The notes beneath the pieces were generated by a model. That model had not been told where the DNA came from and did no database searches. It saw only the letters and a list, made by a program, of their open reading frames with translations. A stretch of 64,000 nucleotides of DNA from Escherichia phage vB_EcoM_E9. Both the position numbers and the translations under genes were made by a program. This document shows, piece by piece, positions 1 to 64,000 of this stretch (position 1 is its first letter; every line of letters begins with the position of its first letter). The stretch lies in sequence record PP886229; one strand, written 5' to 3'.

Positions 1-401
1 TCCTCTGCACAGACACCAATAATGATGAAATTCTTATTGAGCAGTCTGTGCTAGAGTGGTTCTATCTAGAATCTGGAAAGGATGAAAAGAAAGCAGCCAT
101 CAAAGCTCTTAAATATTTACTCTTTCAAGTAGCCAAGATGGGAGATGAGAAGGTTGGTGGTGTTTATTTACGTAACTCTTCCAGATTCAAATCTCTGAAA
201 GCTGTTTATGACGACCTTGTTAAAAGCTCTGTTTCAGGACTACCCTATGCAGGTGGTATTAATCAGTGCGACATTGACATGCGTCGTCAAAATCCTTGCT
301 CTGTCAAGAAATACACAGAATATGGTGATGCTGCCAGATACGAAGGCAGAGATTACTGCAACCGTGTTAATGGCGTATTTATTATCGAGCGAGATGAATA
401 A
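1..401 (+). CDS. hypothetical virion-module protein, 5' end outside window
   Basis: Frame of the 48..401 ORF stays open back to position 3, so the gene begins upstream; first gene of the co-oriented morphogenesis block. Confidence 0.4.
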   Translation, partial: LCTDTNNDEILIEQSVLEWFYLESGKDEKKAAIKALKYLLFQVAKMGDEKVGGVYLRNSSRFKSLKAVYDDLVKSSVSGLPYAGGINQCDIDMRRQNPCSVKKYTEYGDAARYEGRDYCNRVNGVFIIERDE

Positions 402-883
402 TGGTTAAAAGGGTTATTCACCCCGCTAGAGCAAAATTAGTCGGGGCTATGAAGAACTTGCAAACGGCTAATGCTCAAGTTGGGTATTTTCAAGAACAAG
501 GTCAACATAGCTCTGGTTTTTCTTATCCTGCTTTAATGTATTTACAAGAAGTTATTGGGGTTCCTTCAGCTTCTGGTAAAGTATATCGTAGGTTGTTTGA
601 AATCACTATGATGCTAAACAGACAGACCTTGTTAGAGCAGACTAAGAAGAATCTATATAAGCAACTTAGCAGTCTCAACACAGACCCTTCAAATACCTTA
701 GAAGCATTTGCAAAGAATGCTCAGAAGGCAATTAAAAGAGGTTTTGGTAATTCTGCTATCCTCCCCCCTAACGCACCTTCCACAGTCAAGAAAAAAGGCT
801 TTAATGCACCTCTTGTTGAGACAGGTGACTTAAGGGAGAACCTTGCTTATAAAATTTCTACTAAGAAGGGTATTAAAAAATGA
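401..883 (+). CDS. hypothetical head-tail joining/neck module protein
   Basis: 160 aa ORF, start overlaps upstream stop (ATGA), position upstream of sheath/tube genes; no motif recognised. Confidence 0.35.
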   Translation: MVKRVIHPARAKLVGAMKNLQTANAQVGYFQEQGQHSSGFSYPALMYLQEVIGVPSASGKVYRRLFEITMMLNRQTLLEQTKKNLYKQLSSLNTDPSNTLEAFAKNAQKAIKRGFGNSAILPPNAPSTVKKKGFNAPLVETGDLRENLAYKISTKKGIKK

Positions 884-1281
884 GACTCTTAAACAGACAC
901 AGCTTTGTAGTAAAGCGTAAAGTCTCTGAAGACGGTTATTATAATGATGATGGTGATTGGGTAGCTTCACAAGATATTGTAGAGGTTAACTGTAAAGGTA
1001 ATATCCAGCCATACATCAAAGGTTCTGTAAAGAACGGTACACAGATTGCTTTACCAGAAGGTATTAGACTCACTGATACGAGAATCTTGTATACCACATA
1101 TAAACTTAGAACTTCAGATGATGTAGAGTGGAATGAGTCTGACATTGTTATGATTGATGGTCATGAGTATGAAGTATTTATGACTATGGATTGGTCACAA
1201 CAATTAGCCCATACGTCCCATTATGAATATATCATTATTAGAAGGGATAAAATGAATGCAGTTAGAAACAGCAGAACTTGA
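880..1281 (+). CDS. hypothetical neck/tail completion module protein
   Basis: 133 aa ORF translationally coupled to neighbours; function by position only. Confidence 0.35.
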   Translation: MRLLNRHSFVVKRKVSEDGYYNDDGDWVASQDIVEVNCKGNIQPYIKGSVKNGTQIALPEGIRLTDTRILYTTYKLRTSDDVEWNESDIVMIDGHEYEVFMTMDWSQQLAHTSHYEYIIIRRDKMNAVRNSRT

Positions 1282-1855
1282 AAAAGGTCTAGTTAGAACC
1301 TTAGTGGATGTTATTGGTCACAGACTAGCTCGTGATAAAAATAATAGACCAAATGTAATTAGAGCTTACCCTTCTGATAACTCAAATGACAAAGGTTTAA
1401 AACCTGACCAACCATTTATTACCGTATATTGTCAAGATGCTGCAACACCTTATGGTTGGGTTCTTGATAAGTTTGTTGAGGATGATGTAGTTTGCTACAG
1501 AATTGCTTTTCAGATTCCTGTACTGATTACGGTAAATGGTAAAGGTGCTCACAGTATTATGCTGGAGCTTAAACAACGATTAGAGATGAGTTCAGTCAGA
1601 GATTTAATTCTTGAAGAGACAGGAGCTACAGTTTTAGACACTGGAGCTATCCCAAATGACTATACTTATCTTAATACAGATTTCGAAAATTCTGCACCTC
1701 TTGTTGTAACTCTTGTAAAAAATTCAGTCCTGAAAGATGAACGTGGAGGTATTATTGAACGTGTCATCATTGATGGTGGATTAGTTTACGAAGAAGGACA
1801 AGAGCCACCAGAATATACTATCCATCTAGATGTAGACTCCAAAGGGGTAAAATAA
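1256..1855 (+). CDS. hypothetical tail completion/sheath-proximal protein
   Basis: 199 aa ORF immediately upstream of putative sheath gene. Confidence 0.35.
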   Translation: MQLETAELEKGLVRTLVDVIGHRLARDKNNRPNVIRAYPSDNSNDKGLKPDQPFITVYCQDAATPYGWVLDKFVEDDVVCYRIAFQIPVLITVNGKGAHSIMLELKQRLEMSSVRDLILEETGATVLDTGAIPNDYTYLNTDFENSAPLVVTLVKNSVLKDERGGIIERVIIDGGLVYEEGQEPPEYTIHLDVDSKGVK

Positions 1856-3208
1856 ATGTGGAATCCAATTGTTAATGTAGATATTACATTGAACACCGCA
1901 GGAACTACAAGAGAAGGTTTTGGGCTACCACTATTTTTAGCTTCAACAGATAACTTTGAAGAAAGAGTCCGTGGTTACACTTCCTTAACTGAAGTTGCTG
2001 AAGATTTCGATGAAAATTCTGCTGCATATAAGGCTGCTAAACAACTTTGGAGTCAGACTCCTAAAGTAACCCAGCTTTATATTGGTAGACGTGCTATGCA
2101 GTACACTGTATCAATTCCTGACTCTGTTACTGAAAGTACAGATTACTCTTTAACTGTAGCTGTGAGCGGTGGAATCTCTCAGCCATTCCAGTACACTTCA
2201 CAGGCATCAGATACCGCTGAGAAGGTGCTACAGCAGCTTAAAACACAGATTGAAGCAGAACCTTCTGTAAAAGACCTTGTTACTGTCAATGTAACTGGTG
2301 CTGGCGGTTCAGCAACAATGGTAATCACCAAAGCTGGCGACAATGACTTCGTGAAGGTTACTACTACAGCACAAACAGTGTCAATTGCAAGCACAACTGC
2401 TGACACAGCATCGACTGCTCTGGCAGCTATTGAAGCTTATTCAACTGACTGGTATTTCATTGCAGCAGAAGACAGAACTCAACAGTTTGTCTTAGCAATG
2501 GCTTCTGAGATTCAAGCTCGTAAGAAGATTTTCTTTACAGCTAACTCTGATGTAGCAGCACTGCAAGGTACAGAATTAGCCAGTGCAAATGACGTTCCAG
2601 CACAACTTGCTAAGAATAAGTACACTCGTACAGTTTGCTTGTGGCATCACACAGCAGCAGAAGATTATCCAGAAATGGCATACATCGCTTATGGTGCTCC
2701 ATATGATGCAGGTTCAATTGCTTGGGGTAACGCACAGTTAACTGGTGTAGCTGCTTCTCTACAGCCATCTAATCAGAGACCTCTGACAAGTATTCAGAAG
2801 TCAGCTTTAGATGCACGTCACTGTAACTTTATTGACCTTGATGGTGGTGTTCCAGTGGTTCGTAGAGGGATTACTTCTGGTGGGGAATGGATTGATATCA
2901 TCCGTGGTGTTGACTGGTTAGAATCAGACCTGAAAACTTCTCTGAGAGACTTGCTAATTAACCAGAAGGGTGGTAAGATTACTTATGATGATACTGGTAT
3001 TACCCGTATTCGTCAAGTCATTGAAACCTCTCTGCAAAGAGCAGTCAACAGAAACTTCCTGTCATCTTACACAGTTAATGTTCCTAAAGCCTCTCAAGTT
3101 GCTTTGGCAGACAAGAAAGCTCGCATCCTGAAAGATGTTACCTTCGCAGGTATCTTAGCAGGGGCTATCTTGGATGTTGACTTGAAAGGTACAGTGGCTT
3201 ACGAATAA
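1856..3208 (+). CDS. putative tail sheath protein
   Basis: 450 aa ORF followed by a 148 aa ORF, a strong terminator, a frameshift-capable chaperone pair and the tape measure gene (P2/Mu-like order sheath-tube-G/GT-TMP); assignment by synteny only. Confidence 0.5.
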   Translation: MWNPIVNVDITLNTAGTTREGFGLPLFLASTDNFEERVRGYTSLTEVAEDFDENSAAYKAAKQLWSQTPKVTQLYIGRRAMQYTVSIPDSVTESTDYSLTVAVSGGISQPFQYTSQASDTAEKVLQQLKTQIEAEPSVKDLVTVNVTGAGGSATMVITKAGDNDFVKVTTTAQTVSIASTTADTASTALAAIEAYSTDWYFIAAEDRTQQFVLAMASEIQARKKIFFTANSDVAALQGTELASANDVPAQLAKNKYTRTVCLWHHTAAEDYPEMAYIAYGAPYDAGSIAWGNAQLTGVAASLQPSNQRPLTSIQKSALDARHCNFIDLDGGVPVVRRGITSGGEWIDIIRGVDWLESDLKTSLRDLLINQKGGKITYDDTGITRIRQVIETSLQRAVNRNFLSSYTVNVPKASQVALADKKARILKDVTFAGILAGAILDVDLKGTVAYE

Positions 3209-3223
3209 TAGAGGTAAATTGGA

Positions 3224-3670
3224 ATGGCTATGTATCAGCAATATTCCCCTAAAGACGTTGTGTGTAGCTGGAATGGTATTGCCATTGAAGGCTTTGCCCC
3301 AGACTCATTCTTACGTCTACAGAGAACATCACCACTTGTGACACCAGTTGTAGGTGCAGGTGGTCAAGTTGCTCTGACAAGAAATGCAGACAAGACAGGT
3401 ACTATTGAGATTGAGTTAATGCAGACTTCTCTCTCTAATCAGATGCTTTCTGCAATTCAAGCTAAACAAGACAATATGGAACTTGAAGAAGATATCTCTT
3501 CTAACTTCGTAATCTACGACCCATCAGGCTCTGTTCTGGCAACCGGTATTAATGCTTGGTTGCAGGAATTACCACAGATTGAACTTGGTCGTGACCAGAA
3601 CTCTAAAACTTGGATTTTTGGTTGTGAGAAGCTAGACTACACTTCTACAATTCCAGCGTCAAGTGTTTAA
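3224..3670 (+). CDS. putative tail tube protein
   Basis: 148 aa ORF between putative sheath and chaperone genes, followed by a strong rho-independent terminator. Confidence 0.5.
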   Translation: MAMYQQYSPKDVVCSWNGIAIEGFAPDSFLRLQRTSPLVTPVVGAGGQVALTRNADKTGTIEIELMQTSLSNQMLSAIQAKQDNMELEEDISSNFVIYDPSGSVLATGINAWLQELPQIELGRDQNSKTWIFGCEKLDYTSTIPASSV

Positions 3671-3682
3671 TAAATCCTATAA

Positions 3683-3716
3683 GGGGGAGACTTTAAAAGG
3701 TCTTCCCCTTTTTTGT
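3683..3716 (+). terminator. rho-independent terminator after tube gene
   Basis: GGGGGAGAC-tttaaaag-GTCTTCCCC stem-loop followed by TTTTTTG. Confidence 0.6.
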
Positions 3717-3743
3717 TTCTTTTAAAAGTATTAAGGAATCACA

Positions 3744-4142
3744 ATGAAAACAGAATCTAGAGTAATTAATGGTAAGAAAGTAAATATCGTTCTGCTTGGG
3801 GCAAGAGATGGTATTAAGATGTCTATGAAGTTGGGTAAAATTGTTGTTCCAACATTTGCACAGATGCTGTCAAGCCTGACTGATAAAGATAAGAAAGAAG
3901 CTCCGATGGTTCCGTTTAAAGAACTTGTTGAAGCTTGTTTTGACAGAATTGAAGAAATTAACCTTGAAGAAATGGCTACCCTGTTATTTCAAGGGGCAAC
4001 TGTTGATGACTTCCCACTTAATATTGATACATACTTCCAAGCAAACTATGGTGAATTTATTGATTACTTAGCATTTGCGCTGGAGGCAAACTTCGGAAGT
4101 TTTTTCGAAGCAAGCATTTTCAAAAGCCTAACTTCTCAGTAA
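3744..4142 (+). CDS. tail assembly chaperone (gpG-like, short form)
   Basis: 132 aa ORF directly upstream of tape measure gene; -1 frame open over its 3' end and continuous with the next ORF. Confidence 0.5.
   Translation: MKTESRVINGKKVNIVLLGARDGIKMSMKLGKIVVPTFAQMLSSLTDKDKKEAPMVPFKELVEACFDRIEEINLEEMATLLFQGATVDDFPLNIDTYFQANYGEFIDYLAFALEANFGSFFEASIFKSLTSQ
4099..4106 (+). other. candidate -1 programmed frameshift slippery site (T TTT TTC)
   Basis: Heptamer TTTTTTC in zero frame (..agt ttt ttc..) about 40 nt before the stop of 3744..4142; -1 frame open from about 4068 to 4384. Confidence 0.4.
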
Positions 4143-4144
4143 AC

Positions 4145-4383
4145 ATGGGTAATACTCTACAGACACCACTGACTGATGCTGCTGTAGAGGCAACCTATGA
4201 AGAAGCAGACGAGATGAAATTTGTGCTTGCTATTTATGGTATGGAAGGGTGTAAAGAAACACTTGACCAACTCTTTGCTATGACATTCTCTGATTTATTA
4301 TCATTGAGACAATTTCTTGAAATTCAGAGGTCGTATAAAGAGGAAATTGCTTACAACGAACTTAGAAGAGCAGGAAAAATGTA

Positions 4384-4384
<1 letters not shown>
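4145..4384 (+). CDS. tail assembly chaperone frameshift extension (gpGT-like C-terminal part)
   Basis: 79 aa ORF in -1 frame relative to 3744..4142; its stop overlaps the tape measure ATG (TAATG). Confidence 0.45.
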
Positions 4385-9768
<5,384 letters not shown>

Positions 9769-9769
<1 letters not shown>

Positions 9770-11238
9770 TGGCAGGACTAACTACAACAGGATTACAAAC
9801 TCTAAGATATCAGGAGATTTTTGATAATATCAAATCAAGACTTCTTAGAGATATTTCACCAAACCTTGACGTTTCTGAAGATAGTCAATTAGGACTCTTC
9901 CTAGCTTCAATTGCAAGGTCTTTAGCAGATACTCATGAGATTCTATCAGAAGTCTACGATGGGGGTACAATTGATAAGGCTGAAGGCTTTAACCTTGATG
10001 ATATTACAGCTTTAAATGCGGTATACAGATATGTTGCTCAGGCAACAAGAGGTCAAGTTGAGTTTACTGGAACGACTGGTGCTACCATTCCTTCAACAAC
10101 AAGATTAAGAAGTACTGCCGGAAACATCTTTTATCCAGTTAATAATATTACCCTTACTCCATCATATTGTGTTGAAGCTGTCCTTGAAGTTAACTCTTTA
10201 CGAACTGATGCAGATTATGTTATTATTATTGATAACGTCATTTTCTCATATAAACCAACCTCATCAGACACAATCACCACACTTCTAACAAAATTAGCAG
10301 AAGCTATTAATGGTGGTATTGTAGCAAAAGCAGAAGTTATTAATGATGGAGCCGCACTAAGAGTCTATAAAGACGAGGGTGATATCATTGCAAGAACAAA
10401 CCCTATGGTTGTCACTGCAACAACATTTCTGACCTTTACAAAAATTACAACTATTTCAGATGTAGTAGCTGAAGAGGTTGGTGCTACCCCTGCTTTGGCT
10501 GGTACGCTTATTGAGATTGAGACAACTGTTGATGGTCTTGACAGTATTTATAACAGGTATGACTTAACAACTGGTAGAAACGAAGAAACTGACACAGAAC
10601 TTAGACAGAGATATTTAGAGTCTTTAGCAGTTACTGGTGTAGGGACTTTGGATGCAATTGTAGCTGCTGTTAAAAGAGTTCAAGGTGTCTCAGATGCTTC
10701 AGGTGTTGAGAATGATACTGAAGAGACAAGCTCAGAAGGTCTTCCACCAAAATCTTTTAAGATTGTTGTAGTTGGTGGTCAAAATGATAATGTTGCTCAA
10801 GCAATCTGGGATACAAAACCTGCTGGTATTAGGGCTTATGGCTCAATTTTTGGTACAGCCCATGATTTAGGTGGTTTGGCACATAATATTTATTTTAGCA
10901 GACCAACACCAAAATACGCATTTGTTAAAGTCTCTTACTCTTTATATGATGAAGAAAGCTTGACAATCCCTGAAGAGGATATCAGAGACAGCATTGTACA
11001 AGGTATTAATGCCTACGGAAGAACTCTTAAGGTTGGTAATGATGTTATCCCTAACAGAATCTATGGACATATCTATGACGTAATTAAAGGTATTGAGATT
11101 AATGAAGTTAAAGTAGCATTATCAAATAGCCAATCAGTTCCACCTAGTGACGGGCAGTATACTACAGCAAGAATTACTGTTGACGGTGACCAATATACTG
11201 TTTGGGAAAGCAGTCAGTATACCATCACTAAGGAGTAA
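9769..11238 (+). CDS. putative baseplate J-like protein
   Basis: 489 aa ORF in the W-J-I-fibre positional series. Confidence 0.35.
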
Positions 11239-11240
11239 TA

Positions 11241-12095
11241 ATGTTTGAAAAGATTGATAGTGTTTATTACAAAACACTTGATGAAAGGACTGTAACACAG
11301 TTTAAAGATAAATTTATCTATACAAGTATCTTGAAAGCAATCACTGATGAGTTACAAACTCTAGAGGATGTTTGCTGGCAGATGCACACAGAGAGAAATA
11401 TCAGGACGTCAGTAGGCCAACAACTGGATAATATTGGCTCACTGATTAAAGTTCCTAGACCTTTAGGTGCAGATGATGAAACATATAGAGCTATGCTTTA
11501 TATCCAAATCTTCCTAAGACGCTCTGACACCACCCCAACATTCTTGCAAAAAGCAATTATGACACTATATGGTGCAACTTTCTCTCAGATTTTTGAGCAT
11601 ATTACTCCTAAGACTGGTGGTATCGTTATCCGTATCAACACTAGGAAAAGCGTTCTAGATGCTGCATATACACTGTCAAAGATTTCTGCAACAACTACTG
11701 GCTCCGCTGTTATCTTAAGAGATGTTACTTTAAAAGGAACTGCTTGGACTCCTGTAGAGGTTGCTGATTCATCACTTGCTATTGTTGATGATAAAGAGAA
11801 CTGGTTTGTAACTGACGCTAACAGAGGTCTTGTCACAAATAACACTGGTGGCTCTCTGGAGTCCAACCTAGTAGGGAGCCTTGCAGATGCTGGTGTTATT
11901 GATGGTTACTTTAAGGTTGACAGAACAGCAAACTCACAGAGTGATGATTATATGACTGTAGATAGGTCTAATAACAGTGGATATTTCATCGTTGGTAAAG
12001 AAGCTATCGCAGGTGGTGCATACGGAATCATGGCTGAGGTTGCACAAATTGTCAAAGGCAGAAAAGATAAATCACAACAAGAAGGAAATTCTTAA
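11241..12095 (+). CDS. putative baseplate/tail fibre attachment protein
   Basis: 284 aa ORF between J-like gene and tail fibre genes. Confidence 0.3.
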
Positions 12096-12397
12096 TGGCA
12101 GTTTTAAATTGGTCTACAAATGAAGTAGATACTGATGGTAACCAGTTAAAAGTTTTACCACCACCGGAAGTTCAAGAGACAGGTCTTTTAAAGGGTGAGC
12201 CTATGGGTAGACAGTGGTTCAACTATATTATCAACTACCTGCTTAATAAAGTAAACGGCACTGTTGGTGAAGTTCGCTCATATGCAACTGAGCAACCAGA
12301 TTTAGTGGCTAATGGCTGGAATCTGATTAAGTCTGAGACAGGGACTGCATCAACAAGTACAAGAAACCTTTACACATATGAATATGTAGGAGCTTAA
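12095..12397 (+). CDS. hypothetical tail protein
   Basis: 100 aa ORF, coupled to neighbours. Confidence 0.3.
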
Positions 12398-12399
12398 TA

Positions 12400-13575
12400 A
12401 TGGCAGTAGGTGAAATTCAAATCAGTGCCTTGCCACAAGCGGCCTTACCAGTTGATTTAAGTGATATCTTCCATCTTAAGCAAGGTGTTGAGGATAAAAG
12501 ATGTACGCTTGAACAGTTGTTAGCACCTCACGCATCTCTGAGGAATAACCCTCATGGTGTAACCAAATCACAAGTGGGTCTTGATAATGTTATTAACTCT
12601 CTTCAATTAGTTGCAGCTAATAACTTATCAGATATTGTGAATGTTGCTGAGGCAAGAGCAAATCTACAAATTATGTCGTCAGAGGAAGTGAATAACTTAA
12701 TTCAGCAACATATTGACGATAAAAGTAACCCACACAATACAACGAAAGCACAAGTTGGATTAAGTAATGTTCAGAACTGGACAACATCTAATCTGTACAA
12801 TGAAGATGCTGATAAGTATGCTACCGCGAAAGCAGTTAATAATTTATACAAAGCTATCCAAGCGTCATATCCAGTAGGGACTATTCATCTATCTGTTAAC
12901 TCTGCTAACCCATCCACTTACTTGCTTTGTGGAGGTACTTGGGAGTTAGTTTCTAAAGGTAGAGCACTAGTTGGTTATGATACAGATTCTAGACCTGTTG
13001 GTTCAACGTTTGGTTCTCAGACTGTAGCATTAACAAATAATAATTTACCAGCACATACCCACTCTATCTATCTAACAGGTGGTGGTCATACACACTCTGC
13101 AAGTGTATCTATCTCTAGTTTTGATTATGGTTCAAAAAGTACATCAACTTTTGATTACGGTACAAAAACGACTAATAGTGCTGGTGCTCACACTCACACG
13201 TTTAGTGGCACAACAAGTAATGCTGGTAACCACAACCATAGAGTCCCTATGAGGGGTAATGATAGGGGTGGCACAAACGCTATTACTGCATCTGCTGATG
13301 CTGGTGTTGGTAATGCTATGTATACTGATTTAGCTGGTGCTCACACCCATAGCTTCTCAGGTACAACTGCATCATCTGGTGCTCATAGCCATACTGTCGC
13401 AATTGGTGCTCACAGCCACACTGTTAATATTGGTTCGCACAGTCATACAGGAACTGTTACTGTTTCTAGCTCTGAGCATACACACTCAGGGACATCTGGT
13501 TCTGTTGGTGGTGGTCAAGCTTTCAGTGTTGAGCAGCCATCTTTTGTAGTGTATGTGTGGCAGAGAACAGCTTAA
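12400..13575 (+). CDS. tail fibre protein with His-x-His repeat tip
   Basis: 391 aa; repeated NPH..TK.QVGL.NV.N motifs N-terminally and many H-x-H motifs C-terminally (AHTHS, GHTHSAS, GAHTHTFSGTT, GNHNHRV, GAHSHTV x2, GSHSHTG), as in T4 gp37/gp12-type fibre tips. Confidence 0.65.
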   Translation: MAVGEIQISALPQAALPVDLSDIFHLKQGVEDKRCTLEQLLAPHASLRNNPHGVTKSQVGLDNVINSLQLVAANNLSDIVNVAEARANLQIMSSEEVNNLIQQHIDDKSNPHNTTKAQVGLSNVQNWTTSNLYNEDADKYATAKAVNNLYKAIQASYPVGTIHLSVNSANPSTYLLCGGTWELVSKGRALVGYDTDSRPVGSTFGSQTVALTNNNLPAHTHSIYLTGGGHTHSASVSISSFDYGSKSTSTFDYGTKTTNSAGAHTHTFSGTTSNAGNHNHRVPMRGNDRGGTNAITASADAGVGNAMYTDLAGAHTHSFSGTTASSGAHSHTVAIGAHSHTVNIGSHSHTGTVTVSSSEHTHSGTSGSVGGGQAFSVEQPSFVVYVWQRTA

Positions 13576-13585
13576 TTTCTTTACA

Positions 13586-13606
13586 GGGGCTATAAAGCCC
13601 CTTTTA
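13586..13606 (+). terminator. hairpin attenuator between the two tail fibre genes
   Basis: GGGGC-tataaa-GCCCC followed by TTTT, then RBS and ATG of the next fibre gene. Confidence 0.4.
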
Positions 13607-13621
13607 AGAGGAAAATTTATA

Positions 13622-16171
13622 ATGGCAGATTACAAATTGAGTCAATTAAACTCAATCGACACAATTCGTTCAGAAGACCTATTGCACATCAGAGTTAAGA
13701 AAAGACCTGAAATGTTGGGTGACGAAGACCGTAGAATGACCTATCAAGACTTCTTAGCTTCTTTCAAACTTGAAAGATTTGTTCAGATTGCTGGTAGTAC
13801 TATGACAGGTGACTTAGGTATTGTTAAGTTACTTTATGGTGGTAAGGCAGTATTTGACCCAACAGGCTCTTCTGAGGTTACTATTGGGGATGTTTTAAAG
13901 ACTTTTAAAATTAACGCAAATGGTCTTAAACTAGCTATTGCAGATGCTTCAAGGTCAGCAACTGTTTATCATACTCTGAATAAACCAAGTCCTAATGAGC
14001 TTGGGATGAGAACTAATGAAGAGAATGATGAAAGATATGCAAGGCTTGCTATCACAAATAACTTCAGCATTAGGCAAGCAATCGTAACTGATGGTGAGCA
14101 GTTAACTCTTAAGAAGGCAACCAATGCAGGTGCTTCATATATTCAAGGTAGAGATGCTAATAACCAGCAAACTTGGTATGTTGGACAGGGAAATGCAAAC
14201 AGCAATAATGTTTATTTGTACAATCATACTACTGGTGCAATGTTAACCCTTGATGCAACAGCAGCATTTAATAAGTCACTTAGAATTGCTGGTCAAGTTC
14301 AACCTTCGGATTTCTCTAACTTAGATGCCAGATACTTTACTCAGACAGTTGCTAATCAGAGATTTGCACAGTTAGCTGGTAATAACACTTTTACAGGTGC
14401 TAATACATTTAGGACTATGAGTATTATCTCAAATGCTGCTGCTATCACACTACAATGTGCATCAGCAAACGAATCCCTGTATCTACTTGCAAAAGATTAT
14501 CAAGGTGGTAACTTATGGTATGTTGGTAAAGGTAGCTCAGGTGATGGTGTAACTATCTACAACTATACCACTAACACCTCTTTGGTCTTAGATGCTGCTG
14601 GAGTATCAGCAAATAAAAATGTCAGAATCACTGGACAAGTTCAACCTTCAGATTGGGCTAACATTGACTCTAGATATATTCCGGCAGCAACATTAAGTAC
14701 AATTGCAAGAACTAATGCAAGGAATACTTTTAATGGTGTACAGACAGTTGTTACGGATAATGAAGGTCTGATTGTTAAAAACTCTACTCAGAATAGACCA
14801 TTATATATTCGTGGTGTGGACACTACTAATGTATCAAGATGGTGGATTGGTGTTGGTGGTGCTGATACGAATGATGTTACCCTAAATAACAGTTATTCTG
14901 GAACCCAATTGGTTCTCGGGAATACAACATCATACATTAACAAAACATTGACTATTGCTGGACAAGTTCAACCTTCAGATTTCTCTAACTTAGATGCTAG
15001 ATACTTTACGCAAAGTGCTAGTGATAGCAGATACCTAAGAATCAGAAGCACTAGCTTCAATGTGGGAAACACTGATAAGTGGGCTAAAATTGCCACTGTT
15101 GTTATGCCACAATCAGCATCCACTGCTGTTATTGAGGTATTTGGTGGGTCAGGTTTTAATATTAATACACCAAACCAAGCAGGTAAATGTGAAATTGTTC
15201 TGCGAACTTCAAATAACAACCCAAAGGGCTTAAATGTTGTTGCTTGGAGAACATCAGATAACACCATTGTCAGGGATATTGGTTATGTGAATACTTCTGG
15301 AGACACCTATGATATTTACTATCTTGCTGGTACGTATCAAAACGGCACAACGACAAGGGTTCAGTCTTCTAGTAATGCAAGTGTACAGTTGTTTGAAGTC
15401 CCACAGACATTTGATGATGCTCCACAAGGTATTGTGAAGGGTACAATTGCAAAATACTACACAAGTTTGCAAAAACCAACCCCTTCAGATATTGGTGCAT
15501 ACACTAAAGCAGAGACTGACCAGAAAATTGCAGATGCAATTAGTGACTCTACAGACCTGAATAAAATCTACCCAGTAGGTATTGTAACGTGGTTTAACAG
15601 CAATGTTAACCCTAATACAGCACTTCCTGGGTTAACTTGGACGTACCTGAACAATGGTGTGGGTAGAACTATTAGAATTGCAGCAGCAAATGGTTCAGAT
15701 GTTGCTACAACTGGTGGTTCAGACTCTGTAACGTTATCTGTTGGTAACTTACCTTCACACACGCATAGCTTCTCTGCTACCACTTCATCATTTGATTATG
15801 GTACTAAGACTTCTAGCACAACTGGTAACCATAACCACAACAGGGGGACTATGGAGATTACTGGTACAGTAGGTTACTTCAGAAGTGATTCTAGCAGCTT
15901 CTACACAGCAAGTGGTGCATTCACACTTGGTAGTTCAACTGCTTCTAAAGGTTTTACTGGTTCTAACTTCACTTATGGTATCCCTGCTAACTTCAATGCG
16001 TCAAGAACTTGGTCTGGTGTAACGAATACAACAGGTAACCACAGCCACACTGTTGGTATTGGTGCTCACAGCCACACAGTTAGCGGTAACACAGGTGGTA
16101 CTGGTTCTGGTTCAGCATTTAGTGTTACTAACCAGTTCTACAAGTTAATGGCTTGGGTAAGAACTGCTTAA
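13622..16171 (+). CDS. large tail fibre protein
   Basis: Start moved to ATG at 13622 (after hairpin, with RBS); internal triplicated segment (..IAGQVQPSDFSNLDARYFTQ.. x2, ..ITGQVQPSDWANIDSRYIP..); C-terminal H-x-H motifs and tail AFSVTNQFYKLMAWVRTA resembling the upstream fibre's AFSVEQPSFVVYVWQRTA. Confidence 0.65.
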   Translation: MADYKLSQLNSIDTIRSEDLLHIRVKKRPEMLGDEDRRMTYQDFLASFKLERFVQIAGSTMTGDLGIVKLLYGGKAVFDPTGSSEVTIGDVLKTFKINANGLKLAIADASRSATVYHTLNKPSPNELGMRTNEENDERYARLAITNNFSIRQAIVTDGEQLTLKKATNAGASYIQGRDANNQQTWYVGQGNANSNNVYLYNHTTGAMLTLDATAAFNKSLRIAGQVQPSDFSNLDARYFTQTVANQRFAQLAGNNTFTGANTFRTMSIISNAAAITLQCASANESLYLLAKDYQGGNLWYVGKGSSGDGVTIYNYTTNTSLVLDAAGVSANKNVRITGQVQPSDWANIDSRYIPAATLSTIARTNARNTFNGVQTVVTDNEGLIVKNSTQNRPLYIRGVDTTNVSRWWIGVGGADTNDVTLNNSYSGTQLVLGNTTSYINKTLTIAGQVQPSDFSNLDARYFTQSASDSRYLRIRSTSFNVGNTDKWAKIATVVMPQSASTAVIEVFGGSGFNINTPNQAGKCEIVLRTSNNNPKGLNVVAWRTSDNTIVRDIGYVNTSGDTYDIYYLAGTYQNGTTTRVQSSSNASVQLFEVPQTFDDAPQGIVKGTIAKYYTSLQKPTPSDIGAYTKAETDQKIADAISDSTDLNKIYPVGIVTWFNSNVNPNTALPGLTWTYLNNGVGRTIRIAAANGSDVATTGGSDSVTLSVGNLPSHTHSFSATTSSFDYGTKTSSTTGNHNHNRGTMEITGTVGYFRSDSSSFYTASGAFTLGSSTASKGFTGSNFTYGIPANFNASRTWSGVTNTTGNHSHTVGIGAHSHTVSGNTGGTGSGSAFSVTNQFYKLMAWVRTA

Positions 16172-16177
16172 TCACTT

Positions 16178-16206
16178 GTTGACTGATTGTTAAGATGGTG
16201 TTAATA
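16178..16206 (+). promoter_or_regulatory. sigma70-like promoter (TTGACT-N17-TAATAT)
   Basis: Hexamers with 17 nt spacer about 45 nt upstream of ORF 16251. Confidence 0.35.
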
Positions 16207-16250
16207 TTCTTTATGGGTATTCTCACCATCTTGGCTGATGAGGTGATTAA

Positions 16251-16448
16251 ATGCCTACAATCCTAGCAATTCTTCTAAAAAATCTAGGTAGCTTCTTCTG
16301 GAAACTCATTTTATCCCTTCTAAGTGAATACATGATTGAGAAAGTGTTCTTTAGGCTTGCAAGATACCTTGCGAGTAAAACAGACACACCTATTGATGAT
16401 GAGTTCGTAGATAACTTAGAAAAAGCTTTTAAGGGGGAAAATAAATGA
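16251..16448 (+). CDS. small hydrophobic protein
   Basis: 65 aa, hydrophobic N-terminal segment (ILAILLKNLGSFFWKLILSLL). Confidence 0.3.
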   Translation: MPTILAILLKNLGSFFWKLILSLLSEYMIEKVFFRLARYLASKTDTPIDDEFVDNLEKAFKGENK

Positions 16449-16816
16449 AGTGGCTAGAGGAAGCTTTTAAAAATAATATTGGTGCAATTGTAGTTGGTAT
16501 TTTTAGTGTTATTGGGATGTATACCACCATGCAAGTTTCAAGTGGTAAACAAGAAGTGTCTGTCACAACAAAGTTACAGCAGCTAGATAACTATTCCAAA
16601 AGTAATTATTCAGCTATTCGTGATTTACAGTCTGACATGAGATTGATTCAGCTAGGGATGGAGAACCAGAAAGTTCAGTTAGAGAATGTTAAGGGTGAGA
16701 ATGCAAAACTTACCAAAACTCTTGATAAGTTCTCTGATAGTGTGAACAATCTGGCTCAGTCAGTATCAGCCTTGCAAGCTATTACTGAAAAGAACACAAA
16801 GAATACTGAAAAATAA
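16445..16816 (+). CDS. membrane-anchored coiled-coil protein
   Basis: 123 aa, single N-terminal TM segment (IGAIVVGIFSVIGMY) then Gln/Leu-rich helical region. Confidence 0.35.
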   Translation: MKWLEEAFKNNIGAIVVGIFSVIGMYTTMQVSSGKQEVSVTTKLQQLDNYSKSNYSAIRDLQSDMRLIQLGMENQKVQLENVKGENAKLTKTLDKFSDSVNNLAQSVSALQAITEKNTKNTEK

Positions 16817-16823
16817 AATTTTA

Positions 16824-16852
16824 AGGCTCCTTTTTACGGGAGCCTTTTTTGT
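16824..16852. terminator. bidirectional rho-independent terminator at strand switch
   Basis: GGCTCC-tttttac-GGGAGCC flanked by T-runs on both strands, between convergent genes. Confidence 0.6.
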
Positions 16853-16853
16853 T

Positions 16854-17753
16854 TTATTTACCTACTGACAGAGGTGCTTCAATCTTTCCTGCATGTTGGT
16901 AGTTGTTAATGCCACCAACAAAGTCACTTGCAGTGAGATGTTTTAAGTCACTTAAAGTGTTAAGTGGGATACCAATCTCAAAAGTAGGTGCATGGAACTC
17001 TTCATTGTTCAGTAGTTCATAAACCTGTTTCATGTGGTTCTGATAAATCTGGGTATCTCCAAAGACACCTATCAAGTACCGTGGAGTGTATCCAGTCATC
17101 TTACAAAGAACTTCCAGAATAAAGCCATAAGATGCAATATTAAACGGAAGTCCTAAAAAGGTGTCTACAGAACGCTGATACCATTGTAAGTCAACTTCAC
17201 CCTCGTTAGTGATATAAATCTGAAACAGAACATGACAAGGTGCTAAAGCCATTGAGTTTGCTGCAATATCTGCTGCATTCCAAGCATTAACAAGCATGTA
17301 ACGGTCTGTGATATCACCCTTCATCTTTGTTACTAAGGTCTCTAACTGGTCTACAACACAACCATTATGACCTTCAAAGTTTCTCCACTGAACCCCGTAG
17401 ATTCTTCCACCTGCATCTTCTAACCAATCTTGTTCAGAAGAGTAATTAGAGCTTAACCAGCGTTTAAAATCATCTGACCAGATTGTCCAACGTTCTCCAT
17501 CATTTTCACCCCAAGTGCGGTAACGGAGTTCACCCAGCTTATTCTCACCATTCAGGAACCATAAAGCTTCCCCAATAACTTGCCGTGTAAACACCTGTTT
17601 AGATGTTAAGAGTGGGAAACCAGTTCGCATATCAAAACGAAACTTAGGTGGAGCAAATGCAGAGATAACATCTCCAGTTCGTGTAGTACGCAGTTCACCA
17701 ACGGATAAAACATGGTTCAGGATATTTTTGTAACTTGAGTCTGCTTGTGACAT
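16854..17753 (-). CDS. thyA: thymidylate synthase
   Basis: 299 aa with catalytic motif ..ALAPCHVLFQIY..; adjacent to DHFR. Confidence 0.85.
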   Translation of the reverse strand: MSQADSSYKNILNHVLSVGELRTTRTGDVISAFAPPKFRFDMRTGFPLLTSKQVFTRQVIGEALWFLNGENKLGELRYRTWGENDGERWTIWSDDFKRWLSSNYSSEQDWLEDAGGRIYGVQWRNFEGHNGCVVDQLETLVTKMKGDITDRYMLVNAWNAADIAANSMALAPCHVLFQIYITNEGEVDLQWYQRSVDTFLGLPFNIASYGFILEVLCKMTGYTPRYLIGVFGDTQIYQNHMKQVYELLNNEEFHAPTFEIGIPLNTLSDLKHLTASDFVGGINNYQHAGKIEAPLSVGK

Positions 17754-17754
17754 A

Positions 17755-18300
17755 TCAAAAGTGTCCTTTTACTTGTGGTGTATAGATATCAAAAGTTGCT
17801 TTTCCATCTGCTGATGGTCTTGACTGAATCTTAGCAAAAATTTTACGGTCATGCAACTTGTCAAAGAAGTTCTCAAAAGGTAGATACACAGTTGCCTCTT
17901 CAGTCACTTCATGGAAAACTGTATGAAACACTACATCAGCATACGGTAAAGCACTGACAAGAATACCTGCACCACCAATTACGAAAACATCTTCTTCAAT
18001 ATTACTGTCAAGATACTTTAAAAATGCTCCAAAAGAGTCTTGATGAGCTTTAGCAAACATAACATCATCTTTACTAAAATCTATACCATAATAAGGCACA
18101 GAGTTTGTTAAGATAAGGTTTTCACGTTCAGGTAAAGGATTACTTCCCAGAGTCTTGAAAGTCTCGTTACCCATTACTACTAAGTTATCTTTAGTGAGTC
18201 TCTTAAACTCTTGCATGTCCTCTTTATGTCGAGGCCACGGCATACCAGTTGGAGTACCAAACTCCCCATTTTCACCACTTGCAAAGATTAACTTAATCAT
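17755..18300 (-). CDS. folA: dihydrofolate reductase
   Basis: 181 aa, N-terminus MIKLIFASGENGEFGTPTGMPWP matches DHFR signature; coupled to thymidylate synthase. Confidence 0.75.
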   Translation of the reverse strand: MIKLIFASGENGEFGTPTGMPWPRHKEDMQEFKRLTKDNLVVMGNETFKTLGSNPLPERENLILTNSVPYYGIDFSKDDVMFAKAHQDSFGAFLKYLDSNIEEDVFVIGGAGILVSALPYADVVFHTVFHEVTEEATVYLPFENFFDKLHDRKIFAKIQSRPSADGKATFDIYTPQVKGHF

Positions 18301-18557
18301 TTTGTAAATCCTCTCTTAATGAACCAGTTGATAACATTCTTCACAGCTTTATTGCTATGGTAGATTAAGTGTGGGGTAGGTTGGTATGAACCATAAGCCC
18401 AGAAAGCAATAATTTCACTACACCCTGTACACCTTGTACTCTCTTCGGCAATATGACCGTTGACTATTTCACTCACCTCACCTTGTAAGTCTGTACACCC
18501 ACAATGTGGACAACGGATAGGTGTTCCATCAGACTCATAGCAGTGTTCAATTTTCAT
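18297..18557 (-). CDS. small Cys-rich (zinc-ribbon-like) protein
   Basis: 86 aa with CPHCGC...CTGC. Confidence 0.35.
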   Translation of the reverse strand: MKIEHCYESDGTPIRCPHCGCTDLQGEVSEIVNGHIAEESTRCTGCSEIIAFWAYGSYQPTPHLIYHSNKAVKNVINWFIKRGFTK

Positions 18558-19073
18558 TTATTTAACCTCAAAAACTGGCTCAAGAACCAATATAAAGTCT
18601 ACACAGTCATCTTCTTCATCCAGAATACCATCAAAGTTCTTAGGAACGAAGTCGAAGAGGCTCATAACAAAACAGTCAGAAGTAACCCTAATAGTGCCTC
18701 CCATATTCTCTACAGTCAACACTGTACGACTTTCTTTTACCTCTCGCAGAAGATTGTTCACAAAGTCATCTAAGAAGTGCTTCATCAGTGACTTAAAGCC
18801 TTTAGGGTAATCTGTACCAGAGTATGTTTCAATCTGGGGCACAAGCTTAACATTTATACTAGTCTTTGTTAAGAACGTGCTAGAGAACATACTATCAGGT
18901 AACTTACAAACAATCTTTCCAGTACCTTCATGTTCAATCTCAACAAAACCAGCTTCATCGCCACATGTAACTATTTTAAAAGATGCTTCATTCTCATACT
19001 GTGAAGCCATAAACTTTTTAAGCATTTCTTTAAGGAAATCTGCATGAGCATCTTGTAAGTAGATATCAATCAT
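18558..19073 (-). CDS. hypothetical protein
   Basis: 171 aa ORF in co-oriented block. Confidence 0.35.
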   Translation of the reverse strand: MIDIYLQDAHADFLKEMLKKFMASQYENEASFKIVTCGDEAGFVEIEHEGTGKIVCKLPDSMFSSTFLTKTSINVKLVPQIETYSGTDYPKGFKSLMKHFLDDFVNNLLREVKESRTVLTVENMGGTIRVTSDCFVMSLFDFVPKNFDGILDEEDDCVDFILVLEPVFEVK

Positions 19074-19086
19074 AATTCATCACCTA

Positions 19087-19446
19087 TTATGGGAACAGAC
19101 ACTTAATGTCATCGTTTTTGAAAACGAAGCTTGTGTAGTTGTGACCGTCAACATCCAGCCAAACAGCCTGAACATCTACACCATCAAGATTGTGGTAAAG
19201 CTCTTTGATGAAGTGGTCTTTCACAATCTGGCTGCTAGTTGTTTCCAGCTTAATGTTTGAGATTGCTGAACCTACAGCCATATAACCCATTACACGTTTC
19301 TTCTCAGTATGCTTAATCTTACCATCTTTGTAAGCCATAATGAGATTGGAAAGAATCTTCACACCATAATACTTTTCAAGGTGAGTAGGTACACCATAAA
19401 AGCCTAATGCGAAGTTTTCAGAGTGGATAATGTTTTCACGTTTCAT
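19087..19446 (-). CDS. hypothetical protein
   Basis: 119 aa ORF. Confidence 0.35.
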   Translation of the reverse strand: MKRENIIHSENFALGFYGVPTHLEKYYGVKILSNLIMAYKDGKIKHTEKKRVMGYMAVGSAISNIKLETTSSQIVKDHFIKELYHNLDGVDVQAVWLDVDGHNYTSFVFKNDDIKCLFP

Positions 19447-19447
19447 A

Positions 19448-19777
19448 TTAATCTGCCAGCCTTAAATTAAAGTTAACACCAAATTTTTCACATACTTCCA
19501 ACATAAACTCAAGGGAGACATTACCAGTGAGATTGATTATGTTGGATACACGAGCCTGAGAGATACCACAAATTTTAGCAACTTGCTCTTGAGAAAGACC
19601 TCTGGATTTAATCTCTCTCTTAAAACGATGTGCAACGAAGTCTCTCATTTCGTCTACATCCATTGGACAAATATAACTCTCCATTTCAGCTTCTCTGTCA
19701 GCCTCCCAATCATCTTGTGGAGCATAAGGGTCAAAAACCTCATTCATCTTTCTTCTTCCGTTTGCGTGAAGTGTCAA
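19448..19777 (-). CDS. HTH (XRE/Cro-like) DNA-binding protein
   Basis: ..RGLSQEQVAKICGISQARVSNIIN.. helix-turn-helix signature. Confidence 0.45.
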   Translation of the reverse strand: MTLHANGRRKMNEVFDPYAPQDDWEADREAEMESYICPMDVDEMRDFVAHRFKREIKSRGLSQEQVAKICGISQARVSNIINLTGNVSLEFMLEVCEKFGVNFNLRLAD

Positions 19778-19953
19778 TCAATGAATCTATGTTTGTAGCC
19801 CTAACCTTTTCACGTTCATCGTTAAGATAATCATCGAGAATCTTTTCAATCTGTGAATCATCTTGACAGATGACTGTAAAGACTGTAAAGCCGTCTGTAT
19901 CATCAATTATCTTACCATAACCGCTTCTGGGATGTAACTTTTTAAGAGCCATA

Positions 19954-20337
19954 TCAAATACCTGTGCAGCTTCTGTTTTCTAAGAAATACTCAACACCAT
20001 ACATAGCTTTTTGCATCAAATCTTCTTTAAACTGAATACGATGATTAAGCATAACCTGTACATCAATATCATCATGGTGCTTCTCTTTAATATTTGCAGA
20101 TTGCAGGAAATACTCTGCAAGAACACGATACTGATAGTCAGTTACCTTATCCGTCATCTCTGTCAAAGACTCTTCAGAGATTGGTTTAAGCAACTCACCA
20201 TTAGATAGAGCAACACCTTTAACAATCTGACAAGTGTCTTCTGGAACACCTGATAAGTCCACATTTGGAAGTTCTGTTGCATTGACTGGTAAATTTATTG
20301 CCATAACCATTGCAGCAGCTAATAAAATCTTTTTCAT
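19954..20337 (-). CDS. secreted/periplasmic protein
   Basis: N-terminal signal peptide MKKILLAAAMVMAINLPVNA. Confidence 0.4.
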   Translation of the reverse strand: MKKILLAAAMVMAINLPVNATELPNVDLSGVPEDTCQIVKGVALSNGELLKPISEESLTEMTDKVTDYQYRVLAEYFLQSANIKEKHHDDIDVQVMLNHRIQFKEDLMQKAMYGVEYFLENRSCTGI

Positions 20338-20445
20338 AATGACCTCAAAGTTATATTAAATTTTGTATTACGTTGAGTATAAAAATAAGCTATAACACCT
20401 GACTTGTCAACAGATTTTATAGCTTATTTGGCAGATTTTTTATAA

Positions 20446-20697
20446 GGCTACTGCCATCCTTCCATACATTACCTCACCTGACCTGACCTGACCCTACCTA
20501 ACATTACCGTGCCACACCTCACTTAAAAACCCTCTTAAAAGACTCTTAAGTGATGTAATCGAATTTTTATGTAGCTCCGATTAACTACCCATACCTCACC
20601 TCATCCAACCATACCATGCCTTACCAGACCGCACCTTACCTTACTAAAAGACCCTGTTTAAAGACCTTTTAAAAAGGAGCCTCCGAAGAGGCTACCT
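20446..20697. repeat. composite G-depleted pentamer-periodic repeat, copy pair 1
   Basis: Two tandem units of about 110 nt, each with a 50-60 nt (ACCNN)n-like tract almost devoid of G on the + strand, joined by a hairpin linker; ends in conserved ..aaaaccctcttaaaagactcttaagtgatg / ..aaagaccttttaaaaagg. Confidence 0.7.
20676..20697 (-). terminator. hairpin terminator after gene 20705..21145
   Basis: AGCCTC-ttcg-GAGGCT hairpin directly downstream (minus strand) of the stop codon. Confidence 0.45.
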
Positions 20698-20704
20698 AGT
20701 CAAC

Positions 20705-21145
20705 TTAGAAAGGTTTTCTACGTTGCTTGTTAATGTTAGCTTTCATAGCAGCTAAATGGTTTTGCTGTTCAATCAGTCGTGAACGTTCTTGATGACTAAG
20801 TGCCATAGTGTTCACATTCTCAATCGCTTGAGTGGCTTGCTTTAAAGCTCGACCAATCTTGCCAGACATTTTACGTTTTGCAATAGTTGCTTGATGCTTA
20901 GGTTCAACCACACGATAACCAACACCCATTGAAGCAACCAGATAAATCTTCTCTTCTTTAAGAAGCTTCTCAATAAACTTCTCAAGTCGGTTTAGACGTG
21001 TAAGCGCATAAGCCTTCATTTCATCTTCGTACTTAACAATGTCACCTTGATAAGTTGGCTTCACAATACCTAAGAAGGTATCCATCTCAGAATGTGATAC
21101 AGTGTCACCGTAACTAAACTTTGCTGCTAATGCTTTTGTATTCAT
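20705..21145 (-). CDS. hypothetical protein in repeat-flanked module
   Basis: 146 aa ORF, basic C-terminus; no motif recognised. Confidence 0.45.
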   Translation of the reverse strand: MNTKALAAKFSYGDTVSHSEMDTFLGIVKPTYQGDIVKYEDEMKAYALTRLNRLEKFIEKLLKEEKIYLVASMGVGYRVVEPKHQATIAKRKMSGKIGRALKQATQAIENVNTMALSHQERSRLIEQQNHLAAMKANINKQRRKPF

Positions 21146-21147
21146 AA

Positions 21148-21753
<606 letters not shown>

Positions 21754-21827
21754 TTAGTTGATTGTTAAGTTGTTTGTAAAGAACCCTCAACAGAAGACTC
21801 TTTAGAAACTTGGTAGATTTTTAATGT

Positions 21828-22095
21828 GGCTACTACCATCCACCCATACCTCACAACACCATGCCATACCCGACCGGACAAGACCAGACCCTACCGCGCC
21901 AGACCTCATTAAAAGACCCTCTTTAAAGACCTTTTAAAAAGGTAAGTCTCATTTTAATGTAGCTGAGACTAACTACCCATACCCTACTTTACCTTACCGT
22001 ACCGTACTTTACCCGACCGTACCGGACAATACTTAACCCTACCTCACCCGACCGGACATCACTTAAAAACCCTCTTAAAAGACTCTTAAGTGATG
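21828..22095. repeat. composite G-depleted pentamer-periodic repeat, copy pair 2
   Basis: Second tandem pair of the same family with (NNACC)n-like tracts (..taccgtaccgtactttacccgaccgtaccggac..), linker hairpin with compensatory stem changes, same conserved ends. Confidence 0.7.
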
Positions 22096-22125
22096 CTGGT
22101 GAGTACCCGTTGGTTTATGCTGCTC

Positions 22126-22153
22126 AGTATACTCACCAAATTTTCTATGTCAA
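22126..22153 (-). promoter_or_regulatory. sigma70-like promoter reading into the repeat region (minus strand)
   Basis: Minus-strand TTGACA-N16-TATACT just downstream of the ligase stop; transcript would carry the G-rich repeat as a leader of about 350 nt. Confidence 0.4.
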
Positions 22154-22159
22154 CAACTT

Positions 22160-23263
22160 TTATTCATAATCTCGTATAACCAGCCCAACAGGGAACTGTA
22201 AAGACCCCTTACGAGTCATCTTCTGGAACTGAACCGTTAAAGGCTTCCCGATAAACTCTTCAGGATGCTCAGCAAGATACTGTTTCTTCTCATGAGTAGT
22301 CTTCCATGAGACATCTACAAAGACGTTAGGAAGAGTCTCTACAACGAACTTGCCATGACCACGTTTATCGGTCTTTACACCAGTCACTTTAAACTCTTCA
22401 GTGTGCATCTTCTTGTGTTTAATCAAGAAGTATGAACGGTGACAACACTCGTAGAAGGAGTCTTCAGAGATTGAACGGTACATTGCACCTTCAAACTTAG
22501 CTTCAACCCACTTATCATGAGCTTCATCGAACTCTTCCCAAGAATTTACACGACGAGACTTAACAGGGACAACTTTACAGCCATCTCTAAAGTCATTCAA
22601 TGGTGAAGTCTCAATAATATCTCTACGCTCAGGCCACGTCTTAGTACTGTCACAGATATCGTACCAGTAAAACTTGAGCAAGTGTCTGTCAGGATTGTCT
22701 TCATTTTTAATCATAGAGACAATATCTTCTAAGTCCCACCCATGAGCATAAATCTCTCCATCAAATTCATCAACATCTTTGTGGAGCCTTAACATTGCCA
22801 TAATGTCAGGTATTAGTTCAGTAGGGATTTTGTAAACAGTATTTTCACGAGAATATGCTGTGAATACACTGCCAATACTTAAGTGCCTTGAAATCCTACA
22901 ACGGACACCATCAAGTTTCGGTTGAGCATCAGCAGGGAACTTCAGATACTTCGCATGACTAACCTTTGCAGCATCATGAGCAAGCTGTACACCTACCTTC
23001 TCAGTATTCTGTGCAGACTCTTTTGTGTAAGCATAACCTTTGCGGTCAACTTGTTTTTTATACTTAGCAGCAACTTCAAAGAGAGCTTGCTGTTCAGCGT
23101 TACGCTCGTTCTTTTTACCGATGTTTTTAGGTTCTGCTGTATACTCTTCAAACATCATCTTGCCATTTTCTTTACCGTAGGTTGTAATAACTTTGTCACC
23201 TACAGCGACACATGACCAGACGTTAAAAGAGCCATCTTTATTTTGTTTGTATAGAGTTGTCAT
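22160..23263 (-). CDS. ATP-dependent DNA ligase
   Basis: Adenylation motif ..PKLDGVRCRI.. (KxDG); start set to internal ATG at 23263 with RBS agagga, overlapping the upstream stop. Confidence 0.75.
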   Translation of the reverse strand: MTTLYKQNKDGSFNVWSCVAVGDKVITTYGKENGKMMFEEYTAEPKNIGKKNERNAEQQALFEVAAKYKKQVDRKGYAYTKESAQNTEKVGVQLAHDAAKVSHAKYLKFPADAQPKLDGVRCRISRHLSIGSVFTAYSRENTVYKIPTELIPDIMAMLRLHKDVDEFDGEIYAHGWDLEDIVSMIKNEDNPDRHLLKFYWYDICDSTKTWPERRDIIETSPLNDFRDGCKVVPVKSRRVNSWEEFDEAHDKWVEAKFEGAMYRSISEDSFYECCHRSYFLIKHKKMHTEEFKVTGVKTDKRGHGKFVVETLPNVFVDVSWKTTHEKKQYLAEHPEEFIGKPLTVQFQKMTRKGSLQFPVGLVIRDYE

Positions 23264-23264
23264 T

Positions 23265-23456
23265 TTATTCCTCTGAGTGATACCAAGTGTTGCAAGCATT
23301 ACATGCGTAAAGCTCTAAGTCATTTTTATCTGGTTTATGAAAACAGTTTGCTCCGCAGTGGCAACGAAACGGCTTTCCACCAACTGTCAGGATGAAAGAT
23401 TGAACCTTTCCATCAGGAGTTCGTACAGCATTTTTATGCTTATCTTCTTTGTTCAT
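23265..23456 (-). CDS. small zinc-ribbon protein
   Basis: 63 aa with CHC...C and CNAC Cys pairs. Confidence 0.35.
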   Translation of the reverse strand: MNKEDKHKNAVRTPDGKVQSFILTVGGKPFRCHCGANCFHKPDKNDLELYACNACNTWYHSEE

Positions 23457-23659
23457 TTTCTCTTACCACCAATCTCTACGTCAATAACCTGAACATCACC
23501 AGCAACATCAAACTTGTGAATGATGCTTTCCACAGTGTAAGTCCAACCATCGATGCGAACCAATTCACCTTCTCGTGGGACTATTGGGTTACGTTGAGCT
23601 ACGGTTGTAGTGGAGTGAACAACATCATAACAATAGGTATAGTTTACTAGGACTTCCAT
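23453..23659 (-). CDS. hypothetical protein
   Basis: Start trimmed to ATG at 23659 (RBS gagg) so it follows rather than overlaps the lipoprotein gene. Confidence 0.3.
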   Translation of the reverse strand: MEVLVNYTYCYDVVHSTTTVAQRNPIVPREGELVRIDGWTYTVESIIHKFDVAGDVQVIDVEIGGKRK

Positions 23660-23669
23660 CGTGAAAACC

Positions 23670-23906
23670 TCACTCAATAACCGTAGTATGTGATTGACCA
23701 TTTTTGCCATAGCTATAAGATGTTGTTGTTTGAGAGTTTGGACATCTGACAACAACAATATCTCTGCTTATGGCATCGCCATGTAACTTGTAGACTTTGC
23801 AATCTTGCATCTCTGGTGGGAGGCTATAAGAAGCATTTTTATCCTCGTAAGAGGGATTGCAGCCAGCTAGAAAAATAACACCAAGCACAATTACTGCTTT
23901 CCACAT
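23670..23906 (-). CDS. putative lipoprotein
   Basis: N-terminus MWKAVIVLGVIFLAGC: signal peptide with lipobox LAGC. Confidence 0.4.
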   Translation of the reverse strand: MWKAVIVLGVIFLAGCNPSYEDKNASYSLPPEMQDCKVYKLHGDAISRDIVVVRCPNSQTTTSYSYGKNGQSHTTVIE

Positions 23907-24093
23907 AGCACTTCTCCTATTTACTGTTCACGATGTTCTACTTCTCTATATGTACGCCGGTAGTATATGATGAGCTGTGCTAATTCGCTACTTTTAACAT
24001 CTGAGCGTAACAGTTGCCAATCAAAACCTTTACCGACCCTTCCATATAAACTAAAGAATTTTACTTTGCGTTTCATTTTGGTGTTCCCAATAC

Positions 24094-24321
24094 TCAGAGG
24101 TCAATGCTAATACGTTCACCCTTAAGGACTCCTGTACGGTCTCTTGCAATCTTACCGTCAACAATAAGGATATGCGCAGACTTTAAAGATTCACTATTAA
24201 AACCTTTTACGAACTTACTAGGCATCACCACAATAAGCATCTCTTGAATCAACTCTGGAGTGTAGCAATTATCGTGAAGTTGCTGAATAACGTCTGAAAG
24301 TGTCATTTTTGATGTCTCCAA
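24094..24321 (-). CDS. hypothetical protein
   Basis: 75 aa ORF in co-oriented block. Confidence 0.3.
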   Translation of the reverse strand: METSKMTLSDVIQQLHDNCYTPELIQEMLIVVMPSKFVKGFNSESLKSAHILIVDGKIARDRTGVLKGERISIDL

Positions 24322-24512
24322 TACTCAATATCAATAAGTTCTTGTGCAATACTTTTCATATTACCTTTCAAGAAAACCTTCTCAGAACCTGAAAGAGATG
24401 AATTGTCAATCAACCTGTTTATTCTCTCAAACAACTTCTGCTTACGATTCTTGATAGTTTCCTTTGAAGCACCTTTCATCATTGCTGCATGGGTTCTTCC
24501 ACGGTGGCTCAT
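24303..24512 (-). CDS. hypothetical small basic protein
   Basis: 69 aa ORF. Confidence 0.3.
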   Translation of the reverse strand: MSHRGRTHAAMMKGASKETIKNRKQKLFERINRLIDNSSLSGSEKVFLKGNMKSIAQELIDIEYWRHQK

Positions 24513-24573
24513 AATCGCTCCTATATAAGATATTGTATAAGGTACTCTTCCATGAGCACCTTGTCAATACTAA

Positions 24574-27273
24574 TTAGTGAACCTCAAGCCAGCTTTTACC
24601 AACCTTACCAGTACCTGTAACAAGTGTTTCTTTCTTAAGACCTAAGTTCTTAGAAGCTTGTCCATAATACCAGTCAGTAACTGCTTTCACTTCTGCCGTC
24701 ATACTTTCTGGACATTCCCAGCTTGTTTCATCGTGATATGCGCAGAGCAAACGAGCACCAATAGCTGGTTGACGACCATTCAACTTCATCAAACCTTCGT
24801 CAATCATACGACGACAAGCAAGGTTAATTGCCTCGTTTTGAATCTGAGCCTCCGAACCCATAAGCAAATAATTCAATAGCTTATGTGGAGATTTACACCA
24901 TAACCAAGCTCCAGCAACCTTTACAAAACCCCCTTTAGAGATTGCAGCAGTCTTACCAAAAACCTCTTCAAGTGCCTTTTTAGTCGCTTTGTAGTCAGCT
25001 TCTAAGTCATCCAGCAGCTTCTTAATTTTAGGCAAACGAATAAAGTAAGTCTGTTTGGTCAGTGCACCTTCCTGAGTAGTTGCAGCTTTAATCGTCTTAG
25101 CAAACTTCTCATCACCTGCACCGAACAGCAGTGCATAGATACCATTCTTAGCTTTCTTACGACCCTTACTAATCTCATGAAGAAGATTCTCATCCTGAGT
25201 AGCTCGGCAAGTCAAGATATCCTGCTCATCATTCAAGCTAAAGTAAATACTGTTCAGTGTGTGTGCATCAGTCCCTGAATAGACAACGTAAAGGTCATTC
25301 TCAGAGTCATAGCGTAGGTACTTATCAATCTCTGGATTGAGGTACTCATCAAAGTGTTTGCAGTAATAGCATCCATCTTCTTGACGAATAAACTCAATCT
25401 CTTCTTTACCTTGCGTTACCGCTTTGGTGAAGTCTTTGTCACCCATAAAGTTACAAAGAAGAACTAGCTGGGCTGAGTTCATGTCTACAGAGACAACGTT
25501 AGTACCTTCTTCACAAATCCACACTGCCCTCATTGGTTCCCCATAGACAGCAGCACCAGACGGTACGTTTACAATACCATACTGTGTCATACGTCCAGTT
25601 GAAGTACCAAATACCATTGCACCAGCACTAAGGCGACCATCAGGACGAATCTGGTTCAGCCAACCTTTTTCATCATCCTTTGAGTTCTCAATAGTTCTGC
25701 GTCGGTGCATCAAAGTATAGTACTTAGCAATCTTCTGTCCAAGCTCACCTTCAATCGTATCATAAGATGATTCAGTAAGTTTTGGTGAAGTACGGATTAA
25801 GCAAGGCTCAAGCAAATCTGTGTACTTCTTCACAGACCAGTTATGTTCAATGTACTGGACACCTTCATGTTCAACATAACTCAAACCACACCGTTCCACC
25901 ATCTCATCCCACTTAGGATGTTTTGTAATCATCTTTTTGTTGTCTTTGAAGCGACAAACCTTAACAGGACGACCATCAGAGTCTTTCTTATAGTTCCAGT
26001 CATCTGGAATCCAACCAACTGATTTCAAGTAGTCTTTAACAACTGCTACCTGAGTCATACGAGAAACTTCGAACTCAATTGGTGTATATGGTGCATCAAT
26101 CAAACCTGTGTAGCGACTTGACTCAAGCTTAAAGTGGTTAACAACATGACTGTTATAGTACTTCACAGTTTTAACTGTTTTTACTGGCTTCCAGTCTTTG
26201 CACTTCTTACCAATCTTTGCATTCAACTCATTGCAAATTGCACGAGCATCCTTCATTGCTACAAAGCCTTCCTTGTGCTCTTCGCCAGTTACAGAGTTGG
26301 TTGGTGTATAGCAATTCCGCTTTTCAATGTTAAAAATCTTTGTAGTTGGCTTACCAAATGGCTTGATTTCATATGTCTGCATCTCACCGTTACGTACCTG
26401 CTGACGATACTTTGTCTTAGGGTACTTGGTAATTCTCTTCAGTCCATCTGCATGACCTAATGCTTCAACATACTCATTCCAAGCTTTTGCAAATTCTTCT
26501 CCAGTGACTTTACCTTTGGTCTTAATAGTTGGAGGAAGATGTGGTTCAACTTCTGAAGCAAGCTCATTAGTCAACTTGTCAAGTTCCTTTACATGGAACT
26601 CCATAAGTTCTTTATCAGCTTTCCAACCATTGATAGCTTGTTGACTCATCCAGAAAGATGTTTCTTTAGCTCGCATGTAGGTTTCATAAGTATCTACGCC
26701 ACACTTCTTCAGCTTGAGATATTCATTATCCAGTGCGCGTTTAGTTTTGGCGTTAATACGGATATCTTCCACAACACGAGTGAAGATTTCTGCATTCCAC
26801 ACACCCCAATGTTCAATCTCTGGTTTACGTACACCAACACGAGCACCCCATGCAGCCAAGCCATGAGCACCTTTATAACCTTTTGGAGTTGGTCTATCCA
26901 TCCACTGAACACGGGACTGGATAAGAGAATCCTGAAAGAAATTACTCCACGGCTTACACTTTGGATTATCAAAGTTCCACAAATCAGGTGCAATGTGATT
27001 GAAAACCCACCAGTCATACCCTAGACCATTATGGATGCAAAGCCGTTTTGCCTTTAACGCAAACTCAACACCTTCACGCAAACCACCCTTAATGTACTTG
27101 GTATACTTGTGACCGAGGATAGGCTCATCTGTAAAGACCCATACAGGTGGCTCTTCATCGTCAGATTTATAGTCTGCGAAAGCCATTACGTGTACTTTAG
27201 TGAACTCAAGGAGTAAACCATCAGTTTCTGTATCACCAACTAAATGTAAGTTTTTAAAATCTACGTTTTCCAT
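24574..27273 (-). CDS. DNA polymerase (family A)
   Basis: N-terminal exonuclease-type motif ..VGDTETDGLL..; polymerase motifs ..VDMNSAQL.. (A), ..KNGIYALLFGAG.. (B), ..AYHDE.. (C); start set to ATG 27273 with RBS gggag. Confidence 0.8.
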   Translation of the reverse strand: MENVDFKNLHLVGDTETDGLLLEFTKVHVMAFADYKSDDEEPPVWVFTDEPILGHKYTKYIKGGLREGVEFALKAKRLCIHNGLGYDWWVFNHIAPDLWNFDNPKCKPWSNFFQDSLIQSRVQWMDRPTPKGYKGAHGLAAWGARVGVRKPEIEHWGVWNAEIFTRVVEDIRINAKTKRALDNEYLKLKKCGVDTYETYMRAKETSFWMSQQAINGWKADKELMEFHVKELDKLTNELASEVEPHLPPTIKTKGKVTGEEFAKAWNEYVEALGHADGLKRITKYPKTKYRQQVRNGEMQTYEIKPFGKPTTKIFNIEKRNCYTPTNSVTGEEHKEGFVAMKDARAICNELNAKIGKKCKDWKPVKTVKTVKYYNSHVVNHFKLESSRYTGLIDAPYTPIEFEVSRMTQVAVVKDYLKSVGWIPDDWNYKKDSDGRPVKVCRFKDNKKMITKHPKWDEMVERCGLSYVEHEGVQYIEHNWSVKKYTDLLEPCLIRTSPKLTESSYDTIEGELGQKIAKYYTLMHRRRTIENSKDDEKGWLNQIRPDGRLSAGAMVFGTSTGRMTQYGIVNVPSGAAVYGEPMRAVWICEEGTNVVSVDMNSAQLVLLCNFMGDKDFTKAVTQGKEEIEFIRQEDGCYYCKHFDEYLNPEIDKYLRYDSENDLYVVYSGTDAHTLNSIYFSLNDEQDILTCRATQDENLLHEISKGRKKAKNGIYALLFGAGDEKFAKTIKAATTQEGALTKQTYFIRLPKIKKLLDDLEADYKATKKALEEVFGKTAAISKGGFVKVAGAWLWCKSPHKLLNYLLMGSEAQIQNEAINLACRRMIDEGLMKLNGRQPAIGARLLCAYHDETSWECPESMTAEVKAVTDWYYGQASKNLGLKKETLVTGTGKVGKSWLEVH

Positions 27274-27303
27274 TTTTACTCCCTCTAAAATCATTAACCT
27301 CAT

Positions 27304-27530
27304 ACATTACTGCAAAAAATTATAAAAAGCAAGTTGACAATGTACTTGACAAGGTGTTAATCTTTGCGAAGTGGGTTTTTACTTAAAAGGTTACTTAACA
27401 GTTTAACTATACAGATACTTTAAAACTCTTAAAAGATTATTTAATAGCTTTTAAAAAGCTTTAAAGTATAACGTATAGAATACGTTAAGATAAAAGATTA
27501 AAACTTAATAGTTACTTAAAAGAGGCTTAC
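27304..27530. promoter_or_regulatory. divergent AT-rich promoter region
   Basis: 227 nt intergenic between divergently transcribed blocks; TTGACA-like hexamers (..caagttgacaatgtacttgacaagg..) and AT-rich tract. Confidence 0.35.
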
Positions 27531-27953
27531 ATGCAGAAAATGTTTGTTCACCCAGACATAGCTGACTTTGTTAGGGCTTTGCAGAAGTTGGAAGAACTTG
27601 ACATTGCTGCTCAACGGGAATATGCTCACCATCACAGGAGAATGGTTGATATACAACATGAAATAGAGTTGTCTGAAAACTATGAAGATGACTTAAAATG
27701 CTCTGTATTTGAGCATATGAAAGATGTTGCTACAGCGAGACGTAAAGCTAAAGATACAGTTGCTTTACTAGATTCTCTTAAAAAGAGGTTGCAAAGTGGT
27801 ACAGACCTGTGTAATCTAGCGTCACTGATTAACGATGTTGAAACTTCTTGGGATAGACATTACTATCCACGTTCTGAAAAGACACTTGACTTTTCTTCAT
27901 CAGAAAACTTAAAATATTCTAGAAAGAAACTTAACCAACTGAGAGAGAAATAA
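27531..27953 (+). CDS. hypothetical protein
   Basis: 140 aa ORF, first gene of the + strand block. Confidence 0.35.
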   Translation: MQKMFVHPDIADFVRALQKLEELDIAAQREYAHHHRRMVDIQHEIELSENYEDDLKCSVFEHMKDVATARRKAKDTVALLDSLKKRLQSGTDLCNLASLINDVETSWDRHYYPRSEKTLDFSSSENLKYSRKKLNQLREK

Positions 27954-27954
27954 T

Positions 27955-28767
27955 ATGAATACTACTGTAGACCAGATGCTTGAAGAAAAAGGTATTGACG
28001 AAGCATTCTTAATCAATGCCGTAGAAAGCATGGCTATGATTCTTCGTGGAAACAACTACACAGAACAGTTTATGCCTGCAAGCTATAACTTGCCTAAAGA
28101 CAAGTCTGATAACGGTGCTTTTGCAGAACAGGTTAATATGATGCTGTGTGACAAAACGCTTGCTTTAGCATCTATCGTTGTAGGTGTTGATGCTCTTGCA
28201 GAGTTAATTTTTTATGAGATGCAGAAAAATGACTATATTGCCATGACCTCTGAAGAAAAAGACTCGCTACTGCTCTTAGATAATAATGAGCTAGTTGACC
28301 TGTTAATTTCGTCAACGAGTGCTGTTATGGCTGCTCTTGAGAAGCGCATGGAAGAGAAGCTGTCACGATATGAAAAACTTGATTGGGGTGTAGAAGAGTT
28401 AAACCCACGAATCAAAGAGATTATCCAGCAAACTAAAGACTCTTTAGCAGAAGCTGTGAAAGATGATTCTGTAGCTGATGTAGAACCACTACAGGTGAAG
28501 GTCGCTCTGATGATTCCAGCTATTTCTACAATGATGAATATCGTTGCACTAATCCAACTTTCTCAGATGTTGGGTGTCACCATTGAGTTCGTTGAGGAGA
28601 TGACTGGTGGTGTAAGTATGCAAGCAATCAATGATGTTTTGGTAAACATTGGTGCTTCAATCATTGAAGAGAAGCTGCGTATTAACTTCGGTGATGATTT
28701 TGTGAAGCAAATCTCAGCTATGGCTGAAAAAGAACACTCACAGATTAATACTGACCGACTGCACTAA
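27955..28767 (+). CDS. hypothetical protein
   Basis: 270 aa ORF. Confidence 0.35.
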   Translation: MNTTVDQMLEEKGIDEAFLINAVESMAMILRGNNYTEQFMPASYNLPKDKSDNGAFAEQVNMMLCDKTLALASIVVGVDALAELIFYEMQKNDYIAMTSEEKDSLLLLDNNELVDLLISSTSAVMAALEKRMEEKLSRYEKLDWGVEELNPRIKEIIQQTKDSLAEAVKDDSVADVEPLQVKVALMIPAISTMMNIVALIQLSQMLGVTIEFVEEMTGGVSMQAINDVLVNIGASIIEEKLRINFGDDFVKQISAMAEKEHSQINTDRLH

Positions 28768-28828
28768 GTCTTTATAAACCTTACAAGCCTCCTTAGTTGG
28801 GGGCTTTTTAGTAATTAAGGGAGACAAA

Positions 28829-29572
28829 ATGAGTAATATTATTGCATTTACTGGAAAGGCACGTTCTGGAAAAGACACCTCATGTTCTATTGTTAAGAAT
28901 ATCTTAGAAGATGAGTATGGCTACAATGTTGCAGTAATGGCATATGCAGACAACCTTAAGCTATCTGCATCAAAGATATTTGACCTGACTTGGAATGACC
29001 TATACGGTGAAACTAAAGAGACTCCACAGGTTTTTGATTTATCATACTCTGAACTAATGTTCAAAGTTACAGAAGCTATGGAGTTCACCTTCAGAGATGA
29101 ACGTTACCATATGGACTTTAAGCTTATGTCGGAGTTAACCGGACGATTAATCATGGAACTTAAGAAGGTCGCTAAACCGACTCTATTGACACGTCTGGGG
29201 TTTAGTAAAAAGTATAAATTCTCATCAAGGCAAATTCAACAGATTTGGGGCACTGAAGTTATCCGTAAAGTTATGGGTGACAAATTCTGGGCTAAAGACC
29301 TCGAAACACGGATGGTTCGCTTCTTTGAATCTTGTTCACTAAGGAATCAAGAGGGTGTTGTTTTAATCAGTGACTTAAGGTTTGACTCTGAAGCTGAGTG
29401 GCTGAGTAGATTTGCACACCAAACTATTGAAGTAAAAAGAGACAATGTGGATAAGGTTTCATCACATGTTTCAGAAAATGGGATTTCTACCAAATATGCG
29501 CGTGACATTATCCATAATAATGGTACTCTTGAAGACCTTGAAAGCAAGCTAAGAGCTATCCTGAAAATTTAA
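28829..29572 (+). CDS. deoxynucleoside monophosphate kinase
   Basis: P-loop at N-terminus ..IIAFTGKARSGKDTS.. and C-terminal similarity to T4 gp1 dNMP kinase (recollection). Confidence 0.65.
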   Translation: MSNIIAFTGKARSGKDTSCSIVKNILEDEYGYNVAVMAYADNLKLSASKIFDLTWNDLYGETKETPQVFDLSYSELMFKVTEAMEFTFRDERYHMDFKLMSELTGRLIMELKKVAKPTLLTRLGFSKKYKFSSRQIQQIWGTEVIRKVMGDKFWAKDLETRMVRFFESCSLRNQEGVVLISDLRFDSEAEWLSRFAHQTIEVKRDNVDKVSSHVSENGISTKYARDIIHNNGTLEDLESKLRAILKI

Positions 29573-29580
29573 AATGGAGA

Positions 29581-29781
29581 ATGAAGATGAGAGTAAAAGA
29601 TAATTTTAAGGTTATTGACCATCGTTTAGTGGAACTCTCATCTCTTTCCAATGAGGTAATGATTGAACGTCTTAAGAGAGTTGAATCACGAAGGAAAGAG
29701 ATTGCAGATGAGATTCATGAACTGGACAAGATTGAAAATGGATTGAAGGCAGAACTACAACGAAGAGGTGCTAATGTCTAA
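29581..29781 (+). CDS. hypothetical small coiled-coil protein
   Basis: 66 aa ORF. Confidence 0.3.
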   Translation: MKMRVKDNFKVIDHRLVELSSLSNEVMIERLKRVESRRKEIADEIHELDKIENGLKAELQRRGANV

Positions 29782-31759
29782 AGGTCGTAAATTGAAAGAG
29801 GCTGGTCAGTTTATTGGTCATTGTGCATGTCCACGTTGTGGTTCATCAGATGCTGGTTCAATCTACCATCATGACGATGATTCTTATTCGATGACTTGCT
29901 TTAGTTGTAACAAAGGTTTCCCAGAGTGGGATTTTGATAAAGGACAAATCGTGAGCACTTATTCTACCGGTTCAGATAATAAAAACCGTACTTTCCGTGG
30001 AATGGATTTAGATGACGTAAAAGAAAACCTAGAAGCAATGGACTTGAAAGACAGGAAGATTCCTGCAAAAGTCCTTGAACGTTTGGGTATCAAGGTTGAC
30101 ATTGACAGTGATGGTGAAATTGACGCACATTTCTACCCAACTTACAAACGTAATGAAGATGGCAAGCTAGAACATGTTGGCTACCGTGTTCGTCACCGTT
30201 ACCCAGAAGACCACCCAAAAGAACACCTACGTGGTAAGCTAAAAGACTTTTCAGGTGGTGTTGGAGATATTAAAGGCGAACTGGCAATGTTCGGTTCATG
30301 GATTGCTCCAGAAGGTGGGAACAGACTGTTCATCTGGGAAGGTGAGATGGAATGTGCGACAGCTATCTACATGACTTCTTTGGCGATTAAAGATAAGTCT
30401 CGTCGTAAGAATTACTGTCACGTATCTGTTCCATCAGGTGCAAACATTAAGTCTATTAAGGACAACTATCAGTACATCACATCATTTGATGAGATTTACT
30501 TGTGCTTTGATAACGATGAAGCAGGTGCTAAAGCTACCAAAGAGGCTGCTGGTATCCTACCTATTGAGAAGGTTCGTTTGTTCCAGTATCCAGAAGGTGT
30601 AAAAGACCTTAACGAATGGTGGACAAAGTTCTATAAAGAGAAAGACACAGTTCTGGAAGGATTTAAACAGCGTATCTACAACGCACCTCGTTACTGCCCT
30701 GCTGGTATCAAGAACTTCGCAGATGGTTTTGAGGCAATGAAGAATCGTGGTCAGATTCCATTGATTCCTTTCCCAGAATCTTTCGGGGATTTGAATAGGT
30801 TGACTTATGGTGGTTACGGTTTAGGTGAGATTACAACTCTGGCAGCACCATCTTCAGTAGGTAAATCAGCATACACCCGTGAAATGATTTACACTGCTTG
30901 GAAGGAAACCGATTACAATATTGGTGTAATTCCAGTTGAAGATACCTATGAAGAGTTGATGGAGATGCTATGTGCAATCCACCTGAGCAAGCAGATTTCT
31001 GAGATTCCTTATGACGAACGTGATTGGGATGAATTAAAGGAAGCACACGCAGAACTATCTAAAGGTCGTCGTATCCACATCGTAGACCATCAAGGGGCAA
31101 TTGACCAAGATAACCTGCTGGAATTTGTTGACTATCTTGTTAACAGTTTAGACTGTAAGATTATTATTCTTGACCCTATTACGTTGGCTCTGTCACGTTC
31201 AGATACGGATGAAGAGGAAGTTTTGTCTGAACTATTGCGTCGTTGCAAACGCTATCAGTATGCACAGGTTAACGTCTGTCACGTTCGTAAGAGTGCAGGT
31301 GGTCAGAAAGCCAACTCTGAAGGTGGAGATATCTCTGAAGAGGATATTAAGGGTTCTGGTGCATACTTCCAGATTTCCATGAACAACATTCTGTTAATGC
31401 GTAACAAGGTTGACCCAGACCCTGTTAAGAAAAACTTGACAAAAATCAAGTTAACTAAGTGTCGTCGTCATGGTAAGTCAACAGGTATTGCTGGTCATAC
31501 TTGGTACAATCCAGACACAGGACGTCTTATCAAAGCTTCTGGGTGTGGTGTTGACATTGATGGTGCAGCAGAAAATATTCGTCAACAGTTTGGTATTGGT
31601 GAAGCTGAAGACCATTATGATGACTCTTTACCTCATTATGAGGATGAAGTGTTTGACCGTGAGGCTGGTGAAGTTTATACTGAAGAACAGCGTCAAAGCT
31701 CAACGATTCCACCTGTATTAAGTGAGGATGCAGATGACTGCCCGTTTGAAACTGAGTGA
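29774..31759 (+). CDS. DNA primase-helicase (T7 gp4-like)
   Basis: N-terminal zinc ribbon CACPRCG...CFSCNKG, TOPRIM-like acidic motifs, Walker A ..APSSVGKSAYT.., Walker B ..IIILDPITL..; start at ATG 29774 with RBS. Confidence 0.8.
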   Translation: MSKGRKLKEAGQFIGHCACPRCGSSDAGSIYHHDDDSYSMTCFSCNKGFPEWDFDKGQIVSTYSTGSDNKNRTFRGMDLDDVKENLEAMDLKDRKIPAKVLERLGIKVDIDSDGEIDAHFYPTYKRNEDGKLEHVGYRVRHRYPEDHPKEHLRGKLKDFSGGVGDIKGELAMFGSWIAPEGGNRLFIWEGEMECATAIYMTSLAIKDKSRRKNYCHVSVPSGANIKSIKDNYQYITSFDEIYLCFDNDEAGAKATKEAAGILPIEKVRLFQYPEGVKDLNEWWTKFYKEKDTVLEGFKQRIYNAPRYCPAGIKNFADGFEAMKNRGQIPLIPFPESFGDLNRLTYGGYGLGEITTLAAPSSVGKSAYTREMIYTAWKETDYNIGVIPVEDTYEELMEMLCAIHLSKQISEIPYDERDWDELKEAHAELSKGRRIHIVDHQGAIDQDNLLEFVDYLVNSLDCKIIILDPITLALSRSDTDEEEVLSELLRRCKRYQYAQVNVCHVRKSAGGQKANSEGGDISEEDIKGSGAYFQISMNNILLMRNKVDPDPVKKNLTKIKLTKCRRHGKSTGIAGHTWYNPDTGRLIKASGCGVDIDGAAENIRQQFGIGEAEDHYDDSLPHYEDEVFDREAGEVYTEEQRQSSTIPPVLSEDADDCPFETE

Positions 31760-31828
31760 TAGTTATAAAAGAGAGGGGTTCATACCCTTCTTTGAAGAAA
31801 AAAGTTTAAATAAATTTCAGGAAGAGTG

Positions 31829-31857
31829 TTTGACAAAGATTGATAGGTTCTATAGAA
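31829..31857 (+). promoter_or_regulatory. sigma70-like promoter (TTGACA-N17-TAGAAT)
   Basis: Canonical hexamers with 17 nt spacer downstream of primase-helicase stop. Confidence 0.45.
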
Positions 31858-32011
31858 TGCTCTACATGAAATGTGATGGAGGCGTTGAGGTAGAAGAAAA
31901 GTTCCATCACAGTATGATAACAGTCACTATTACTATACCTCGACATAATATTGGTTGGTTGTTTATAATTAAAGAAAATGTGTTTGAATATCAAGTATAT
32001 CGGAGAATATC

Positions 32012-32161
32012 ATGAAACACTCTAAAGCATTTGAAAAAGTTTTTGGGGATTCCTTAAAAGCCACTGCTGGCAAACCAGCAAAATACTATGAAGAGAAGCG
32101 TGTAAGAACTGGAAAAACTGCACGTAAAGCAGCTTCTAAAGATAAGCACAACTTCCAGTAA
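32012..32161 (+). CDS. small Lys-rich basic protein (49 aa)
   Basis: ORF below the 60 aa track cut-off, RBS ggag 8 nt upstream; MKHSKAFEKVFGDSLKATAGKPAKYYEEKRVRTGKTARKAASKDKHNFQ. Confidence 0.3.
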   Translation: MKHSKAFEKVFGDSLKATAGKPAKYYEEKRVRTGKTARKAASKDKHNFQ

Positions 32162-32168
32162 TTAATGT

Positions 32169-32197
32169 TTGACAATAGAGTATCAACAAATTAGAAT
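32169..32197 (+). promoter_or_regulatory. sigma70-like promoter (TTGACA-N17-TAGAAT)
   Basis: Canonical hexamers about 40 nt upstream of the SSB-like gene. Confidence 0.45.
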
Positions 32198-32233
32198 TGG
32201 TACTCTTCATAAATTGAGATAGAGGTTTAAATA

Positions 32234-33091
32234 ATGTCTAAAGTTGTTAAAATGAAAGCTCCGGTAGAGAAGTACAATGGTACTGAACGTCAAACTCTGC
32301 GTTACCTGCTGAAAGATGTCTGGTTTTATTACCTGAACACTTCACCACGTCCGGGAAAAGGTAAATCAATTGATAAGAAATTCCCAGGAAAAGACTGCAA
32401 CTACAGTGTTTCAATTCTGGCAGAAGATGGTAACAAGCTGTTTAAAGAGTTCACTAAGTCTAAGAAAAACCCAGAAGGTTGGGATAAAGTTACTACTGAA
32501 GCAGTTGATGCAGATGACTTCGAAGAGAAGTTTGGTTGCAAACCACCATTTGAAGCAGATACTTACTACATCTTGAAAGTAAGTCGCGCAGCAGCTTATA
32601 AGGATGGTGCTGTGTGGACAGCTAAACAGTCATTCCCTGTAATGCTGATTGAAGAAGTAAATGGTAAACGTGTAGCTGTTAAACAGCCGATGAAGAAAAT
32701 CAAAGCTCAAGCATCTGACAAACACGAAGATGACAAGAACTATGATGTAATCCATCCAGATATTGCAGTCGGTAACGGTTCTTTTGGTAGTGTGATTCTT
32801 TCTACTCACTTCTACACTTTTGAAAACAATGTTCTGACAAAACCTATTCAGGAACAGTTTATCATTGATACTCTTGTACCTTACACTGGTGGTAACGGTG
32901 CTAATGGCGAACCTGAACTGGATGAAGACGAACTGGCTATGCTTGGTCTTGACGGTGTCGAAGATAACGGTGAAATCACTGAAGAAGACGCAAAAGACCA
33001 CAAACCTTCGAATGATTCTGATGATGGTGACGATGAAGACTTGCCAGACCCAGATGACGAAGGAGATGAAGACTTCGATACAGAAGACTAA
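32234..33091 (+). CDS. putative single-stranded DNA-binding protein with acidic C-terminal tail
   Basis: 285 aa, extremely acidic C-terminus (..DDGDDEDLPDPDDEGDEDFDTED) as in T7 gp2.5-type SSBs; own promoter and terminator. Confidence 0.45.
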   Translation: MSKVVKMKAPVEKYNGTERQTLRYLLKDVWFYYLNTSPRPGKGKSIDKKFPGKDCNYSVSILAEDGNKLFKEFTKSKKNPEGWDKVTTEAVDADDFEEKFGCKPPFEADTYYILKVSRAAAYKDGAVWTAKQSFPVMLIEEVNGKRVAVKQPMKKIKAQASDKHEDDKNYDVIHPDIAVGNGSFGSVILSTHFYTFENNVLTKPIQEQFIIDTLVPYTGGNGANGEPELDEDELAMLGLDGVEDNGEITEEDAKDHKPSNDSDDGDDEDLPDPDDEGDEDFDTED

Positions 33092-33110
33092 TCTCTAAAA
33101 GTTACTTTAA

Positions 33111-33135
33111 AGCCCTGTACTTAGTATGGGGCTTT
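33111..33135 (+). terminator. rho-independent terminator
   Basis: AGCCC...GGGGCT hairpin followed by TTTTT. Confidence 0.45.
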
Positions 33136-33153
33136 TTCATATGGAGAGTCACA

Positions 33154-34194
33154 ATGGAGAAGTATACGCTAACAAAACTTCCCGATTCAGTTACACATGT
33201 CTTTATTGACTCTGATAGTATTGCCTATAAAGGTGCTTGTGTAGTTGAGAAAGCAAAATATAAATATGTCAATAAACTCACAGCAGAAGAATCTGAACCA
33301 TTTGATAATGCAAAAGACGCTGCAAGATGGTTAGCAGACCAGAGAATCTTTGTGGAAGAACTTGGCCTGACATTTGATGAAGATGAATGGGAAAGACAGA
33401 CTTGGAAAGAAGCTAAGAGTGAAAAAGAAGCTATCATGGCTACTCAGCAGGTTCTTCAGGAATGGCTTAAGGTTGTTGGTAAAGAAAGAACTTGGGTAGG
33501 TTATCTAACAGAGAAGGGTGTACATAAACATAAAGACATTAAAGGTCTTGAGCACCAATATCAAGGTAACCGTAAAGAGGCTGTCACACCAACACACTTA
33601 GTCGCTTGTCGTGAATATCTTTTATCCAGACCAGAGTTCAAACTCTTAAAGGGTGGCTTCGAAGCAGACTCAATCGTAATTGCTAAAGCTGAAAAGATGG
33701 GTAAGAAGGCTGCTCTTATGAGTATTGACAAAGACCTTCGACAAGCTGAAGGGACTTATTGTATTGATATGACTTATGAAAAGTCACCACTAATTTTTAT
33801 TGCTGACAATAATGTTGGTAATATCTGGGATTGTCCTATCAAATCAAAACCAAAAGCTGCAAAAACAGTTGGTGTAGGTTTTAAATTTTTGTGCTATCAG
33901 GCTGTTGCTGGAGACAATGCAGACAACTACTTCGGACTTAAAGGTGCTGGCAAAGTAGCTGTGATGAATGCTTTAGATGGTAAAGAGACATACAAAGAGT
34001 GTCTTGATGCTATCTATGAACTCTATGCTAAAAAAGACTCTTATACCTATGTGTCATGGGATGGACAGACCGTTACAAAGACACCGTTAGAGTTAATGGA
34101 ACAGCATTTCTGGATAGCATATCAAGAGAGAAATCCAAAAGATAATTTCTCTTTTAAGAAATATAATTGGGAGCCGTGTATGAATGAAGATTAA
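33154..34194 (+). CDS. 5'-3' exonuclease / RNase H (FEN family)
   Basis: N-terminal acidic motif ..VFIDSDSIAYKGA.. and ..YQGNRKE.. resembling the YKGNR motif of T5 D15/T4 RNase H (recollection). Confidence 0.5.
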   Translation: MEKYTLTKLPDSVTHVFIDSDSIAYKGACVVEKAKYKYVNKLTAEESEPFDNAKDAARWLADQRIFVEELGLTFDEDEWERQTWKEAKSEKEAIMATQQVLQEWLKVVGKERTWVGYLTEKGVHKHKDIKGLEHQYQGNRKEAVTPTHLVACREYLLSRPEFKLLKGGFEADSIVIAKAEKMGKKAALMSIDKDLRQAEGTYCIDMTYEKSPLIFIADNNVGNIWDCPIKSKPKAAKTVGVGFKFLCYQAVAGDNADNYFGLKGAGKVAVMNALDGKETYKECLDAIYELYAKKDSYTYVSWDGQTVTKTPLELMEQHFWIAYQERNPKDNFSFKKYNWEPCMNED

Positions 34195-34681
34195 AGGATT
34201 TGGCAATTGTCCTACCTATGGTCATTGGGTATCTTTATGTGGGGAAGTTGACCCCACTAAACATTTTGGTTTTGTCTATTTAGTACACTGTAAGAAAACC
34301 GGACAATATTATATTGGAAAGAAACAGCTTAATAGCGTGACCAAAAGAAAAGTTGCTGGCAAGACTCGGAAGAAGGTAGTCACTAAGGAGAGTGATTGGA
34401 TGACTTATGAGACTTCTTCTGAGTATATTAAAAAAGATATTGAGAGCTTTGGAAAAGAATTTTTTGACTTTTACATTATCCAAACCTACTACACGAAAGG
34501 TGGTCTAGTTTATGGTGAAGCAAACCTCCAACATAAATTCGATGTAATGACAAAAAGGATTGACTCTAAGCTCAGACTCTTCTACAATGCCAATATTGCA
34601 GCAATTAAGTTTATCACTAAAGAAACTTATGAAGATGCTGAAAAAAGAATCCATAAGGTAATGAAAGCAAATTGTGCTTGA
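34184..34681 (+). CDS. GIY-YIG domain nuclease (possible homing endonuclease)
   Basis: ..FVYLVHCKKTGQYYIGKK.. fits the GIY-(9-11)-YIG pattern. Confidence 0.4.
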   Translation: MKIKGFGNCPTYGHWVSLCGEVDPTKHFGFVYLVHCKKTGQYYIGKKQLNSVTKRKVAGKTRKKVVTKESDWMTYETSSEYIKKDIESFGKEFFDFYIIQTYYTKGGLVYGEANLQHKFDVMTKRIDSKLRLFYNANIAAIKFITKETYEDAEKRIHKVMKANCA

Positions 34682-34687
34682 TAACTA

Positions 34688-34933
34688 TTGAGAGAGAATA
34701 AAATGTTTAACAAAAGTAAAGCTGTGAGTCATGTAGCAAAGGTTGACAGCAAGATTGAAGAACTTGAGCGCATTCTTGCAAATGCCAGAGAGTCAATAAT
34801 TAAAGAAGTTGAAGCTGTTGAATCTCAAATGCAGCACCTAATGCTTAAACGTCAAGAGTTACGTGAGCATCTGGAATATATTGAAACACGAGAGCTAAAA
34901 GTTAACAGATTTTTAAGGAGTCCGAATGTTTAA
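34688..34933 (+). CDS. hypothetical coiled-coil protein
   Basis: 81 aa ORF. Confidence 0.3.
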   Translation: MRENKMFNKSKAVSHVAKVDSKIEELERILANARESIIKEVEAVESQMQHLMLKRQELREHLEYIETRELKVNRFLRSPNV

Positions 34934-35681
34934 CTCAAGAGAATCAGTAAAAAACTGGAATCTTCGTTGCGGAAACACCCAAAAGCAACCTTACAGTGAT
35001 GAGTATTGGGAATCTTTGAAATCCCAGTCTCTGTGTATGCTTGAAGAAGCAAAAGAGCTTGTAAAAGCAATTGAAGAGAAAGACCCCATTGAGACACTGG
35101 ATGCTCAGGCAGATTTGCAATATGTTCTTGACGGTCTAATTTATCTGTCACAACATGACCACAATGGCGCTATGGAAGCTGTTTGCCATAATAATGACCT
35201 GAAGTATACAGACGACTATGAAGAAGCTTTAAAGCGTCTTGCAGATGTTGAGAAGCGTACTGGTCAAGAGTGTATTATCAGAATGTCAGTGGTTGATGGT
35301 AAAGAGTGGTATGCGATTGTCCGTGCAGCCGATGGGAAGATTATGAAGCAATCAAATCTCCCTAAAGTTCAACTTGGTGAATACATTGTAGAACTTGAAA
35401 GCCAAGAACTTTTTGTGGTAGTATCTGAGACATGCGTTATCTGCAAAGGTATTGTAGGTAGCTTAAAGGATTTGGGTGTAGATGGTTTTGTAGAAGTTAA
35501 TCCAATTACCTCTAAAGCAGATAAAGATTTCTGTAAAGAGAATGGACTATGGATTGCAGATATTGTCTACTACGATGGTGAGCAGTTCCATGTAACCTCA
35601 TACCCGAAACTGAATTATGATGCTAATAACCTGAAGTGCTGGTTAAAAGGGGTTGGTTATAATGGATTCACAGAACATTAA
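34926..35681 (+). CDS. hypothetical protein with MazG-like acidic helix motif
   Basis: ..LEEAKELVKAIEEKDPIETLDAQADLQYVLDGL.. resembles the EExxE...ExxD motif of all-alpha NTP pyrophosphohydrolases; weak. Confidence 0.3.
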   Translation: MFNSRESVKNWNLRCGNTQKQPYSDEYWESLKSQSLCMLEEAKELVKAIEEKDPIETLDAQADLQYVLDGLIYLSQHDHNGAMEAVCHNNDLKYTDDYEEALKRLADVEKRTGQECIIRMSVVDGKEWYAIVRAADGKIMKQSNLPKVQLGEYIVELESQELFVVVSETCVICKGIVGSLKDLGVDGFVEVNPITSKADKDFCKENGLWIADIVYYDGEQFHVTSYPKLNYDANNLKCWLKGVGYNGFTEH

Positions 35682-35985
35682 TAAAGAAGGTGTGGCTCAG
35701 AAGAGCCACTTCTCAAACTACAATATTTCTATGACGGTGTTTATGAATGACCCGTTACTTGAGAAGTATGGTGAGACTCCAGATACACTTCTGGATAATG
35801 AACAAGTTTTAAAAGCAGTCCTGTACAAATATGGGATTGATATTGAGAAAGAGTATTCCTTTGAAATCTGCCAACACAGAAATACTTTTGGTAAAGTTGT
35901 GATGGCTCCACTCTTCATGGGTGTAGAAAGAACCGACTATGGTTGGTTATATCTAAAAAGAAACTTGGAGAAATACCGTGTCTAA
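35653..35985 (+). CDS. hypothetical protein
   Basis: 110 aa ORF. Confidence 0.3.
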   Translation: MVIMDSQNINKEGVAQKSHFSNYNISMTVFMNDPLLEKYGETPDTLLDNEQVLKAVLYKYGIDIEKEYSFEICQHRNTFGKVVMAPLFMGVERTDYGWLYLKRNLEKYRV

Positions 35986-36313
35986 AGCAAAAAAGTTATC
36001 TTATGATGACATTATCTCAGGTACTAAGTTAGGTGTTGACAGTATCGGACAAGACGTTAAGCACGGTGACACAGTTATGTACTGTGACGACCGAAGAGGC
36101 AGAAGTGCAATCTTGTTTGGAAGAATTGTTTGCAAAATGCGAGGCAATTACGTTGTTGCAGACATGGATGTGAACGTTACACAAAAACTTGAAACAATTA
36201 TGGATACTAGTACACCATCATGGTTCCTGAATTGTATGCACACTTCTTCAGTCACAAAAGTAAGTGATAAGTTTTACGATATGTGGCAGAATGAGCAAAT
36301 TTTCAAGATTTAA
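35978..36313 (+). CDS. hypothetical protein
   Basis: 111 aa ORF. Confidence 0.3.
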   Translation: MSKAKKLSYDDIISGTKLGVDSIGQDVKHGDTVMYCDDRRGRSAILFGRIVCKMRGNYVVADMDVNVTQKLETIMDTSTPSWFLNCMHTSSVTKVSDKFYDMWQNEQIFKI

Positions 36314-36317
36314 ACTA

Positions 36318-36343
36318 GGGAGCCTCTTCGGAGGCTCTTTTCA
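36318..36343 (+). terminator. rho-independent terminator
   Basis: GGGAGCCTC-ttcg-GAGGCTC followed by TTTT. Confidence 0.6.
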
Positions 36344-36359
36344 TCTGTAGGATTTAAAA

Positions 36360-38594
36360 ATGATTAAGACAATTAAAAAATCAAACGGTACAGTAGTAAA
36401 CTTTGACCCAGAAAGACTGAATAAGTGGGCATCATGGGCAGACAAGCGTGGAATTATCTGGTCAGAAGTCACTATGGAAGCCATGAAGCGTGTCTATGAG
36501 GGTTGCACTACAAAAGAGATGCACCAAGCCATGATTGATGTTTGTGTTGATAAACAAACTCAAGAGTACTCAGATATGGCTGGACGGCTACTTCTAGGAA
36601 TTATCTACAAAGAAGCCTTTGGAGGCTTTACTAAGGTTCCTACGCTGGTTACCTTCGTTAAAAATATGGAGAGAGCAGGACTTTGGGAGAAGATGGACTA
36701 TTCTCAGGAAGAGCTTGAATACCTGCAAGGGTACATTGTGCACTCAAAAGATATCTCTTACGGTTATGCAGTCCTGAAACAGTTTAGAGACAAGTATGGT
36801 ATCCGTGATATTAAAACGGGAAGACTTTTTGAGTCACCGCAGTTTATGTTTATGGGTATGGCTATGAAAGCCTTCGAGAAGCAACCAAAGCACCGTAGAC
36901 TGCAAGATGTTATCAAGCTGTACACTTACCTATCTGACCTGAAGATTAATGCTCCTACGCCTTATCTGAATGGTTTAAGAGCTACTAAATCAGGTTATGC
37001 GTCATGCTGTTTGATTAAGGCAAATGATACTGCTGAATCACTTGGTATTGCTGCAAAGGTTGCTTATGATATGACTACAAAGCAAGCTGGTATTGGGATG
37101 CTGATGGAGACTCGTACTATTGGTGATGGTATCCGTCAAAATACTATTGAGCACATGGGTAAACTACCTTATTACAAGCTTGTACGTTCATCTGTAGAGG
37201 CAAACAAACAGAAGAGTCGTGGTGGTTCAGCTAACAACTTCTACACCGCTCTAGACCCGCAGATTGAAGATTTACTGCGTTTGAAGCACCCTACAACGGT
37301 TCCTTCGAAACGTATTAACGAGATGGACTACTCATTTGGTACAAATGATTATTTCTGGCAGTGTGTTCAATATGATACAGACTGGTTGCTATTCTCTTAC
37401 AAGGATGCGCCAAAACTCTATGACATGTTCTACACAGCATCTGCTGATGAGTTTGCTATGGCAGTTGGTCACGCAGTACATTCAGGTGTTAAGCACAGAC
37501 GAGTAAAGGCTCGTGAAATTGCTAAACTGTTTATCCAGCAGCGTTATGCAACAGGTCGTGTGTATCCATTCTTCACAAATAATGCAAACACACATACACC
37601 ATTTAAAGAGCCTTTGAAGATGTCAAATCTTTGTATGGAAATTGTGTTGCCAGTGTACGGCTTTGAGAAAGAGACAGACCTTTACAGAGATGATGCTGTG
37701 AAAGAGGATGGTGAGGTAGCTCTTTGCTTCCTAGCTAGTTTGGTTGCAGGGAGAATTTCAGAAGATGAATACGCTGACGTTGCTTATTATGCTCTTGCAA
37801 TGGTTGACTCCGTTATTGACCTTATGGATTATCCGTATCCGTCGATGCGTAACCATGTTCAGAAGCGTCGTTCTGTTGGTATTGGCCTTACAAATGTGGC
37901 TCATTACCTTGCAAAAAATTACGTGAACTACTCTTCAAGAGCAGGTAAGACGAAGCTTCATGAGCTTGCTGAAATGCACTCTTACTACTTACACGAAGCT
38001 TCTTTAAGACTTGCTAAAGAACGTGGTGTACCTGAGTATATGCAGTTCACTAAGTATCCTGAAGGTTGGGTTCCTCCGAAGACAGCTAACAGGAAGATTG
38101 ATGAGAAGCATGATGCAAAACTTCGTTATGATTGGGATGACTTAGCACAACGTATTAAAGAAAATGGTGGAATCCGTAACTCTGTATTAGAAGCTTACAT
38201 GCCTAATGAGAGTTCTTCACTGGCAACTAATACGACAAACGGCTTGTACCCAATTCGTGACTTTATTTTAACTAAAAAGTCTGCAACTGGTAACGTACTG
38301 TTTATTGTTCCAGATTACGAAGAGTTGAAGTATGTCTATGAAATTGCTTGGGATATTGATACCTTTGACCTGATTGATTGTTATGCAATTGTTCAAAAGT
38401 TCACTGGTCAAGCTATCTCTTCAGATTTCTATGTTGACTACGCAAAAGCTAAGAAGGTATCATTGTCTCAAGCTTTGAAGTACATGATTTATGCCAACTC
38501 AGTAGGTATGAAAACCATGTATTACCTTAACAGTCGCATTGGTGTAGGTAAATCTGCACTGCAAGATGCTTATTGCGAGGGTTGTGGTGTTTAG
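36360..38594 (+). CDS. nrdA: ribonucleotide reductase class Ia large subunit
   Basis: 744 aa; N-terminal ATP-cone-like region, active-site motif ..SNLCMEI.., C-terminal Cys pair ..CEGCGV. Confidence 0.85.
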   Translation: MIKTIKKSNGTVVNFDPERLNKWASWADKRGIIWSEVTMEAMKRVYEGCTTKEMHQAMIDVCVDKQTQEYSDMAGRLLLGIIYKEAFGGFTKVPTLVTFVKNMERAGLWEKMDYSQEELEYLQGYIVHSKDISYGYAVLKQFRDKYGIRDIKTGRLFESPQFMFMGMAMKAFEKQPKHRRLQDVIKLYTYLSDLKINAPTPYLNGLRATKSGYASCCLIKANDTAESLGIAAKVAYDMTTKQAGIGMLMETRTIGDGIRQNTIEHMGKLPYYKLVRSSVEANKQKSRGGSANNFYTALDPQIEDLLRLKHPTTVPSKRINEMDYSFGTNDYFWQCVQYDTDWLLFSYKDAPKLYDMFYTASADEFAMAVGHAVHSGVKHRRVKAREIAKLFIQQRYATGRVYPFFTNNANTHTPFKEPLKMSNLCMEIVLPVYGFEKETDLYRDDAVKEDGEVALCFLASLVAGRISEDEYADVAYYALAMVDSVIDLMDYPYPSMRNHVQKRRSVGIGLTNVAHYLAKNYVNYSSRAGKTKLHELAEMHSYYLHEASLRLAKERGVPEYMQFTKYPEGWVPPKTANRKIDEKHDAKLRYDWDDLAQRIKENGGIRNSVLEAYMPNESSSLATNTTNGLYPIRDFILTKKSATGNVLFIVPDYEELKYVYEIAWDIDTFDLIDCYAIVQKFTGQAISSDFYVDYAKAKKVSLSQALKYMIYANSVGMKTMYYLNSRIGVGKSALQDAYCEGCGV

Positions 38595-38649
38595 TTTTAA
38601 TAACTATGAGGGTCGTAAAAGACCCTCTAAAATTAACTTTGGAGGGTCT

Positions 38650-38919
38650 ATGAAAGATTTAATCAGAGAAGCAAGAAAGCAATTTGACAGCCCTTTGTAC
38701 TTACTATATAAACCACGCAACACCCTGTACTACATTAACAACTCACCAATAATGGTTAAACAGCCAGATGGTTCTTGGTCTGAAGGACTTCATTATATTG
38801 ATGTGAGAGATGGTAAAAATTATGTAAGGCCATTTGACCTGTTTAAAAAAGAAAAATGGGAAGTGCTTGGTAAGCCACAAGCCTTAGAGATGATAAAGAA
38901 AGGAGAAATCACACTATGA
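38650..38919 (+). CDS. hypothetical small protein
   Basis: Start trimmed to ATG 38650 (MKDLIRE..) downstream of nrdA stop. Confidence 0.3.
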   Translation: MKDLIREARKQFDSPLYLLYKPRNTLYYINNSPIMVKQPDGSWSEGLHYIDVRDGKNYVRPFDLFKKEKWEVLGKPQALEMIKKGEITL

Positions 38920-39989
38920 TTAACCAACACCCAATCTTTTTAGGTGGTGAGAGAAAGACGTTTGACTCACTTAATAAACACTACCCAAAAATCTTTGAAC
39001 TATATAAACAACAAAAAGCACAAGACTGGTCAGAAGATGAGTTCCCTTTTGAACAATCACGTCTTGATTTTGAGAGTGTACCAGCATCAATGTCAGGTGT
39101 AATGCTTGAGATTCTTAAGTGGCAGTGGGAAGCAGATACCCAAGTTGCTAAGAGTTTAGCATTTTCCTTTGCACCATTCATCTCTGATGACATTTATGCA
39201 ACTGCAATTGTGAAGCAGACTGAGATTGAAAACCTACACGCTCTCACTTACTCGGAGATTGTAAGGCAATGTATTAAAAATCCTGAAACAATCTTAGATG
39301 AGATTAACCAGAACATTGCTGTACAAGACCGATTAAAAACTGTGAACCGTGTTCTTGAAGAATTGCTGGACGAAGGTATAAACTATCGGCTGAGTTATGT
39401 CCGTGACTCACTTCTGGATAAAGACCCTTTACACTTCCATAAAGTAATTCTAAAAGGTCTATTTGCAGTTACTGCACTTGAAGGTATTTCTTTTATGGCA
39501 TCCTTTGCATGTACTTTTGCACTTGATGCTCAAGATAAATTTCAAGGTATTGCTCAAGCTGTCCAGAAAATTATGCTTGATGAAATCCTTCACACTAAAA
39601 TTGATATTGAAGTTTTAAAAGAAACTTTAAGAGATGATGGGTGGCAAAAAGCTTTCCAACAAATTCTTCCAGAGATTAAAGTAATCTTAGATGAAGTAGT
39701 TGAAAGTGAAGAGAAATGGTCGTATTATATCTTCTCCGAAGGACGTGCTGTAGTTGGGTTAAATACAAAGCTTCTTCATGAGTGGGTTTACTATAATGCT
39801 GCCCCACTGTATGATATGTTTGGCATTCCCAGAGATTTTGTAGCTCCTAAAGAACCACCTTTGAAGTATATGATTAAGAAGATGGAAATTGATAAAGAGC
39901 AGAATGCTAATCAGGAGCAACAGAACGGTGCGTATTTATTGAATACTGTTGTAGATGATTTGAATAGTGGATTTTTAGAGGTTCATTAA
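38916..39989 (+). CDS. nrdB: ribonucleotide reductase class Ia small subunit
   Basis: 357 aa ORF in nrdA-nrdB-glutaredoxin synteny; motifs not individually verified. Confidence 0.7.
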   Translation: MINQHPIFLGGERKTFDSLNKHYPKIFELYKQQKAQDWSEDEFPFEQSRLDFESVPASMSGVMLEILKWQWEADTQVAKSLAFSFAPFISDDIYATAIVKQTEIENLHALTYSEIVRQCIKNPETILDEINQNIAVQDRLKTVNRVLEELLDEGINYRLSYVRDSLLDKDPLHFHKVILKGLFAVTALEGISFMASFACTFALDAQDKFQGIAQAVQKIMLDEILHTKIDIEVLKETLRDDGWQKAFQQILPEIKVILDEVVESEEKWSYYIFSEGRAVVGLNTKLLHEWVYYNAAPLYDMFGIPRDFVAPKEPPLKYMIKKMEIDKEQNANQEQQNGAYLLNTVVDDLNSGFLEVH

Positions 39990-40231
39990 TGACTTATGTA
40001 ATTTACTCCAAAACTGGATGCCCTCAGTGTGAGACTGCAAAGAATTTTGCGAAAGCTCGTGGTATTGACCATGTTGTGAGAATGTTAGGGCAGGATTATG
40101 AACTGTCAGACCTGATGGATATTGCACAGATGCCAGTTCGTCAGATGCCATTCATCATGAAAACTGACGGTCAAAACCTAAAACCTGTTGGAACGCTACA
40201 GAATTTTATGGCAGAGGTGAACAATGCTTAA
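39989..40231 (+). CDS. glutaredoxin/NrdH-like redoxin
   Basis: 80 aa with CPQC active-site motif near N-terminus, coupled to nrdB. Confidence 0.6.
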   Translation: MTYVIYSKTGCPQCETAKNFAKARGIDHVVRMLGQDYELSDLMDIAQMPVRQMPFIMKTDGQNLKPVGTLQNFMAEVNNA

Positions 40232-40430
40232 ACGCCTTTGGGAAGGTTTGGTTGTTGATGCACCAGCTATTGTGATTGGTATGCTTGTTGTTAACCTATT
40301 TACTGATTTTGAACAAGGTTCATTGTTTGGAGCCATGTTACTATGGGTTATCTTTGAAATATTAGAGATACAGCTAGGCATTACTGAAAAACTAAGAAAA
40401 CTTGTTTCGAAGTTTTCTAAAAAGATTTAA
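40224..40430 (+). CDS. small membrane protein
   Basis: 68 aa, two hydrophobic segments. Confidence 0.3.
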   Translation: MLKRLWEGLVVDAPAIVIGMLVVNLFTDFEQGSLFGAMLLWVIFEILEIQLGITEKLRKLVSKFSKKI

Positions 40431-40437
40431 AATGAAA

Positions 40438-40460
40438 GGGTCTCTTCGGAGACCTTTTTA
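40438..40460 (+). terminator. rho-independent terminator
   Basis: GGGTCTC-ttcg-GAGACC followed by TTTTT. Confidence 0.6.
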
Positions 40461-40478
40461 GCATGTAAAGGGGCAATA

Positions 40479-42623
40479 ATGAACAAAGTACAGATTATTA
40501 AAAAGAATGGCTCACTTGAAGAACCTGATATCAAAAAAGTTTTAGCAGCAGTAACTAAGTCAGCTAACAGGGTTGGATATAAAGAACTCCCACCAGATGT
40601 TACCCAAGCTCTTGAGTCAGCATTTATGAGGATTCTGGTAAAGTCCACTAAGCAGAATAATTTGCTCATCTCGGTAAATGATATTCACAGCATCGTTGAA
40701 GGTGCTTTGGCAGAAGTTAATCACGAGATTTATGAGTCTTACTCAACATACAGAAATTACCGTAAAGAGGTTGCTCAAAATTGGGATGAGCTTTACCAAA
40801 AGACCAGAGACACACTCTTCTTAGGTGACCGTGAAAATGCTAACTTTGACAGTAGTTTAATTTCTACAAAAGGTTCAATTATTCGTGGTTATCTGACTAA
40901 AGAAATCTTTAAACAGTACCATTTAACACCAGAGGAACTCGAAGCCATTGAAAAAGGGTTTATCTACATACATGACTTAAGAGACCTAATTTTTGGTGGG
41001 ATTAACTGTTGCCTGTTTGACATTGGTAAAGTACTGAAAGGCGGCTTTGAAATGTCTGGCATCGAATACTGTGAACCAAAATCTGTACTGTCAGCCTTAC
41101 AAGTTATTGGTGATGTAGTTCTTTCAGCAACTGCACAGCAATTTGGTGGTTTTACTTTAGCAGAGATTGATAAGGTGCTTGTACCGTATGCTAAGAAGTC
41201 TCTACGCTATCATGCTGAGAAAGCAGCATCTTATGGTATTCCTAAAGAACATTACCATAACTATGTCATGGAGCAGCTACAGATTGAATTAACTCAAGGC
41301 TTCCAGTCACTAGAGATGAAACTAAATACTGTACCTTGCAGCCGTGGTGATTTTGCATTCACAACTTTAACATTTGGTTTACTTGACTCAGACATGTCTA
41401 ATGAAGACAACCGACTACAATACATGATTGCAAACACTATTCTTGATGTTCGCATGAATGGACAAGGTAAGAGTAAGAAGCCTGTTGTATTCCCTAAGCT
41501 GGTTTATATTCATGACCAGAAGAGACACGATGAGAATATCTGTCAAGGTCAACTGTACAGTAAAGCTATTGAGTGTTGCTCTAAAGCTATGTATCCAGAT
41601 TTCTTAAGTGTATCTGGTCATGGTGCTGTAGCAGAGGCTTTTGAGCGTTCTGGCAAGGTAATTTCACCGATGGGTTGCAGAGCTTTCTTATCCCCATATC
41701 TTAACGAGAATGGAGAAGAGTTCTACGTTGGTCGTGCTAACATTGGTGCTGTATCTTTGAACTTACCAATGATTTACCAGTATTCTAAAGAGAATGGCTT
41801 AGATTTCTGGAAAGAGCTTGATAAGTACCTAGAGATGATTCGCAGCTTCCACAAGAAACGCTACGAAATGATTGCTAATATGCCAGCAAGCTCTAACCCT
41901 CTTGCATTCACACAAGGTGGTCTGTACAAAGGGACTAAGAAACCTACTGACAAGGTTGGCTGGGATATTGTGAAGTCTTTCACAGCTTCTTTTGGGGTTA
42001 CTGCGCTTGATGAGTTATCTGTTCTTGCTGAGGGTAAACGACTTCATGAAGCTGGAAGCTATAGTTTTGCATACGATGTTCTGGCATACATTAACATGAA
42101 AACTGAAGAGTTTAAAAATGAAGATGGCTTCTTATATGCTGTCTATGGTACTCCAGCAGAATCACTTTGTGGAACTCAGCTAAAACAGTTCAGAGATATG
42201 TTTGGCGTTATTAAAGGCGTTTCTGACAAGGAATACTTTACAAACAGTTTCCACATGAATGTTGCAGCAGACATCTCACCATTTGAGAAGCAGGACTTAG
42301 AAGAGCCATTCTTCCATATCTGTAGAGGCGGTAGAATCCAGTATGTAAGGGTAGCTAACCCAGAAAACTTAACAGCACTTAAAAGTTGTATTACAAGAGG
42401 GATGTTGAAAGGTTTTTATCAGGGACTTAACTTTGACTTAGCAATCTGTGAACATTGTGGTAACAGACCAAAGGCTGATGTTGAAGAATGTGAGGTTTGC
42501 CATTCACATGATATCTCTGTGATTAACAGGGTGTGTGGGTATCTTGGATGGACTAAGATTAAAGGCGAATCCCGAATGAACGATGCAAAAATTGCTGAGA
42601 TTCGTGACAGAGTTTCTATGTAA
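40479..42623 (+). CDS. nrdD: anaerobic ribonucleoside-triphosphate reductase
   Basis: 714 aa; C-terminal zinc ribbon CEHCG...CEVCHS and glycyl-radical motif ..RVCGYLG.. Confidence 0.85.
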   Translation: MNKVQIIKKNGSLEEPDIKKVLAAVTKSANRVGYKELPPDVTQALESAFMRILVKSTKQNNLLISVNDIHSIVEGALAEVNHEIYESYSTYRNYRKEVAQNWDELYQKTRDTLFLGDRENANFDSSLISTKGSIIRGYLTKEIFKQYHLTPEELEAIEKGFIYIHDLRDLIFGGINCCLFDIGKVLKGGFEMSGIEYCEPKSVLSALQVIGDVVLSATAQQFGGFTLAEIDKVLVPYAKKSLRYHAEKAASYGIPKEHYHNYVMEQLQIELTQGFQSLEMKLNTVPCSRGDFAFTTLTFGLLDSDMSNEDNRLQYMIANTILDVRMNGQGKSKKPVVFPKLVYIHDQKRHDENICQGQLYSKAIECCSKAMYPDFLSVSGHGAVAEAFERSGKVISPMGCRAFLSPYLNENGEEFYVGRANIGAVSLNLPMIYQYSKENGLDFWKELDKYLEMIRSFHKKRYEMIANMPASSNPLAFTQGGLYKGTKKPTDKVGWDIVKSFTASFGVTALDELSVLAEGKRLHEAGSYSFAYDVLAYINMKTEEFKNEDGFLYAVYGTPAESLCGTQLKQFRDMFGVIKGVSDKEYFTNSFHMNVAADISPFEKQDLEEPFFHICRGGRIQYVRVANPENLTALKSCITRGMLKGFYQGLNFDLAICEHCGNRPKADVEECEVCHSHDISVINRVCGYLGWTKIKGESRMNDAKIAEIRDRVSM

Positions 42624-42631
42624 AACTTGAC

Positions 42632-42680
42632 AAGGTGATGTGGGTCTTGATAGGCTTACATCACCTTTTTTTATTGGATG
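42632..42680 (+). terminator. rho-independent terminator after nrdD
   Basis: AAGGTGATGTG...ACATCACCTT stem followed by TTTTTTT. Confidence 0.6.
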
Positions 42681-42778
42681 TTAGACATGGCAGAGAGTAT
42701 TATTGGGTTGTTCATAGGTTCTGTCTTACTAGGGTTCTTTTTAGGACTCTCTTATTGTGGATTGAGAGATAAGTTAAA

Positions 42779-42979
42779 ATGTTTAAAATACCAAAAACGT
42801 TGATATACATACTCCATATTCTAATCTTCTTCTTTGGGGTTAGTGTTATGGTATGGGGTTTTTCAGACCCACAATGGGGTTTCTCATATCATGGTCAGAT
42901 GGATTTATGGTCATGCTTCAAACCATTTTTAGGGTTAGCTATAGCATTCAGCGCATTGCCAACTAAGGTGAAATTATGA
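42779..42979 (+). CDS. small membrane protein
   Basis: 66 aa with hydrophobic helices (IYILHILIFFFGVSVMVWGF). Confidence 0.3.
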   Translation: MFKIPKTLIYILHILIFFFGVSVMVWGFSDPQWGFSYHGQMDLWSCFKPFLGLAIAFSALPTKVKL

Positions 42980-43371
42980 TTAAGTTGAACCAAAAACAGT
43001 TAGAGTGGATTAAAGATTACGCTTCAGAGTGTGGCTCTTGTGAAAAGAATCACGTAAGATACTCAACATTCCGCACGACCTTTACATTGTACATCAGTGA
43101 CAACGTTCTAAGTGATTCCGTAGAAGATGGTGCAGCGTTGCCTAATGAGTTGCTTGACAAATTAGTTGTAGTCACTGGAACCTGGTCTGAAGAAGACGGT
43201 CACGAATTATCTAACGATGTTGTCTTCTACAGTATTGAAAACATTATGAATCCAGAGTACATTATGTTAATGACTTGTGCACAAGACTGTGTGCCATTGC
43301 AAAACTTCATTAAAGAGCACTGTGAAGAGTTTATTACTAAACTGGTTCCTTATCAGGTGGTGTTTGAATGA
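42976..43371 (+). CDS. hypothetical protein
   Basis: 131 aa ORF between nrdD and nrdG. Confidence 0.3.
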   Translation: MIKLNQKQLEWIKDYASECGSCEKNHVRYSTFRTTFTLYISDNVLSDSVEDGAALPNELLDKLVVVTGTWSEEDGHELSNDVVFYSIENIMNPEYIMLMTCAQDCVPLQNFIKEHCEEFITKLVPYQVVFE

Positions 43372-43430
43372 GTAAAACAATTCGAAGAAAAGGTTTAAAT
43401 AATATTTATATGTATTGGTGAGGTGACTAG

Positions 43431-43916
43431 ATGAATTACATGGAGATTAGACCATTTGACACAGCCAATGGCGAAGGGGTTCGTGTAAGCCTCTTTGTAG
43501 CTGGTTGTAAGCATCACTGTGAAGGCTGCTTTAACAGGGAGTCTTGGAAGTTTAATGCTGGTAAAGTGTTTACTTATGCAAACCTCTACGGCATTATTAA
43601 GTTAATGGATGATGAGGCCATCAGTGGGTTGTCAATACTTGGTGGAGAACCTCTGGATGATAGAAATATTCAAGAGGTTACCAACATATGCAAACGTATT
43701 AAAACTGTTTACCCAGAAAAATCTATCTGGCTCTGGACAGGTTTTCAGTTACACGAAAAAATCCACCTAGATGTGATGAAATATGTTGACGTGGTGGTTG
43801 ATGGTAAGTATGATTCATCTAAACCAACAGTTAAACCATATCGTGGTTCTGATAACCAAAACCTCTGGAGAAAAGAGTATGGGTGGCAAGGTGATTGTCA
43901 ATGGCGAGCAGAATAA
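43431..43916 (+). CDS. nrdG: anaerobic ribonucleotide reductase activating protein (radical SAM)
   Basis: ..GCKHHCEGCFN.. Cys cluster near N-terminus, 161 aa, downstream of nrdD. Confidence 0.8.
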   Translation: MNYMEIRPFDTANGEGVRVSLFVAGCKHHCEGCFNRESWKFNAGKVFTYANLYGIIKLMDDEAISGLSILGGEPLDDRNIQEVTNICKRIKTVYPEKSIWLWTGFQLHEKIHLDVMKYVDVVVDGKYDSSKPTVKPYRGSDNQNLWRKEYGWQGDCQWRAE

Positions 43917-43953
43917 ATCTCGCCGTAAAATTGGCTACGGAAAAGGTGAGATA

Positions 43954-44247
43954 ATGATTATCTCTTTCAACAGTGCCCTATTAGGCACTTATAAGGTTAA
44001 GACCGAACTCCTTGATGAGTGGAAAAAGTATACAAACTCACTCTTCGGTAATGTTGGAATGGAAGCCTTAGCAGAGATTGAGAAGGCTGGAACATTTGAA
44101 GTGATTGGTAAAGGCCACTTTACAATGTTCTATAGAACAAATTTAAACGTTGGTGACAGTGTTGTTGGTGTCACTGAAGAAGAACTTAAAACATTTTGTG
44201 AAAAGATTGAGAGAGAGATAAGAAATGGGAATCTGGAACAGTTTTAA
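43954..44247 (+). CDS. hypothetical protein
   Basis: Track ORF 43783..44247 overlaps nrdG; start trimmed to ATG 43954 with RBS aaggtgag. Confidence 0.3.
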   Translation: MIISFNSALLGTYKVKTELLDEWKKYTNSLFGNVGMEALAEIEKAGTFEVIGKGHFTMFYRTNLNVGDSVVGVTEEELKTFCEKIEREIRNGNLEQF

Positions 44248-44482
44248 ATCAAAAGTAAAAGCAGCACTGGCATCACTAGGTATGCTCACTGGTGTTGATG
44301 TGACTCATCTCATGCAGAACTTCAAGATGGATGAGAAGTTGGCTAATGAGATTATGAAAAGTATCTATGTAGGCCGTGGTAAAGGTGGTAAGAAACAAGC
44401 ACATCGACCAACTGGTGCAGCAGCTATTAAACGGGCAGCTAAAAAAGCTCGTAACCGTAAACGTAATAAGAAGGCTAAATAA
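44225..44482 (+). CDS. small protein with Lys/Arg-rich C-terminal tail
   Basis: 85 aa ending ..GKGGKKQAHRPTGAAAIKRAAKKARNRKRNKKAK. Confidence 0.35.
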   Translation: MGIWNSFKSKVKAALASLGMLTGVDVTHLMQNFKMDEKLANEIMKSIYVGRGKGGKKQAHRPTGAAAIKRAAKKARNRKRNKKAK

Positions 44483-44484
44483 TC

Positions 44485-44805
44485 ATGAGCAAAGTTTATA
44501 ACACTCGTAAATTACAAATTTTCGTACTGTGCCAGTTTATGGCTAAAGAGTATAACTACTACTACTGTGGTACAGGGTTCATTAGTGACAATGACGGCTC
44601 ATATCTACCATTCAAAGAGGCTGTAAAACTCTTCAATGAAGAAGTAAGCTCTAAGAAAGATATCGAAAAGGTTAAGCTAACCTACAGTAAGAAAGATAAG
44701 AAGATTATCTGCCTAGATAACTTTGTAAAAGTTACTGGAGAAGCAAAAGAGTTTATGGATGAGAGTGAGATTTCATTCACAAGCATCTTGAAAGTAGCTC
44801 AGTAA
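44485..44805 (+). CDS. hypothetical protein
   Basis: 106 aa ORF followed by a terminator. Confidence 0.3.
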   Translation: MSKVYNTRKLQIFVLCQFMAKEYNYYYCGTGFISDNDGSYLPFKEAVKLFNEEVSSKKDIEKVKLTYSKKDKKIICLDNFVKVTGEAKEFMDESEISFTSILKVAQ

Positions 44806-44817
44806 ACAGATACTATA

Positions 44818-44842
44818 AGGGAACTGTAAAGGTTCCCTTTTT
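44818..44842 (+). terminator. rho-independent terminator
   Basis: GGGAAC-tgtaaa-GGTTCCC followed by TTTTT. Confidence 0.6.
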
Positions 44843-44856
44843 ATTTTGGAGATAAC

Positions 44857-45372
44857 ATGTATCTGTCAAATCTGAAACGTTCGGCTACAATGTCAGTGCT
44901 AAGACTCAGCTTTGAGGAACGTCAAGAGTTCATTGACTCCCACCAATACGACCCTTCTAACTCCAATCACATGATTCTCTGGAATCGTGATAGTACTCGT
45001 GAAAGAGCACTATTCCTCTATTACCCACACTACACCATAGACAACCTGTATGAATGTTTTGTTGTGAAGAACACCATTACAGTGCTCAATAAACTTTGTA
45101 GATACACAGGTAACCAGTCCTTCACATTAGGTCACCACAAACCTGTTACAAAAGGTGGCGAACATCACTGCGCAAACTGGTTTATCCAGACTAAACTTGA
45201 TAACCAGAAGCAAGGCGATAGTCTTCTAAGTACTCCTAAGATGACCTATGAAGAGCAAGAGAGATATATCAAAAATAATATGCCAGATGTGCTTGACAAC
45301 AACTATACAGATTTGGCAATATCTCTCCTGTTGAAGTTCGAGACAGTTTATAGGGCAACTTACAATGGCTAA
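44857..45372 (+). CDS. putative HNH endonuclease
   Basis: ..LGHHKPVTKGGEHHCANWFIQTKLDNQKQG.. fits an HNH beta-beta-alpha core (His pair, GG, Asn). Confidence 0.4.
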   Translation: MYLSNLKRSATMSVLRLSFEERQEFIDSHQYDPSNSNHMILWNRDSTRERALFLYYPHYTIDNLYECFVVKNTITVLNKLCRYTGNQSFTLGHHKPVTKGGEHHCANWFIQTKLDNQKQGDSLLSTPKMTYEEQERYIKNNMPDVLDNNYTDLAISLLLKFETVYRATYNG

Positions 45373-45643
45373 AGAGAAGTGGGAGATTTTACCACTAGTC
45401 AGTGAGGGTGGTAATGGTTGTGAAATGTACATGATACGTGGTCATGTCCCAGAACCAATTGCACTTGAGATGGTGAACAATTTTACAGATGGCTCTTACA
45501 AAGACTTAGGAGAACCAACTGTCAAGCAACAATGGGTTAAACCTGTACCAGACAGCACAGGTAACTGTAGTGTACTTTATCACGTTGTAGACCCTGCAAA
45601 ATGCAAATCTGCAATGGCAGTAACAAACGTAACTTTTGATTGA
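45365..45643 (+). CDS. hypothetical protein
   Basis: 92 aa ORF. Confidence 0.3.
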   Translation: MAKEKWEILPLVSEGGNGCEMYMIRGHVPEPIALEMVNNFTDGSYKDLGEPTVKQQWVKPVPDSTGNCSVLYHVVDPAKCKSAMAVTNVTFD

Positions 45644-46536
45644 GAGAGAAAATTATGAAAACTATTATTGAAGCCGTTGTCACCGCACAAGAGAAATTCT
45701 TCCACACAGAAAAATTTAATATCATCCAATTTCCATCTGGAGAAATTGGTGGAAACTTCTCTGAAGACTTTGTTAAGTTTACTGAGCGTAATGCTGGTAA
45801 GATTGACAATGTTATATTGACTGTGCAGGGATATGATAAAGATACACTGTTTGCATTAGCTTTGGCTAAGGATGCCGTTGACAGTCTTGTTCCATACAAA
45901 TCAGCGATGAAAACCGTTGTTTTCGGGTTCTTACCAAATGCTCGATATGACCGACATATGTTCAAAGGTGATTCAGCAGCACTGAAAGCTTTTGCCAACC
46001 TCGTTAATGCAATGGGCTTTGATGCAGTGTGTGCTCTTGACCCTCACAGTAATGTGGCAGAAAACTTATTCAAGTGCTTTCAGAGCATGAAGCAAAAAGA
46101 TGTAGCAGCACACTTTGCAAGTGACCCACGCATTGATTTCTTGGTAGCCCCAGATGCAGGTGCAGCTAAGAAGACTGAAGAGACTGCTAAAGAGGTAGAT
46201 AAGCCATACATCACAATGTCTAAAGTACGTAACCTTAAGACTGGTGAAATTACTGGTATGCGAATCCTTGATGATGTTGATTTGACAGATAAAACCGTCA
46301 TGATTCTTGATGATATTTGCGATGGGGGCCGAACCTTCATAGAAGCAGCTAAACATCTTCGTGAAGCAGGTGCAAAACGTGTGGAACTCTATGTAACTCA
46401 TGGTATTTTCTCTAAAGGTGTTGAAAGCTTACTTGACAATGGTATTGACCATATCTACACTACAAACACTTTAGGTGAAGCTAAAGACCGTGGCTTAACA
46501 CATTATGGTCAGGTTACTGTAGCAACAATTGATTAA
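45640..46536 (+). CDS. ribose-phosphate pyrophosphokinase family protein (Prs-like; candidate ADP-ribose pyrophosphokinase)
   Basis: 298 aa with phosphoribosyl-binding loop ..VMILDDICDGGRTF..; immediately upstream of a NAMPT-like gene. Confidence 0.65.
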   Translation: MREKIMKTIIEAVVTAQEKFFHTEKFNIIQFPSGEIGGNFSEDFVKFTERNAGKIDNVILTVQGYDKDTLFALALAKDAVDSLVPYKSAMKTVVFGFLPNARYDRHMFKGDSAALKAFANLVNAMGFDAVCALDPHSNVAENLFKCFQSMKQKDVAAHFASDPRIDFLVAPDAGAAKKTEETAKEVDKPYITMSKVRNLKTGEITGMRILDDVDLTDKTVMILDDICDGGRTFIEAAKHLREAGAKRVELYVTHGIFSKGVESLLDNGIDHIYTTNTLGEAKDRGLTHYGQVTVATID

Positions 46537-46545
46537 AACTTTATA

Positions 46546-46568
46546 GGGGCTTGTAAGCCCCATTTTGA
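46546..46568 (+). terminator. hairpin terminator/attenuator
   Basis: GGGGCTT-gt-AAGCCCC followed by ATTTTG. Confidence 0.4.
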
Positions 46569-46581
46569 GAGAGATTAAAAG

Positions 46582-48363
46582 ATGACTAAATCACTTTATG
46601 CAGTACCAGCAGGTTTAAACGCAGATGCTTACAAATCTGGTCACATCTACCAGTATCCTAGCGCAACAGAGTACTTGATGTTCAACCTGACACCACGTAG
46701 TGACAAATGGTTTAACAGCCCCTTAGCAATTGATGGTGTAGTTGCTTTCGGTATTCAACGTTTTGTTAAAGATTACCTGATAGACCACTGGAACGCCACA
46801 TTCTTCGAACGTGACAAAAAAGAAGCAATTGACGAAATCTTAGAAGTCATGAACGGTGTTCTGGGTAAAGATGCTATTGGTCGAGAACATTGGGAAGCAC
46901 TCCACGACTTAGGTTATCTACCAGTCGAAGTCTACGCTGTAGAAGAAGGTACAGTTGTCCCTATGCGTGTGCCAATGATTGTCTTCCAGAACACTGTTTC
47001 AGGTTTCCATTGGGTAGCGGGGTATCTGGAAGATGCTTTCTCTGCTGAGATTTGGAAGGCTTGTACCATTGCAACTATTGCATTGCACTACAAACGTATC
47101 TGTAAGAAGTGGGCTGACCTTACTTGTGACAACGACTTGCATTTACCTTATCAGTGCCATGACTTTGCTATGCGTGGTATGTCTGGCTTTACTGATGACG
47201 CATTTAACGCTGTAGGCCACTTAACCAGCTTTAAAGGGACTGATAGCTTCCCTGCTGTGTATACAGCTAAACGCATCTATGGACAGTCCTACCCAATCTC
47301 TGATATTGGTAGTTCTGTACCAGCCACTGAACATTCTGTAATGTGTGCAAACATTGCTTGGGAAGGTGGTAACGAGTTGATTGAAGAAGAAAGACGCTTT
47401 AAAGGTGAGTTACAAACCTTCCGTCGTTTCTTAACAGAAACTTACCCAACTGGTATTGCAAGTGTTGTTTCAGATACTTATAACTTCTGGAGAACTGTAT
47501 CAGTCATATTGCCAGAACTCCGTAAAGAGATTATGGAACGTGATGGCAAACTGGTAATTCGTCCTGATTCTGGAGACCCTGTACATATTGTCACAGGATA
47601 CAAAGCAATCCATTTAGAGTGTGCTAAAAAGGCTTATTACGAACACCTAAGTAAGCTGGAAGCCAGCGACACAATGCTGAATGCTGTTCTGAACATGAAG
47701 CTTGAAAACATCAATTATGGTATTGCTGGATGGCTACTGTCAGAAGGTTACGAAATGGTTGTTGACAGAGAAGACTTTGAAGTTGCTGATACAGTGCTGT
47801 TGAAAAATGCTTATGTGGTTGGTTCTGCAAACGTTGTAACACGTCCTGTAGCGGAGATTGATGGAGCTATCAAGACACTGTATAACATCTTTGGAGGAAC
47901 TATCAACTCTAAAGGTTTTAAAGTACTGGATGAGCACATTGGCCTTATTTATGGTGACTCTATCACGTTGGAACGTGCAAACGAAATCCTAAAGCGTTTG
48001 TATGAAATGGGTTTTGCAAGCTCTAACGTAGTGTTTGGTGTAGGTTCTTACACTTACCAGTACATGACTCGTGACACCTTTGCATTTGCTGTCAAAGCAA
48101 CTCTTGCAAGCATTGGTGGTAAAGAGATTATGCTCGCAAAAGACCCTAAAACAGATAGTGGTGTTAAGAAGTCTGCTTTTGGTGGTGTAGCACCTATGTG
48201 GGATGGTGAAAATCTGAAAGCTGTAGATGGCTATGGGTTCCAGAGCTTTGCAGATGCACTTGAACACCCAGCTTGTGCTTTACGCCTAGTCTTTAGTGAC
48301 TCTGAGCAGTTCGGCTACACAACTCTTGGTGATATTCGAAATAATATTGACAAGCAGCTTTAA
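46582..48363 (+). CDS. nicotinamide phosphoribosyltransferase family protein (NAMPT-like)
   Basis: 593 aa; N-terminal ..DAYKSGHIYQYP.. resembles the NAMPT DSYK.THY.QYP motif (recollection). Confidence 0.75.
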   Translation: MTKSLYAVPAGLNADAYKSGHIYQYPSATEYLMFNLTPRSDKWFNSPLAIDGVVAFGIQRFVKDYLIDHWNATFFERDKKEAIDEILEVMNGVLGKDAIGREHWEALHDLGYLPVEVYAVEEGTVVPMRVPMIVFQNTVSGFHWVAGYLEDAFSAEIWKACTIATIALHYKRICKKWADLTCDNDLHLPYQCHDFAMRGMSGFTDDAFNAVGHLTSFKGTDSFPAVYTAKRIYGQSYPISDIGSSVPATEHSVMCANIAWEGGNELIEEERRFKGELQTFRRFLTETYPTGIASVVSDTYNFWRTVSVILPELRKEIMERDGKLVIRPDSGDPVHIVTGYKAIHLECAKKAYYEHLSKLEASDTMLNAVLNMKLENINYGIAGWLLSEGYEMVVDREDFEVADTVLLKNAYVVGSANVVTRPVAEIDGAIKTLYNIFGGTINSKGFKVLDEHIGLIYGDSITLERANEILKRLYEMGFASSNVVFGVGSYTYQYMTRDTFAFAVKATLASIGGKEIMLAKDPKTDSGVKKSAFGGVAPMWDGENLKAVDGYGFQSFADALEHPACALRLVFSDSEQFGYTTLGDIRNNIDKQL

Positions 48364-48378
48364 AAGTATATGATAAGA

Positions 48379-48399
48379 GGCTCCTACGGGAGCCTTTTT
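48379..48399 (+). terminator. rho-independent terminator
   Basis: GGCTCC-tac-GGGAGCC followed by TTTTT. Confidence 0.6.
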
Positions 48400-48416
48400 A
48401 ATTTCTGGAGAAGATT

Positions 48417-48752
48417 ATGAAAATCAAAGAGATGAACATCAACATTGTCTTAGAAGAACGTTGGGAGAACATCAAGAAGCCTGAAAATGGTCATAAGTTC
48501 CTCAACAAAATCTTAGTAGCAGCTAAAGAAGAACTGACTGGCAAGATTGCAGCAGCAATCACAATAAAGGTCTGTGTAAAAGGTCTTCCAGACAATCACC
48601 AATTTGCACTTGACGAGTTTAAAGAAAGCTTCTACAATCCAAACAAACAGATGCTTGAAAGTAACTTTGCAGTATCTACAAGTATCGTCCATGACAGAAG
48701 CTTTATCCTTTACAAGAATATGAGAGGTGAGTCATGCAAGCATATTGGATAG
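48417..48752 (+). CDS. hypothetical protein
   Basis: 111 aa ORF. Confidence 0.3.
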   Translation: MKIKEMNINIVLEERWENIKKPENGHKFLNKILVAAKEELTGKIAAAITIKVCVKGLPDNHQFALDEFKESFYNPNKQMLESNFAVSTSIVHDRSFILYKNMRGESCKHIG

Positions 48753-48910
48753 AAATTTTACTGTCACTTGGTAGTGTAGCAGTATTTGTTTACCTTCTTT
48801 GCAAGTACTATGCAGAGCACAAAAAATGTGACTACTGTAATGGGGAAGGTTATACAAGAGCAGGTTGTTGCCCTATGTGTGGCGGTTCTGGTAAAATGTT
48901 TAATAAGTAA
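48734..48910 (+). CDS. small membrane-anchored zinc-finger protein (58 aa, absent from ORF track)
   Basis: ATG 48734 with RBS gaggtg; MQAYWIEILLSLGSVAVFVYLLCKYYAEHKKCDYCNGEGYTRAGCCPMCGGSGKMFNK: one TM helix plus two CxxCxGxG motifs. Confidence 0.4.
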   Translation: MQAYWIEILLSLGSVAVFVYLLCKYYAEHKKCDYCNGEGYTRAGCCPMCGGSGKMFNK

Positions 48911-48938
48911 TTTAACAGTAAACTAAGAGGAAAGTATT

Positions 48939-51305
48939 ATGCGCATGGTAAACGACCACGCAGAAGTGATTAAGAGTTCAACTTCTTTAGAGACGTCTCA
49001 AGCACAGATTACAATGACACCCGAAATGTTCAGCCTTTTGAGTTCTGGTGTATATACCTTTAAAGAAAGGGCAGTGATTCGTGAACTGTCATGTAACGCA
49101 GTAGATGCTCAGAAAGAAGCTGGAAAAGAGAACATCCCGTTCCATGTGCATTTACCTACTCGTTTTGAGCCTTACTTTGAAGTCCGTGATTTTGGAACTG
49201 GATTGACTCATGATAAAGTTATGAGTTTGTACCTAAACTACGGGGCTTCTACGAAGAATGACTCTAATGACTACATTGGTGCAATGGGTATCGGCTCAAA
49301 ATCCCCATTTGCAATTGCTCAGTCATTCACAGTGTCTAGTTATGTTGATGGTGTTGTTAATAAGTACTCTGTTTACCTTGAGAATGGTATCCCTCAAGTA
49401 ACTAAGCTAACCACCAACCCAACGAATGAACCTAATGGTTTAGCTGTACGTGTAGCAGTTGCTGACCATCGTATTTCAAAGTTCTTTGAAGAGGCTGGTA
49501 ATGTATACTCATACTTTGCTGTAAAACCAGAAAGTAATATCGAGTATGACGATGTATTAGCAGATATGAACGTCATTGCCCGTGAAGAAGGTGTTTATGA
49601 TGCCATGATTCATAAGCAAAGCTGGCGTTCTAGTGGTAACAGGACAGAGTTTAATGTGGTGATGGGTAACATTGCCTACCCTGTTAACATGGAAGCATTA
49701 CTTGGTGATGATTTCTTCAAAGTATTGCCAGAATTTTTCCGTAGGAGCGTAGACCTTGTAAACATCTACATGCCTATTGGTTCAGTTGCTATTGCAGCTT
49801 CTCGTGAAGCATTGCAGATGAATGACACGACAAAAAATGTTATCATTGAGGCTACTAAAAAGATAACTGAAGCCATTACAAAGGATGTTATCAAGAAAGT
49901 TAATAGTCAACCTACACTCATGGATGCTGCACAGGCTTATGCTGAGTTACGTTTGAACTCACGAGAGATGTTTAATGCTGTGTGTCCAAAGCTAGAGTGG
50001 GGTGGTGTTAAGCTTGATTCTCTGGAAGAAGAATTACTAAACATTCGTCGTGGAATTATCTACGCAGAAGACGGCTCAGTCATTTACGAACGTGACGGTA
50101 AAGGTAATATTAAGGTTGATAGGAACGGGAACAATATCCCTAAAGTAGATTATCTTTATGACCCAGTTGCTTATGTCAAGTTCAACTCTTTAGAGAGTAA
50201 GATTCGTGCAACATCGCTTTCCTACACTCAAGAGGCAAGCATGTTCAATATCTTTGGCGCAATGCGTAAAAGTCAAATTGAACAGTTTTTGTTTGTTATA
50301 AATGACCGTCGAAATAAAAACGGTACTGAGAAGACTGTAGGACGCAACCAAATCTTGCGTGGTGCATGTCGAGACTATGCCAGTGAGTCAAGTCTGTTTC
50401 ACAGATACAATGGTATTGTCTTTGTATTCTCTACAGAGAAAGAGCTAGACGACTTAATCAATCTGCACAAACTTGATAAAAGCTTGTTAAAGATTGTGAA
50501 GATGTCTGATAAGGAACACCATTATCAGCGTAAAGAAGCTGTAAGAGGCGTTGTAAAACTTTGGAAAGCTGTTCCAGCAGAAGGTGTGGCTTCCTATAAA
50601 GAGGTTTCAGAGGACTTTGATACAATTGAAGAACCTCAGCTTTACATTAAGGCAGTCGGTGACACAGTTGATGGTGAATGTTTTTGCTCATCTCCAGAAG
50701 ATGTAGCTAAGTCAGTTGCTAATGTTACAGGTAAGACAGTCTATGTTTTCCGAAAAGCAAATTGGAAAAAGATACCAGAAGACTGGATTGAAGTAGATGA
50801 GAAACTCTTGAATGACAGCTTAACTGATGTTCATTGGATTAATCATAACAGGTATATGACACGTATCTATATGAATGGTGTCCTTGACCTTACAAGCAGT
50901 TGGATTATTGCCAGAAACTTTACGTTCAATAACAGGAAGATTTCTCGTGGCTATTGTTATTCACGGGATACAAACAAAACTATCTTCTTAGAAGGTAATG
51001 AAGATGCTGTAGAGGCAATGTTTGGTAAAATCCAATACGTTGCTGCACCGTTTGCATATACTTACACTATTAGTAGGCTGCAAACTTTGAAAGACTGCCT
51101 TGACAATGATACAAAGCTGTACAAGAAAATTAAGAAAGCTGGTGACCGCATGGTCATTAAGGTGACAAACTACCTTTCAAAAAGAAAACAAGAAAACTTC
51201 TTGCTTTCTCATTTAGATTGGAATAAAGTGTCACCCATCGAAGTGAGTAAGTTCTTAGGCTTTGATGTGAAGTGTGTTCCAGAAGGGACTACAATTTACG
51301 ATTAA
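48939..51305 (+). CDS. rIIA: rIIA-like protein
   Basis: 788 aa; N-terminal GHKL-type ATPase motifs ..RAVIRELSCNAVDA.., ..RDFGTGLT.., ..GAMGIGSKSPFAIA.., ..PIGSVAIAASREALQMNDTTKNVI.. closely paralleling T4 rIIA (recollection). Confidence 0.8.
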   Translation: MRMVNDHAEVIKSSTSLETSQAQITMTPEMFSLLSSGVYTFKERAVIRELSCNAVDAQKEAGKENIPFHVHLPTRFEPYFEVRDFGTGLTHDKVMSLYLNYGASTKNDSNDYIGAMGIGSKSPFAIAQSFTVSSYVDGVVNKYSVYLENGIPQVTKLTTNPTNEPNGLAVRVAVADHRISKFFEEAGNVYSYFAVKPESNIEYDDVLADMNVIAREEGVYDAMIHKQSWRSSGNRTEFNVVMGNIAYPVNMEALLGDDFFKVLPEFFRRSVDLVNIYMPIGSVAIAASREALQMNDTTKNVIIEATKKITEAITKDVIKKVNSQPTLMDAAQAYAELRLNSREMFNAVCPKLEWGGVKLDSLEEELLNIRRGIIYAEDGSVIYERDGKGNIKVDRNGNNIPKVDYLYDPVAYVKFNSLESKIRATSLSYTQEASMFNIFGAMRKSQIEQFLFVINDRRNKNGTEKTVGRNQILRGACRDYASESSLFHRYNGIVFVFSTEKELDDLINLHKLDKSLLKIVKMSDKEHHYQRKEAVRGVVKLWKAVPAEGVASYKEVSEDFDTIEEPQLYIKAVGDTVDGECFCSSPEDVAKSVANVTGKTVYVFRKANWKKIPEDWIEVDEKLLNDSLTDVHWINHNRYMTRIYMNGVLDLTSSWIIARNFTFNNRKISRGYCYSRDTNKTIFLEGNEDAVEAMFGKIQYVAAPFAYTYTISRLQTLKDCLDNDTKLYKKIKKAGDRMVIKVTNYLSKRKQENFLLSHLDWNKVSPIEVSKFLGFDVKCVPEGTTIYD

Positions 51306-51310
51306 AGTGT

Positions 51311-51340
51311 TTGACAAGGGGCTTTGAAGCCCCTTAGAAT
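51311..51340 (+). promoter_or_regulatory. sigma70-like promoter (TTGACA-N18-TAGAAT) overlapping a hairpin
   Basis: Hexamers flank GGGGCTTtgAAGCCCC hairpin between rIIA and rIIB. Confidence 0.35.
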
Positions 51341-51384
51341 AGCCTTACAAAATGATTTATTAACTAACAAGAGAGAGTAATAAG

Positions 51385-52494
51385 ATGACTACTAAAACTA
51401 AAGCACAGATTGACGCAGAAATTTACGAACTGGTTAAAGAAGGTAAGCTGACTAAAACAGCTATTGCACAGAAGTTCAATACTTCAACCCGTTCAGTTGG
51501 TCGTGCTGTAGAGCGTCATGAAGCAACCTTAAAAGGTAAGAAGAAGGCGACTTCTACACCAGCTAAGAAGACCCTAAAGCAAGTTGCTAAGTCAGTTAAA
51601 AAGAAAGCTGACAAACCAGTTGAAAAGGCCGTTAAAGACTCTGTACAGAAAGCTCCAGTAAATAAACTGCATGAAGCTATGCAGAAAGATGACAAGATTG
51701 AGTACATGATTACTGGTGACTCTGTAATTATGACTTACGGTTCAGAATCTGAAATTGTTGAGTCTACTCATCCGAACTATCAAGAGATTGTAGTTCATGT
51801 TGTGAAAGGTGAGTTCAAGAAAGCATTTGAACTGATGAACATTCGTAAGTCTATCGAAAACTTCACTCAGGGTGCTATCACAATCAAAGGTGACAAGCTC
51901 TTCTACGGTGCTGTTGAGATGCGTTCTACTCTGGTTGACCGTATTCTTCACATGATGAAAACTGGTGATAAAGGTTTTGAACGACTTGTAATGTTCTTCG
52001 AAAAACTGATGGAAAACCCATCTAAAGATTCTGTAGAACAACTTTGGGGATTTGTATCACACCTTGATGTTGAAATTGATGAAGAAGGCTACATCATTGG
52101 TTGGAAGAAAGTCTCTACTCGTGAAGGCAAGCTGGTTGACTCTCACACCTACAAAGTGCCTAATGATTTGGGTAACATTGTAGAGATGCCACGTTGGATG
52201 GTTGATAACAACCGTAACGTAACTTGCTCTCAAGGTCTTCATGTTGGTGCTTGGGATTATGTTCGTTGCTTCTCAGGTGATACCATCCTGAAGGTTCGTG
52301 TCCATCCACGAGATGTTGTATCTGTTCCAACTGATTACAACGATATGAAGATGCGTTCCTCTCGTTATGAAGTTGCAGCAATCGTTGATAATCAACGTAA
52401 AGTGCTGAAAGCATGGGATGGTAAGACTGAAGCTTTGCATGTCATCGTTGGTACTGCTGGTGAACTCATCTCTCAACGTAAACGTGAAATCTAA
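51385..52494 (+). CDS. rIIB: rIIB-like protein
   Basis: 369 aa; ..LFYGAVEMRSTLVDRIL.., ..CSQGLHVG.., ..VRVHPRDVVSVPTDYNDMKMRSSRYEV.. parallel T4 rIIB (recollection); directly after rIIA. Confidence 0.8.
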   Translation: MTTKTKAQIDAEIYELVKEGKLTKTAIAQKFNTSTRSVGRAVERHEATLKGKKKATSTPAKKTLKQVAKSVKKKADKPVEKAVKDSVQKAPVNKLHEAMQKDDKIEYMITGDSVIMTYGSESEIVESTHPNYQEIVVHVVKGEFKKAFELMNIRKSIENFTQGAITIKGDKLFYGAVEMRSTLVDRILHMMKTGDKGFERLVMFFEKLMENPSKDSVEQLWGFVSHLDVEIDEEGYIIGWKKVSTREGKLVDSHTYKVPNDLGNIVEMPRWMVDNNRNVTCSQGLHVGAWDYVRCFSGDTILKVRVHPRDVVSVPTDYNDMKMRSSRYEVAAIVDNQRKVLKAWDGKTEALHVIVGTAGELISQRKREI

Positions 52495-52508
52495 TAAGTA
52501 ATTTCTTA

Positions 52509-52534
52509 AAAGGCTGCTTCGGCGGCCTTTTTTA
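52509..52534 (+). terminator. rho-independent terminator
   Basis: GGCTGC-ttcg-GCGGCC followed by TTTTTT. Confidence 0.6.
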
Positions 52535-52594
52535 TTTGTATTTTGTGCAGAGTGCTGTATAATTGTTGTCACGATAAACTAAACAGGAGAACCA

Positions 52595-53143
52595 ATGAAG
52601 AAATTGATTCTAGGATTGTGCTTAATGTTTACAGCACATTTATCTTATGCAGTTGACTGCCCAGAGCTATCAATTAGCCAAAAAGTTAACATGTTAAAAG
52701 CTTACCAGTATGGTGAGAACAACATGGGGAAAGGCTGGGGTATTACTCTAGCAGCTATAGCCTTACAAGAGTCAGAGTTAGGTCTGAAGGTAGAGAATAA
52801 AAAGACCCATGACTATGGTATTTTCCAGAATCACTTGAAGACTGTTGTAAAGCGTAACAAAATTAGTCCTAATGTGGCTAAAAAGAAACTCTTAAAAGAT
52901 TTTGACTATGCAGCAAAAGAGACACATAAAGAGCTTGAGTTTTGGACTAAGGTACATGGTCACCCGAAGTCAAAGAAGACTTTACAAAAAGTTTTAGCAT
53001 CATATAATGCTGGGTATTCGTACAAAATTCCTAAAGCTAAGAAATACTCTCAAGATGTCTATAACAATATGAAAGTTATTGCTCAATGTGAATTTGCAAC
53101 AAACATTTCTAAGGTAAATCATGAAAAAATTAAGAAAGTCTGA
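52595..53143 (+). CDS. secreted lytic transglycosylase-like protein (endolysin candidate)
   Basis: Signal peptide MKKLILGLCLMFTAHLSYA then ..IALQESELG.. resembling the SLT-domain catalytic Glu-Ser motif. Confidence 0.4.
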   Translation: MKKLILGLCLMFTAHLSYAVDCPELSISQKVNMLKAYQYGENNMGKGWGITLAAIALQESELGLKVENKKTHDYGIFQNHLKTVVKRNKISPNVAKKKLLKDFDYAAKETHKELEFWTKVHGHPKSKKTLQKVLASYNAGYSYKIPKAKKYSQDVYNNMKVIAQCEFATNISKVNHEKIKKV

Positions 53144-53816
53144 TGAAGTCCTGTGCCACGCTTATGACTTGCATCCTCATGAGTTAGGTCTTGATTCCTG
53201 TGTATGGACTCCAGAACAGTGCAGGGATTTTGAAGACACTGCAAGAGAAGTTGTATGTTCACTTGAAGAGTTCCACACATCAGAACCAATTGTGAACGTT
53301 GTGGATAAAGAAACTGGACAAGCTATAGGTGTAAGTCGTGACAGTTTAGTCATAGTCAATAAAGACCTTGTAGAAAAAGGTAACCTCATCTTAGCAGATA
53401 TTGATGGTGTTCTTACAAATTTTAATCACGAAGATTGCTCAACGGAATTGACTGATGGGTCATTCTCACAATACACTAATCTTCTTGACTCTGTAAGAGC
53501 AAAACCAACATATGTTTTTAGTATTATTGATGCAATTGCTAATCATGCTGCCATTGGACTCTTGACAGCGAGAGGTGAATCTCAGAGAATACCTACTGAG
53601 ATGTTCTTAAGGCATAACATAGAGCATGACTACATGCTTTTTATGCGTGGTTTTGGAACTAACTCTATAAGTGCAGAAAGTTTGAAAGTGAGGATGATTC
53701 AGTCTTGCATTCTTCCTTATTTTAATATAGTATGCTTTATAGAAGATACAGAGAAGAATGTTCAGAAGGTTAACAGAATCCTTCCACACATTAAAACCAT
53801 GTTAGTTAAACATTGA
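53121..53816 (+). CDS. putative HAD-superfamily hydrolase
   Basis: ..ILADIDGVLTN.. resembles HAD motif I (DxDG[T/V]); weak. Confidence 0.3.
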   Translation: MKKLRKSDEVLCHAYDLHPHELGLDSCVWTPEQCRDFEDTAREVVCSLEEFHTSEPIVNVVDKETGQAIGVSRDSLVIVNKDLVEKGNLILADIDGVLTNFNHEDCSTELTDGSFSQYTNLLDSVRAKPTYVFSIIDAIANHAAIGLLTARGESQRIPTEMFLRHNIEHDYMLFMRGFGTNSISAESLKVRMIQSCILPYFNIVCFIEDTEKNVQKVNRILPHIKTMLVKH

Positions 53817-54292
53817 GAGAAAAACTTATGAACAATATCATTACGGTAGCACTGGACGATACGGCAAACAAATCTGAAGTAGTTCGTAAAATGATTCAAG
53901 GCAACTTTGAAGGTAAAATTTTCCGTGCTGTTAATGTAAAAGCTGATGGCAGCATTCGTGAATATCGTGCATTGTTGAATGTTAAAAAGCACGTAAAAGG
54001 TGCTGGTTCAACGACTGCACACAAAGAAAACCTGATGACTATCTACGATATGGGTAAGGCTTCAGAGTTAGGTGCTGAAGGTATCGTTAAAGAAGGTGCT
54101 CCGTATCGCTCTTTCAATCTGGAAACTACTCTTATGCTTTCCTTTACAAGTGGTTCTAAAACAATCACTTATCTCTTTACTGATGCTGCAACGGTATCTG
54201 CTATTAAGGATGGCACTGTCAAAGCTGGCGTAGTTGCTGCTGCAAAAGCTTCTTCGATGGCTGCGAATATCCTTGCTAAAGTCCTCAGTTAA
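53813..54292 (+). CDS. hypothetical protein
   Basis: 159 aa ORF followed by a terminator. Confidence 0.3.
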   Translation: MREKLMNNIITVALDDTANKSEVVRKMIQGNFEGKIFRAVNVKADGSIREYRALLNVKKHVKGAGSTTAHKENLMTIYDMGKASELGAEGIVKEGAPYRSFNLETTLMLSFTSGSKTITYLFTDAATVSAIKDGTVKAGVVAAAKASSMAANILAKVLS

Positions 54293-54304
54293 GGTTAAGA
54301 TACA

Positions 54305-54325
54305 GGCTCCTTCGGGAGCCTTTTT
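54305..54325 (+). terminator. rho-independent terminator
   Basis: GGCTCC-ttcg-GGAGCC followed by TTTTT. Confidence 0.6.
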
Positions 54326-54344
54326 CATTTCAGGAGATTGTTAA

Positions 54345-54692
54345 ATGACATTTAAAGAGTTCTGCCAAGCTACTTTCATAATTGTTTTCTTAGTTGGAGC
54401 AGGTGTCTGGGGAGGATACTCTTACAGAGACTACCAAGTTGCTGAGACTGAGCTAAATAATGAGAAACTAATAAGTGTTGCTAAAGATGCTTATCAGGAA
54501 GGTTTAGCCACACTCAGCACCAATTACAAAAATGATTTGAAAGATGTGCTTGCTAAGAATAAGCATACAAAAGAGGTACTAACATATGAAAAGACTAAGC
54601 CAGAGTTTTATAATGTTTGTGTTACTGATAATTATGTCAGGGTGTTCAACGAACAAAGCGAACAGTACATTCAAAAACTACCAAGTAAGTGA
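54345..54692 (+). CDS. i-spanin-like protein (Rz-like)
   Basis: 115 aa; N-terminal TM segment (FIIVFLVGAGVWGGY) then helical periplasmic region; 3' end overlaps a lipoprotein ORF in another frame. Confidence 0.4.
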   Translation: MTFKEFCQATFIIVFLVGAGVWGGYSYRDYQVAETELNNEKLISVAKDAYQEGLATLSTNYKNDLKDVLAKNKHTKEVLTYEKTKPEFYNVCVTDNYVRVFNEQSEQYIQKLPSK

Positions 54693-54855
54693 GAGTGACA
54701 AGTACACTCAAGAAGAATCAAGATTCACTGTCAAAGGTAATACTGGTAGTGATGTGGCAGCAGCCCTTGAATTTTATCGTGATGGTTTTTACCAGTGCAC
54801 AATAAAAGCTAATAACCTTATTGATATGATTTTATTAGGGAACAAACAGCAATGA
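54586..54855 (+). CDS. o-spanin-like lipoprotein (Rz1-like)
   Basis: 89 aa; MKRLSQSFIMFVLLIIMSGC signal peptide with lipobox; start embedded in the 3' end of the preceding gene. Confidence 0.4.
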   Translation: MKRLSQSFIMFVLLIIMSGCSTNKANSTFKNYQVSESDKYTQEESRFTVKGNTGSDVAAALEFYRDGFYQCTIKANNLIDMILLGNKQQ

Positions 54856-55121
54856 CAGAGAATGAAGATACTTTCTATGTAGAAGGGTACTTACTGCTAC
54901 CACGACCAAAAGAAACTTATATGCGGGTTGATTTCTCACCAACCATTATGGATAACGTGATGTGTCATATCTTTATGCAAGGTGTCACAGCACAGCTTAA
55001 GCATGTTGGTAAAGAGTGCAAAATAAAGGTTGACACTCATCCAGAAATCAAAGAGAATCACTACACATGGTTCTTACCAGACTCTAAAGAAATCTTAGCA
55101 GTTCTTAAAACGAGGAAATGA
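54852..55121 (+). CDS. hypothetical protein
   Basis: 89 aa ORF. Confidence 0.3.
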   Translation: MTENEDTFYVEGYLLLPRPKETYMRVDFSPTIMDNVMCHIFMQGVTAQLKHVGKECKIKVDTHPEIKENHYTWFLPDSKEILAVLKTRK

Positions 55122-55432
55122 TTATGCAATTCCAGCCAACAAATCGCGGATTTTCTTATGCAGAATTTAAAGATGCTAAAGGGGAAATTTGTACTTTACA
55201 AGAGAGTTCATCATATGAACCATGTATCTGGTTAGGTGCTAAAGAGGTCTCTGTTCAGTACCTAGATGGTGGCTGGAAAACACTTGATATCCCAGCATTA
55301 GTAGGCAAAGATTTTGTAGGTAACCAAAGAATGAAACTCAACCAAGAACAGGTGAAAGAGTTATTGCCATACCTTCAGTACTTTGCTGAAAATGGTGAAT
55401 TACCAACAGAGGAACTTACAAATGCAGATTAA
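55118..55432 (+). CDS. hypothetical protein
   Basis: 104 aa ORF. Confidence 0.3.
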   Translation: MIMQFQPTNRGFSYAEFKDAKGEICTLQESSSYEPCIWLGAKEVSVQYLDGGWKTLDIPALVGKDFVGNQRMKLNQEQVKELLPYLQYFAENGELPTEELTNAD

Positions 55433-55748
55433 TGGAAGAGACTTTGTAGCCGTTTACTACGAGAAAGATAAAGAAGTTGGCGTAGCACAAGTATCTTATG
55501 GTAATGGTAAGTGGTTATATGGCACAATCGCAGTAGTAGGAACAAGAAGTGATACAAAAACTTTTAAAGACTGTGTTGACCTTCTTGAAGAATCCATCCA
55601 CAATCATTGGTGTCTGATATGGATGACTGACAACGAAGTGATAGAACGCTTCAAAAAGATTGGTATCAACATTGATAGCATTGAGCATGTTGACTTGTAT
55701 GAGCTAACTGAGAAGGTAAATTATGAAAGTAATACTAGCCAGAGATAA
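55422..55748 (+). CDS. hypothetical protein
   Basis: Start trimmed to ATG 55422 (MQINGRDF..). Confidence 0.3.
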   Translation: MQINGRDFVAVYYEKDKEVGVAQVSYGNGKWLYGTIAVVGTRSDTKTFKDCVDLLEESIHNHWCLIWMTDNEVIERFKKIGINIDSIEHVDLYELTEKVNYESNTSQR

Positions 55749-55950
55749 AAAGACACGGAAAATTATCCGGTCAGCAGTATTCATTGGAAGAAATAAAGTG
55801 ATTCCATTTACAGCAAATGATGTGATAGCTTACCGGAAGAACTTAGTATTCACTGACTGTTTACGTGGCTTCATCTCTGAACCATTAGAAGACTTTAAAA
55901 GTCGTTGTGGTAAAGGTATCATCATTCAAGAGGCAATTATTCATGGCTGA
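55723..55950 (+). CDS. hypothetical protein
   Basis: 75 aa ORF. Confidence 0.3.
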   Translation: MKVILARDKKTRKIIRSAVFIGRNKVIPFTANDVIAYRKNLVFTDCLRGFISEPLEDFKSRCGKGIIIQEAIIHG

Positions 55951-56143
55951 CTTCTGTAAAGACTGTGCTATTGAAATGTTCGGACGTGATACAGGTGACT
56001 TAAAAGGTCTTATCACTGAAGATGACTTTAAAGCTGGCTATGCAATGCCAGTAATCTGTGAAGGTTGTGGATGTATCTGGGTAGACCATGAAGGACAGCG
56101 TGTAAAACCTTCAGAAGATAAAGAATCTTGGGAGAGATGCTAA
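55943..56143 (+). CDS. small Cys-rich protein
   Basis: Start trimmed to MADFCKDC..; Cys pairs CKDC and CEGCGC. Confidence 0.3.
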   Translation: MADFCKDCAIEMFGRDTGDLKGLITEDDFKAGYAMPVICEGCGCIWVDHEGQRVKPSEDKESWERC

Positions 56144-56929
56144 ATGGGTATTGTAAAAATCATCAATGGGGATATCTTCTCAGCATTTGATAAAGGTAAG
56201 TTTGATATTATTGGTCACGGTTGCAACTGTATGAACTTAATGGGTGCAGGTATCGCTGACAAGATTTCTAAACTTTACCCAAAAGCATATGAGACTGATA
56301 CAGAAGTTTATCTGTATGCAGGTGGTATAGGTCACAAACCCTGTGAAAATTTACTAGGTAATTTCTCTGTAGCACGTTTAAAACAAGGTCGTATAGCTAA
56401 TCTTTACACTCAGCTTAAGACTGGTAAAGATGCCCGATACAGTGCTTTAGAGTCATCTTTGAAACAGCTTAACAGATACTGTGAAGTCAATCAGTTGAAG
56501 AAAGTCGGGTTACCTATGATTGGTGCAGGTATCGGTGGGCTAGACCCTCAAGCCATCACAGTTATCATTAATCAGGTGATGAAGAGTGTAGATGTTTATC
56601 TGTATGTCTACGAAGGAGAGATGTACCACAAGTTACGCTCAGGTTGGAAGAACTACTGTGAGCCAGAATACTTTGCAGGTGTAGTAACGTTCACAGATGA
56701 TGCAGTTACCCTCTTCAGACGAAGAAAAGGTAAGATACATCAAAGTAACCCTCCGGTTGAGAAGATGTCTCTAAGTAACGCTCTAGTTACCCACATGTCG
56801 AAGGGCAATCACAGGATAGCCGTAACATTTGGCAGTGATGCAGATACATATATCTATGCAAGAACTGATGAGGATATCGAGGAAATTTTCTCATCATCAG
56901 AAGTTACCTTCTTAGACGCAAAGAGCTAA
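56144..56929 (+). CDS. macro-domain protein (ADP-ribose-binding/processing)
   Basis: ..INGDIFSAFDKGKFDIIGHGCNCMNLMGAGIADKI.. and ..KVGLPMIGAGIGGLD.. match the two glycine-rich macro-domain signatures (recollection). Confidence 0.5.
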   Translation: MGIVKIINGDIFSAFDKGKFDIIGHGCNCMNLMGAGIADKISKLYPKAYETDTEVYLYAGGIGHKPCENLLGNFSVARLKQGRIANLYTQLKTGKDARYSALESSLKQLNRYCEVNQLKKVGLPMIGAGIGGLDPQAITVIINQVMKSVDVYLYVYEGEMYHKLRSGWKNYCEPEYFAGVVTFTDDAVTLFRRRKGKIHQSNPPVEKMSLSNALVTHMSKGNHRIAVTFGSDADTYIYARTDEDIEEIFSSSEVTFLDAKS

Positions 56930-56995
56930 GAAACTCTGTAGAATATTCACAATAGGTTAAGCCTTTCTTATCTGGTAAATTTTTCAGGTAAGGAG

Positions 56996-57190
56996 GGCTT
57001 TTTCATTTCAGGATTGTGCAGGTAGAGTTCTGTAGAGAAATCTGTAGAGAGAATTTTGAACTCCAAAGAGAAAATTCATTTTCAAACTGTGCAGATAATC
57101 TCCAAAGAGCTTTTTCATTTTCAAAACGTGCAGACCCCGCTAAGGTCGGGCAAGAAAAATCATTTTCGAATTGTGCAGGTAGGTGGGTAC
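56996..57190. repeat. four direct iteron-like repeats (TTTTCATTTYCRAAAYTGTGCAG)
   Basis: Copies at about 56996, 57069, 57107 and 57155; ctccaaagag also duplicated; upstream of the first early promoter. Confidence 0.55.
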
Positions 57191-57356
57191 AGGTGGGAAT
57201 GTCGCCGTTTCTCACAAGGCTACCACATATGAAAAGAAAAGTCAACAGAAAAATTTGTAGCGGATTGAAAAATAATTCTTGATTGTAGTTCTGTTTTGTG
57301 GTAGTCGCGCGCCCGTTTCATTACAGTTTTTTGCAAAAATATTTTTAAAATTTTTC

Positions 57357-57445
57357 TTGACTCTCTGACTATGGTTATTTAATATTTGCATCAACGGGGG
57401 GCGATGACCTCCCAGCTAACTAACCTTAAACTAGGAGATTCAAAA
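57357..57445 (+). promoter_or_regulatory. early promoter plus conserved leader (type B variant)
   Basis: TTGACT-N17-TAATAT, leader hairpin GGGGGGCGATGACCTCCC, conserved RBS context ..ccttaaactaggagattcaaaaATG. Confidence 0.5.
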
Positions 57446-57826
57446 ATGGCTTATCGTGCACCTAAATTCATCAACAAAGACAACTTTCGCAACGTACTGG
57501 AGAAGGCACTTGATGAAAAATTTAACGGTAAAATAATTGTTGTTCATGCGTTCAATTTCAAGTATGATATCAACGGGAATAAAATCAACCATTACACGGC
57601 AACCATGTTAGATGGTACGCTATCAAGTGAAAAAGCCGTACTGAATGCACTGGCAGGACGCGGAAAAGTATTAGTAAGATGCGATAAGAGACGTTATCAG
57701 GGTGGCGCATATGGTTACGATGATGCTGTTTACCATCTTGAAAATATGGGCTATTCAGTGGAAAAAGCTGGAGCGTCTCAAATAATTGGCAGTGACGGCT
57801 ATGTGACAATTTTCAAAATTAACTGA
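57446..57826 (+). CDS. early small protein E1
   Basis: Start at ATG 57446 behind the conserved RBS; 126 aa. Confidence 0.5.
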   Translation: MAYRAPKFINKDNFRNVLEKALDEKFNGKIIVVHAFNFKYDINGNKINHYTATMLDGTLSSEKAVLNALAGRGKVLVRCDKRRYQGGAYGYDDAVYHLENMGYSVEKAGASQIIGSDGYVTIFKIN

Positions 57827-57991
57827 TAAAGTACTTTACAAGGGGCTTATAGTTCGATAAAGTAAGCCCCAGATAAAGAGCTTTACCACTCAATCCTAAA
57901 TTATAAAGTACTTTACAAGGGGCTTATAGTTCGATAAAGTAAGCCCCAGATAAAGAGCTTTACCACTCAATCCTAAATTGGAGATTCTAAA
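57827..57991 (+). promoter_or_regulatory. type A intercistronic element, tandem duplicate
   Basis: Two consecutive copies of aaagtactttacaaGGGGCTTAtagttcgataaagTAAGCCCCagataaagagctttaccactcaatcctaaatt, the second ending in RBS plus ATG. Confidence 0.55.
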
Positions 57992-58285
57992 ATGGCTATT
58001 ATCAAAAACGTTGTAATTACTGCAAAAACTCGCGATGACGCTCGCATCATGGCGAAAAAGTTAGGCGGGAAAGTTGTTGACAACGGAAAACAATCTGCTG
58101 TAAGATGGGGCGTGAAGACTGATAAACAGTTGAAGTTAAAAAATTCACCAATAAACCTTTTTACATGTGTAAACACTATCGGGAAGACAAATGTATACAC
58201 GAAAAAGGCATATATCAGACGCGTAGCCATGACATCACCTATTCGCACAATGAGAAGTCATGCAAAGCTGAAAATTAATCGTTAA
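57992..58285 (+). CDS. early small protein E2
   Basis: 97 aa, basic; conserved RBS. Confidence 0.5.
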   Translation: MAIIKNVVITAKTRDDARIMAKKLGGKVVDNGKQSAVRWGVKTDKQLKLKNSPINLFTCVNTIGKTNVYTKKAYIRRVAMTSPIRTMRSHAKLKINR

Positions 58286-58371
58286 AGTACTTTACAGGGG
58301 GCTTAAAAGCTGATATCTTAAGCCCCAGATAAAGAGCTTTACCACATTAATCCTAAACTGGAGATTCAAAA
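58286..58371 (+). promoter_or_regulatory. type A intercistronic element (covarying hairpin variant)
   Basis: Same flanks as other type A copies; hairpin is GGGGCTTAA-aagctgatatc-TTAAGCCCC, stem kept with a different loop. Confidence 0.55.
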
Positions 58372-58668
58372 ATGAAGTTAACAAATAAAGTCCGTGAAAA
58401 TTTAAGCAAGTTGCTCAACAAAATCAATTTTATTGAGACATCAAGAAATAGTCATGATGTTATGGAATGGTTACACGGAAAAATCAAAGGCCGTCGTGTA
58501 GTGATTTGCTTATGGAATAGTTGCAGGGAATATAAAAAACCTGTATTACAAGTCAATATCTATGATGATACTTTTAAAAGCCCTGTAAAGTCTAAAAGTG
58601 ATTTATTAGAATCCTATGAGATAACTGTAAATGGCAAAGTATCACGTAAAGAGGAAACACCATGTTAA
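58372..58668 (+). CDS. early small protein E3
   Basis: 98 aa. Confidence 0.5.
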   Translation: MKLTNKVRENLSKLLNKINFIETSRNSHDVMEWLHGKIKGRRVVICLWNSCREYKKPVLQVNIYDDTFKSPVKSKSDLLESYEITVNGKVSRKEETPC

Positions 58669-58994
58669 TGACTGGTATCACTGCAATCATTGCCATTTTC
58701 GCGCTATATAAGGCATATAAAGCCTATAATCTAGCAAATAAGGCAATCACACAGCAGGTTAGCAATAGCCTTGTAGAAAGCTTTCTAGGGCGTCTCAGTG
58801 ATGAGCAAATAAAGCGGTTAGAAATGAGCTTCAGATTCAAAGCGAAAACCTATCAGATAAGTGACATCTTCAAGGATGATTTCCAGTTAGTCGATGATTA
58901 TAATTCTCTGATAAATGCTTTAAATATCAGTGACTTAAAAGACTACTACGCTGTAATTGTTCAAGAATTGAGCAAACGAAAAAATTTCTCTTGA
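58662..58994 (+). CDS. early small membrane protein E4
   Basis: 110 aa, N-terminal TM helix (GITAIIAIFALYKAY); overlaps E3 stop. Confidence 0.45.
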   Translation: MLMTGITAIIAIFALYKAYKAYNLANKAITQQVSNSLVESFLGRLSDEQIKRLEMSFRFKAKTYQISDIFKDDFQLVDDYNSLINALNISDLKDYYAVIVQELSKRKNFS

Positions 58995-59084
58995 TTTTGG
59001 TTTTCAAAACAAGTAAATTACTAATCAACGGGGAGGGAATGACCTTCCCCACTAAGTAAAGTCCTTAAACTAGGAGATTCAAAA
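58991..59084 (+). promoter_or_regulatory. type B promoter-leader module
   Basis: TTGATT-N17-TAAATT (-35 overlaps the E4 stop codon), leader hairpin GGGAA-tgacc-TTCCC, conserved RBS context. Confidence 0.55.
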
Positions 59085-59357
59085 ATGTACACTACTAACA
59101 ACGGTCGCACCTTAAACGTAACACTGCGCCACTATGTGAACGGTGTAATGCACTTCGAGGATTTACAAGCTGAACAGCACATCTTAGATTGGCAACTTGC
59201 AGGACTCCAAAAAGCTGCTACCGGATACGGGAAAAAGATTCCAACTAGCTGGAAAGTATACTACGAAGGACGTTTGCGCAGAATTTATCAAGATGTATGC
59301 AGCAATAGCGCATCAAGTTACATCATAGTAAAAGGTAAAAAGCTGCATTTAGCATAA
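59085..59357 (+). CDS. early small protein E5
   Basis: 90 aa. Confidence 0.5.
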   Translation: MYTTNNGRTLNVTLRHYVNGVMHFEDLQAEQHILDWQLAGLQKAATGYGKKIPTSWKVYYEGRLRRIYQDVCSNSASSYIIVKGKKLHLA

Positions 59358-59442
59358 AGTACTTTACAAGGGGCTTATAGTTCGATAAAGTAAGCCCCAG
59401 ATAAAGAGCTTTACCACTCAATCCTAAATTGGAGATTCAAAA
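59358..59442 (+). promoter_or_regulatory. type A intercistronic element
   Basis: Identical to copy at 57827. Confidence 0.55.
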
Positions 59443-59847
59443 ATGACTATTAATAATCGTGAGTTATCAATCTTAAAAGCACGTTTGACCGTTAACCGGA
59501 TTAATGTTATTACATCATCAGCACCGGATGAGACATTGCACAACATTATCGGGAAGATTCAAAGTGTTATCTTAGACGTTGAAAGCGTAAAAAACTCACT
59601 GGCTGACGTTGCAGCAGGTATCACGCTAGACGGTGCACAATATGAAATGGCTGACATGTTAGGCAAATCTAAGGTAATGAATAAAGAGCTTGATTTAAAA
59701 ATGTTCCGCTTTGCCGTGAAAGTGTGGCTATCTGTCGAGTATGACGCAAATTTTGCAATCGCTGACTTTTTCGCAACATGGTTGCAACGTAATTTAACAA
59801 ATCATGATTTTCGTGATATCTGCGACGTAATTTACGCAGAACTTTAA
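59443..59847 (+). CDS. early small protein E6
   Basis: 134 aa. Confidence 0.5.
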   Translation: MTINNRELSILKARLTVNRINVITSSAPDETLHNIIGKIQSVILDVESVKNSLADVAAGITLDGAQYEMADMLGKSKVMNKELDLKMFRFAVKVWLSVEYDANFAIADFFATWLQRNLTNHDFRDICDVIYAEL

Positions 59848-59856
59848 AAATTTCTC

Positions 59857-59950
59857 TTGATTTTGGTTTTCAAAACAAGTAAATTACTAATCAACGGGGA
59901 GGGAATGACCTTCCCCACTAAGTAAAGTCCTTAAACTAGGAGATTCAAAA
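59857..59950 (+). promoter_or_regulatory. type B promoter-leader module
   Basis: Near-identical to 58991..59084. Confidence 0.55.
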
Positions 59951-60154
59951 ATGGCTACTATTAACGGCTTAAACATTGAAACTACTCACATCAAAGATAT
60001 CAAAGTTGGCGATATAGTCCTTTTTCACGGCGTAGAAAAAACCGTCACTGAAAAGGATATCAAGGAGGATTCATTCATGGGCCGGACTCTCTTCGGTGAT
60101 TCTTATTGCTTAGGTTACCTTGCAGTTTTAAAAGTTGTCAAAAATAACCGTTAA
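59951..60154 (+). CDS. early small protein E7
   Basis: 67 aa. Confidence 0.45.
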   Translation: MATINGLNIETTHIKDIKVGDIVLFHGVEKTVTEKDIKEDSFMGRTLFGDSYCLGYLAVLKVVKNNR

Positions 60155-60240
60155 AGTACTTTACAAGGGGCTTATAGTTCGATAAAGTAAGCCCCAGATA
60201 AAGAGCTTTACCACATTAATCCTAAACTGGAGATTCAAAA
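60155..60240 (+). promoter_or_regulatory. type A intercistronic element
   Basis: Same hairpin and flanks as 57827 copy, ..cacattaatcctaaactggagattcaaaaATG 3' end. Confidence 0.55.
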
Positions 60241-60783
60241 ATGAAATGCTTTCACGGTACTACTCAAGAAAACTTCGTCAACCTGATTAATAACGGTGAT
60301 AAACCATCAGGCGCATGGAATTGTTCGGATATGGATGGCAATTTTTACGTTTATCCAGAAAATAAAATCTATGGCGACGATGAGGAAGAAATAATCTCTG
60401 AAGGCATTCAACAAGCTTTAGGTAATGCCACTATAACGGCAGCTTTTCAGATGAAAACTCAAAACATTGTTATCTTGGAACTTGATATTCCAGAAGATGA
60501 GTTGAATGATGATTATTCTTGTGATAATATGTCGAGTGTGGCAAGTTTTACAGAGTATTTTGATATAAGCTGGATTAAAAAGGTTTATATCACTGAATTT
60601 AATGCTATGTTTTCACCTTTTTGTCTTCCTTCACTGGATAACCCGAACTTAAACTATCTTGATGAGTCTCTGGAACTTCTCGCTAAAAGTGTTCAGCAAT
60701 CGGACAGTATTCAGGTTTTTTGTGACATCATGGATACACTAACAGGAAACATTGCAGAAGAGGATTTGAAGAGTTTTTTCTAA
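60241..60783 (+). CDS. early acidic protein E8
   Basis: 180 aa, strongly acidic (..GDDEEEIISEG.., ..LDIPEDELNDDYSCDN..). Confidence 0.5.
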   Translation: MKCFHGTTQENFVNLINNGDKPSGAWNCSDMDGNFYVYPENKIYGDDEEEIISEGIQQALGNATITAAFQMKTQNIVILELDIPEDELNDDYSCDNMSSVASFTEYFDISWIKKVYITEFNAMFSPFCLPSLDNPNLNYLDESLELLAKSVQQSDSIQVFCDIMDTLTGNIAEEDLKSFF

Positions 60784-60849
60784 AAACCTATGCAATCACC
60801 TTATAAACACTGATTAGCCCCTCACAGGGGCTTTTAGGAGGCTTTAATC

Positions 60850-61083
60850 ATGCTTACAACCATTTACCTCATCCTTTCTATCTGTAATGGTCATTCGTGT
60901 GACTTTAAAGGGCTTGAAGAGTTTACAGGAAGTAAAGAAAATGCTATTCAAGTGTGCCAGATAGCAAGGCAAGACTATCCCGCCAGTGATGATATACAAT
61001 GTTACTTTAAGACAGAAGATGAAGACGGTGTCTATTTTGACAGCGTAGACGGTCAATATGAAATTATCATTGAAAAAGACTAG
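60850..61083 (+). CDS. early small protein E9
   Basis: 77 aa, preceded by hairpin AGCCCCtcacaGGGGCT and RBS aggagg. Confidence 0.45.
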   Translation: MLTTIYLILSICNGHSCDFKGLEEFTGSKENAIQVCQIARQDYPASDDIQCYFKTEDEDGVYFDSVDGQYEIIIEKD

Positions 61084-61172
61084 ACAAGCCTGATAAAAGT
61101 CTGTAAATTGTCAATCAACGGGAGGTAATAACCTCCCCACTAAGTAAAGTCCTTAAACTAGGAGATTCAAAA
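61081..61172 (+). promoter_or_regulatory. type B promoter-leader module (variant)
   Basis: TAGACA-N17-TAAATT; leader hairpin GGGAGG-taataa-CCTCCC (stem and loop differ, pairing kept). Confidence 0.5.
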
Positions 61173-61514
61173 ATGGCTTATGTAACCGTAATTACCGACA
61201 AAGCTGGCTCATCTTGGTCAACTCAAGTAAGCGATAAGATGTCACCTATGCAGTGCCTAAAATACTTTGAGCAATGGAACAAAGGCGAGGGTGTCAGCCC
61301 CTTTCAAGTGATGCAGATTATCCATACAGATAACGAAGGGAATAAAACTGTTTTGAATAGTGAGTACTACGCAACCAGATTTGAAACGAGATGTAAAGCG
61401 ATGAAGATATTACGCGAGTCTGGCTATTCTCATATTGCCTCACTAATCTGGGATGACCTGCTAAAAAATCAGCGTATCAGCTATGTAAAACCTGAAAAAA
61501 TATTCATCAGTTAA
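61173..61514 (+). CDS. early small protein E10
   Basis: 113 aa. Confidence 0.5.
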   Translation: MAYVTVITDKAGSSWSTQVSDKMSPMQCLKYFEQWNKGEGVSPFQVMQIIHTDNEGNKTVLNSEYYATRFETRCKAMKILRESGYSHIASLIWDDLLKNQRISYVKPEKIFIS

Positions 61515-61643
61515 TCAACAACTTACAAAAAACTTTTAAAAAGATGTTGACAATCCCTCTTGACATTGGTAACTTTGTTCGAGGGGGTTTATCTAAAAGG
61601 GATTAACTTAAAAGATTCTTTATAGATAAGCTTAAAAAATTGC

Positions 61644-61735
61644 TTGCAATCAGATATCAAAACAAGTAAATTACTAATCAACGGGGAGGGATGACCTCCC
61701 TACTAAATAAAGTCCTTAAACTAGGAGATTCAAAA
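61644..61735 (+). promoter_or_regulatory. type B promoter-leader module
   Basis: TTGCAA-N17-TAAATT, leader hairpin GGGAGG-gatga-CCTCCC; extra TTGACA hexamers and a hairpin in the 220 nt spacer upstream. Confidence 0.5.
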
Positions 61736-62266
61736 ATGAACAAGTTCAAAGCTATCAACTACATTCGCTCAAATAGTGTCATGTCTAAGCCTGTTAAGGA
61801 TACCTACGAATTCCGTTGCAATGGTGAACACTTTGCTACCATCACCAAATCAAACAACGGGGCTTATTATATCCATCGTCGTAATGTTTCTACGGTTGTA
61901 GTTTCTAACTTTATGCAAGCTGTAGCGGAACTCCTCCCGCTCTTCTTAGAAAAGTATGCCGTACAGTGTGAAAGTGTTCGTGAATGCACTAAAACAGTGT
62001 TAAACGGTTATCGTATGGCTTACGAGCGCTCTTTAAAGAGTCTCAATAAATACTACAAAGCACCGGAAGGCACTTCATCCACAGCCTACGGGGTAGGGGG
62101 CTTCAATGTCAGCCTTTACGAAGTGGAAGAAATCGAGCTTTATGACCATCGCCCAAATGGTTACGCTAAGACACTGGGAGAGGGGTTAATGCTGAATATC
62201 AAGAACTTAGAAAAAACTTTAAGAGAAATTGAAAAAGATATTGACGAGACAATCAAAAGTCTGTAA
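61736..62266 (+). CDS. early protein E11
   Basis: Start at ATG 61736 behind conserved RBS; 176 aa. Confidence 0.5.
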   Translation: MNKFKAINYIRSNSVMSKPVKDTYEFRCNGEHFATITKSNNGAYYIHRRNVSTVVVSNFMQAVAELLPLFLEKYAVQCESVRECTKTVLNGYRMAYERSLKSLNKYYKAPEGTSSTAYGVGGFNVSLYEVEEIELYDHRPNGYAKTLGEGLMLNIKNLEKTLREIEKDIDETIKSL

Positions 62267-62331
62267 ATTGTCAATCAACGGGGAGGGAATGACCTTCCCC
62301 ACTAAGTAAAGTCCTAAACTGGAGATTCAAA
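62241..62331 (+). promoter_or_regulatory. type B promoter-leader module embedded in the 3' end of E11
   Basis: TTGACG-N17-TAAATT with the -35 inside the E11 coding sequence; leader hairpin GGGAA-tgacc-TTCCC. Confidence 0.5.
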
Positions 62332-62595
62332 ATGGAACACGTAGAACTGACCACACTCTTACAAATCGCAACCGACAAGGAAGACGTAGCATTATTTCAC
62401 CGTATCGAAAGTGATTTGTTCAATGGTGAAATCATCAAAGAGTCTTACGAGGTTGTCGGATTCAAAGACGGTAAAGCATTTGGCTTTTTTGACCTCGACA
62501 AAAGCAAAGCGGTTACAAAGTACGATGTTCTATCTTGTGAGATTCTTACAAAATACAACGAAAAAAGGCTTGCAACATACGCCAACATGCAGTAA
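62332..62595 (+). CDS. early small protein E12
   Basis: 87 aa. Confidence 0.5.
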   Translation: MEHVELTTLLQIATDKEDVALFHRIESDLFNGEIIKESYEVVGFKDGKAFGFFDLDKSKAVTKYDVLSCEILTKYNEKRLATYANMQ

Positions 62596-62660
62596 ATTAC
62601 TAATCAACGGGGAGGGATGACCTCCCTACTAAATAAAACCTTAAACTAGGAGATTCTAAA
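62570..62660 (+). promoter_or_regulatory. type B promoter-leader module
   Basis: TTGCAA-N18-TAAATT overlapping E12 stop; leader hairpin GGGAGG-gatga-CCTCCC. Confidence 0.5.
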
Positions 62661-62909
62661 ATGGCTACTATCCGCGCAACTGTTAACGAATTCGGCTTTT
62701 GCTCTCTGGATGTTAAATTTGACCTTGTAGGTACTGATAACGCCTTTGAGATGGTGAAAGGTCTTATCAATCAGACCATAAAAGACTATAAACCTTCTGA
62801 TGAGTTCTGGGAGGAAACAAAACAGGAAGTTCTTACGCATGGTCACACTTATCACTATTGGGGAGAAAAAATCGTCTCCCTGTACTACGACAAAGAAGGC
62901 ACTAACTAA
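62661..62909 (+). CDS. early small protein E13
   Basis: 82 aa; last gene before a terminator and a long non-coding region. Confidence 0.5.
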   Translation: MATIRATVNEFGFCSLDVKFDLVGTDNAFEMVKGLINQTIKDYKPSDEFWEETKQEVLTHGHTYHYWGEKIVSLYYDKEGTN

Positions 62910-62947
62910 ACGCCGCAACGGGGCTAAATAGCCCCAGATACCTTTAC

Positions 62948-62972
62948 AGCCCCTTAAATGGGGCTTTTTTAC
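62948..62972 (+). terminator. rho-independent terminator closing the early gene array
   Basis: AGCCCC-ttaaat-GGGGCT followed by TTTTTT; preceded by hairpin GGGGCTaaatAGCCCC. Confidence 0.6.
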
Positions 62973-63009
62973 GTCTTATCAAAGCTCTATACAATCCCTT
63001 TCCTTCCCT

Positions 63010-63065
63010 TTCCAGAATCTATCCCACTAATTCGACAGAATCTATCCCACTAATTCGACAGAATC
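63010..63065. repeat. tandem direct repeat cagaatctatcccactaattcga (2.5 copies)
   Basis: Two perfect 25 nt units plus a partial third. Confidence 0.6.
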
Positions 63066-63359
63066 TATCTCGTACCTTAAAAGCAATAACTCTATAGCTT
63101 ACTCTATAGCCCCTTATCAAATCAACTTAAATAAAAGCCAATAACCCCCAGAAAGGGGATGGCCCATTTAAACGCTCTATAAAGCTCTATAACAGCCTTA
63201 TCAACCTAACTTAAGGGATTGCATTAACCCACTCTAAAAAGCCCTTTATAAAGCTTCCTATAGCCTCAAAAGAATCTTATAAGGGTGTAAGCTTTATCAT
63301 CTCGTTAGCTATCTTGTGAATAACTCAATAACCCTTGATAGTCTCTAAAAAGTATGTTA

Positions 63360-64000
63360 TAGGGGCTGTTAAGTTACTTTGAAGTTACGTAAAAGAGGCT
63401 ACAAAGTTACGTAAATGCTAGCCCCCTTAACATTCTCTTAACAATTTCTTAACAATCCCTACATAGTTATGCTTGTTAGAGACTTGTTAGCCCCTTGTTA
63501 AATCTCTGTTAAGACCACGTAAAAGCCTTGTAAGAGTCTTTAGCATAGCCTTTAAAGCCTCTGTAAAGCCCTATAAAGAGGTGTCTACATAGTTGGGGTG
63601 TAATTACTAGGAAGAGACTTAAAAGAGCTTACAAAGAGCTATAGAGAACTTTTAAGAGGTATGTTTAGAGAATCACTAAGAAAGAGAGGGAACTATAGAC
63701 CAAGAGATAGTGACCATGTTAATAGCTTGTTAAAAAGATTAAACACTTGTTAGGAATTTGTTAATTATCTTAACAAAATAACTCTTAAAAATTAACTTGT
63801 TAGCTCTTATTAGTCATCTGTTAAGACTCTGTAAAACCTATGTATCAACTGTTAAGAAACTGTTACACCCTTGTTAGCTCTGTTAAGAATCTGTTAAGAC
63901 CTCTGAAGAGATGTTAAGAGGTTGTAAGAACTGTTAAGAGATTGTTAAGGATATTTTAAAATTTTGCAAAGGGGATGTTACAGGGATGTTAAGGGCTACC
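63360..64000. repeat. array of YTGTTARG motifs, helically phased at the 3' end
   Basis: At least 15 copies of (c/t)tgtta(a/g)g(a); from about 63849 to 63945 ten copies recur every 9-11 bp; no ORF of 60 aa or more; array runs to the window edge. Confidence 0.6.

Follow-up and report, generated by a model that had tools for sequence, protein, structure and literature searches.

The window, a 64,000-nucleotide stretch of the genome of Escherichia phage vB_EcoM_E9 (PP886229), a Felixounavirus (FelixO1-like), carries on its forward strand a gene at 56144-56929 that encodes a protein of 261 aa, from an ATG start to a stop codon at 56927-56929. The ORF list and the translation confirmed this reading frame and the two glycine-rich motifs that the preliminary description had attributed to its product, and the reverse strand across the same interval is riddled with stops. 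A Shine-Dalgarno-like GGGAGAG was read directly at 56130-56136 (+), ~8-14 nt 5' of the ATG, and a ribosome-binding site is annotated at the equivalent site in the record of phage Mushroom. The TAA stop of the upstream ORF (56141-56143) directly adjoins the ATG, which suggests translational coupling of the two; this abutting small Cys-rich ORF is not conserved in relatives, ruling out a conserved upstream partner gene.

The gene stands at the end of a same-strand block of small genes (54345-56929), the upstream edge of which was set by the ORF layout and by a terminator-like hairpin at 54304-54321 (+). In the same terminator scan, an intrinsic-terminator-like 17-bp hairpin with a U-tract was identified at 56959-57000 (+; RNA fold of -25.6 kcal/mol, z = -3.3), closing the transcription unit. 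The neighbourhood is composed of rIIA/rIIB and numerous small ORFs, in keeping with the label of early region proposed from the sequence, and the gene is probably expressed early, downstream of rIIA/rIIB. Full-length orthologues are present in ~250 phage records, with dN/dS values of 0.05-0.34. In Felixounavirus records, these orthologues are annotated as 'phosphatase', 'macro domain protein' or 'ymdB', and in some records the gene appears as 'O-acetyl-ADP-ribose deacetylase'. Its identity as a macro protein is already on the public record. The annotation is solid but expected.

The macro fold claimed in the preliminary description was borne out by both profile searches and structure prediction, although it does not extend over the whole product. 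The macro domain is restricted to aa 1-157 (56144-56614, +), as delimited by Pfam, AlphaFold2 and Foldseek, and a separate domain of ~100 aa had been overlooked. Pfam Macro (PF01661) matched aa 25-138 (E=4.2e-7, 30.4 bits against a cut-off of 22), PHROG 335 ('phosphatase') matched with E=2.4e-112, and the family profile retrieved TARG1 from the PDB with E=5e-17. The macro domain was modelled with a pLDDT of ~90, and Foldseek assigned a probability of 1.00 to TARG1, DarG, Poa1p and viral macrodomains, with TM-scores of 0.86 for TARG1, 0.80-0.82 for DarG and 0.77 for Poa1p (those of TARG1 and Poa1p normalised to the target). The model, the Foldseek matches and the translation describe a three-layer alpha/beta macro fold with two glycine-rich loops, MGAGIA and IGAGIGG. 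The gene encodes a macrodomain of the phage Poa1p-like clade to which T4 Tk.4 and Adpp belong, with a match far beyond chance.

Within this domain, GDIF occupies aa 9-12, FDIIGHGCNCMNLMGAGIA aa 20-38 and VGLPMIGAGIGG aa 121-132. The first glycine-rich motif, H25-G-C-N28-C-M-N-L-M-G34-A-G36-I-A38 (56216-56257, +), forms the predicted diphosphate-binding loop and includes a conserved His and a catalytic-type Asn; in an alignment of 29 sequences, H25, G26, N28, C29, M33, G36 and A38 were invariant. The second motif, N86-L-Y-T-Q90 (56399-56413, +), precedes a loop of 8 residues (aa 91-98), as defined by HMMER alignments to TARG1 and a table of loop lengths. Gln90, also invariant, occupies the position of TARG1 Lys84, DarG Lys80 and SCO6735 Gln85, the last equivalence being transitive through TARG1 and not a direct alignment. 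In the second glycine-rich loop, P124-M-I-G127-A-G129-I-G-G132 (56513-56539, +), P124, G127 and G129 were invariant and G131 aligned with TARG1 Asp125. The motif set of the clade, H-x-x-N-C / [NH]-x-[YH]-x-Q / P-x-[IM]-G-x-G, is therefore present in the protein and invariant in the alignment. In this context, we consider it very probable that the product is a two-domain counter-defence protein whose residues 1-157 are a catalytically competent macrodomain, binding ADP-ribose through both glycine loops and hydrolysing C1'' attachments of the distal ribose to release free ADP-ribose.

Downstream of the macro domain, a linker helix (aa 158-167; 56615-56644, +; DSSP on the AlphaFold2 model) leads to an orphan C-terminal domain (CTD; aa ~168-261; 56645-56926, +) made up of six beta-strands and a C-terminal helix. 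The CTD is a confidently folded, fast-evolving domain under purifying selection. When 1.84 billion representatives were searched with a profile, the only matches were macro-CTD fusions, their fragments and spurious ones among repeat proteins (PQQ propeller, fn3, retroelement). Searches with DarG profiles led us to reject the DarG C-terminal domain as its identity; a cREC domain was likewise rejected, and a basic nucleic-acid binder was ruled out by pI values of 4.8-9.5 and net charges of -5 to +4. Across the subfamily the position of the CTD is kept while its sequence diverges past recognition between genera, and the tail of gp101 from Erwinia phage M7 showed no detectable homology to the CTD of the window protein. 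The CTD appears to be an accessory module confined to this phage lineage; as a guess, it would recognise a partner, for instance a host effector, rather than nucleic acid. It is the sole unusual and unexplained element of the protein and would be the place to seek something new.

The NAD+ module that had been reported at 45.6-48.4 kb was recognised by Pfam as a NARP1-type pair, composed of an Adps-like gene with a PRPP-synthetase fold (45640-46536, +; Pribosyltran, Pribosyl_synth) and a Namat-like gene with a NAMPT fold (46582-48363, +; NAPRTase E=2e-34, NAMPT_N). In Bas63, the NARP1 genes correspond to g79/g80 (10.1101/2024.10.10.617714). Close homologues of the Namat-like gene occur in 257 phage records, a distribution that matches that of the macro-CTD gene, and both are found together in practically all genomes of the lineage, with conserved synteny in Felixounavirus, Mooglevirus, Kolesnikvirus and relatives at 35% identity. 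The macro gene lies 7.8 kb downstream of NARP1 in its own terminator-bounded unit, and ~8-10 kb away, again as a separate unit, in L004, L005 and Erwinia phage M7; in the lineage examined it was never within the Adps-Namat operon or within two genes of it. The Adps-like gene is a possible functional partner of the macro protein with no physical linkage to it. In the published NARP1-AP survey, a macro was counted only if no more than two genes separated it from NARP1, for which reason Ounavirinae would be missed, and no Escherichia or Salmonella phages are listed in the tables of that paper (10.64898/2026.01.28.702374).

Two relatives of the macro domain have been characterised. In T4, a tk.4 knock-out sensitises the phage to DarTG2, which Tk.4/AdfM counters, an assignment based on genetics and structural resemblance in one HIDEN-SEQ preprint (10.1101/2025.11.20.689424). 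Tk.4, whose gene identity was confirmed in the T4 record, aligned with aa 3-157 of the window protein at 34% identity (E=6e-24). In turn, purified Adpp of Vibrio phage Gary converts ADPR-1''-phosphate into ADPR and is required against aRES, in the NARP1-AP pathway (10.64898/2026.01.28.702374). The Adpp orthologue of Vibrio phage Pontus, encoded between Adps and Namat, matched the window protein at 27% identity (E=4e-13), and the biochemically validated Adpp carries the same His/Asn/Gln set. Both roles raised in the preliminary description, reversal of an ADP-ribosylation defence and complementation of the NAD+ module, accordingly have experimental precedent in homologues, Tk.4 and Adpp, respectively.

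NLYTQ with an 8-residue loop was found in the window protein, in all 17 members of the CTD clade and in Tk.4, whereas 11 of the 11 non-redundant NARP1-operon macros have an aromatic loop of 12-15 residues after the Gln (8 in the window protein), with corresponding motifs in at least 121 of the ~128 entries in Table S1 of the NARP1-AP paper; loop length and NLYTQ are our own operational features (the Adpp loop being taken from that table), and not definitions of its authors. The mean identity of the window protein was 35% to the Tk.4-like group vs 29% to the Adpp group. These features place it with the Tk.4 type over the Adpp type of NARP1 operons. Tk.4 and the Adpp orthologue share 36% identity with each other, and the two activities may not be separable by sequence and may coexist. 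In the tree, the CTD clade was monophyletic (78% bootstrap), while deeper nodes fell below 20%, too low to place the CTD clade nearer to Tk.4 or to Adpp. In other phage groups, the macro homologue lies among early and DNA-metabolism genes, and one relative with the short loop and NLYTQ (P0026) is joined to a cREC domain that processes cyclic phosphates, a fusion that points to small-molecule ADPR-phosphate chemistry for short-loop macros too. The ranking of PDB sequence hits was uninformative as a guide to function, since the validated Adpp also matches TARG1 first and Poa1p only with E=0.79; for the window protein, similarity to the Poa1p sequence is marginal (E ~0.01).

The main alternative, that the protein acts in trans with NARP1 as an Adpp-like phosphatase of ADPR-1''-phosphate, in a 'split NARP1-AP', is rather unlikely. 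In such a scheme, host RES enzymes of the aRES type split nicotinamide from NAD+ and leave ADPR-1''-phosphate, a compound that is no substrate for NARP1; dephosphorylation by the macrodomain would turn it into ADP-ribose, from which Adps and Namat (45640-48363) would restore NAD+. The homology to the Pontus orthologue, the activity of Gary Adpp, the presence of NARP1 in the same genome and its syntenic co-occurrence with the macro-CTD gene across genera argue for this scheme, as does the Poa1p-resembling fold, in which the conserved His aligns with what we take to be the corresponding His of Poa1p. Furthermore, the P0026 fusion brings short-loop macros into phosphate-processing contexts, and a survey bounded at two genes from NARP1 would overlook Ounavirinae. 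However, the gene never enters the NARP1 operon in this lineage, lacks the aromatic loop of all sampled NARP1-linked macros and is less similar to the Adpp group than to the Tk.4 group; in addition, in most phages with a macro of this clade the gene shows no linkage to NARP1, and the co-occurrence is confounded by shared ancestry.

We tentatively favour an AdfM-like DNA de-ADP-ribosylase, acting in the manner of T4 Tk.4/AdfM and SCO6735, as a possible function of the macro domain. In this reading, the host toxin DarT2 would place ADP-ribose on thymidines of single-stranded phage DNA, and the macro protein would strip it so that replication could continue. Catalysis would depend on Asn28 and the invariant Gln90, the latter standing in place of the Lys of DarG and TARG1 and presumably positioning the distal ribose for an activated water, and the ADP-ribose set free would become a substrate of the phage's own NARP1 pathway. 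SCO6735 of Streptomyces coelicolor (PDB 5e3b), with a family-profile score of 59.6 bits, removes ADP-ribose linked to thymidine in DNA, and its Gln85 is essential, as Q85A abolishes thymidine-ADPr hydrolysis (PMC9411070); consequently, the absence of the lysine does not exclude DNA de-ADP-ribosylation. Moreover, the motif-1 Asn of the window protein aligned (MAFFT) with N23 of PhiKZ AdfM (gp104), and the N23A mutant of that protein has reduced activity (PMC13309987).

Several observations weigh against the AdfM-like reading. The CTD is not basic and gives no support for DNA binding; Adpp shares the His/Asn/Gln set; NARP1 co-occurs with the gene; and a short-loop relative is fused to cREC. DarG profiles reached only 46 bits, with 46.4 bits for NCBIfam NF048014, below the cut-off of 250 for a family-level match, and 45.9 bits for PADLOC DarG, whereas DarG profiles give PhiKZ gp104 133-138 bits. 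In the PhageMaP knockout screen of Bas63, the macro gene was neither flagged nor mentioned, and neither DarTG nor aRES appears in the main text.

Hydrolysis or sequestration of another ADP-ribose derivative, such as RNA or protein ADP-ribosylated by other defence transferases (e.g., CmdT), O-acetyl-ADP-ribose or Thoeris-type cyclic ADPR, is in our view unlikely. Macrodomains of this class are promiscuous at C1'', some records carry the deacetylase annotation, and a survey by Iyer and Aravind argues that phage macros chiefly target small ADPR derivatives (PMC9503650). RyDEP offers a precedent for conversion of a signal into ADPR that feeds NARP1, and the ADPR released here might do the same, but the RyDEP paper makes no mention of macrodomains (10.64898/2026.05.28.727677). 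No homologue in the clade has been shown to act on such substrates, the two characterised relatives use others, and no feature of the sequence points specifically to them; for Thoeris-type signal processing by the macro protein, no support was found.

A role in the phage's own NAD+/ADPR metabolism instead of counter-defence, either clearing ADPR-1''-phosphate derived from an RNA-repair step of the Tpt1/KptA type or reversing or limiting ADP-ribosylation by a phage transferase, seems highly improbable. Clearing the Tpt1 by-product is the classical role of Poa1p, an unannotated 180-aa ORF starting with MKCFHGT lies at 60241-60783, and the PhageMaP preprint notes a 'slight' structural similarity between Bas63 gp107 and the NAD-binding domain of RNA 2'-phosphotransferase. 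Nevertheless, this similarity is weak in the authors' own wording and gp107 could not be securely assigned to a gene in the window. No Tpt1/KptA, 2H or ART family was found by sequence among the ORFs at 57.4-62.9 kb and the small ORFs just upstream; sequence searches against Pfam, PHROG and the PDB likewise detected no gene for Tpt1/KptA or an ART in the vicinity of the macro gene. The Tk.4 phenotype in T4, furthermore, depends on defence.

A bolder proposal, which we regard as quite improbable, is that the CTD is a fast-evolving effector-binding module and the protein a phage analogue of full-length DarG2: a single chain would erase the ADP-ribose mark and also bind and block the toxin, or some other effector that targets NAD+. 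The macrodomain might also be bifunctional (thymidine-ADPr and ADPR-1''-phosphate), with ADPR passed to NARP1. If so, two different host attacks would be turned into an NAD+ precursor, and the CTD would define a new protein fold family that serves anti-defence binding.

Felixounaviruses are common phages of E. coli and Salmonella, used in diagnostics and considered for therapy, and knowing which defences they neutralise helps to predict host range. In this regard, the macro-CTD protein is a good but unsurprising anti-defence candidate, encoded by a core, conserved gene that joins two themes, DarT-type DNA ADP-ribosylation and the arms race around NAD+ depletion and NARP1. Should it prove AdfM-like, anti-DarTG2 activity would extend to another large phage group and a Gln-type active site would become available for mechanistic study. 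If it is a trans-acting Adpp, NARP1-AP would be far more widespread than the reported 15% of NARP1 phages, a figure that would be an underestimate because Ounavirinae were uncounted.

Compared with known systems, the nearest solved structures are TARG1/OARD1 and Poa1p, with which the protein has in common an H-x-x-x...MG-x-G-I-A loop; the Lys84/Asp125 dyad of TARG1 is absent and replaced by Gln90 and Gly131. With DarG2 and PhiKZ gp104 it shares the ADP-ribose-binding macro fold and the conserved catalytic-type Asn, and with bacterial DarG2 also the gross two-domain layout of a macro plus a C-terminal domain (PMC11825919), whereas the DarT-binding C-terminal domain of DarG2 is unmatched by the window CTD and the catalytic Lys (K80) of DarG is Gln90 here. 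SCO6735 is likewise a TARG1/ALC1-like macrodomain with Gln replacing the catalytic Lys, but it comes from a bacterium, consists of one domain and has a longer mobile loop that bears a lysine. Adpp belongs to the same clade, conserves His, Asn and Gln, and comes from a phage that also encodes Adps and Namat; in contrast, its gene lies between those two, its motifs are HQCNC and NVYGQY, its aromatic loop has 15 residues and it has no CTD, while 7.8 kb separate the window gene from NARP1 and its product has the short loop. T4 Tk.4 is a standalone protein of 155 aa, to which the 261-aa window protein adds an orphan domain of ~100 aa; T4 is without NARP1, and the anti-DarTG2 phenotype is known for T4 only, by genetics. 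Neither tk.4 nor the window gene is linked to NARP1, and both proteins display a related first motif (HGCNCFHTMGSGVA in T4 vs HGCNCMNLMGAGIA in the window protein), an identical NLYTQ with an 8-residue loop after the Gln, and a similar second glycine loop (P-x-IGAGIG).

The preliminary description had assigned a macro domain to the 261-aa product of the ORF at 56144-56929 (+), and its coordinates proved exact in the ORF list and translation (ATG start, opposite strand closed by stops). The domain itself was borne out by Pfam Macro (30.4 bits, gathering threshold 22, aa 25-138), PHROG 335 ("phosphatase", E=2.4e-112), and an AlphaFold2 model built from 29 homologues, which was confident (mean pLDDT 90.2, pTM 0.88). 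The N-terminal part of the model superposes on TARG1 (TM 0.86, normalised to target), the DarG macrodomain (0.80-0.82), and yeast Poa1p (0.77), and the family profile matches TARG1, DarG, SCO6735, and Poa1p (E=1e-17 to 1e-11). Moreover, the two glycine-rich motifs quoted earlier are present and belong to the invariant positions in the family alignment (H25, G26, N28, C29, M33, G36, A38, N86, L87, T89, Q90, P124, G127, and G129). The genome is a Felixounavirus (FelixO1-like). A 3-kb stretch around the macro gene has matches in 243 phage records, most with 90-96% identity, where the gene is labeled "phosphatase", "putative macro domain protein", or "ymdB: O-acetyl-ADP-ribose deacetylase"; the macro assignment is confirmed, and public annotation already has it. 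We found no enzymatic or genetic characterisation of the window protein in the papers searched. What is new is its sequence-based placement in a Tk.4/Adpp clade, with a Tk.4-type loop and Gln-type active site, as well as an orphan C-terminal domain (CTD) and, throughout Ounavirinae, a conserved co-occurrence of the gene with NARP1 without linkage of the two.

The macro gene ATG is directly abutted by the TAA stop of the upstream ORF, and a Shine-Dalgarno-like GGGAGAG can be read ~8-14 nt upstream. Terminator-like hairpins lie at 56959-57000, 3' of the gene (17 bp plus U-tract, z = -3.3), and at 54304-54321, making the macro gene the final member of a tight cluster of small genes on its strand, located 3' of rIIA and rIIB. 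The abutting ORF (55943-56143, +; 66 aa, PHROG 2210, function unknown) has CxxC...CxxC spacing, as zinc ribbons typically do; the metagenomic relative L004 encodes a different small CxxC...CxxC protein at the equivalent position, with which it fails to align, and the relative L005 an unrelated protein. Just 3' of the operon terminator, a ~35-nt direct repeat (CTCCAAAGAG..TTCATTTTCAAANTGTGCAGA) occurs in three copies at 57061-57179 (spacing 39 and 45 nt), and the repeat family also reaches 56994-57021 and 57309-57336. Allowing at most one mismatch, its 19-nt core has three occurrences at 57061-57179 and none in the rest of the window (0.17 matches expected at up to 3 mismatches). The array may serve in regulation or protein binding, and ORFs called over 57003-57282 on both strands are probably repeat artefacts. 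A BRCT match of the 97-aa ORF at 57992-58285 (+), below threshold (E=0.009; 16.7 bits vs cut-off 21.3), is probably due to chance.

By tblastn, the macro part (aa 3-160) was detected in 2,849 phage records, comprising T4-like, Vequintavirinae, Ackermannviridae, Pakpunavirus, Vibrio, and other phages, with at least 80% query coverage in only 257 of them. In gp101 of Erwinia phage vB_EamM-M7 (M7; L006:11998-12780), a Kolesnikvirus, Gln replaces the otherwise invariant His25 (IGQGCNC), and the protein falls below the Pfam Macro threshold. Among characterised relatives, T4 Tk.4 (4423-4890, -, identity confirmed in the T4 record L002) shares 34% identity with the window protein (E=6e-24). tk.4 was the only T4 gene depleted on hosts carrying the DarTG2 toxin-antitoxin system, a clean knock-out was sensitised, and the factor was named AdfM (preprint 10.1101/2025.11.20.689424). 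Adpp of Vibrio phage Gary is an ADPR-1''-phosphate phosphatase, whose gene lies between Adps and Namat in certain operons of NARP1 (NAD+ rebuilding from ADP-ribose), and enables NARP1 to overcome the NAD+ phosphorylase defence aRES (preprint 10.64898/2026.01.28.702374). An Adpp orthologue in Vibrio phage Pontus, in the same three-gene layout (Adps-Adpp-Namat), shares 27% identity with the window protein and 36% with Tk.4. Given their mutual homology, the window protein, Tk.4, and Adpp form one clade.

In HMMER alignments, catalytic Lys84 and Asp125 of TARG1 correspond to window Gln90 and Gly131, and the lysine mechanisms of TARG1 and DarG are therefore inapplicable. The first-loop Asn, N28, is conserved and aligned with N23 of PhiKZ AdfM, mutation of which lowers activity (PMC13309987). 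Furthermore, SCO6735, a TARG1-like macrodomain from Streptomyces scoring 59.6 bits against the family profile, carries Gln85 in place of the lysine; the Q85A mutant no longer cleaves thymidine-linked ADP-ribose from DNA, a reaction for which a water-mediated mechanism has been proposed (PMC9411070). Consequently, a Gln-type site is compatible with DNA de-ADP-ribosylation; Gln90 does not discriminate between a DNA de-ADP-ribosylase and a phosphatase, since this Gln is also present in Adpp, a validated phosphatase.

In a neighbour-joining tree built from 43 sequences, all proteins with the C-terminal extension grouped together (78% bootstrap), and support for the deeper branching of this CTD clade relative to the Tk.4-like and Adpp groups stayed below 20%. 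The window macro domain averaged 35% identity to the Tk.4-like group vs 29% to the Adpp group. One feature, the loop joining the conserved Gln to the following helix, separated the groups cleanly; it has 8 residues in the window protein, 17/17 clade members, Tk.4, and 11/12 other standalone phage macros, all with the exact NLYTQ motif, and 12-15 aromatic-rich residues in 11/11 non-redundant NARP1-operon macros. Motif counts in Table S1 of the aRES preprint (~128 entries: YGQY 103, YTQY 13, HAQ 4, HSQ 1) agree with this split. Lying directly after the residue contacting the distal ribose, the loop is a plausible specificity determinant. In this context, we tentatively read the window protein as an AdfM-like DNA de-ADP-ribosylase. 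An Adpp-like phosphatase acting in trans with NARP1 appears rather unlikely; pointing that way, the genome itself encodes NARP1, and a relative of the same clade with a short loop and NLYTQ, P0026 (on a metagenomic contig, L012:1250-2269), carries a fused cREC_REC "cyclic-phosphate processing receiver" domain (PF20274, E=4.7e-7), an architecture that suggests processing of ADPR-1'',2''-cyclic phosphate or ADPR-1''-phosphate. The AdfM-like and Adpp-like readings can both hold. Action on other ADPR-derivative substrates is doubtful, and a phage housekeeping role highly improbable.

The Adps-like gene (45640-46536, PRPP-synthetase-type domains) and the Namat-like gene (46582-48363, NAMPT-family protein) correspond to the NARP1 pair, which in phage Bas63 (g79/g80) was shown to counter SIR2-HerA (10.1101/2024.10.10.617714). 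The macro gene lies 7.8 kb downstream, in a separate unit bounded by terminators. Gene order (Namat - rIIA - rIIB - ... - macro) is kept in L004 and L005, where macro-CTD is only ~35% identical, and in Erwinia phage M7. Close homologues number 257 records for Namat and 243-257 for full-length macro-CTD, with 43 records in the 60-80% band of each search; co-occurrence is essentially complete, yet inseparable from shared ancestry. The macro homologue of Vequintavirinae (CR3) and Ackermannviridae (Vi01) lies amid early and DNA-metabolism genes, distant from any NARP1 gene. The aRES preprint counted only genes at most two positions from NARP1 (10.64898/2026.01.28.702374), a limit that left ~250 Ounavirinae genomes with NARP1 and macro gene ~8 kb apart unconsidered; Escherichia and Salmonella phages are absent from its tables. 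Elsewhere in the window, a 180-aa ORF (60241-60783, +; PHROG 3303, function unknown) starts MKCFHGT..., loosely like an H-Y-E type NAD+-binding start, and gave no match in Pfam and PDB sequence searches. According to the PhageMaP preprint, Bas63 gp107 bears a "slight" structural resemblance to the NAD-binding domain of RNA 2'-phosphotransferase (10.1101/2024.10.10.617714); by gene counting alone, its counterpart should lie at ~60-62 kb.

A linker helix (aa 158-167) leads to the CTD (aa ~168-261), predicted as six beta-strands and a C-terminal helix, with per-block pLDDT of ~76-93 over most of it and 56 at the last residue in the full-length model (pLDDT 80, pTM 0.72 when modelled alone). A profile search of 1.84 billion representatives found it only fused to this macro clade, the matches being macro-CTD proteins, their fragments, and spurious repeat proteins. 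Against solved and viral structures there was no significant match; weak PH-like hints were inconclusive, and no consistent basic character was seen. A DarG C-terminal domain and a cREC domain were ruled out, neither giving a match. Within Felixounavirus, dN/dS was 0.10-0.34 for the CTD vs 0.05-0.11 for the macro domain, denoting purifying selection, looser on the CTD; between Felixounavirus and Mooglevirus, the CTD ratio reached 0.5-0.8, with dS close to saturation. The C-terminal ~100 residues of M7 gp101 (260 aa) have no detectable similarity to the window CTD. A domain maintained but quickly diverging is what one would expect of a module that binds a partner in an arms race and, equally, of a loosely constrained structural appendage.

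PhiKZ gp104, also called AdfM, strips DarT2-made ADP-ribose from DNA in vitro (PMC13309987). It truly belongs to the DarG-type macrodomains, with the catalytic Lys, and reaches 133-138 bits on DarG profiles; the window protein reaches 46, Adpp 36-46, and Tk.4 30-36. T4 Tk.4 is Poa1p-like, with Gln at the Lys position. The name AdfM was given independently in two papers to members of different macro subfamilies, and annotation transfer by name will conflate DarG-type gp104 with Poa1p-like Tk.4.

Follow-up and report, generated by a model that had tools for sequence, protein, structure and literature searches.

Introduction

What do four short direct repeats do at the inner edge of the early-gene cluster of a Felix O1-like phage? 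The repeats were noticed in a stretch of 64,000 nucleotides (the window, by which we mean this whole stretch of DNA), where an initial annotation proposed that they might be an operator array for a regulator of early transcription or a set of origin-type iterons. The shared part of that proposal, direct repeats that bind a protein, has gained support from the conservation of the repeats and from their bipartite blocks, while neither of the two specific readings is established. Felix O1-like phages are used in Salmonella typing, biocontrol and therapy and include model phages (e.g. Bas63), and the array may bear on the timing of their transcription, the start of their replication or the entry of their DNA. 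The 2010 genome paper of Felix O1 stated explicitly that the temporal regulation of transcription was unknown (PMC3185647). No description of the array was found in the Felixounavirus and Felix O1 literature on terminal repeats, transcriptome, origin or iterons, nor is it described in the papers on Felix O1, wV8 and UAB_Phi87 or in comparative Felixounavirus papers, and judged by its sequence it looks like a previously undescribed docking site for a DNA-binding protein. Among the non-coding elements found at the early-cluster border the array is the best conserved; it is unique in the genome, and its four 25-bp cores make a small and precise target for experiments.

Results and Discussion

Four copies of one motif border the early-gene cluster

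The window comes from a Felixounavirus genome, of which it makes up the right-hand 64 kb. Positions 56500-58000 are matched by 231 phage records, with vB_EcoM_D4 and I14.1 of E. coli as the best matches (96% identity); every other record is from a Felix O1-like myovirus. The motif TTTTTCATTTYNNNNNNNGTGCAGGT occurs in four copies, all on the + strand, starting at 56999, 57072, 57111 and 57156. Its 19-nt core, TCATTTTCRAAHYGTGCAG, is present without mismatch at 57076, 57115 and 57160, and the core of copy 1, at 57003, reads TCATTTCAGGATTGTGCAG and differs from it at 3 positions. When up to 3 mismatches were allowed, 7 matches to the core were found in the window compared to 0.28 expected, the other three being poor 3-mismatch matches elsewhere. 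A position-weight matrix for the repeat was built from relatives and used to scan the window and the D4 genome (89,439 bp, on either strand); it gave the four copies 32-49 bits and the next best site in the window or the complete D4 genome 14-15 bits, leaving the array copies as the sole strong matches in the 64-kb window and in the 89 kb of D4. No inverted repeat of the motif was found anywhere in the genome. The four copies of the initial annotation are thus real, but the spacing of roughly 40-50 bp that it gave for them is not, the start-to-start distances being 73, 39 and 45 bp.

Units 2, 3 and 4 (about 35 nt each) are built alike from a 5' box, an A- or T-tract, TCATTTTC, a variable linker and GTGCAGGT (Table 1). 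The 5' box is CTCCAAAGRG in units 2 and 3, and in unit 4 it is GTCGGGCAAG here and CTCCAAAGGG in Moogle-type phages. The duplicated ctccaaagag motif that had been reported beside the repeats (CTCCAAAGAG at 57061 and 57100) is part of the repeat unit itself, and it is conserved in relatives. The duplicated aggtggg motif is also present, at 57181 and 57191, and is specific to this lineage. Of the two CTGTAGAG motifs that lie between copies 1 and 2, the second is the more strongly conserved in relatives and the first varies, neither stretch being invariant.

The array does lie, as had been described, between the macro-domain gene and a TTGACT-N17-TAATAT promoter. Homologues of the macro gene precede it in 29 IMG/VR loci, and the linkage holds in every lineage examined. 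The T-run of the macro-gene terminator forms the first five bases of copy 1; this terminator shows compensatory and G-U changes across relatives and is listed as t13 in the Felix O1 paper, where the repeats are not listed (PMC3185647). On the other side, the -35 of the first early promoter (from 57357) lies 177 bp past the end of copy 4 at 57180, and the first early gene begins at 57446. The early cluster that follows consists of about 14 small + strand genes reaching to 63.4 kb (about 6 kb), has its own sigma70 promoters, and is followed by the terminal repeat; many of its genes are preceded by near-identical promoter or stem-loop modules.

Table 1. The repeat array and neighbouring features, in window positions
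Feature	Position	Strand	Details
Single weak related site	52528-52552	+	TTTTTTATTTGTATTTTGTGCAGAG; directly after rIIB terminator (region 52512-52563)
Macro-domain gene, last of the operon ending before the array	56144-56929	+	261 aa; Pfam Macro E = 4e-7
Rho-independent terminator	56959-57005	+	17-pair stem and T-run; terminator scan
Repeat copy 1	56999-57023	+	TTTTTCATTTCAGGATTGTGCAGGT; mean column identity 0.89, 12 relatives
Two CTGTAGAG motifs in the long 48-bp spacer between copies 1 and 2	57030-57049	+	Starts 57030, 57042
Repeat unit 2	57061-57096	+	CTCCAAAGAG-AAAAT-TCATTTTCAAACTGTGCAGAT
Repeat unit 3	57100-57135	+	CTCCAAAGAG-CTTTT-TCATTTTCAAAACGTGCAGAC
Repeat unit 4	57145-57180	+	GTCGGGCAAG-AAAAA-TCATTTTCGAATTGTGCAGGT
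Lineage-specific G-rich segment after copy 4	57181-57197	+	AGGTGGG, two copies
A-rich block and GC-rich tract	57228-57310	+	A-rich block ends in -35-like TTGATT (57279)
First early promoter with A/T-rich upstream element	57327-57385	+	TTGACT-N17-TAATAT; core 57357-57385
Direct terminal repeat	63421-64000	.	Exact 581-bp duplication in D4

The array is conserved in related phages as bipartite sites

Comparison with related phages, which the initial annotation had proposed, found the array in every genus examined. It is present in Felix O1, wV8, UAB_Phi87 and other Felixounaviruses, in Suspvirus (SUSP1, SUSP2) and in Mooglevirus, and also in the Kolesnikviruses of Erwinia (phiEa104, Roscha1) and in a divergent lineage known from wastewater metagenomes (L064). 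Coverage of the intergenic region reaches 80% or more in 235 of 292 phage records. When IMG/VR was scanned for two copies of the pattern, the array turned up solely in Ounavirinae-like contigs of 84-94 kb, and the remaining matches were coding repeats. In all lineages that carry the array its position after the macro-gene terminator, the order of its copies and their strand are the same, and the order of terminator, array, about 180-190 bp and first early promoter is kept as far as the Erwinia phages, as is the first early promoter itself. The spacing of the copies is fixed within a lineage and differs between lineages (73-77/39-41/45, 37/37/39 and 36/148/38 bp).

In an alignment of 12 sequences the cores were 0.86-0.90 identical, compared to 0.47-0.68 for the spacers. 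Each core consists of two invariant blocks, TTTTTCATTT and GTGCAG(GT), with a freely variable 7-nt linker between them, and this is the pattern expected of a bipartite protein-recognition site. The 3' block is GTGCAGGT in every copy of the phages of E. coli, Salmonella, Citrobacter and Shigella; the Erwinia-phage and L064 lineages have GTGCATAG there in every copy except two. A concerted switch of this kind is easier to reconcile with a binder that co-evolves than with a conserved host factor, but gene conversion among the repeats could also be its source. In a sub-lineage of Felixounavirus (L047, positions 4415-4560, and L081, positions 8023-8170) there are three copies, one 39-bp unit being missing; the surviving unit joins the 5' flank of copy 2 to the core and 3' flank of copy 3, as would be expected from unequal recombination between copies.

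The sites are neither RNA structure nor coding sequence

The array sites are real, unique in the genome and conserved in the manner of a protein footprint, and they are neither coding sequence nor RNA structure. A conserved RNA structure was considered and rejected, as RNAalifold supported only the terminator at 56959-57000 (with a covariation term of -0.77 kcal/mol overall) and found no helix with compensatory changes over the repeat cores; the minus strand of the array folded no better than shuffled sequences, and an Rfam search of the array region gave no match.

Coding repeats were rejected as well, because the spacings of the copies are mostly not multiples of 3 across lineages and no frame is kept. 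Short ORFs have been annotated across the array (window positions 57003-57282) in the GenBank records of wV8 (EU877232, gene 13), D4 (PP886228, CDS0131-0133) and Moogle (KM236239, Moogle115), with strand and extent that differ between the records, and these are probably spurious, being artefacts of the repeats.

BLAST searches with the array gave no match in 5,426 E. coli genomes and none among the plasmids of PLSDB, and a host or plasmid source of the sequence was rejected. The genomes of 185,579 species, scanned for two copies of the pattern, yielded nothing beyond a coding repeat and a 35-bp tandem repeat that is unrelated. Chi sites are absent from the whole window.

A putative docking site for a regulator of transcription

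We infer from this pattern that the array is probably bound by a protein and has a conserved function, its four oriented sites being recognised by one sequence-specific DNA-binding protein. At each site the recognition blocks would be TTTTTCATTT and GTGCAGGT, about 1.2 helical turns apart, accompanied in units 2 and 3 by the CTCCAAAGRG 5' box. The binder would most probably be encoded by the phage and co-evolve with its sites, and by binding cooperatively it could build a nucleoprotein complex behind the terminator of the rIIB-to-macro operon and before the first promoters of the cluster. Such a complex may insulate or silence these first promoters, and in some genera the same protein may also repress the promoter of the upstream operon through a fifth site over its -35/spacer. 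Of the functions considered, control of transcription across the border of the early cluster seems the most likely, and we suggest it tentatively.

The sole hint that the binder acts on promoters is this fifth site, which in the window stands 4.4 kb upstream of the array (Table 1). It is followed by 5 nt and then by a perfect TATAAT -10 (52558-52563), and it overlaps the -35/spacer of a sigma70 promoter that heads the operon ending at the array. In the lineage of the window the fifth site scores 10-14 bits, which is within the range of chance. In Moogle-type phages the same syntenic place reads TTTTTTATTTGAAAAATGTGCAGGT-tagtg-TATAAT, with 22-26 bits and identical geometry to the TATAAT, and the site there overlaps the -35/spacer of a TTGAAA-N16-TATAAT promoter. 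An operator reading is favoured by a related single site which is strong only in the Moogle-type phages, and it is weakened by the chance-level score of that site here and by its absence in an Erwinia-type phage. Also at odds with transcription control, the four copies overlap no recognisable promoter, the -35 of the early promoter being well past the last of them. As about 10 other early promoters of the cluster carry no copy of the motif, the array cannot be a general operator of early promoters; the motif was likewise rejected as a general promoter element, since no further copies stand at other promoters.

The sole predicted regulator is an HTH_3 protein of 108 amino acids (19448-19774, minus strand), whose distribution does not support it as the binder: tblastn found no homologue of it in the Erwinia phages that carry the array.

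The 17-bp operators of P1 C1 are a known case of a phage repressor array with asymmetric sites. The array resembles C1-type operators and the sites of roadblock repressors in having asymmetric sites of one specificity, and it resembles repressor operators in the one related site over a promoter -35/spacer in the Moogle-type relatives. Unlike repressor operators, it has four clustered sites that are free of promoters, it has no regulon at other early promoters, and no cognate regulator was found for it.

Comparison with iteron-type replication origins

The other half of the initial proposal would make the array an origin of replication, in which an initiator binds the four repeats, bends or wraps the DNA and opens an A/T-rich block downstream, either at 57226-57275 or in the upstream element of the promoter (57316-57386); transcription from the early promoter would help, and the T7 gp4-like primase-helicase would be loaded there. 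We consider this somewhat unlikely, but it is a serious rival of the transcriptional reading. The λ origin combines four iterons, to which O binds, with an AT-rich region and a palindrome, and transcription activates it. The array has, like the origins of λ and of iteron plasmids, four direct repeats in one orientation (about 23 bp here and 20-25 bp in general) that are unique in the genome, and the succession of repeats, A-rich block, GC-rich tract and strong promoter parallels λ ori. Its asymmetric, bipartite site is compatible with binding by a two-domain monomer and resembles what is generally known of the sites of monomeric two-domain Rep proteins. Copies 1, 2 and 4 stand 73 and 84 bp apart, at distances of 7 and 8 helical turns, which would suit an origin, but only alternate sites are in phase, and the spacing as a whole is irregular and varies between lineages (36-45, 73-77 and 148 bp), so that regular helical phasing is not seen.

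Other features of the locus also depart from λ and iteron origins. The DnaA box TTWTNCACA has 5 matches in the 64 kb, none of them between 53.4 and 63.3 kb, so there are no DnaA boxes in the array region. The array is neither inside nor beside a recognisable initiator gene: it is flanked by the macro-domain protein and by small proteins that have no Pfam matches, and no initiator family of the Rep or O type was found among the 16 proteins scanned. It has no similarity to plasmid DNA. The replisome is T7-like, the primase-helicase being of the T7 gp4 type (Toprim and DnaB_C), and T7 starts replication from transcripts and not from an iteron-binding initiator.

The DNA next to the array is also not the most easily opened of the window. 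The A-rich block, which is possibly a weak promoter or an unwinding region, is conserved in Felixounavirus, Suspvirus and Mooglevirus and reaches 72-74% A+T at 57226-57275, but this is only moderately A/T-rich and begins at least 45 bp past copy 4, and in most relatives a C-rich tract stands between it and the array. Within the window, DNA stability is lowest at 27395-27520 and in the terminal repeat, and the promoter upstream element (57316-57386) ranks about fifth. The region 27395-27520 is an A/T-rich gap with repeated TTAAAAG, between the DNA polymerase gene on the minus strand and divergent replication genes on the + strand, and it is a better candidate for an unwinding element or origin than the DNA beside the array.

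The genome end and a possible barrier at the cluster border

The record of D4 contains an exact 581-bp duplication at its two ends that aligns to window positions 63421-64000, so the window stops exactly at the right physical end of the genome. Direct terminal repeats, called by PhageTerm, are reported in the D4 paper (PMC11737134). For UAB_Phi87, experimental mapping of the ends gave a repeat of 608 bp, and the SpeI end fragments measured 4322 and 2819 bp (PMC4837284); the SpeI sites flanking a D4-type repeat in UAB_Phi87 predict fragments of 4435 and 2746 bp, and the published ends agree with this within about 110 bp. The array thus stands 6.8-7.0 kb inside the right physical end, a distance of about 8% of the genome, and 6.2 kb from the terminal repeat, and this rules it out as a genome-end or packaging signal (pac/cos). 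Terminase sites (λ cosB R1-R3, SPP1 pacL/pacR) do resemble the array in having several short protein-binding repeats within about 200 bp, but those of λ and SPP1 adjoin the cleavage site whereas the physical end is 6.8 kb away here, and the terminal repeat has separate repeat families of its own (TGTTAAG, CTTAACA, TTGTTAG).

Its position raises a further explanation, in which the array would act as a polar barrier or make a DNA transaction pause at the edge of the early cluster (as a stop for entering DNA, if the right end enters first, or as a roadblock for replication forks or transcription), with the bound protein holding the DNA or blocking a translocating machine in one direction. This is unlikely in our judgement, although the array stands exactly at the inner edge of the cluster of about 14 genes and its copies have one orientation in all genomes. 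It forms the inner border of a terminal early-gene cluster in the window, in Roscha1 and in the joined L064 and L088 contigs (layouts that were reconstructed), and the order in an Erwinia phage and the L064 lineage is the same, with macro gene, array, an early cluster of about 6-7.5 kb and a terminal region rich in TTAACA/TGTTAAG. Against this, its position could just be that of a regulatory border.

The closest parallel for an entry stop is in T5, where two-step transfer of the genome is experimentally established and the stop site falls, at 7.9% of the genome, in a region of non-coding repeats which is conserved, more so than the neighbouring genes; this iss region of about 1.2 kb lies inside the 10-kb terminal repeat and contains inverted repeats, palindromes and paired DnaA boxes (Davison 2020, bioRxiv 10.1101/866236). 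The array shares with it that it is non-coding, repeat-rich, better conserved than neighbouring genes and placed about 8% from one end, at the inner border of a terminal cluster of early genes of the host-takeover type. Unlike the T5 site, it has four simple direct repeats and no inverted repeats or DnaA boxes, and it lies outside a terminal repeat of 581 bp and 6.2 kb from it. By this analogy the array could stop or pause DNA entry in a myovirus that delivers its genome in two steps as T5 does, which would require that the right end, with its 7 kb or so, enters first, and we regard this as a long shot. If it were true, the first step would bring in about 14 small early genes with host-type promoters, and a host or very early phage protein on the four sites would halt entry until takeover functions had been made.

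Host architectural proteins and decayed sequence

Decidedly unlikely, in our view, is that the array is an upstream architectural element which raises or sets the activity of the first early promoter through a host nucleoid protein (IHF-, Fis- or H-NS-like) or through intrinsic bending of its A-tracts. Each unit does contain an A- or T-tract (CTTTTT or GAAAAW before TCATTTTC), the array is upstream of a strong promoter that has an A/T-rich upstream element, and the hosts are all Enterobacterales, making a shared host factor possible. However, the invariant GTGCAG(GT) and the concerted switch to GTGCATAG do not resemble the degenerate sites that nucleoid proteins bind, the E. coli genomes searched lack the array, and 177 bp is a large distance to the -35. 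Inspection of the array by eye for the consensus sites of IHF, Fis, CRP, DnaA, MarA, NtrC, sigma-E and sigma-54 gave no convincing match.

That the array is a non-functional remnant (tandem duplications of a terminator tail and ribosome-binding-site module in slow decay) or a set of small coding genes is highly improbable: copy 1 does have 16 nt in common (CTTTTTCATTTCAGGA) with a terminator tail at 54318-54333, the units contain SD-like AAGGAGG/AAAGAG and the short ORFs mentioned above have been annotated across them, but conservation of the cores far exceeds that of the spacers and flanks across genera in which the macro proteins have only 64% (Moogle-type) or 36% (L064) identity, a pattern which largely refutes decay, and the lineage-specific spacings break the frame of ORFs that are themselves inconsistent.

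Other sequence features of the region

The tail of the other terminator (54311-54347, ggctccttcgggagccTTTTTCATTTCAGGAgattgttaaATG) enters the ribosome-binding site of the next gene; it is without the GTGCAG block and its matrix score is under the threshold.

In most relatives a C-rich homopyrimidine mirror repeat of the H-DNA type, CCCCTCTCCCCC-tcttact-CCCCCTCTCCCC, follows copy 4 directly (examples are L005, which is Felix O1, at 1477-1507, L028 at 3556-3586 and L034 at 3587-3600). The sole homopyrimidine run of at least 16 nt in the window (62995-63013) is found towards the opposite end of the early cluster. A GC-rich tract of alternating purines and pyrimidines (CGCGCGC) occupies 57296-57312, some 45-60 bp upstream of the -35 of the early promoter; in relatives (e.g. 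L034 3670-3682) it is CGTGTGCGC or TGCGTACACGCGT, the property being kept while the sequence is not.

Between the small early genes a module of about 57 bp, aaagtacTTTACAaggggcttatagttcgaTAAAGTaagccccagataaagagctttacca, recurs on the + strand (57835-57890, 57912-57967, 58291, 59363 and 60160) and combines a promoter-like -35/-10 with an overlapping GGGGCTTA/TAAGCCCC hairpin. The 57-bp direct repeats in the list of the Felix O1 paper (PMC3185647) are its counterpart, and similar promoter/stem-loop cassettes flank mobile ORFs in T4-type phages.

The terminal repeat is dense in short repeats of its own, with CTTAACA three times at its start, TTGTTAG five times and TGTTAAG eight times within the last 200 bp, and these are likely to be signals for packaging or end processing. 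In the L064 lineage (on the reverse strand, at about 5620-5770 of the joined L088 and L064) some 150 bp directly after the array are rich in TTAACA, the motif that characterises the terminal-repeat region, and a second region rich in TTAACA/TGTTAA is found 7.5-8.4 kb further on.

Follow-up and report, generated by a model that had tools for sequence, protein, structure and literature searches.

Putative promoter/stem-loop/leader cassettes between the genes of an accessory array in a Felix O1-like phage

The segment from 57446 to 62909 of the window (the whole 64,000-nucleotide stretch of Escherichia phage vB_EcoM_E9, record PP886229) holds the accessory early genes of a Felix O1-like phage, arranged as an array. 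We think it likely, with a probability of roughly 0.7, that this array is built of self-contained promoter/stem-loop/leader units whose cassettes double as homology for recombination. Judged from sequence comparison, the main signature of the cassettes is that they mark every junction at which a gene has been gained or lost.

The array and its genes

The window matched 255 phage records, and the genera named among them were Felixounavirus and its relatives; the window is Felixounavirus, a Felix O1-like myovirus of the Ounavirinae. The same array is present in Felix O1 (ORF15-23), Bas63 (g98-g111) and SUSP1 (agp096-109). A check of the ORF list confirmed the 13 small + strand ORFs of 67-180 aa that a sequence-only reading had described, and these fill 57446-62909. 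That reading had also placed a macro-domain gene just upstream and a transmembrane helix at the N-terminus of E4: the former matches PF01661 at 30.4 bits (cut-off, 22), and the latter corresponds to a conserved 16-residue hydrophobic segment, MLMTGITAIIAIFALY. It had recognized no motif in any product, and sequence searches of the 13 proteins against Pfam, NCBIfam and PDB likewise returned none. All 13 fall into PHROG families of unknown function; by sequence, the array proteins are ORFans.

56959..57000, +: upstream intrinsic terminator, 17-pair stem then T-run, closing the rIIA...macro operon; t13 of Felix O1 (PMC3185647 Table 2)
57446..57826, +: E1, 126 aa, PHROG 4495 (function unknown)
57992..58285, +: E2, 97 aa, pI 11.2, PHROG 5089
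58372..58668, +: E3, 98 aa, PHROG 4401
58662..58994, +: E4, 110 aa, no cassette, start overlaps the end of E3
59085..59357, +: E5, 90 aa, PHROG 3436
59443..59847, +: E6, 134 aa, PHROG 4327, orthologue of Felix O1 ORF20
59951..60154, +: E7, 67 aa, PHROG 3623, missing in several relatives
60241..60783, +: E8, 180 aa, acidic, predicted ADP-ribosyltransferase-fold protein
60850..61083, +: E9, 77 aa, acidic
61173..61514, +: E10, 113 aa, PHROG 4318, orthologue of Felix O1 ORF21
61736..62266, +: E11, 176 aa, PHROG 4725, orthologue of Felix O1 ORF22
62332..62595, +: E12, 87 aa, PHROG 7022, missing in Felix O1, Bas63 and others
62661..62909, +: E13, 82 aa, PHROG 4559, final array gene
62916..62970, +: array end, hairpin CAACGGGGCTAAATAGCCCCAGATA, then a true intrinsic terminator (62948-62965) with T-run

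Two cassette families precede the ORFs

Twelve cassette copies were detected with nhmmer, all in 57343-62663; the same search found no copy in the other 58 kb of the window or in the remainder of a relative's genome. They form two families of about 90 nt, type A (n = 7) and type B (n = 5). In type A, a sigma-70-like promoter comes first, next a G/C hairpin where transcripts are predicted to start, and then the leader. Type B opens with an irregular hairpin of about 20 bp that starts from the upstream stop codon and embeds TTTACA-N17-TAnnnT, and ends in the leader. Two of these repeats were listed, without interpretation, in the 2010 genome paper.

57357..57445, +: type A before E1; -35 TTGACT 57357-62, -10 TAATAT 57380-85; AT-rich tract upstream, hairpin 57396-57413, leader and Shine-Dalgarno (SD) 57424-57445
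57827..57902, +: solo type B, cut off before SD and ATG; tandem duplicate of the E2 cassette
57904..57991, +: type B before E2; long hairpin 57904-57962, TTTACA 57912-17, TAAAGT 57935-40
58283..58371, +: type B before E3; variant hairpin GGGGGCTTAA..TTAAGCCCC, -10-like TATCTT 58314-19
58991..59084, +: type A before E5; TTGATT, N17, TAAATT; hairpin 59030-59050; A-tract and -35 lie in the last codons of E4
59355..59442, +: type B before E6; first TAA is the E5 stop codon
59857..59950, +: type A before E7; 97% identity over 120 nt with the E5 cassette
60152..60240, +: type B before E8
60816..60849, +: GCCCCT..AGGGGC hairpin, then the AGGAGG of E9; promoter absent
61081..61172, +: type A before E10; -35 TAGACA includes the E9 stop; hairpin 61120-61138
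61644..61735, +: type A before E11; TTGCAA, N17, TAAATT; hairpin 61683-61701
62241..62331, +: type A before E12; -35 within E11; the -10 TAAATT takes its TAA from the E11 stop
62570..62660, +: type A before E13; TAA of the -10 is the E12 stop codon

The shared translation-initiation context noted earlier is real and far beyond chance, but it precedes 11 of the 13 ORFs, not 12, as GGAGATTC(A/T)AAA(A)ATG, and it is merely the last ~25 nt of these ~90-nt cassettes. The sequence GGAGATTCWAAAATG matched ten times with no mismatch (0.03 expected), always within 57434-62663, and the E12 context is the shared leader minus one A. The exceptions are E4, which starts inside the end of E3 (overlap ATGTTAATG) with its own GAGG upstream, and E9, whose own AGGAGG comes after a separate hairpin. 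The near-identical leader, CCT(T)AAACT(A)GGAGATTC(A/T)AAA, is common to types A and B; GGAG is placed 8 nt before the ATG in A-rich, unstructured surroundings. Leader likeness is 0.82-0.85 within a genome and 0.77-0.80 between genera, only a slight excess; hence, ongoing homogenization is weak.

Both the promoter-like hexamers and the hairpins are conserved. Across 98 distinct copies, the type A consensus is an A-tract, TTGaca (TTG ~0.9), N17, TAAATT (TA 0.99) and ATCAAC (0.99), and a promoter scan gives matches in this family. CTTTACA never varies among 108 distinct type B copies, nor do the T and A of the -10, whose last T is above 90%; the three middle -10 bases and the loop vary. The type B hairpin folds at -24 kcal/mol (z = -4.3), and 96.7% of cells pair, against at most 57% with slid partners. 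Pair 8-61 is GC in 89 sequences and UA in 11, and G.U pairs are many (104 and 40 sequences at two positions). None of 500 shuffles reached the covariation score; three pairs had changed on both sides, a count reached by 238 of 500 shuffles. Given the small number of compensatory changes and the common descent of many copies, covariation is supportive, not decisive. A type B covariance model gave + strand scores of 60-96 bits and - strand scores of 28-46 bits; its matches in the window were the five known copies only. The type A hairpin exists in about 50 sequence variants, all of which fold (mean, -12.4 kcal/mol versus -3.7 for shuffles). The hairpin at the array end has a type A-like 5' flank and a type B-like 3' flank.

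Cassettes lie at the junctions of gene gain and loss

The array is kept in about 25 relatives from three genera, among which single ORFs have been gained or lost, with one duplication and one order swap. Units x2, x4, x8, x11, x16, x17, x20, E2, E7 and E12 are each present in some relatives and absent from others, and the cassette of E1, E7, E8, E10 and E11 is type A or type B depending on the phage. In comparisons with six relatives, every block breakpoint was located either near an ATG (from -124 to +5 nt) or within the final 3 nt of an ORF, and the flanking blocks shared a 19-60 nt overlap of cassette homology. The duplication is an exact tandem copy of the E2 unit (relative L024); the swap exchanges x8 and E7 (L008 and L013). 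Gene order is otherwise mostly collinear over the three genera; gain and loss dominate, and true shuffling is rare. The C-terminal half of E2 exists in two alternative versions among relatives.

Proposed working of the array

We propose that the unit is an ORF with its ~90-nt cassette, which would run from the ORF's stop codon to the next ATG. Each cassette would provide a sigma-70-type promoter, presumably read by host RNA polymerase, a G/C-rich stem-loop formed in the + strand RNA, and the ~25-nt leader. The type A hairpin lies 10 nt past the -10, so transcripts are predicted to start 2-4 nt ahead of it, and it may therefore act as a 5'-terminal stabilizer. The type B hairpin, an irregular one of ~20 bp, spans the stop codon region and encloses both -35 and -10. 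On RNA reading through from upstream, it would be a 3' or inter-cistronic hairpin, perhaps a stabilizer, a processing site or an attenuator; RNA begun at the embedded promoter would not contain it. Because the same ~25-90 nt stand between nearly all genes in one orientation, the cassettes could serve as portable homology, and recombination between them may delete, insert, duplicate or reorder single ORFs while leaving expression unbroken. The ORFan proteins themselves may have conditional host-interaction functions.

Could the array instead be one long early operon, T7-like, read from the strong promoter at 57357, with the other hexamers incidental? On that account the inter-cistronic hairpins, type B above all, would be RNase III/RNase E processing sites and 3' stabilizers. 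An irregular helix of about 20 bp is the shape typical of RNase III substrates (T7 R sites), and type B has such a helix, interrupted by a bulge and a 3x3 internal loop, starting from the stop codon, strand specific and containing G.U pairs; in addition, only one terminator pair brackets the array. However, TTTACA and the TA...T exactly 17 nt downstream are (nearly) invariant in 108 type B variants while the nearby loop varies, and type A retains its A-tract, TTG, N17 and TAnnnT despite several -35 versions, a pattern hard to explain without promoter selection. We regard the single operon as unlikely, although processing and per-cassette promoters are not mutually exclusive. We give still less credence to the 25-nt leader being a tag by which a trans-acting post-transcriptional regulator, either a translational repressor or an endoribonuclease cutting at GGAG in the style of T4 RegA/RegB, shuts the array off jointly after the early phase. 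Leader conservation does extend well past a minimal Shine-Dalgarno, with CCTAAACT(A)GGAG retained in three genera; it is restricted to this one gene set, and a weak UCCU/AGGA hairpin could mask the SD. Yet the annotations of the closest complete genome contain no RegA- or RegB-like gene, and recombination-driven homogenization plus selection for strong initiation would account for this pattern too. It seems highly improbable that selfish mobile DNA, of the MITE-like or homing-site kind, invaded the intergenic spaces as these repeats and has no role in expression. Many near-identical copies do crowd a small region, and the solo copy at 57827-57902 is truncated; but all copies share one orientation, run exactly from stop codon to ATG and provide both stop codon and ribosome site, and terminal inverted repeats, target duplications, a transposase and copies elsewhere in the genome were not seen.

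A further reading, to which we assign somewhat less than an even chance, is that the array mainly serves as an arsenal for anti-defence and host takeover, its uniform ribosome site serving merely high expression. Small ORFans with host-type promoters and variable presence between phages would suit such an arsenal, as would the toxin-type ADP-ribosyltransferase fold predicted for E8, the greater weight of its Bas63 homologue in one host, and the macro-domain and NAD+ salvage genes upstream. Against it, no array family has a known function. Moreover, the clonally validated Bas63 counters to 12 defence systems are g77, g79, g80, g84, g85 and g130, none of them within g98-g111, where a host-dependent effect was seen only for g107, the E8 homologue (PMC11482910). 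In SUSP1, knock-down of agp096-agp109 made no difference in laboratory E. coli ("Not Fit"), and all 19 Fit genes map outside the array (PMC11879866 supplement). These screens lend no support to the part in host takeover and anti-defence that the sequence-only reading inferred. These results fit conditional accessory functions; they are not positive evidence for them.

Comparison with known systems

The closest known system is that of the promoter-early stem-loops (PeSLs), regulatory cassettes that are mobile among T4-type phages (Arbiol et al. 2010, PMC2839356; Comeau et al. 2014, PMC4122927). Both kinds of cassette have an AT-rich tract, sigma-70-like -35 and -10 boxes, a GGGG...CCCC stem-loop and an SD, with the hairpin either overlapping or separating the promoter boxes, as in type B here, or lying past the -10, as in type A; both are tied to ORFans, and both bound gene gain and loss between relatives. 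The likeness is architectural, with no sequence similarity, and we found no description of PeSL-type cassettes in Felix O1-like phages in the literature. The present cassettes belong to Ounavirinae with ~88-kb genomes and all lie in one array, whereas PeSLs occur in T4-like phages over several hyperplastic regions. Unlike in PeSLs, the last ~25 nt (leader and SD) are common to both classes, and an outer helix lengthens the type B hairpin to ~20 bp. Terminator activity and mini-circles have been shown experimentally for PeSLs, whereas the present cassettes are known from sequence; no U-tract follows either hairpin type, which makes a PeSL-type terminator role doubtful here.

The early region of phage T7, which has RNase III sites from gene 0.3 to gene 1.3, resembles the array in its small early genes, its use of host polymerase and its irregular inter-cistronic hairpins, which would come to lie at mRNA 3' ends. 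It differs in having three promoters at the left end only and none per gene, and its hairpins are neither near-identical repeats nor indel junctions. The SPO1 host-takeover module, said to have been described by Stewart et al. in 1998, reportedly comprises about two dozen small early ORFs, mostly of unknown function. Like the array, it groups small early ORFs and is equipped with many strong early promoters and with ribosome sites of unusual strength; SPO1 is a Bacillus phage, and the sequences are unrelated. We know of no repeated promoter/hairpin/leader cassette described there as a recombination linker.

Expression timing and E8

The earlier view of a dense early cassette is supported in that the region is crowded with small accessory genes bearing host-type (sigma-70-like) promoters, and in part by timing. 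By RT-PCR in Felix O1, ORF20, ORF21 and ORF22 (orthologues of E6, E10 and E11) peak at 5 min, as do neighbouring ORF16 and the macro gene, but those matching E3, E5 and E13 reach their maximum at 25 min (PMC3185647 Table 3). Type A and type B genes are not distinguished by these timings.

E8, whose homologues are Bas63 gp107 and SUSP1 agp105, is indeed acidic (pI 4.05, net charge -24). The DNA-mimic type suggested for it was rejected: its model (pLDDT 96) finds structural matches almost exclusively among ADP-ribosyltransferase folds, and on this basis E8 is predicted to be a protein of that fold. E8 alone in the array is likened to this superfamily, which includes Tpt1/KptA, LT-A, pertussis S1, the Rhs toxins TreTu and TreX, DarT and PARP; Pfam ART models do not match it. 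E8 has no conserved Arg and therefore, unlike Tpt1, no R-H-R-R tetrad; of the candidates for the third catalytic position, D91 is invariant and E80 is not. E9, with a conserved N-terminal hydrophobic stretch followed by Cys (MLTTIYLILSIC), is found wherever E8 is among the relatives compared.

Repeated cassettes precede the array ORFs

The sequence-only reading described 13 small + strand ORFs, E1-E13, in 57446-62909, and we recovered exactly these. It also placed 12 of them behind one ribosome-binding context. That context is real and far beyond chance, but it belongs to 11 of the 13: a motif scan for GGAGATTCWAAAATG gave 10 matches without a mismatch, all inside 57434-62663, against 0.03 expected, and a copy one A shorter stands ahead of E12. 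The start of E4 overlaps the end of E3 through ATGTTAATG, and this overlap couples their translation; E9 has a ribosome site of its own, AGGAGG. Conserved sequence reaches about 90 nt 5' of each ATG. Two families can be distinguished, type A and type B, with 12 cassette copies of 76-94 nt between them.

Cassettes of the array and the order of their elements
57446-62909, + strand: the array, ORFs E1-E13
Ahead of E1, E5, E7, E10, E11, E12 and E13, + strand: type A; A-tract, -35, 17-nt spacer, -10, ACTAATCAAC, 6-8-bp G/C hairpin, ACTAAGTAAAGT, leader CCTTAAACTAGGAGATTCAAAA
Ahead of E2 (with an additional truncated solo copy), E3, E6 and E8, + strand: type B; TAAAGTAC-TTTACA-a-GGGGCTTA...TAAGCCCC-AGATAAAGAGCTTTAC, about 10 nt, leader TCCTAAAyTGGAGATTCAAAA

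Profile searches found no copy in the window's other 58 kb or in the first 45 kb of the genome of a relative. The type B covariance model agrees, placing copies only within the array. The cassettes are a real feature, far more frequent than chance. They also hold the stop codon of the upstream ORF: in type B this is the TAA of TAAAGTAC, and in type A it is either the TAA within the -10 element TAAATT or the TGA within TTGATT. At the end of E4 (58975-58996), the final 3-4 codons run into the A-tract and -35 element of the cassette that follows; the C-terminal residues of E4 vary among phages (KNFS, KNSS, KQNC, KQSV, KNLS) and apparently follow the subtype of that cassette.

One copy is truncated, and a further element may be a partial one. 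The solo type B copy (57827-57902) ends at CCTAAATT, just 5' of the Shine-Dalgarno sequence, in tandem with the complete copy ahead of E2; phage Bas63 has a single type B copy at this site, and the solo copy looks like a scar of unequal recombination. After E13, a hairpin at 62916-62940 (CAACGGGGCTAAATAGCCCCAGATA) has a type A 5' flank (CAACGGGG) and a type B 3' flank (CCCCAGATA), with a true terminator directly 3' of it. It may be a terminal half-cassette.

The cassettes resemble sigma-70 promoters combined with a hairpin and a leader

The -35 and -10 elements are 17 nt apart in all 12 copies. Type A uses TTGACT, TTGATT, TTGCAA, TTGACG or TAGACA at -35 and TAAATT or TAATAT at -10, and across 98 distinct copies the A-tract, TTG, TA..(T)T and ATCAAC carry most of its information. 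Among 108 distinct type B copies, CTTTACA is invariant; so are the first two bases, T and A, of a hexamer that starts exactly 17 nt further 3'. The last T of this hexamer is conserved at more than 90%, while its middle three bases vary along with the rest of the loop (TAAAGT, TATCTT, TAAGAT, TAGTAT, TACCAT). Sigma-70 promoters are expected to show this pattern, and the cassettes are predicted to have promoter activity.

Type B folds into a helix of about 20 bp with a 3x3 internal loop and one bulge (-24.3 kcal/mol, z = -4.3). In the 108 variants, 96.7% of cells are paired, compared with at most 57% with slid partners. At one outer pair, 89 sequences have GC and 11 have UA, the inner stem alternates between CTTAA/TTAAG and TTATC/GATAG, and G.U pairs are common. 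The covariance model scores 60-96 bits on the + strand and 28-46 bits on the - strand; hence the structure is read on the + strand, that is, as RNA. The type A hairpins exist in about 50 sequence versions, all of which fold (mean, -12.4 kcal/mol, versus -3.7 when shuffled), with stems such as GGGGAGGG/CCTTCCCC, GGGAGG/CCTCCC, GGGGC/GCCCC, GGGC/GCCC and GGGGAAG/CTTCCCC. Since this hairpin begins 10 nt 3' of the -10, the transcript would start 2-4 nt ahead of the stem. A 5'-terminal stem-loop shields E. coli mRNAs from 5'-end-dependent decay, as in the ompA leader, and by analogy the type A hairpin may protect the 5' end of its mRNA.

Might these elements be something else? The hairpins are not intrinsic terminators, because no T-run follows either type; neither appeared in the terminator scan, which returned only 56959-57000 and 62948-62965 in the array region. 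TGCTTTA could be taken for the MotA box of a T4 middle promoter. In such promoters the box lies 11-13 nt from the -10, and the distance here is 19 nt, so we ruled this out. Hairpin promoters of the N4 type were set aside as well. Felix O1 apparently encodes no RNA polymerase of its own, nor polymerase-modifying factors (PMC3185647). The same 2010 genome paper stated that the transcriptional organization and regulation of Felix O1 were not known; its promoter list does not contain the cassette sites, and two of the repeats are recorded there merely as "direct repeats" (PMC3185647).

In the whole window, no Rfam family reached its gathering score and no tRNA gene was found. An Rfam E-value search of 56900-64000 returned a single result, a miRNA match on the opposite strand of a type B cassette, which we attribute to chance.

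Cassettes are the junctions at which relatives differ

By megablast, 255 phage records match 57300-63000 at 60-99% identity, and the genus, where named, is Felixounavirus or a relative. The window genome is Felixounavirus-like, not T4-like. The best match (93%) is PP892526. GenBank classifies this record under Demerecviridae; Tequintavirus, which looks wrong, since it has the gene content and synteny of a Felix O1-like phage. The counterpart of the array is ORF15-ORF23 in Felix O1 (NC_005282), bas63_0098-0111 in Bas63 (MZ501086), and agp096 through at least agp109 in SUSP1. In Felix O1, the genes rIIA, rIIB and pnk, the spanins and a macro-domain "phosphatase" (ORF13) precede the array, and a 1.6-kb noncoding stretch comes after it. 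We fetched 29 loci from IMG/VR with the macro gene as anchor; two of the loci compared (L031 and L032) come from an unrelated phage whose macro gene is only 41-42% identical and which lacks cassettes, and they served solely as a negative control.

The order of ORF families is collinear in about 25 relatives, comprising Felixounavirus and a clade with 63-70% macro identity that includes SUSP1, and single units are gained or lost among them. Ahead of E1, E7, E8, E10 and E11, some phages have a type A cassette and others a type B cassette. Where x4, an ORF family missing from the window, precedes E1, the arrangement A:x4 B:E1 is found; without x4 it becomes A:E1, as in the window. Likewise, A:E7 B:E8 becomes A:E8 where E7 is missing. 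When the window was aligned with six relatives, BLAST blocks broke only in cassettes, at positions from -124 to +5 nt relative to an ATG or within the final 3 nt of an ORF. In the partner genome, the flanking blocks overlapped over 19-60 nt of cassette homology. An exact tandem duplication of the E2 unit is present in one genome, and E7 and x8, another family missing from the window, occur in either order. E4 accompanies E3 in every complete locus except one (L025), and every locus with E8 also has E9. Leader copies are 0.82-0.85 alike within a genome versus 0.77-0.80 between genera, with a lineage-specific dominant variant, a weak signal of homogenization.

In architecture and junction behavior, the cassettes agree point by point with the promoter-early stem-loops (PeSLs) of T4-type phages (PMC2839356, PMC4122927). 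At the sequence level the cassettes have the sigma-70-like -35 and -10 with an AT-rich tract upstream. They have a stable stem of a G-run and a C-run at a class-specific position relative to the promoter, and both PeSL hairpin classes, one between or over the promoter boxes and one after the -10, have a match. Indels and replacements of ORFans between relatives are bounded by cassettes here too. PeSL stem-loops terminate or attenuate transcription, a role that is doubtful for the array hairpins, as no T-run follows them; PeSL cassettes also recombine with each other to yield mini-circles, and the array cassettes might do likewise. T4-type PeSLs share no sequence homology with the array cassettes and belong to a different phage lineage; the resemblance is purely architectural. 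Full-text literature searches found no paper applying the PeSL concept to Felix O1-like phages. We conclude that "PeSL-type cassette array" describes this feature best, here in a new phage lineage. The principle that regulatory cassettes double as recombination linkers thereby extends beyond T4-like phages, and the cassettes explain the strain-to-strain differences of the region.

E8 is predicted to have an ADP-ribosyltransferase fold

No array protein has a Pfam, NCBIfam or PDB sequence match above threshold, in keeping with the absence of recognizable motifs in the sequence-only reading, and all 13 fall in PHROG families without an assigned function. That reading had singled out E8 as strongly acidic and possibly a DNA mimic. 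The acidity is borne out (pI 4.05; net charge, -24). The mimicry of the Ocr or ArdA type is contradicted by the model, which shows an alpha/beta ADP-ribosyltransferase (ART) domain with a C-terminal helical part. An earlier model built from 14 sequences was poor (pLDDT 60.7), and an alignment of 92 sequences remedied this (AlphaFold; pLDDT 96, pTM 0.90), giving a predicted ART fold.

The most conserved residues are H5 (91/92), G6 (90/92), W26, S29, Y36, D91, S93, C94, N96 and M97. Compared with the ART triads H-Y-[EDQ] and R-S-E, E8 possibly carries an H-Y-D triad, since H5 is present in 91 of the 92 relatives and Y36 and D91 in all 92. In this alignment no Arg reaches 70% conservation, and the Arg-His-Arg-Arg catalytic tetrad of the RNA 2'-phosphotransferase Tpt1/KptA is not found in E8. 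Searches of E8 against Pfam, NCBIfam and PDB sequences gave no match; among its relatives, PF00644 (PARP) matches only 3 of 92, with a best E of 0.0024. Conservation and model together indicate that E8 is an ART-fold protein, neither a Tpt1 enzyme nor a DNA mimic. A "slight" resemblance of the E8 homologue gp107 to Tpt1 was reported earlier in the Bas63 study, along with a larger fitness effect of gp107 in strain S17-1 (PMC11482910). Close homologues of E8 are confined to Ounavirinae, and a profile search gathered 326 clusters of proteins of about 170-200 aa. E8 is a biochemical lead and defines a widespread small ART-fold family.

Context and role of the array

The upstream macro-domain gene named in the sequence-only reading is present at 56144-56929 (PF01661, 30.4 bits; gathering score, 22) and belongs to PHROG 335, "phosphatase." In PP892526 (45001-79300), genes for NAD synthetase, ribose-phosphate pyrophosphokinase and nicotinamide phosphoribosyltransferase lie upstream of the array, followed by the macro-domain gene; the NAD+ salvage genes, the macro gene and the array form part of the same long + strand gene run. 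Together with the ART-fold E8, these genes give the region an NAD+/ADP-ribose theme. According to the Bas63 study, the ribose-phosphate pyrophosphokinase and nicotinamide phosphoribosyltransferase of that phage counter Sir2-HerA (PMC11482910).

By RT-PCR in Felix O1, expression of ORFs 13, 16, 20, 21 and 22 peaked at 5 min, and that of ORFs 17, 19 and 23 peaked at 25 min (PMC3185647); ORFs 20, 21 and 22 are the orthologues of E6, E10 and E11. In SUSP1, agp096-agp109 are listed as "Not Fit," and all 19 Fit genes are located outside the array (PMC11879866), with the caveat that the guides target an RBS region that is common to array genes. Such RBS-targeted knockdown guides will cross-hit several of them. 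Among the clonally validated counters to 12 defense systems that the Bas63 study describes, none is in the array (PMC11482910). On this evidence the array genes are dispensable accessories in laboratory hosts. A conditional role in host interaction is plausible, and the anti-defense role proposed in the sequence-only reading is unproven. Felix O1-like phages are widely used in typing, biocontrol and therapy of Salmonella and E. coli; for them the 12 per-gene promoter, hairpin and leader cassettes provide a testable promoter map of the early accessory region as well as natural insertion sites for engineered payload genes.

Could the cassettes be more than expression signals? They might constitute a phage counterpart of the integron array, an integrase-free gene-capture system of Ounavirinae. 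Any ORF flanked by the common leader and a cassette with its stop codon could be excised as a circle and reinserted at any other cassette. At the same time, a factor of host or phage origin (RNase III, RNase E or a repressor) would time the whole set by way of the leader and hairpins, which would serve it as an RNA tag. E8, as a member of its large uncharacterized family (326 clusters), would be an active NAD+-dependent ART acting on a host target. We regard this joint proposal as unlikely as it stands, with a probability of roughly 0.15.

Further features of the array and its flanks

The conserved hydrophobic stretch at the N terminus of E4, read from the sequence as a transmembrane helix, was confirmed as such a stretch. 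In the sequences compared, E9 (60850-61083) keeps the N terminus MLTT(I/V)YL(I/M)L(S/A)(I/V)C, with three further Cys after it. This may be a signal peptide or lipoprotein-like anchor, and a function of the superinfection-exclusion type is conceivable. E2 (57992-58285) is very basic (pI 11.2) and exists in two forms that have the first 50 or so residues in common and differ in their C-terminal halves (85 aa versus 96-97 aa); this mosaic junction falls within the gene, not at a cassette.

A 516-nt gap separates the terminator of the macro operon from the first array promoter. It contains, at 56994-57182, four copies of a repeat of about 27 nt, TCATTTTC(A/G)AA(C/T)(T/C)GTGCAG(A/G)TA, spaced 39-72 nt apart, which may represent a small RNA or an array of binding sites for a regulator. 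The surrounding 56100-57398 is about 95% identical in relatives, and the annotation of small ORFs there is inconsistent among them, with ORFs on either strand. On the other side of the array, 62975-64000 is devoid of ORFs for more than 1 kb and dense in TGTTAAG and CTTGTTA motifs, in both orientations and at spacings of about 10-11 and 31 nt; an exact 23-nt tandem duplicate lies at 63013-63058. The equivalent position in Felix O1 is the noncoding stretch 12305-13928, and PP892526 is linearized about 950 bp past E13. An origin, a packaging site or a terminal-repeat region may lie here.

Follow-up and report, generated by a model that had tools for sequence, protein, structure and literature searches.

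Promoter-early stem-loops (PeSLs) have been described in the phages RB49 and phi1, and in addition in pairs involving PST (T4-related) and nt-1 (KVP40-related) (PMC2839356, PMC4122927). According to Arbiol et al. (2010), their stem-loops mostly lie between the -35 and -10 hexamers or overlap the -10; promoter and attenuator activity was demonstrated, the drop in downstream lacZ expression caused by one such stem-loop was comparable to that seen with rrnB T1, and mini-circles form by recombination (PMC2839356). A second point of reference is provided by the early RNase III sites of T7 (R0.3, R0.5, R1, R1.1 and R1.3), which lie between the cistrons of the early mRNA and fold into two stems, the upper of about 9-10 bp and the lower of about 8-11 bp, with an internal loop between them. 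We take their positions to be those of the T7 genome annotation by Dunn and Studier (1983). The intergenic spaces of T7 also contain promoters, namely the minor E. coli promoters B and C and phi1.1A/B. Intrinsic terminators, finally, place a GC-rich hairpin just 3' of a stop codon and follow it with a U-tract.

Here, we describe a repeat, referred to as type A, that shares features with all three. It occurs in a 64,000-nucleotide stretch (the window) of a Felixounavirus genome, a myovirus similar to Felix O1 and wV8. In such phages, the elements have been recorded only as direct repeats, both in the Felix O1 paper, which reports two of 57 bp (PMC3185647), and in the GenBank record of wV8; the phiEa21-4 record has no feature annotated at them. 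The promoter scan by the Felix O1 authors does not list the type A sites, and their timing assay, an end-point RT-PCR read out on gels, gives a mixed picture: ORFs 16 and 20, each the next gene after one of the two 57-bp repeats, peak at 5 min, but ORF 17, which also follows a type A element, at 25 min (PMC3185647). Mapping of 5' or 3' transcript ends in Ounavirinae is absent from the searchable literature.

The repeat proposed in a sequence-only reading of the window is real: five copies, all on the plus strand, lie between 57827 and 60243, and the 19-mer AGATAAAGAGCTTTACCAC occurs five times, against 0.00 expected from 100 shuffles. Copies 2 (57904..57994), 3 (58283..58374), 4 (59355..59445) and 5 (60152..60243) are complete and end in GGAG, 8 nt and ATG, the GGAG at 57980-57983, 58360-58363, 59431-59434 and 60229-60232, and the start codon at 57992, 58372, 59443 and 60241, respectively. 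Copy 1 (57827..57902) is truncated just 5' of the Shine-Dalgarno sequence and contains neither this sequence nor an ATG. It is the first unit of the tandem pair that had been noted before and that turns out to be a perfect 77-bp duplication (57826-57902 and 57903-57979 are identical). We also considered this pair as the scar of a deleted ORF and rejected this, as there is no ORF at this place in relatives, and the best 15 of 209 matching records have a single copy. The pair is more simply explained by a recent duplication of 77 bp; it might also be an artefact of the assembly.

A 67-nt core of the element is found at 1305 places in 288 phage records, covering Felixounavirus, Suspvirus, Mooglevirus and Kolesnikvirus and thereby all four genera of the Ounavirinae, with about 4-8 type A copies per genome. 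A scan of IMG/VR with CTTTACA-N26-34-GATAAAGA was too loose, such that single matches are nearly all chance, and real elements were found only in two multi-hit contigs (L065 and L091). For the comparison across related phages, which the earlier reading had named as a check, we used 69 copies from 14 genomes; in this set, promoter signals are conserved and the hairpin shows compensatory changes.

The upper part of this hairpin reads GGGGCTTA-N13-TAAGCCCC in four copies of the window and GGGGCTTAA-N11-TTAAGCCCC in copy 3, as described before. It is, however, larger than first noted: as TAAAGTACTTTA in one flank pairs with TAAAGAGCTTTA in the other, the result is a 20-bp hairpin in three tiers (6 bp, a 1x1 mismatch, 5 bp, a 3x3 internal loop, 9 bp and an 11-nt loop). 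In copy 1, the whole hairpin spans 57827-57885. In copy 2, the lower stem is formed by 57904-57915 and 57951-57962, and the upper stem by 57919-57927 and 57939-57947. The upper stems of copies 3, 4 and 5 pair 58298-58306 with 58318-58326, 59370-59378 with 59390-59398, and 60167-60175 with 60187-60195, and the 3' strands of their lower stems are at 58330-58341, 59402-59413 and 60199-60210. In these three copies, the lower stem begins with the three bases of the upstream stop codon TAA, and in copy 1 a TGA stop lies immediately 5' of the stem. All five copies behave alike in folding, with energies of -22 to -25 kcal/mol, a z-score of about -4 and none of 200 shuffles folding as well.

Among 56 distinct sequences, 97.1% of the cells are paired, compared with 87.3% in shuffles (0/500 reach the observed value) and 35-55% for slid partners, and the covariation score is 0.248 versus 0.080; as the copies share descent, which the shuffle control ignores, there are fewer independent compensatory events than these cell counts suggest. 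Changes on both sides are seen at six pairs, in the lower as well as the upper stem, and at two positions U.G outnumbers every other pair, with 40/56 and 45/56 sequences. In 45 of 58 sequences, folding is more favourable for the sense strand than for the antisense strand. Given the compensatory changes and the dominant U.G pairs, the hairpin is selected as sense-strand RNA and not as a DNA hairpin. A scan of 56900-64000 against Rfam at a permissive threshold gave a best E-value of 0.34, with all matches far below the gathering scores.

The hairpin is superimposed on a second pattern. The sequence-only reading had pointed to hexamers similar to TTTACA-N17-TAAAGT, and they are present in all five copies, with TATCTT as the second hexamer of copy 3. 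The -35 lies at 57835-57840, 57912-57917, 58291-58296, 59363-59368 and 60160-60165 in copies 1 to 5. The -10 is TAAAGT in copies 1 (57858-57863) and 2 (57935-57940), an extended TGA-TATCTT in copy 3 (hexamer at 58314-58319), and is located at 59386-59391 and 60183-60188 in copies 4 and 5. Across the 69 copies, TTTACA is invariant, which is partly by construction, given that TTTACA and GATAAAGA served as collection criteria; an nhmmer search free of this requirement returned the same invariance. The spacer measures 17 bp in 63 copies and 18 bp in six, a G is found at -14 in 59/69 (TGn in 35/69), and the -10 occurs as 11 different hexamers, every one of which conforms to TAnnnT. Accordingly, the column entropies across the -10 are 0, 0, 1.7, 1.9, 1.6 and 0 bits, while the adjoining loop columns have 0.6 to 1.5 bits. 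Even where the stem is shifted by 1 nt (AGCCCC versus AAGCCCC classes), the -10 retains its distance from the -35. Since TAnnnT stays fixed while the surrounding loop varies, the combination of TTTACA, 17-18 bp, TAnnnT and the usual G at -14 strongly supports a sigma70 promoter signature. From this signature we infer promoter activity and predict the start sites at A57871, A57948, A58327, A59399 and A60196 for copies 1 to 5. The earlier suggestion had two parts, a promoter and the sequestration of its -10 by a hairpin in DNA. The first is strongly supported by the invariant -35, the 17/18-bp spacing and TAnnnT, but the second is not supported, because the predicted start lies 3' of the upper stem. 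The idea that TGCTTTA, found in most copies outside the window, is a T4 MotA box was dismissed, since its distance from the -10 is 19-20 bp, whereas in T4 middle promoters the box is separated from the -10 by 11-13 bp.

These signals bear on the possibility that the element acts only in RNA, as an RNase III-type processing site or 3'-stabilizing site within a long polycistronic early transcript, its promoter-like hexamers being unused. The strong structural covariation fits such a role, as do the location between cistrons and a shape of about two helix turns, in which an internal loop separates the upper stem from the lower one, together with a folding energy similar to that of the T7 early sites; this likeness concerns the shape and energy of the folds only, as sequence similarity to the T7 sites is absent, the terminal loop has 11 nt instead of 3-5 nt and, unlike in T7, the hairpin encloses a promoter -10. 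Moreover, the -10 hexamers are just moderate matches to the consensus (4/6 positions, compared with 5/6 for the -35). Yet a loop in RNA does not account for the invariance, across 11 hexamers, of TA (-12/-11) and T (-7), nor does it explain the usual G at -14 or a spacing from TTTACA that survives the register shift of the stem, and the RB49 PeSLs, whose 5' halves are near-identical to those of type A, were shown to be promoters (PMC2839356). We therefore deem an exclusive RNA role unlikely.

It appears very unlikely that the main task of the element is to terminate or insulate, be it in a factor-dependent or a non-canonical intrinsic way, with the downstream genes served by other promoters. 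Its GC-rich hairpin right after stop codons and the effect of the PeSL stem-loop on lacZ would agree with this, and one copy in the GenBank record of wV8 is annotated as a Rho-independent terminator on the minus strand. However, a U-tract is missing after the hairpin on either strand, for which reason we rejected this minus-strand terminator; on the plus strand, the next bases are AGATAAAG, in line with the lack of a T-run noted earlier, and a terminator scan picks none of the five copies. Canonical intrinsic termination is thus improbable, and the phage does use ordinary terminators with T-runs close by (56959-57000 and 62948-62965). Furthermore, there is no alternative promoter between the element and the next ATG, and a terminator leaves the conserved -35/-10 pattern unexplained.

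Likewise, we find it highly improbable that the element is a promoter only, with its inverted repeats acting in DNA, where they would either be bound by a dimeric regulator as its operator or sequester the -10 in a cruciform. The arms are 21 bp apart centre to centre and, in the window, each flank is a near-palindrome (TAAAG-NN-CTTTA), which would fit this idea. But the arms covary rather than hold a fixed sequence, the half-sites are mostly asymmetric, the prevalent U.G pairs would be C.A on the other strand, and the better folding of the sense strand also stands against it. We rejected the local palindromes as operators because of the flank changes, such as that at G7 in the 5' flank, which are compensated in the opposite flank and not within their own palindrome.

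The elements fill the space between a stop codon and the ATG that follows, among small and variable ORFs of unknown function. In the window, they join eight small early ORFs on the plus strand (57446-57826, 57992-58285, 58372-58668, 58662-58994, 59085-59357, 59443-59847, 59951-60154 and 60241-60783), all of which belong to PHROG families of unknown function. Between genomes, single small ORFs are gained and lost exactly at the elements: three ORF families (f18, f14 and f7), each bordered by type A elements, are present in some genomes and absent from others, the same downstream gene is found behind different upstream genes across an element, and indels or replacements between close relatives end at elements. 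For instance, phage D4 has an extra unit of one f7 ORF and one element relative to the window, and one of its elements (D4_2977) is chimeric, with a broken pair 7-50. Contig L091 has a second, independent tandem pair and a cassette duplication. Such rearrangements presumably proceed by recombination between the elements. A selfish, MITE-like small repeat that spreads in intergenic DNA with no regulatory role might also yield many near-identical copies, some in tandem and homogenized within genomes, but it is an extremely improbable account of elements that are always oriented with transcription, always span exactly from stop codon to ATG and provide the Shine-Dalgarno sequence, lack target duplications and terminal inverted repeats beyond the hairpin, and are conserved in four genera with compensatory changes.

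The functions suggested in the sequence-only reading are not mutually exclusive. Since the promoter is supported while a processing, stabilizing or attenuating role on read-through RNA is plausible, the element is best described as a composite. On the basis of the repeat, the conserved promoter signals, the RNA covariation and the cassette indels, we consider it probable that type A is a portable expression joint of the PeSL kind, about 90 bp long, which unites a promoter, an RNA hairpin and a ribosome-binding site and at the same time serves as a recombination joint. In DNA, it would begin with the upstream stop codon in an A-rich, UP-like stretch, followed by TTTACA, the 17-18-bp spacer with G at -14, TAnnnT, a GC-rich discriminator and the start at the A of AGATAAAGAG; the transcript would then have an unstructured leader of about 45 nt ahead of GGAG, 8 nt and ATG. 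Host RNA polymerase could thereby restart transcription before each small early gene. Because the predicted start is on the 3' side of the hairpin, only transcripts reading through from upstream would carry the 20-bp hairpin overlaid on the promoter, where its most likely role would be to mark the point at which the upstream message ends. Two mechanisms might serve this role: attenuation of read-through, of the kind reported for the stem-loops of PeSLs, or RNase III-type cleavage within the internal loop, which would leave a protective 3' hairpin on one product and a downstream 5' end near the promoter +1 on the other. The repeats themselves, 65-90 bp, near-identical and in the same orientation, would act as the joint at which cassettes of a single ORF enter or leave a genome, are duplicated or change their order.

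A more speculative version, which we regard as doubtful, holds that the promoter is deliberately nested in an RNase III-type hairpin, equalizing the expression of shuffled cassettes whatever lies upstream. Initiated and processed transcripts would then share one 5' leader that begins near AGAUAAAG. A protective 3' hairpin would stay on the upstream mRNA, and the terminating ribosome, with the stop codon in the lower stem, could control when the processing helix forms.

Of the systems introduced above, intrinsic terminators differ from type A in their U-tract, the bases after its hairpin being AGAUAAAG, and PeSLs resemble it closely. Like type A, they combine an A-rich stretch, a sigma70-type promoter, a G(n)-loop-C(n) stem-loop and a Shine-Dalgarno sequence and are the borders of indels between relatives. 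RB49 PeSLs read TAAAAAGTTGTTGACA-GGGG..CCCC-TATAAT...GGAGAATCAAAAATG, and TAAAGT..TT(G/T)ACA, GGGG..CCCC and GGAGA(A/T)TCAAAAATG are common to both; type A also has an AAAG upstream of the -35, corresponding to the A/T-rich stretch of PeSL promoters, and a stable G(n)-loop-C(n) stem-loop overlapping the -10. In contrast to PeSLs, type A stems from Ounavirinae, its hexamers (TTTACA and TAnnnT) are farther from the consensus than those of RB49, its larger stem-loop takes in the -10 rather than occupying the spacer, and it adds the lower stem from two flanks, resulting in an interrupted 20-bp helix that includes the stop codon. We found no paper in the searchable literature that links PeSLs with Felix O1-like phages.

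Repeats previously listed as mere direct repeats in the Felix O1 paper and the wV8 record may thus be read functionally, and the PeSL idea of portable joints driving the shuffling of accessory genes would apply, besides the T4-like phages, to a second group of phages used in therapy and typing. Beyond the PeSL papers (PMC2839356, PMC4122927), the covariation indicates that the stem-loop is selected as RNA, and exact start sites and RNA ends can be predicted. This could assist in annotating and engineering the many Felixounavirus genomes, the latter because the joints would represent natural insertion points. The lower stem, the cassette shuffling and the match to PeSLs are additions to the sequence-only reading.

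Outside the early cluster, the gene after rIIB is labelled "endoribonuclease" in one relative; we discarded this label, as the window counterpart (52595-53143) gives a weak SLT match only. At the rIIA/rIIB junction itself (51303..51345, plus strand), the rIIA stop codon starts a related element, TAA-AGTGTTTGACA-AGGGGCTTTGAAGCCCCT-TAGAAT, which has the same 5' motif as type A and a hairpin that fills the 18-nt promoter spacer, as in the RB49 PeSLs.

By sequence match, the window resembles Felix O1/wV8-like myoviruses, its closest matches being Escherichia phage vB_EcoM_D4 (96%) and wV8 (90.6%). Between 57.4 and 63 kb it carries a series of small ORFs, all on the + strand and every one in a PHROG family of unknown function. 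The type A elements, repeats of about 90 bp between these ORFs, are real, and the description given of them in the sequence-only reading was borne out in every detail. Five copies are present, all on the + strand, at 57827-57902 (copy 1), 57904-57994 (copy 2), 58283-58374 (copy 3), 59355-59445 (copy 4) and 60152-60243 (copy 5), and the 19-mer AGATAAAGAGCTTTACCAC occurs five times where none is expected by chance. The hairpin arms are GGGGCTTA-N13-TAAGCCCC in four copies and GGGGCTTAA-N11-TTAAGCCCC in copy 3, and every copy has TTTACA-N17-TAAAGT, with TATCTT in place of TAAAGT in copy 3. The lower stem of copies 3-5 opens with the upstream TAA stop codon, which supplies its first three bases, and copy 1 has a TGA stop immediately before the stem. 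The reported tandem pair consists of two identical 77-bp units, the first of which, copy 1, ends directly before the Shine-Dalgarno sequence. Since this locus is single-copy in the best-matching records (best 15 of 209), the duplication is private to vB_EcoM_E9 and probably recent.

These hairpins do not look like intrinsic terminators. As had been claimed, no U-tract follows them, the next bases being AGATAAAG, and a terminator scan called none of the five copies, though it detected genuine terminators with T-runs nearby (56959-57000 and 62948-62965). The wV8 record, in which type A copies are labelled DR_1, DR_7 and DR_9, annotates a minus-strand Rho-independent terminator over one of the hairpins (12062-12106, or 7055-7099 in the extracted region L001); that strand has no T-run after the hairpin either, which makes the annotation look like an artefact of prediction.

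The 67-nt type A core occurs in 1305 places in 288 phage records, from Felixounavirus, Suspvirus, Mooglevirus and the Erwinia-infecting Kolesnikvirus, the four genera of the subfamily Ounavirinae. For comparison, we took 69 copies, 58 of them distinct, from the early regions of 13 relatives and the window. This comparison supports the promoter option that the sequence-only reading had raised, as TTTACA, its spacing and a TAnnnT hexamer are kept throughout. TTTACA is unchanged in 69/69 copies, with a spacer of 17 bp in 63 of them and 18 bp in the other six. The hexamer that follows takes 11 forms (TAAAGT, TATCTT, TACAGT, TATAGT, TAAGAT, TAGTAT, TAATCT, TACCAT, TAGGAT, TAGTCT and TACTAT), all of which fit TAnnnT; its column entropies are 0, 0, 1.7, 1.9, 1.6 and 0 bits, and the adjacent loop columns are variable. 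Conservation of TAnnnT is the classic pattern of a sigma70 -10 element, and one not to be expected of an RNA loop. Position -14 is G in 59/69 copies, with TGn in 35/69. The distance from TTTACA to the hexamer is kept even in the class with a one-base shift of the stem register (AGCCCC versus AAGCCCC after the hexamer). Given standard promoter geometry with a 6-7 nt discriminator, transcription is predicted to start at the A of the near-invariant AGATAAAGAG, so that the element's own transcript would lack the hairpin and open with some 45 nt of unstructured leader before GGAG, 8 nt and ATG.

The hairpin itself is larger than previously described, because pairing also occurs between the flanks TAAAGTACTTTA and TAAAGAGCTTTA. 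Each window copy folds in three tiers: a lower stem of 6 bp, a 1x1 mismatch and 5 bp, then a 3x3 internal loop, then a 9-bp GC stem topped by an 11-nt loop. The predicted energies are -22 to -25 kcal/mol (z about -4), and 0/200 shuffles fold equally well. We aligned flanks and arms of 56 distinct sequences, substituting a fixed linker for the variable loop to bring the two stem registers into line. Paired cells amount to 97.1%, compared with 87.3% in shuffles (0/500 reach the observed value) and 35-55% with slid partners, and the covariation score is 0.248 against 0.080; as the copies are related by descent, there are fewer independent compensatory events than these cell counts suggest. Two-sided changes occur at six pairs, two in the lower stem (columns 3-54 and 7-50) and four in the upper (20-37, 24-33, 25-32 and 26-31). 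For instance, G-C becomes U-A in the Erwinia phages (GGTG...CACC), UA/AU swaps mark the GGGGTTATC...GATAGCCCC class, and in the lower stem TAAATTGC goes with GAGATTTA and TAAAATGC with GAATTTTA. The dominant pair is U.G at two positions (40/56 and 45/56 sequences), and the sense strand out-folds the antisense strand in 45/58 sequences. Together, these observations argue that the helix is selected as sense-strand RNA. They point away from the DNA hairpin that had been offered as one option: a DNA cruciform is ruled out by this strand bias and by the U.G pairs, which would read as C.A mismatches on the opposite strand. A protein-binding palindrome is likewise ruled out, since compensating changes fall in the opposite flank and not inside the palindrome of the altered flank.

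The best reading is that type A elements are composites, in which a sigma70 early promoter and RBS joint would be combined with an RNA hairpin that works on transcripts reading through from upstream and also serves as a recombination joint. On RNA, the hairpin could attenuate read-through or could undergo RNase III-type processing that leaves the 3' end protected. T7 early RNase III sites, compared in shape alone, have a similar arrangement of upper stem, internal loop and lower stem and a similar energy, and their intergenic spaces also contain promoters.

The composite is best understood as the Ounavirinae counterpart of the PeSLs (promoter-early stem-loops) of T4-like phages. In these, an AT-rich stretch precedes a sigma70-type promoter, a G(n)-loop-C(n) stem-loop lies most commonly between -35 and -10 or over -10, and an SD and start codon come last; PeSLs flank ORFans, mediate indels and mini-circles, and have measured promoter and attenuator activity (PMC2839356; PMC4122927). 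A typical PeSL, read from the RB49 sequence, is TAAAGTTGTTGACA-GGGGATCGGTGATCCCC-TATAAT...TAGGAGAATCAAAAATG. Type A elements share this layout and part of the sequence, but have weaker hexamers, a larger stem-loop enclosing the -10 and an extra lower stem. The RB49 form itself recurs at the rIIA/rIIB junction of the window (51303-51345), where the rIIA stop TAA runs into AGTGTTTGACA-AGGGGCTTTGAAGCCCCT-TAGAAT, a predicted near-consensus promoter whose hairpin exactly fills the 18-nt spacer.

Gene order is consistent with a role in recombination. Single ORFs of families f18, f14 and f7, each flanked by type A elements, are present or absent between genomes; Erwinia phages have the same genes in changed order with the element still ahead of them, and one downstream gene follows differing upstream genes across an element. 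Relative to the window, D4 carries precisely one additional unit, the f7 ORF plus one element. KMM4 has no full f7, and ahead of f1 it carries a downstream-type element (TAAGAT/ATAGCCCC) where the window and wV8 have an upstream-type one (TATCTT), a pattern that fits two separate crossovers between flanking elements. One D4 copy (D4_2977) is chimeric, and its flanks mismatch each other. Copies of one genome tend toward a common hairpin class, which points to homogenization. In an Ounavirinae contig (L091, IMGVR_UViG_2974556886_000001; 6380-7060, minus strand), an f14-like ORF cassette is duplicated, with two type A elements fused head to tail at AAAATG|CTTTACA between the ORFs; this is a second tandem case, independent of the window's pair.

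Our literature search found the exact type A motif in no paper other than the Felix O1 genome paper, which gives a 57-bp repeat between genes 15/16 and 19/20 without a function, and calls unknown how transcription passes terminators and how it is timed (PMC3185647). In its RT-PCR table, ORFs 16 and 20, which directly follow the repeats, reach their peak at 5 min, and ORFs 17 and 19 theirs at 25 min (PMC3185647). This timing lends type A promoters weak and mixed support, given that ORF 17 too lies behind a type A element. What is new here is the covariation evidence together with the nested geometry of the element.

The window contains further repeats. A second, separate family of intergenic cassettes, type B, lies at 58981-59087, 59847-59953, 61103-61175, 61634-61738, 62231-62318 and 62560-62664, and also at 57357-57448; its Felix O1 equivalent is given as 39-bp direct repeats (PMC3185647). 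Type B cassettes have a variable -35 half (TTGATT, TTGCAA, TTGACG), N17 and a conserved -10 GTAAATT, and about 10 nt 3' of the latter a hairpin, GGGGAGGG..CCTTCCCC, that would occupy the transcript's 5' end; like type A, they terminate in CTTAAACTAGGAGATTCAAAAATG. A roughly 25-nt motif (CATTTTCAAAnnGTGCAGrTA...) occurs four times at 57000-57180, past the terminator at 56959-57000 and ahead of the first type B promoter; its copies are spaced about 55-60 nt apart and could represent iterons or regulator sites. At 13171-16092, short repeats (families D9 and D10) encode GAHSHT-like motifs, and 14253-15012 contains three repeats of about 90 nt; both sets are probably reiterated segments inside tail-fibre genes, of the kind noted for Felix O1 genes 76 and 77 (PMC3185647). 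Finally, 20462-22095 holds four repeats of about 90 nt (families D3 and D6), built of pentamer-periodic nnnAC units (CTGACCTGACCTGACCCTACCTAAC...) and each closing with a TTAAAAACCCTCTTAAAAGAC-like sequence.
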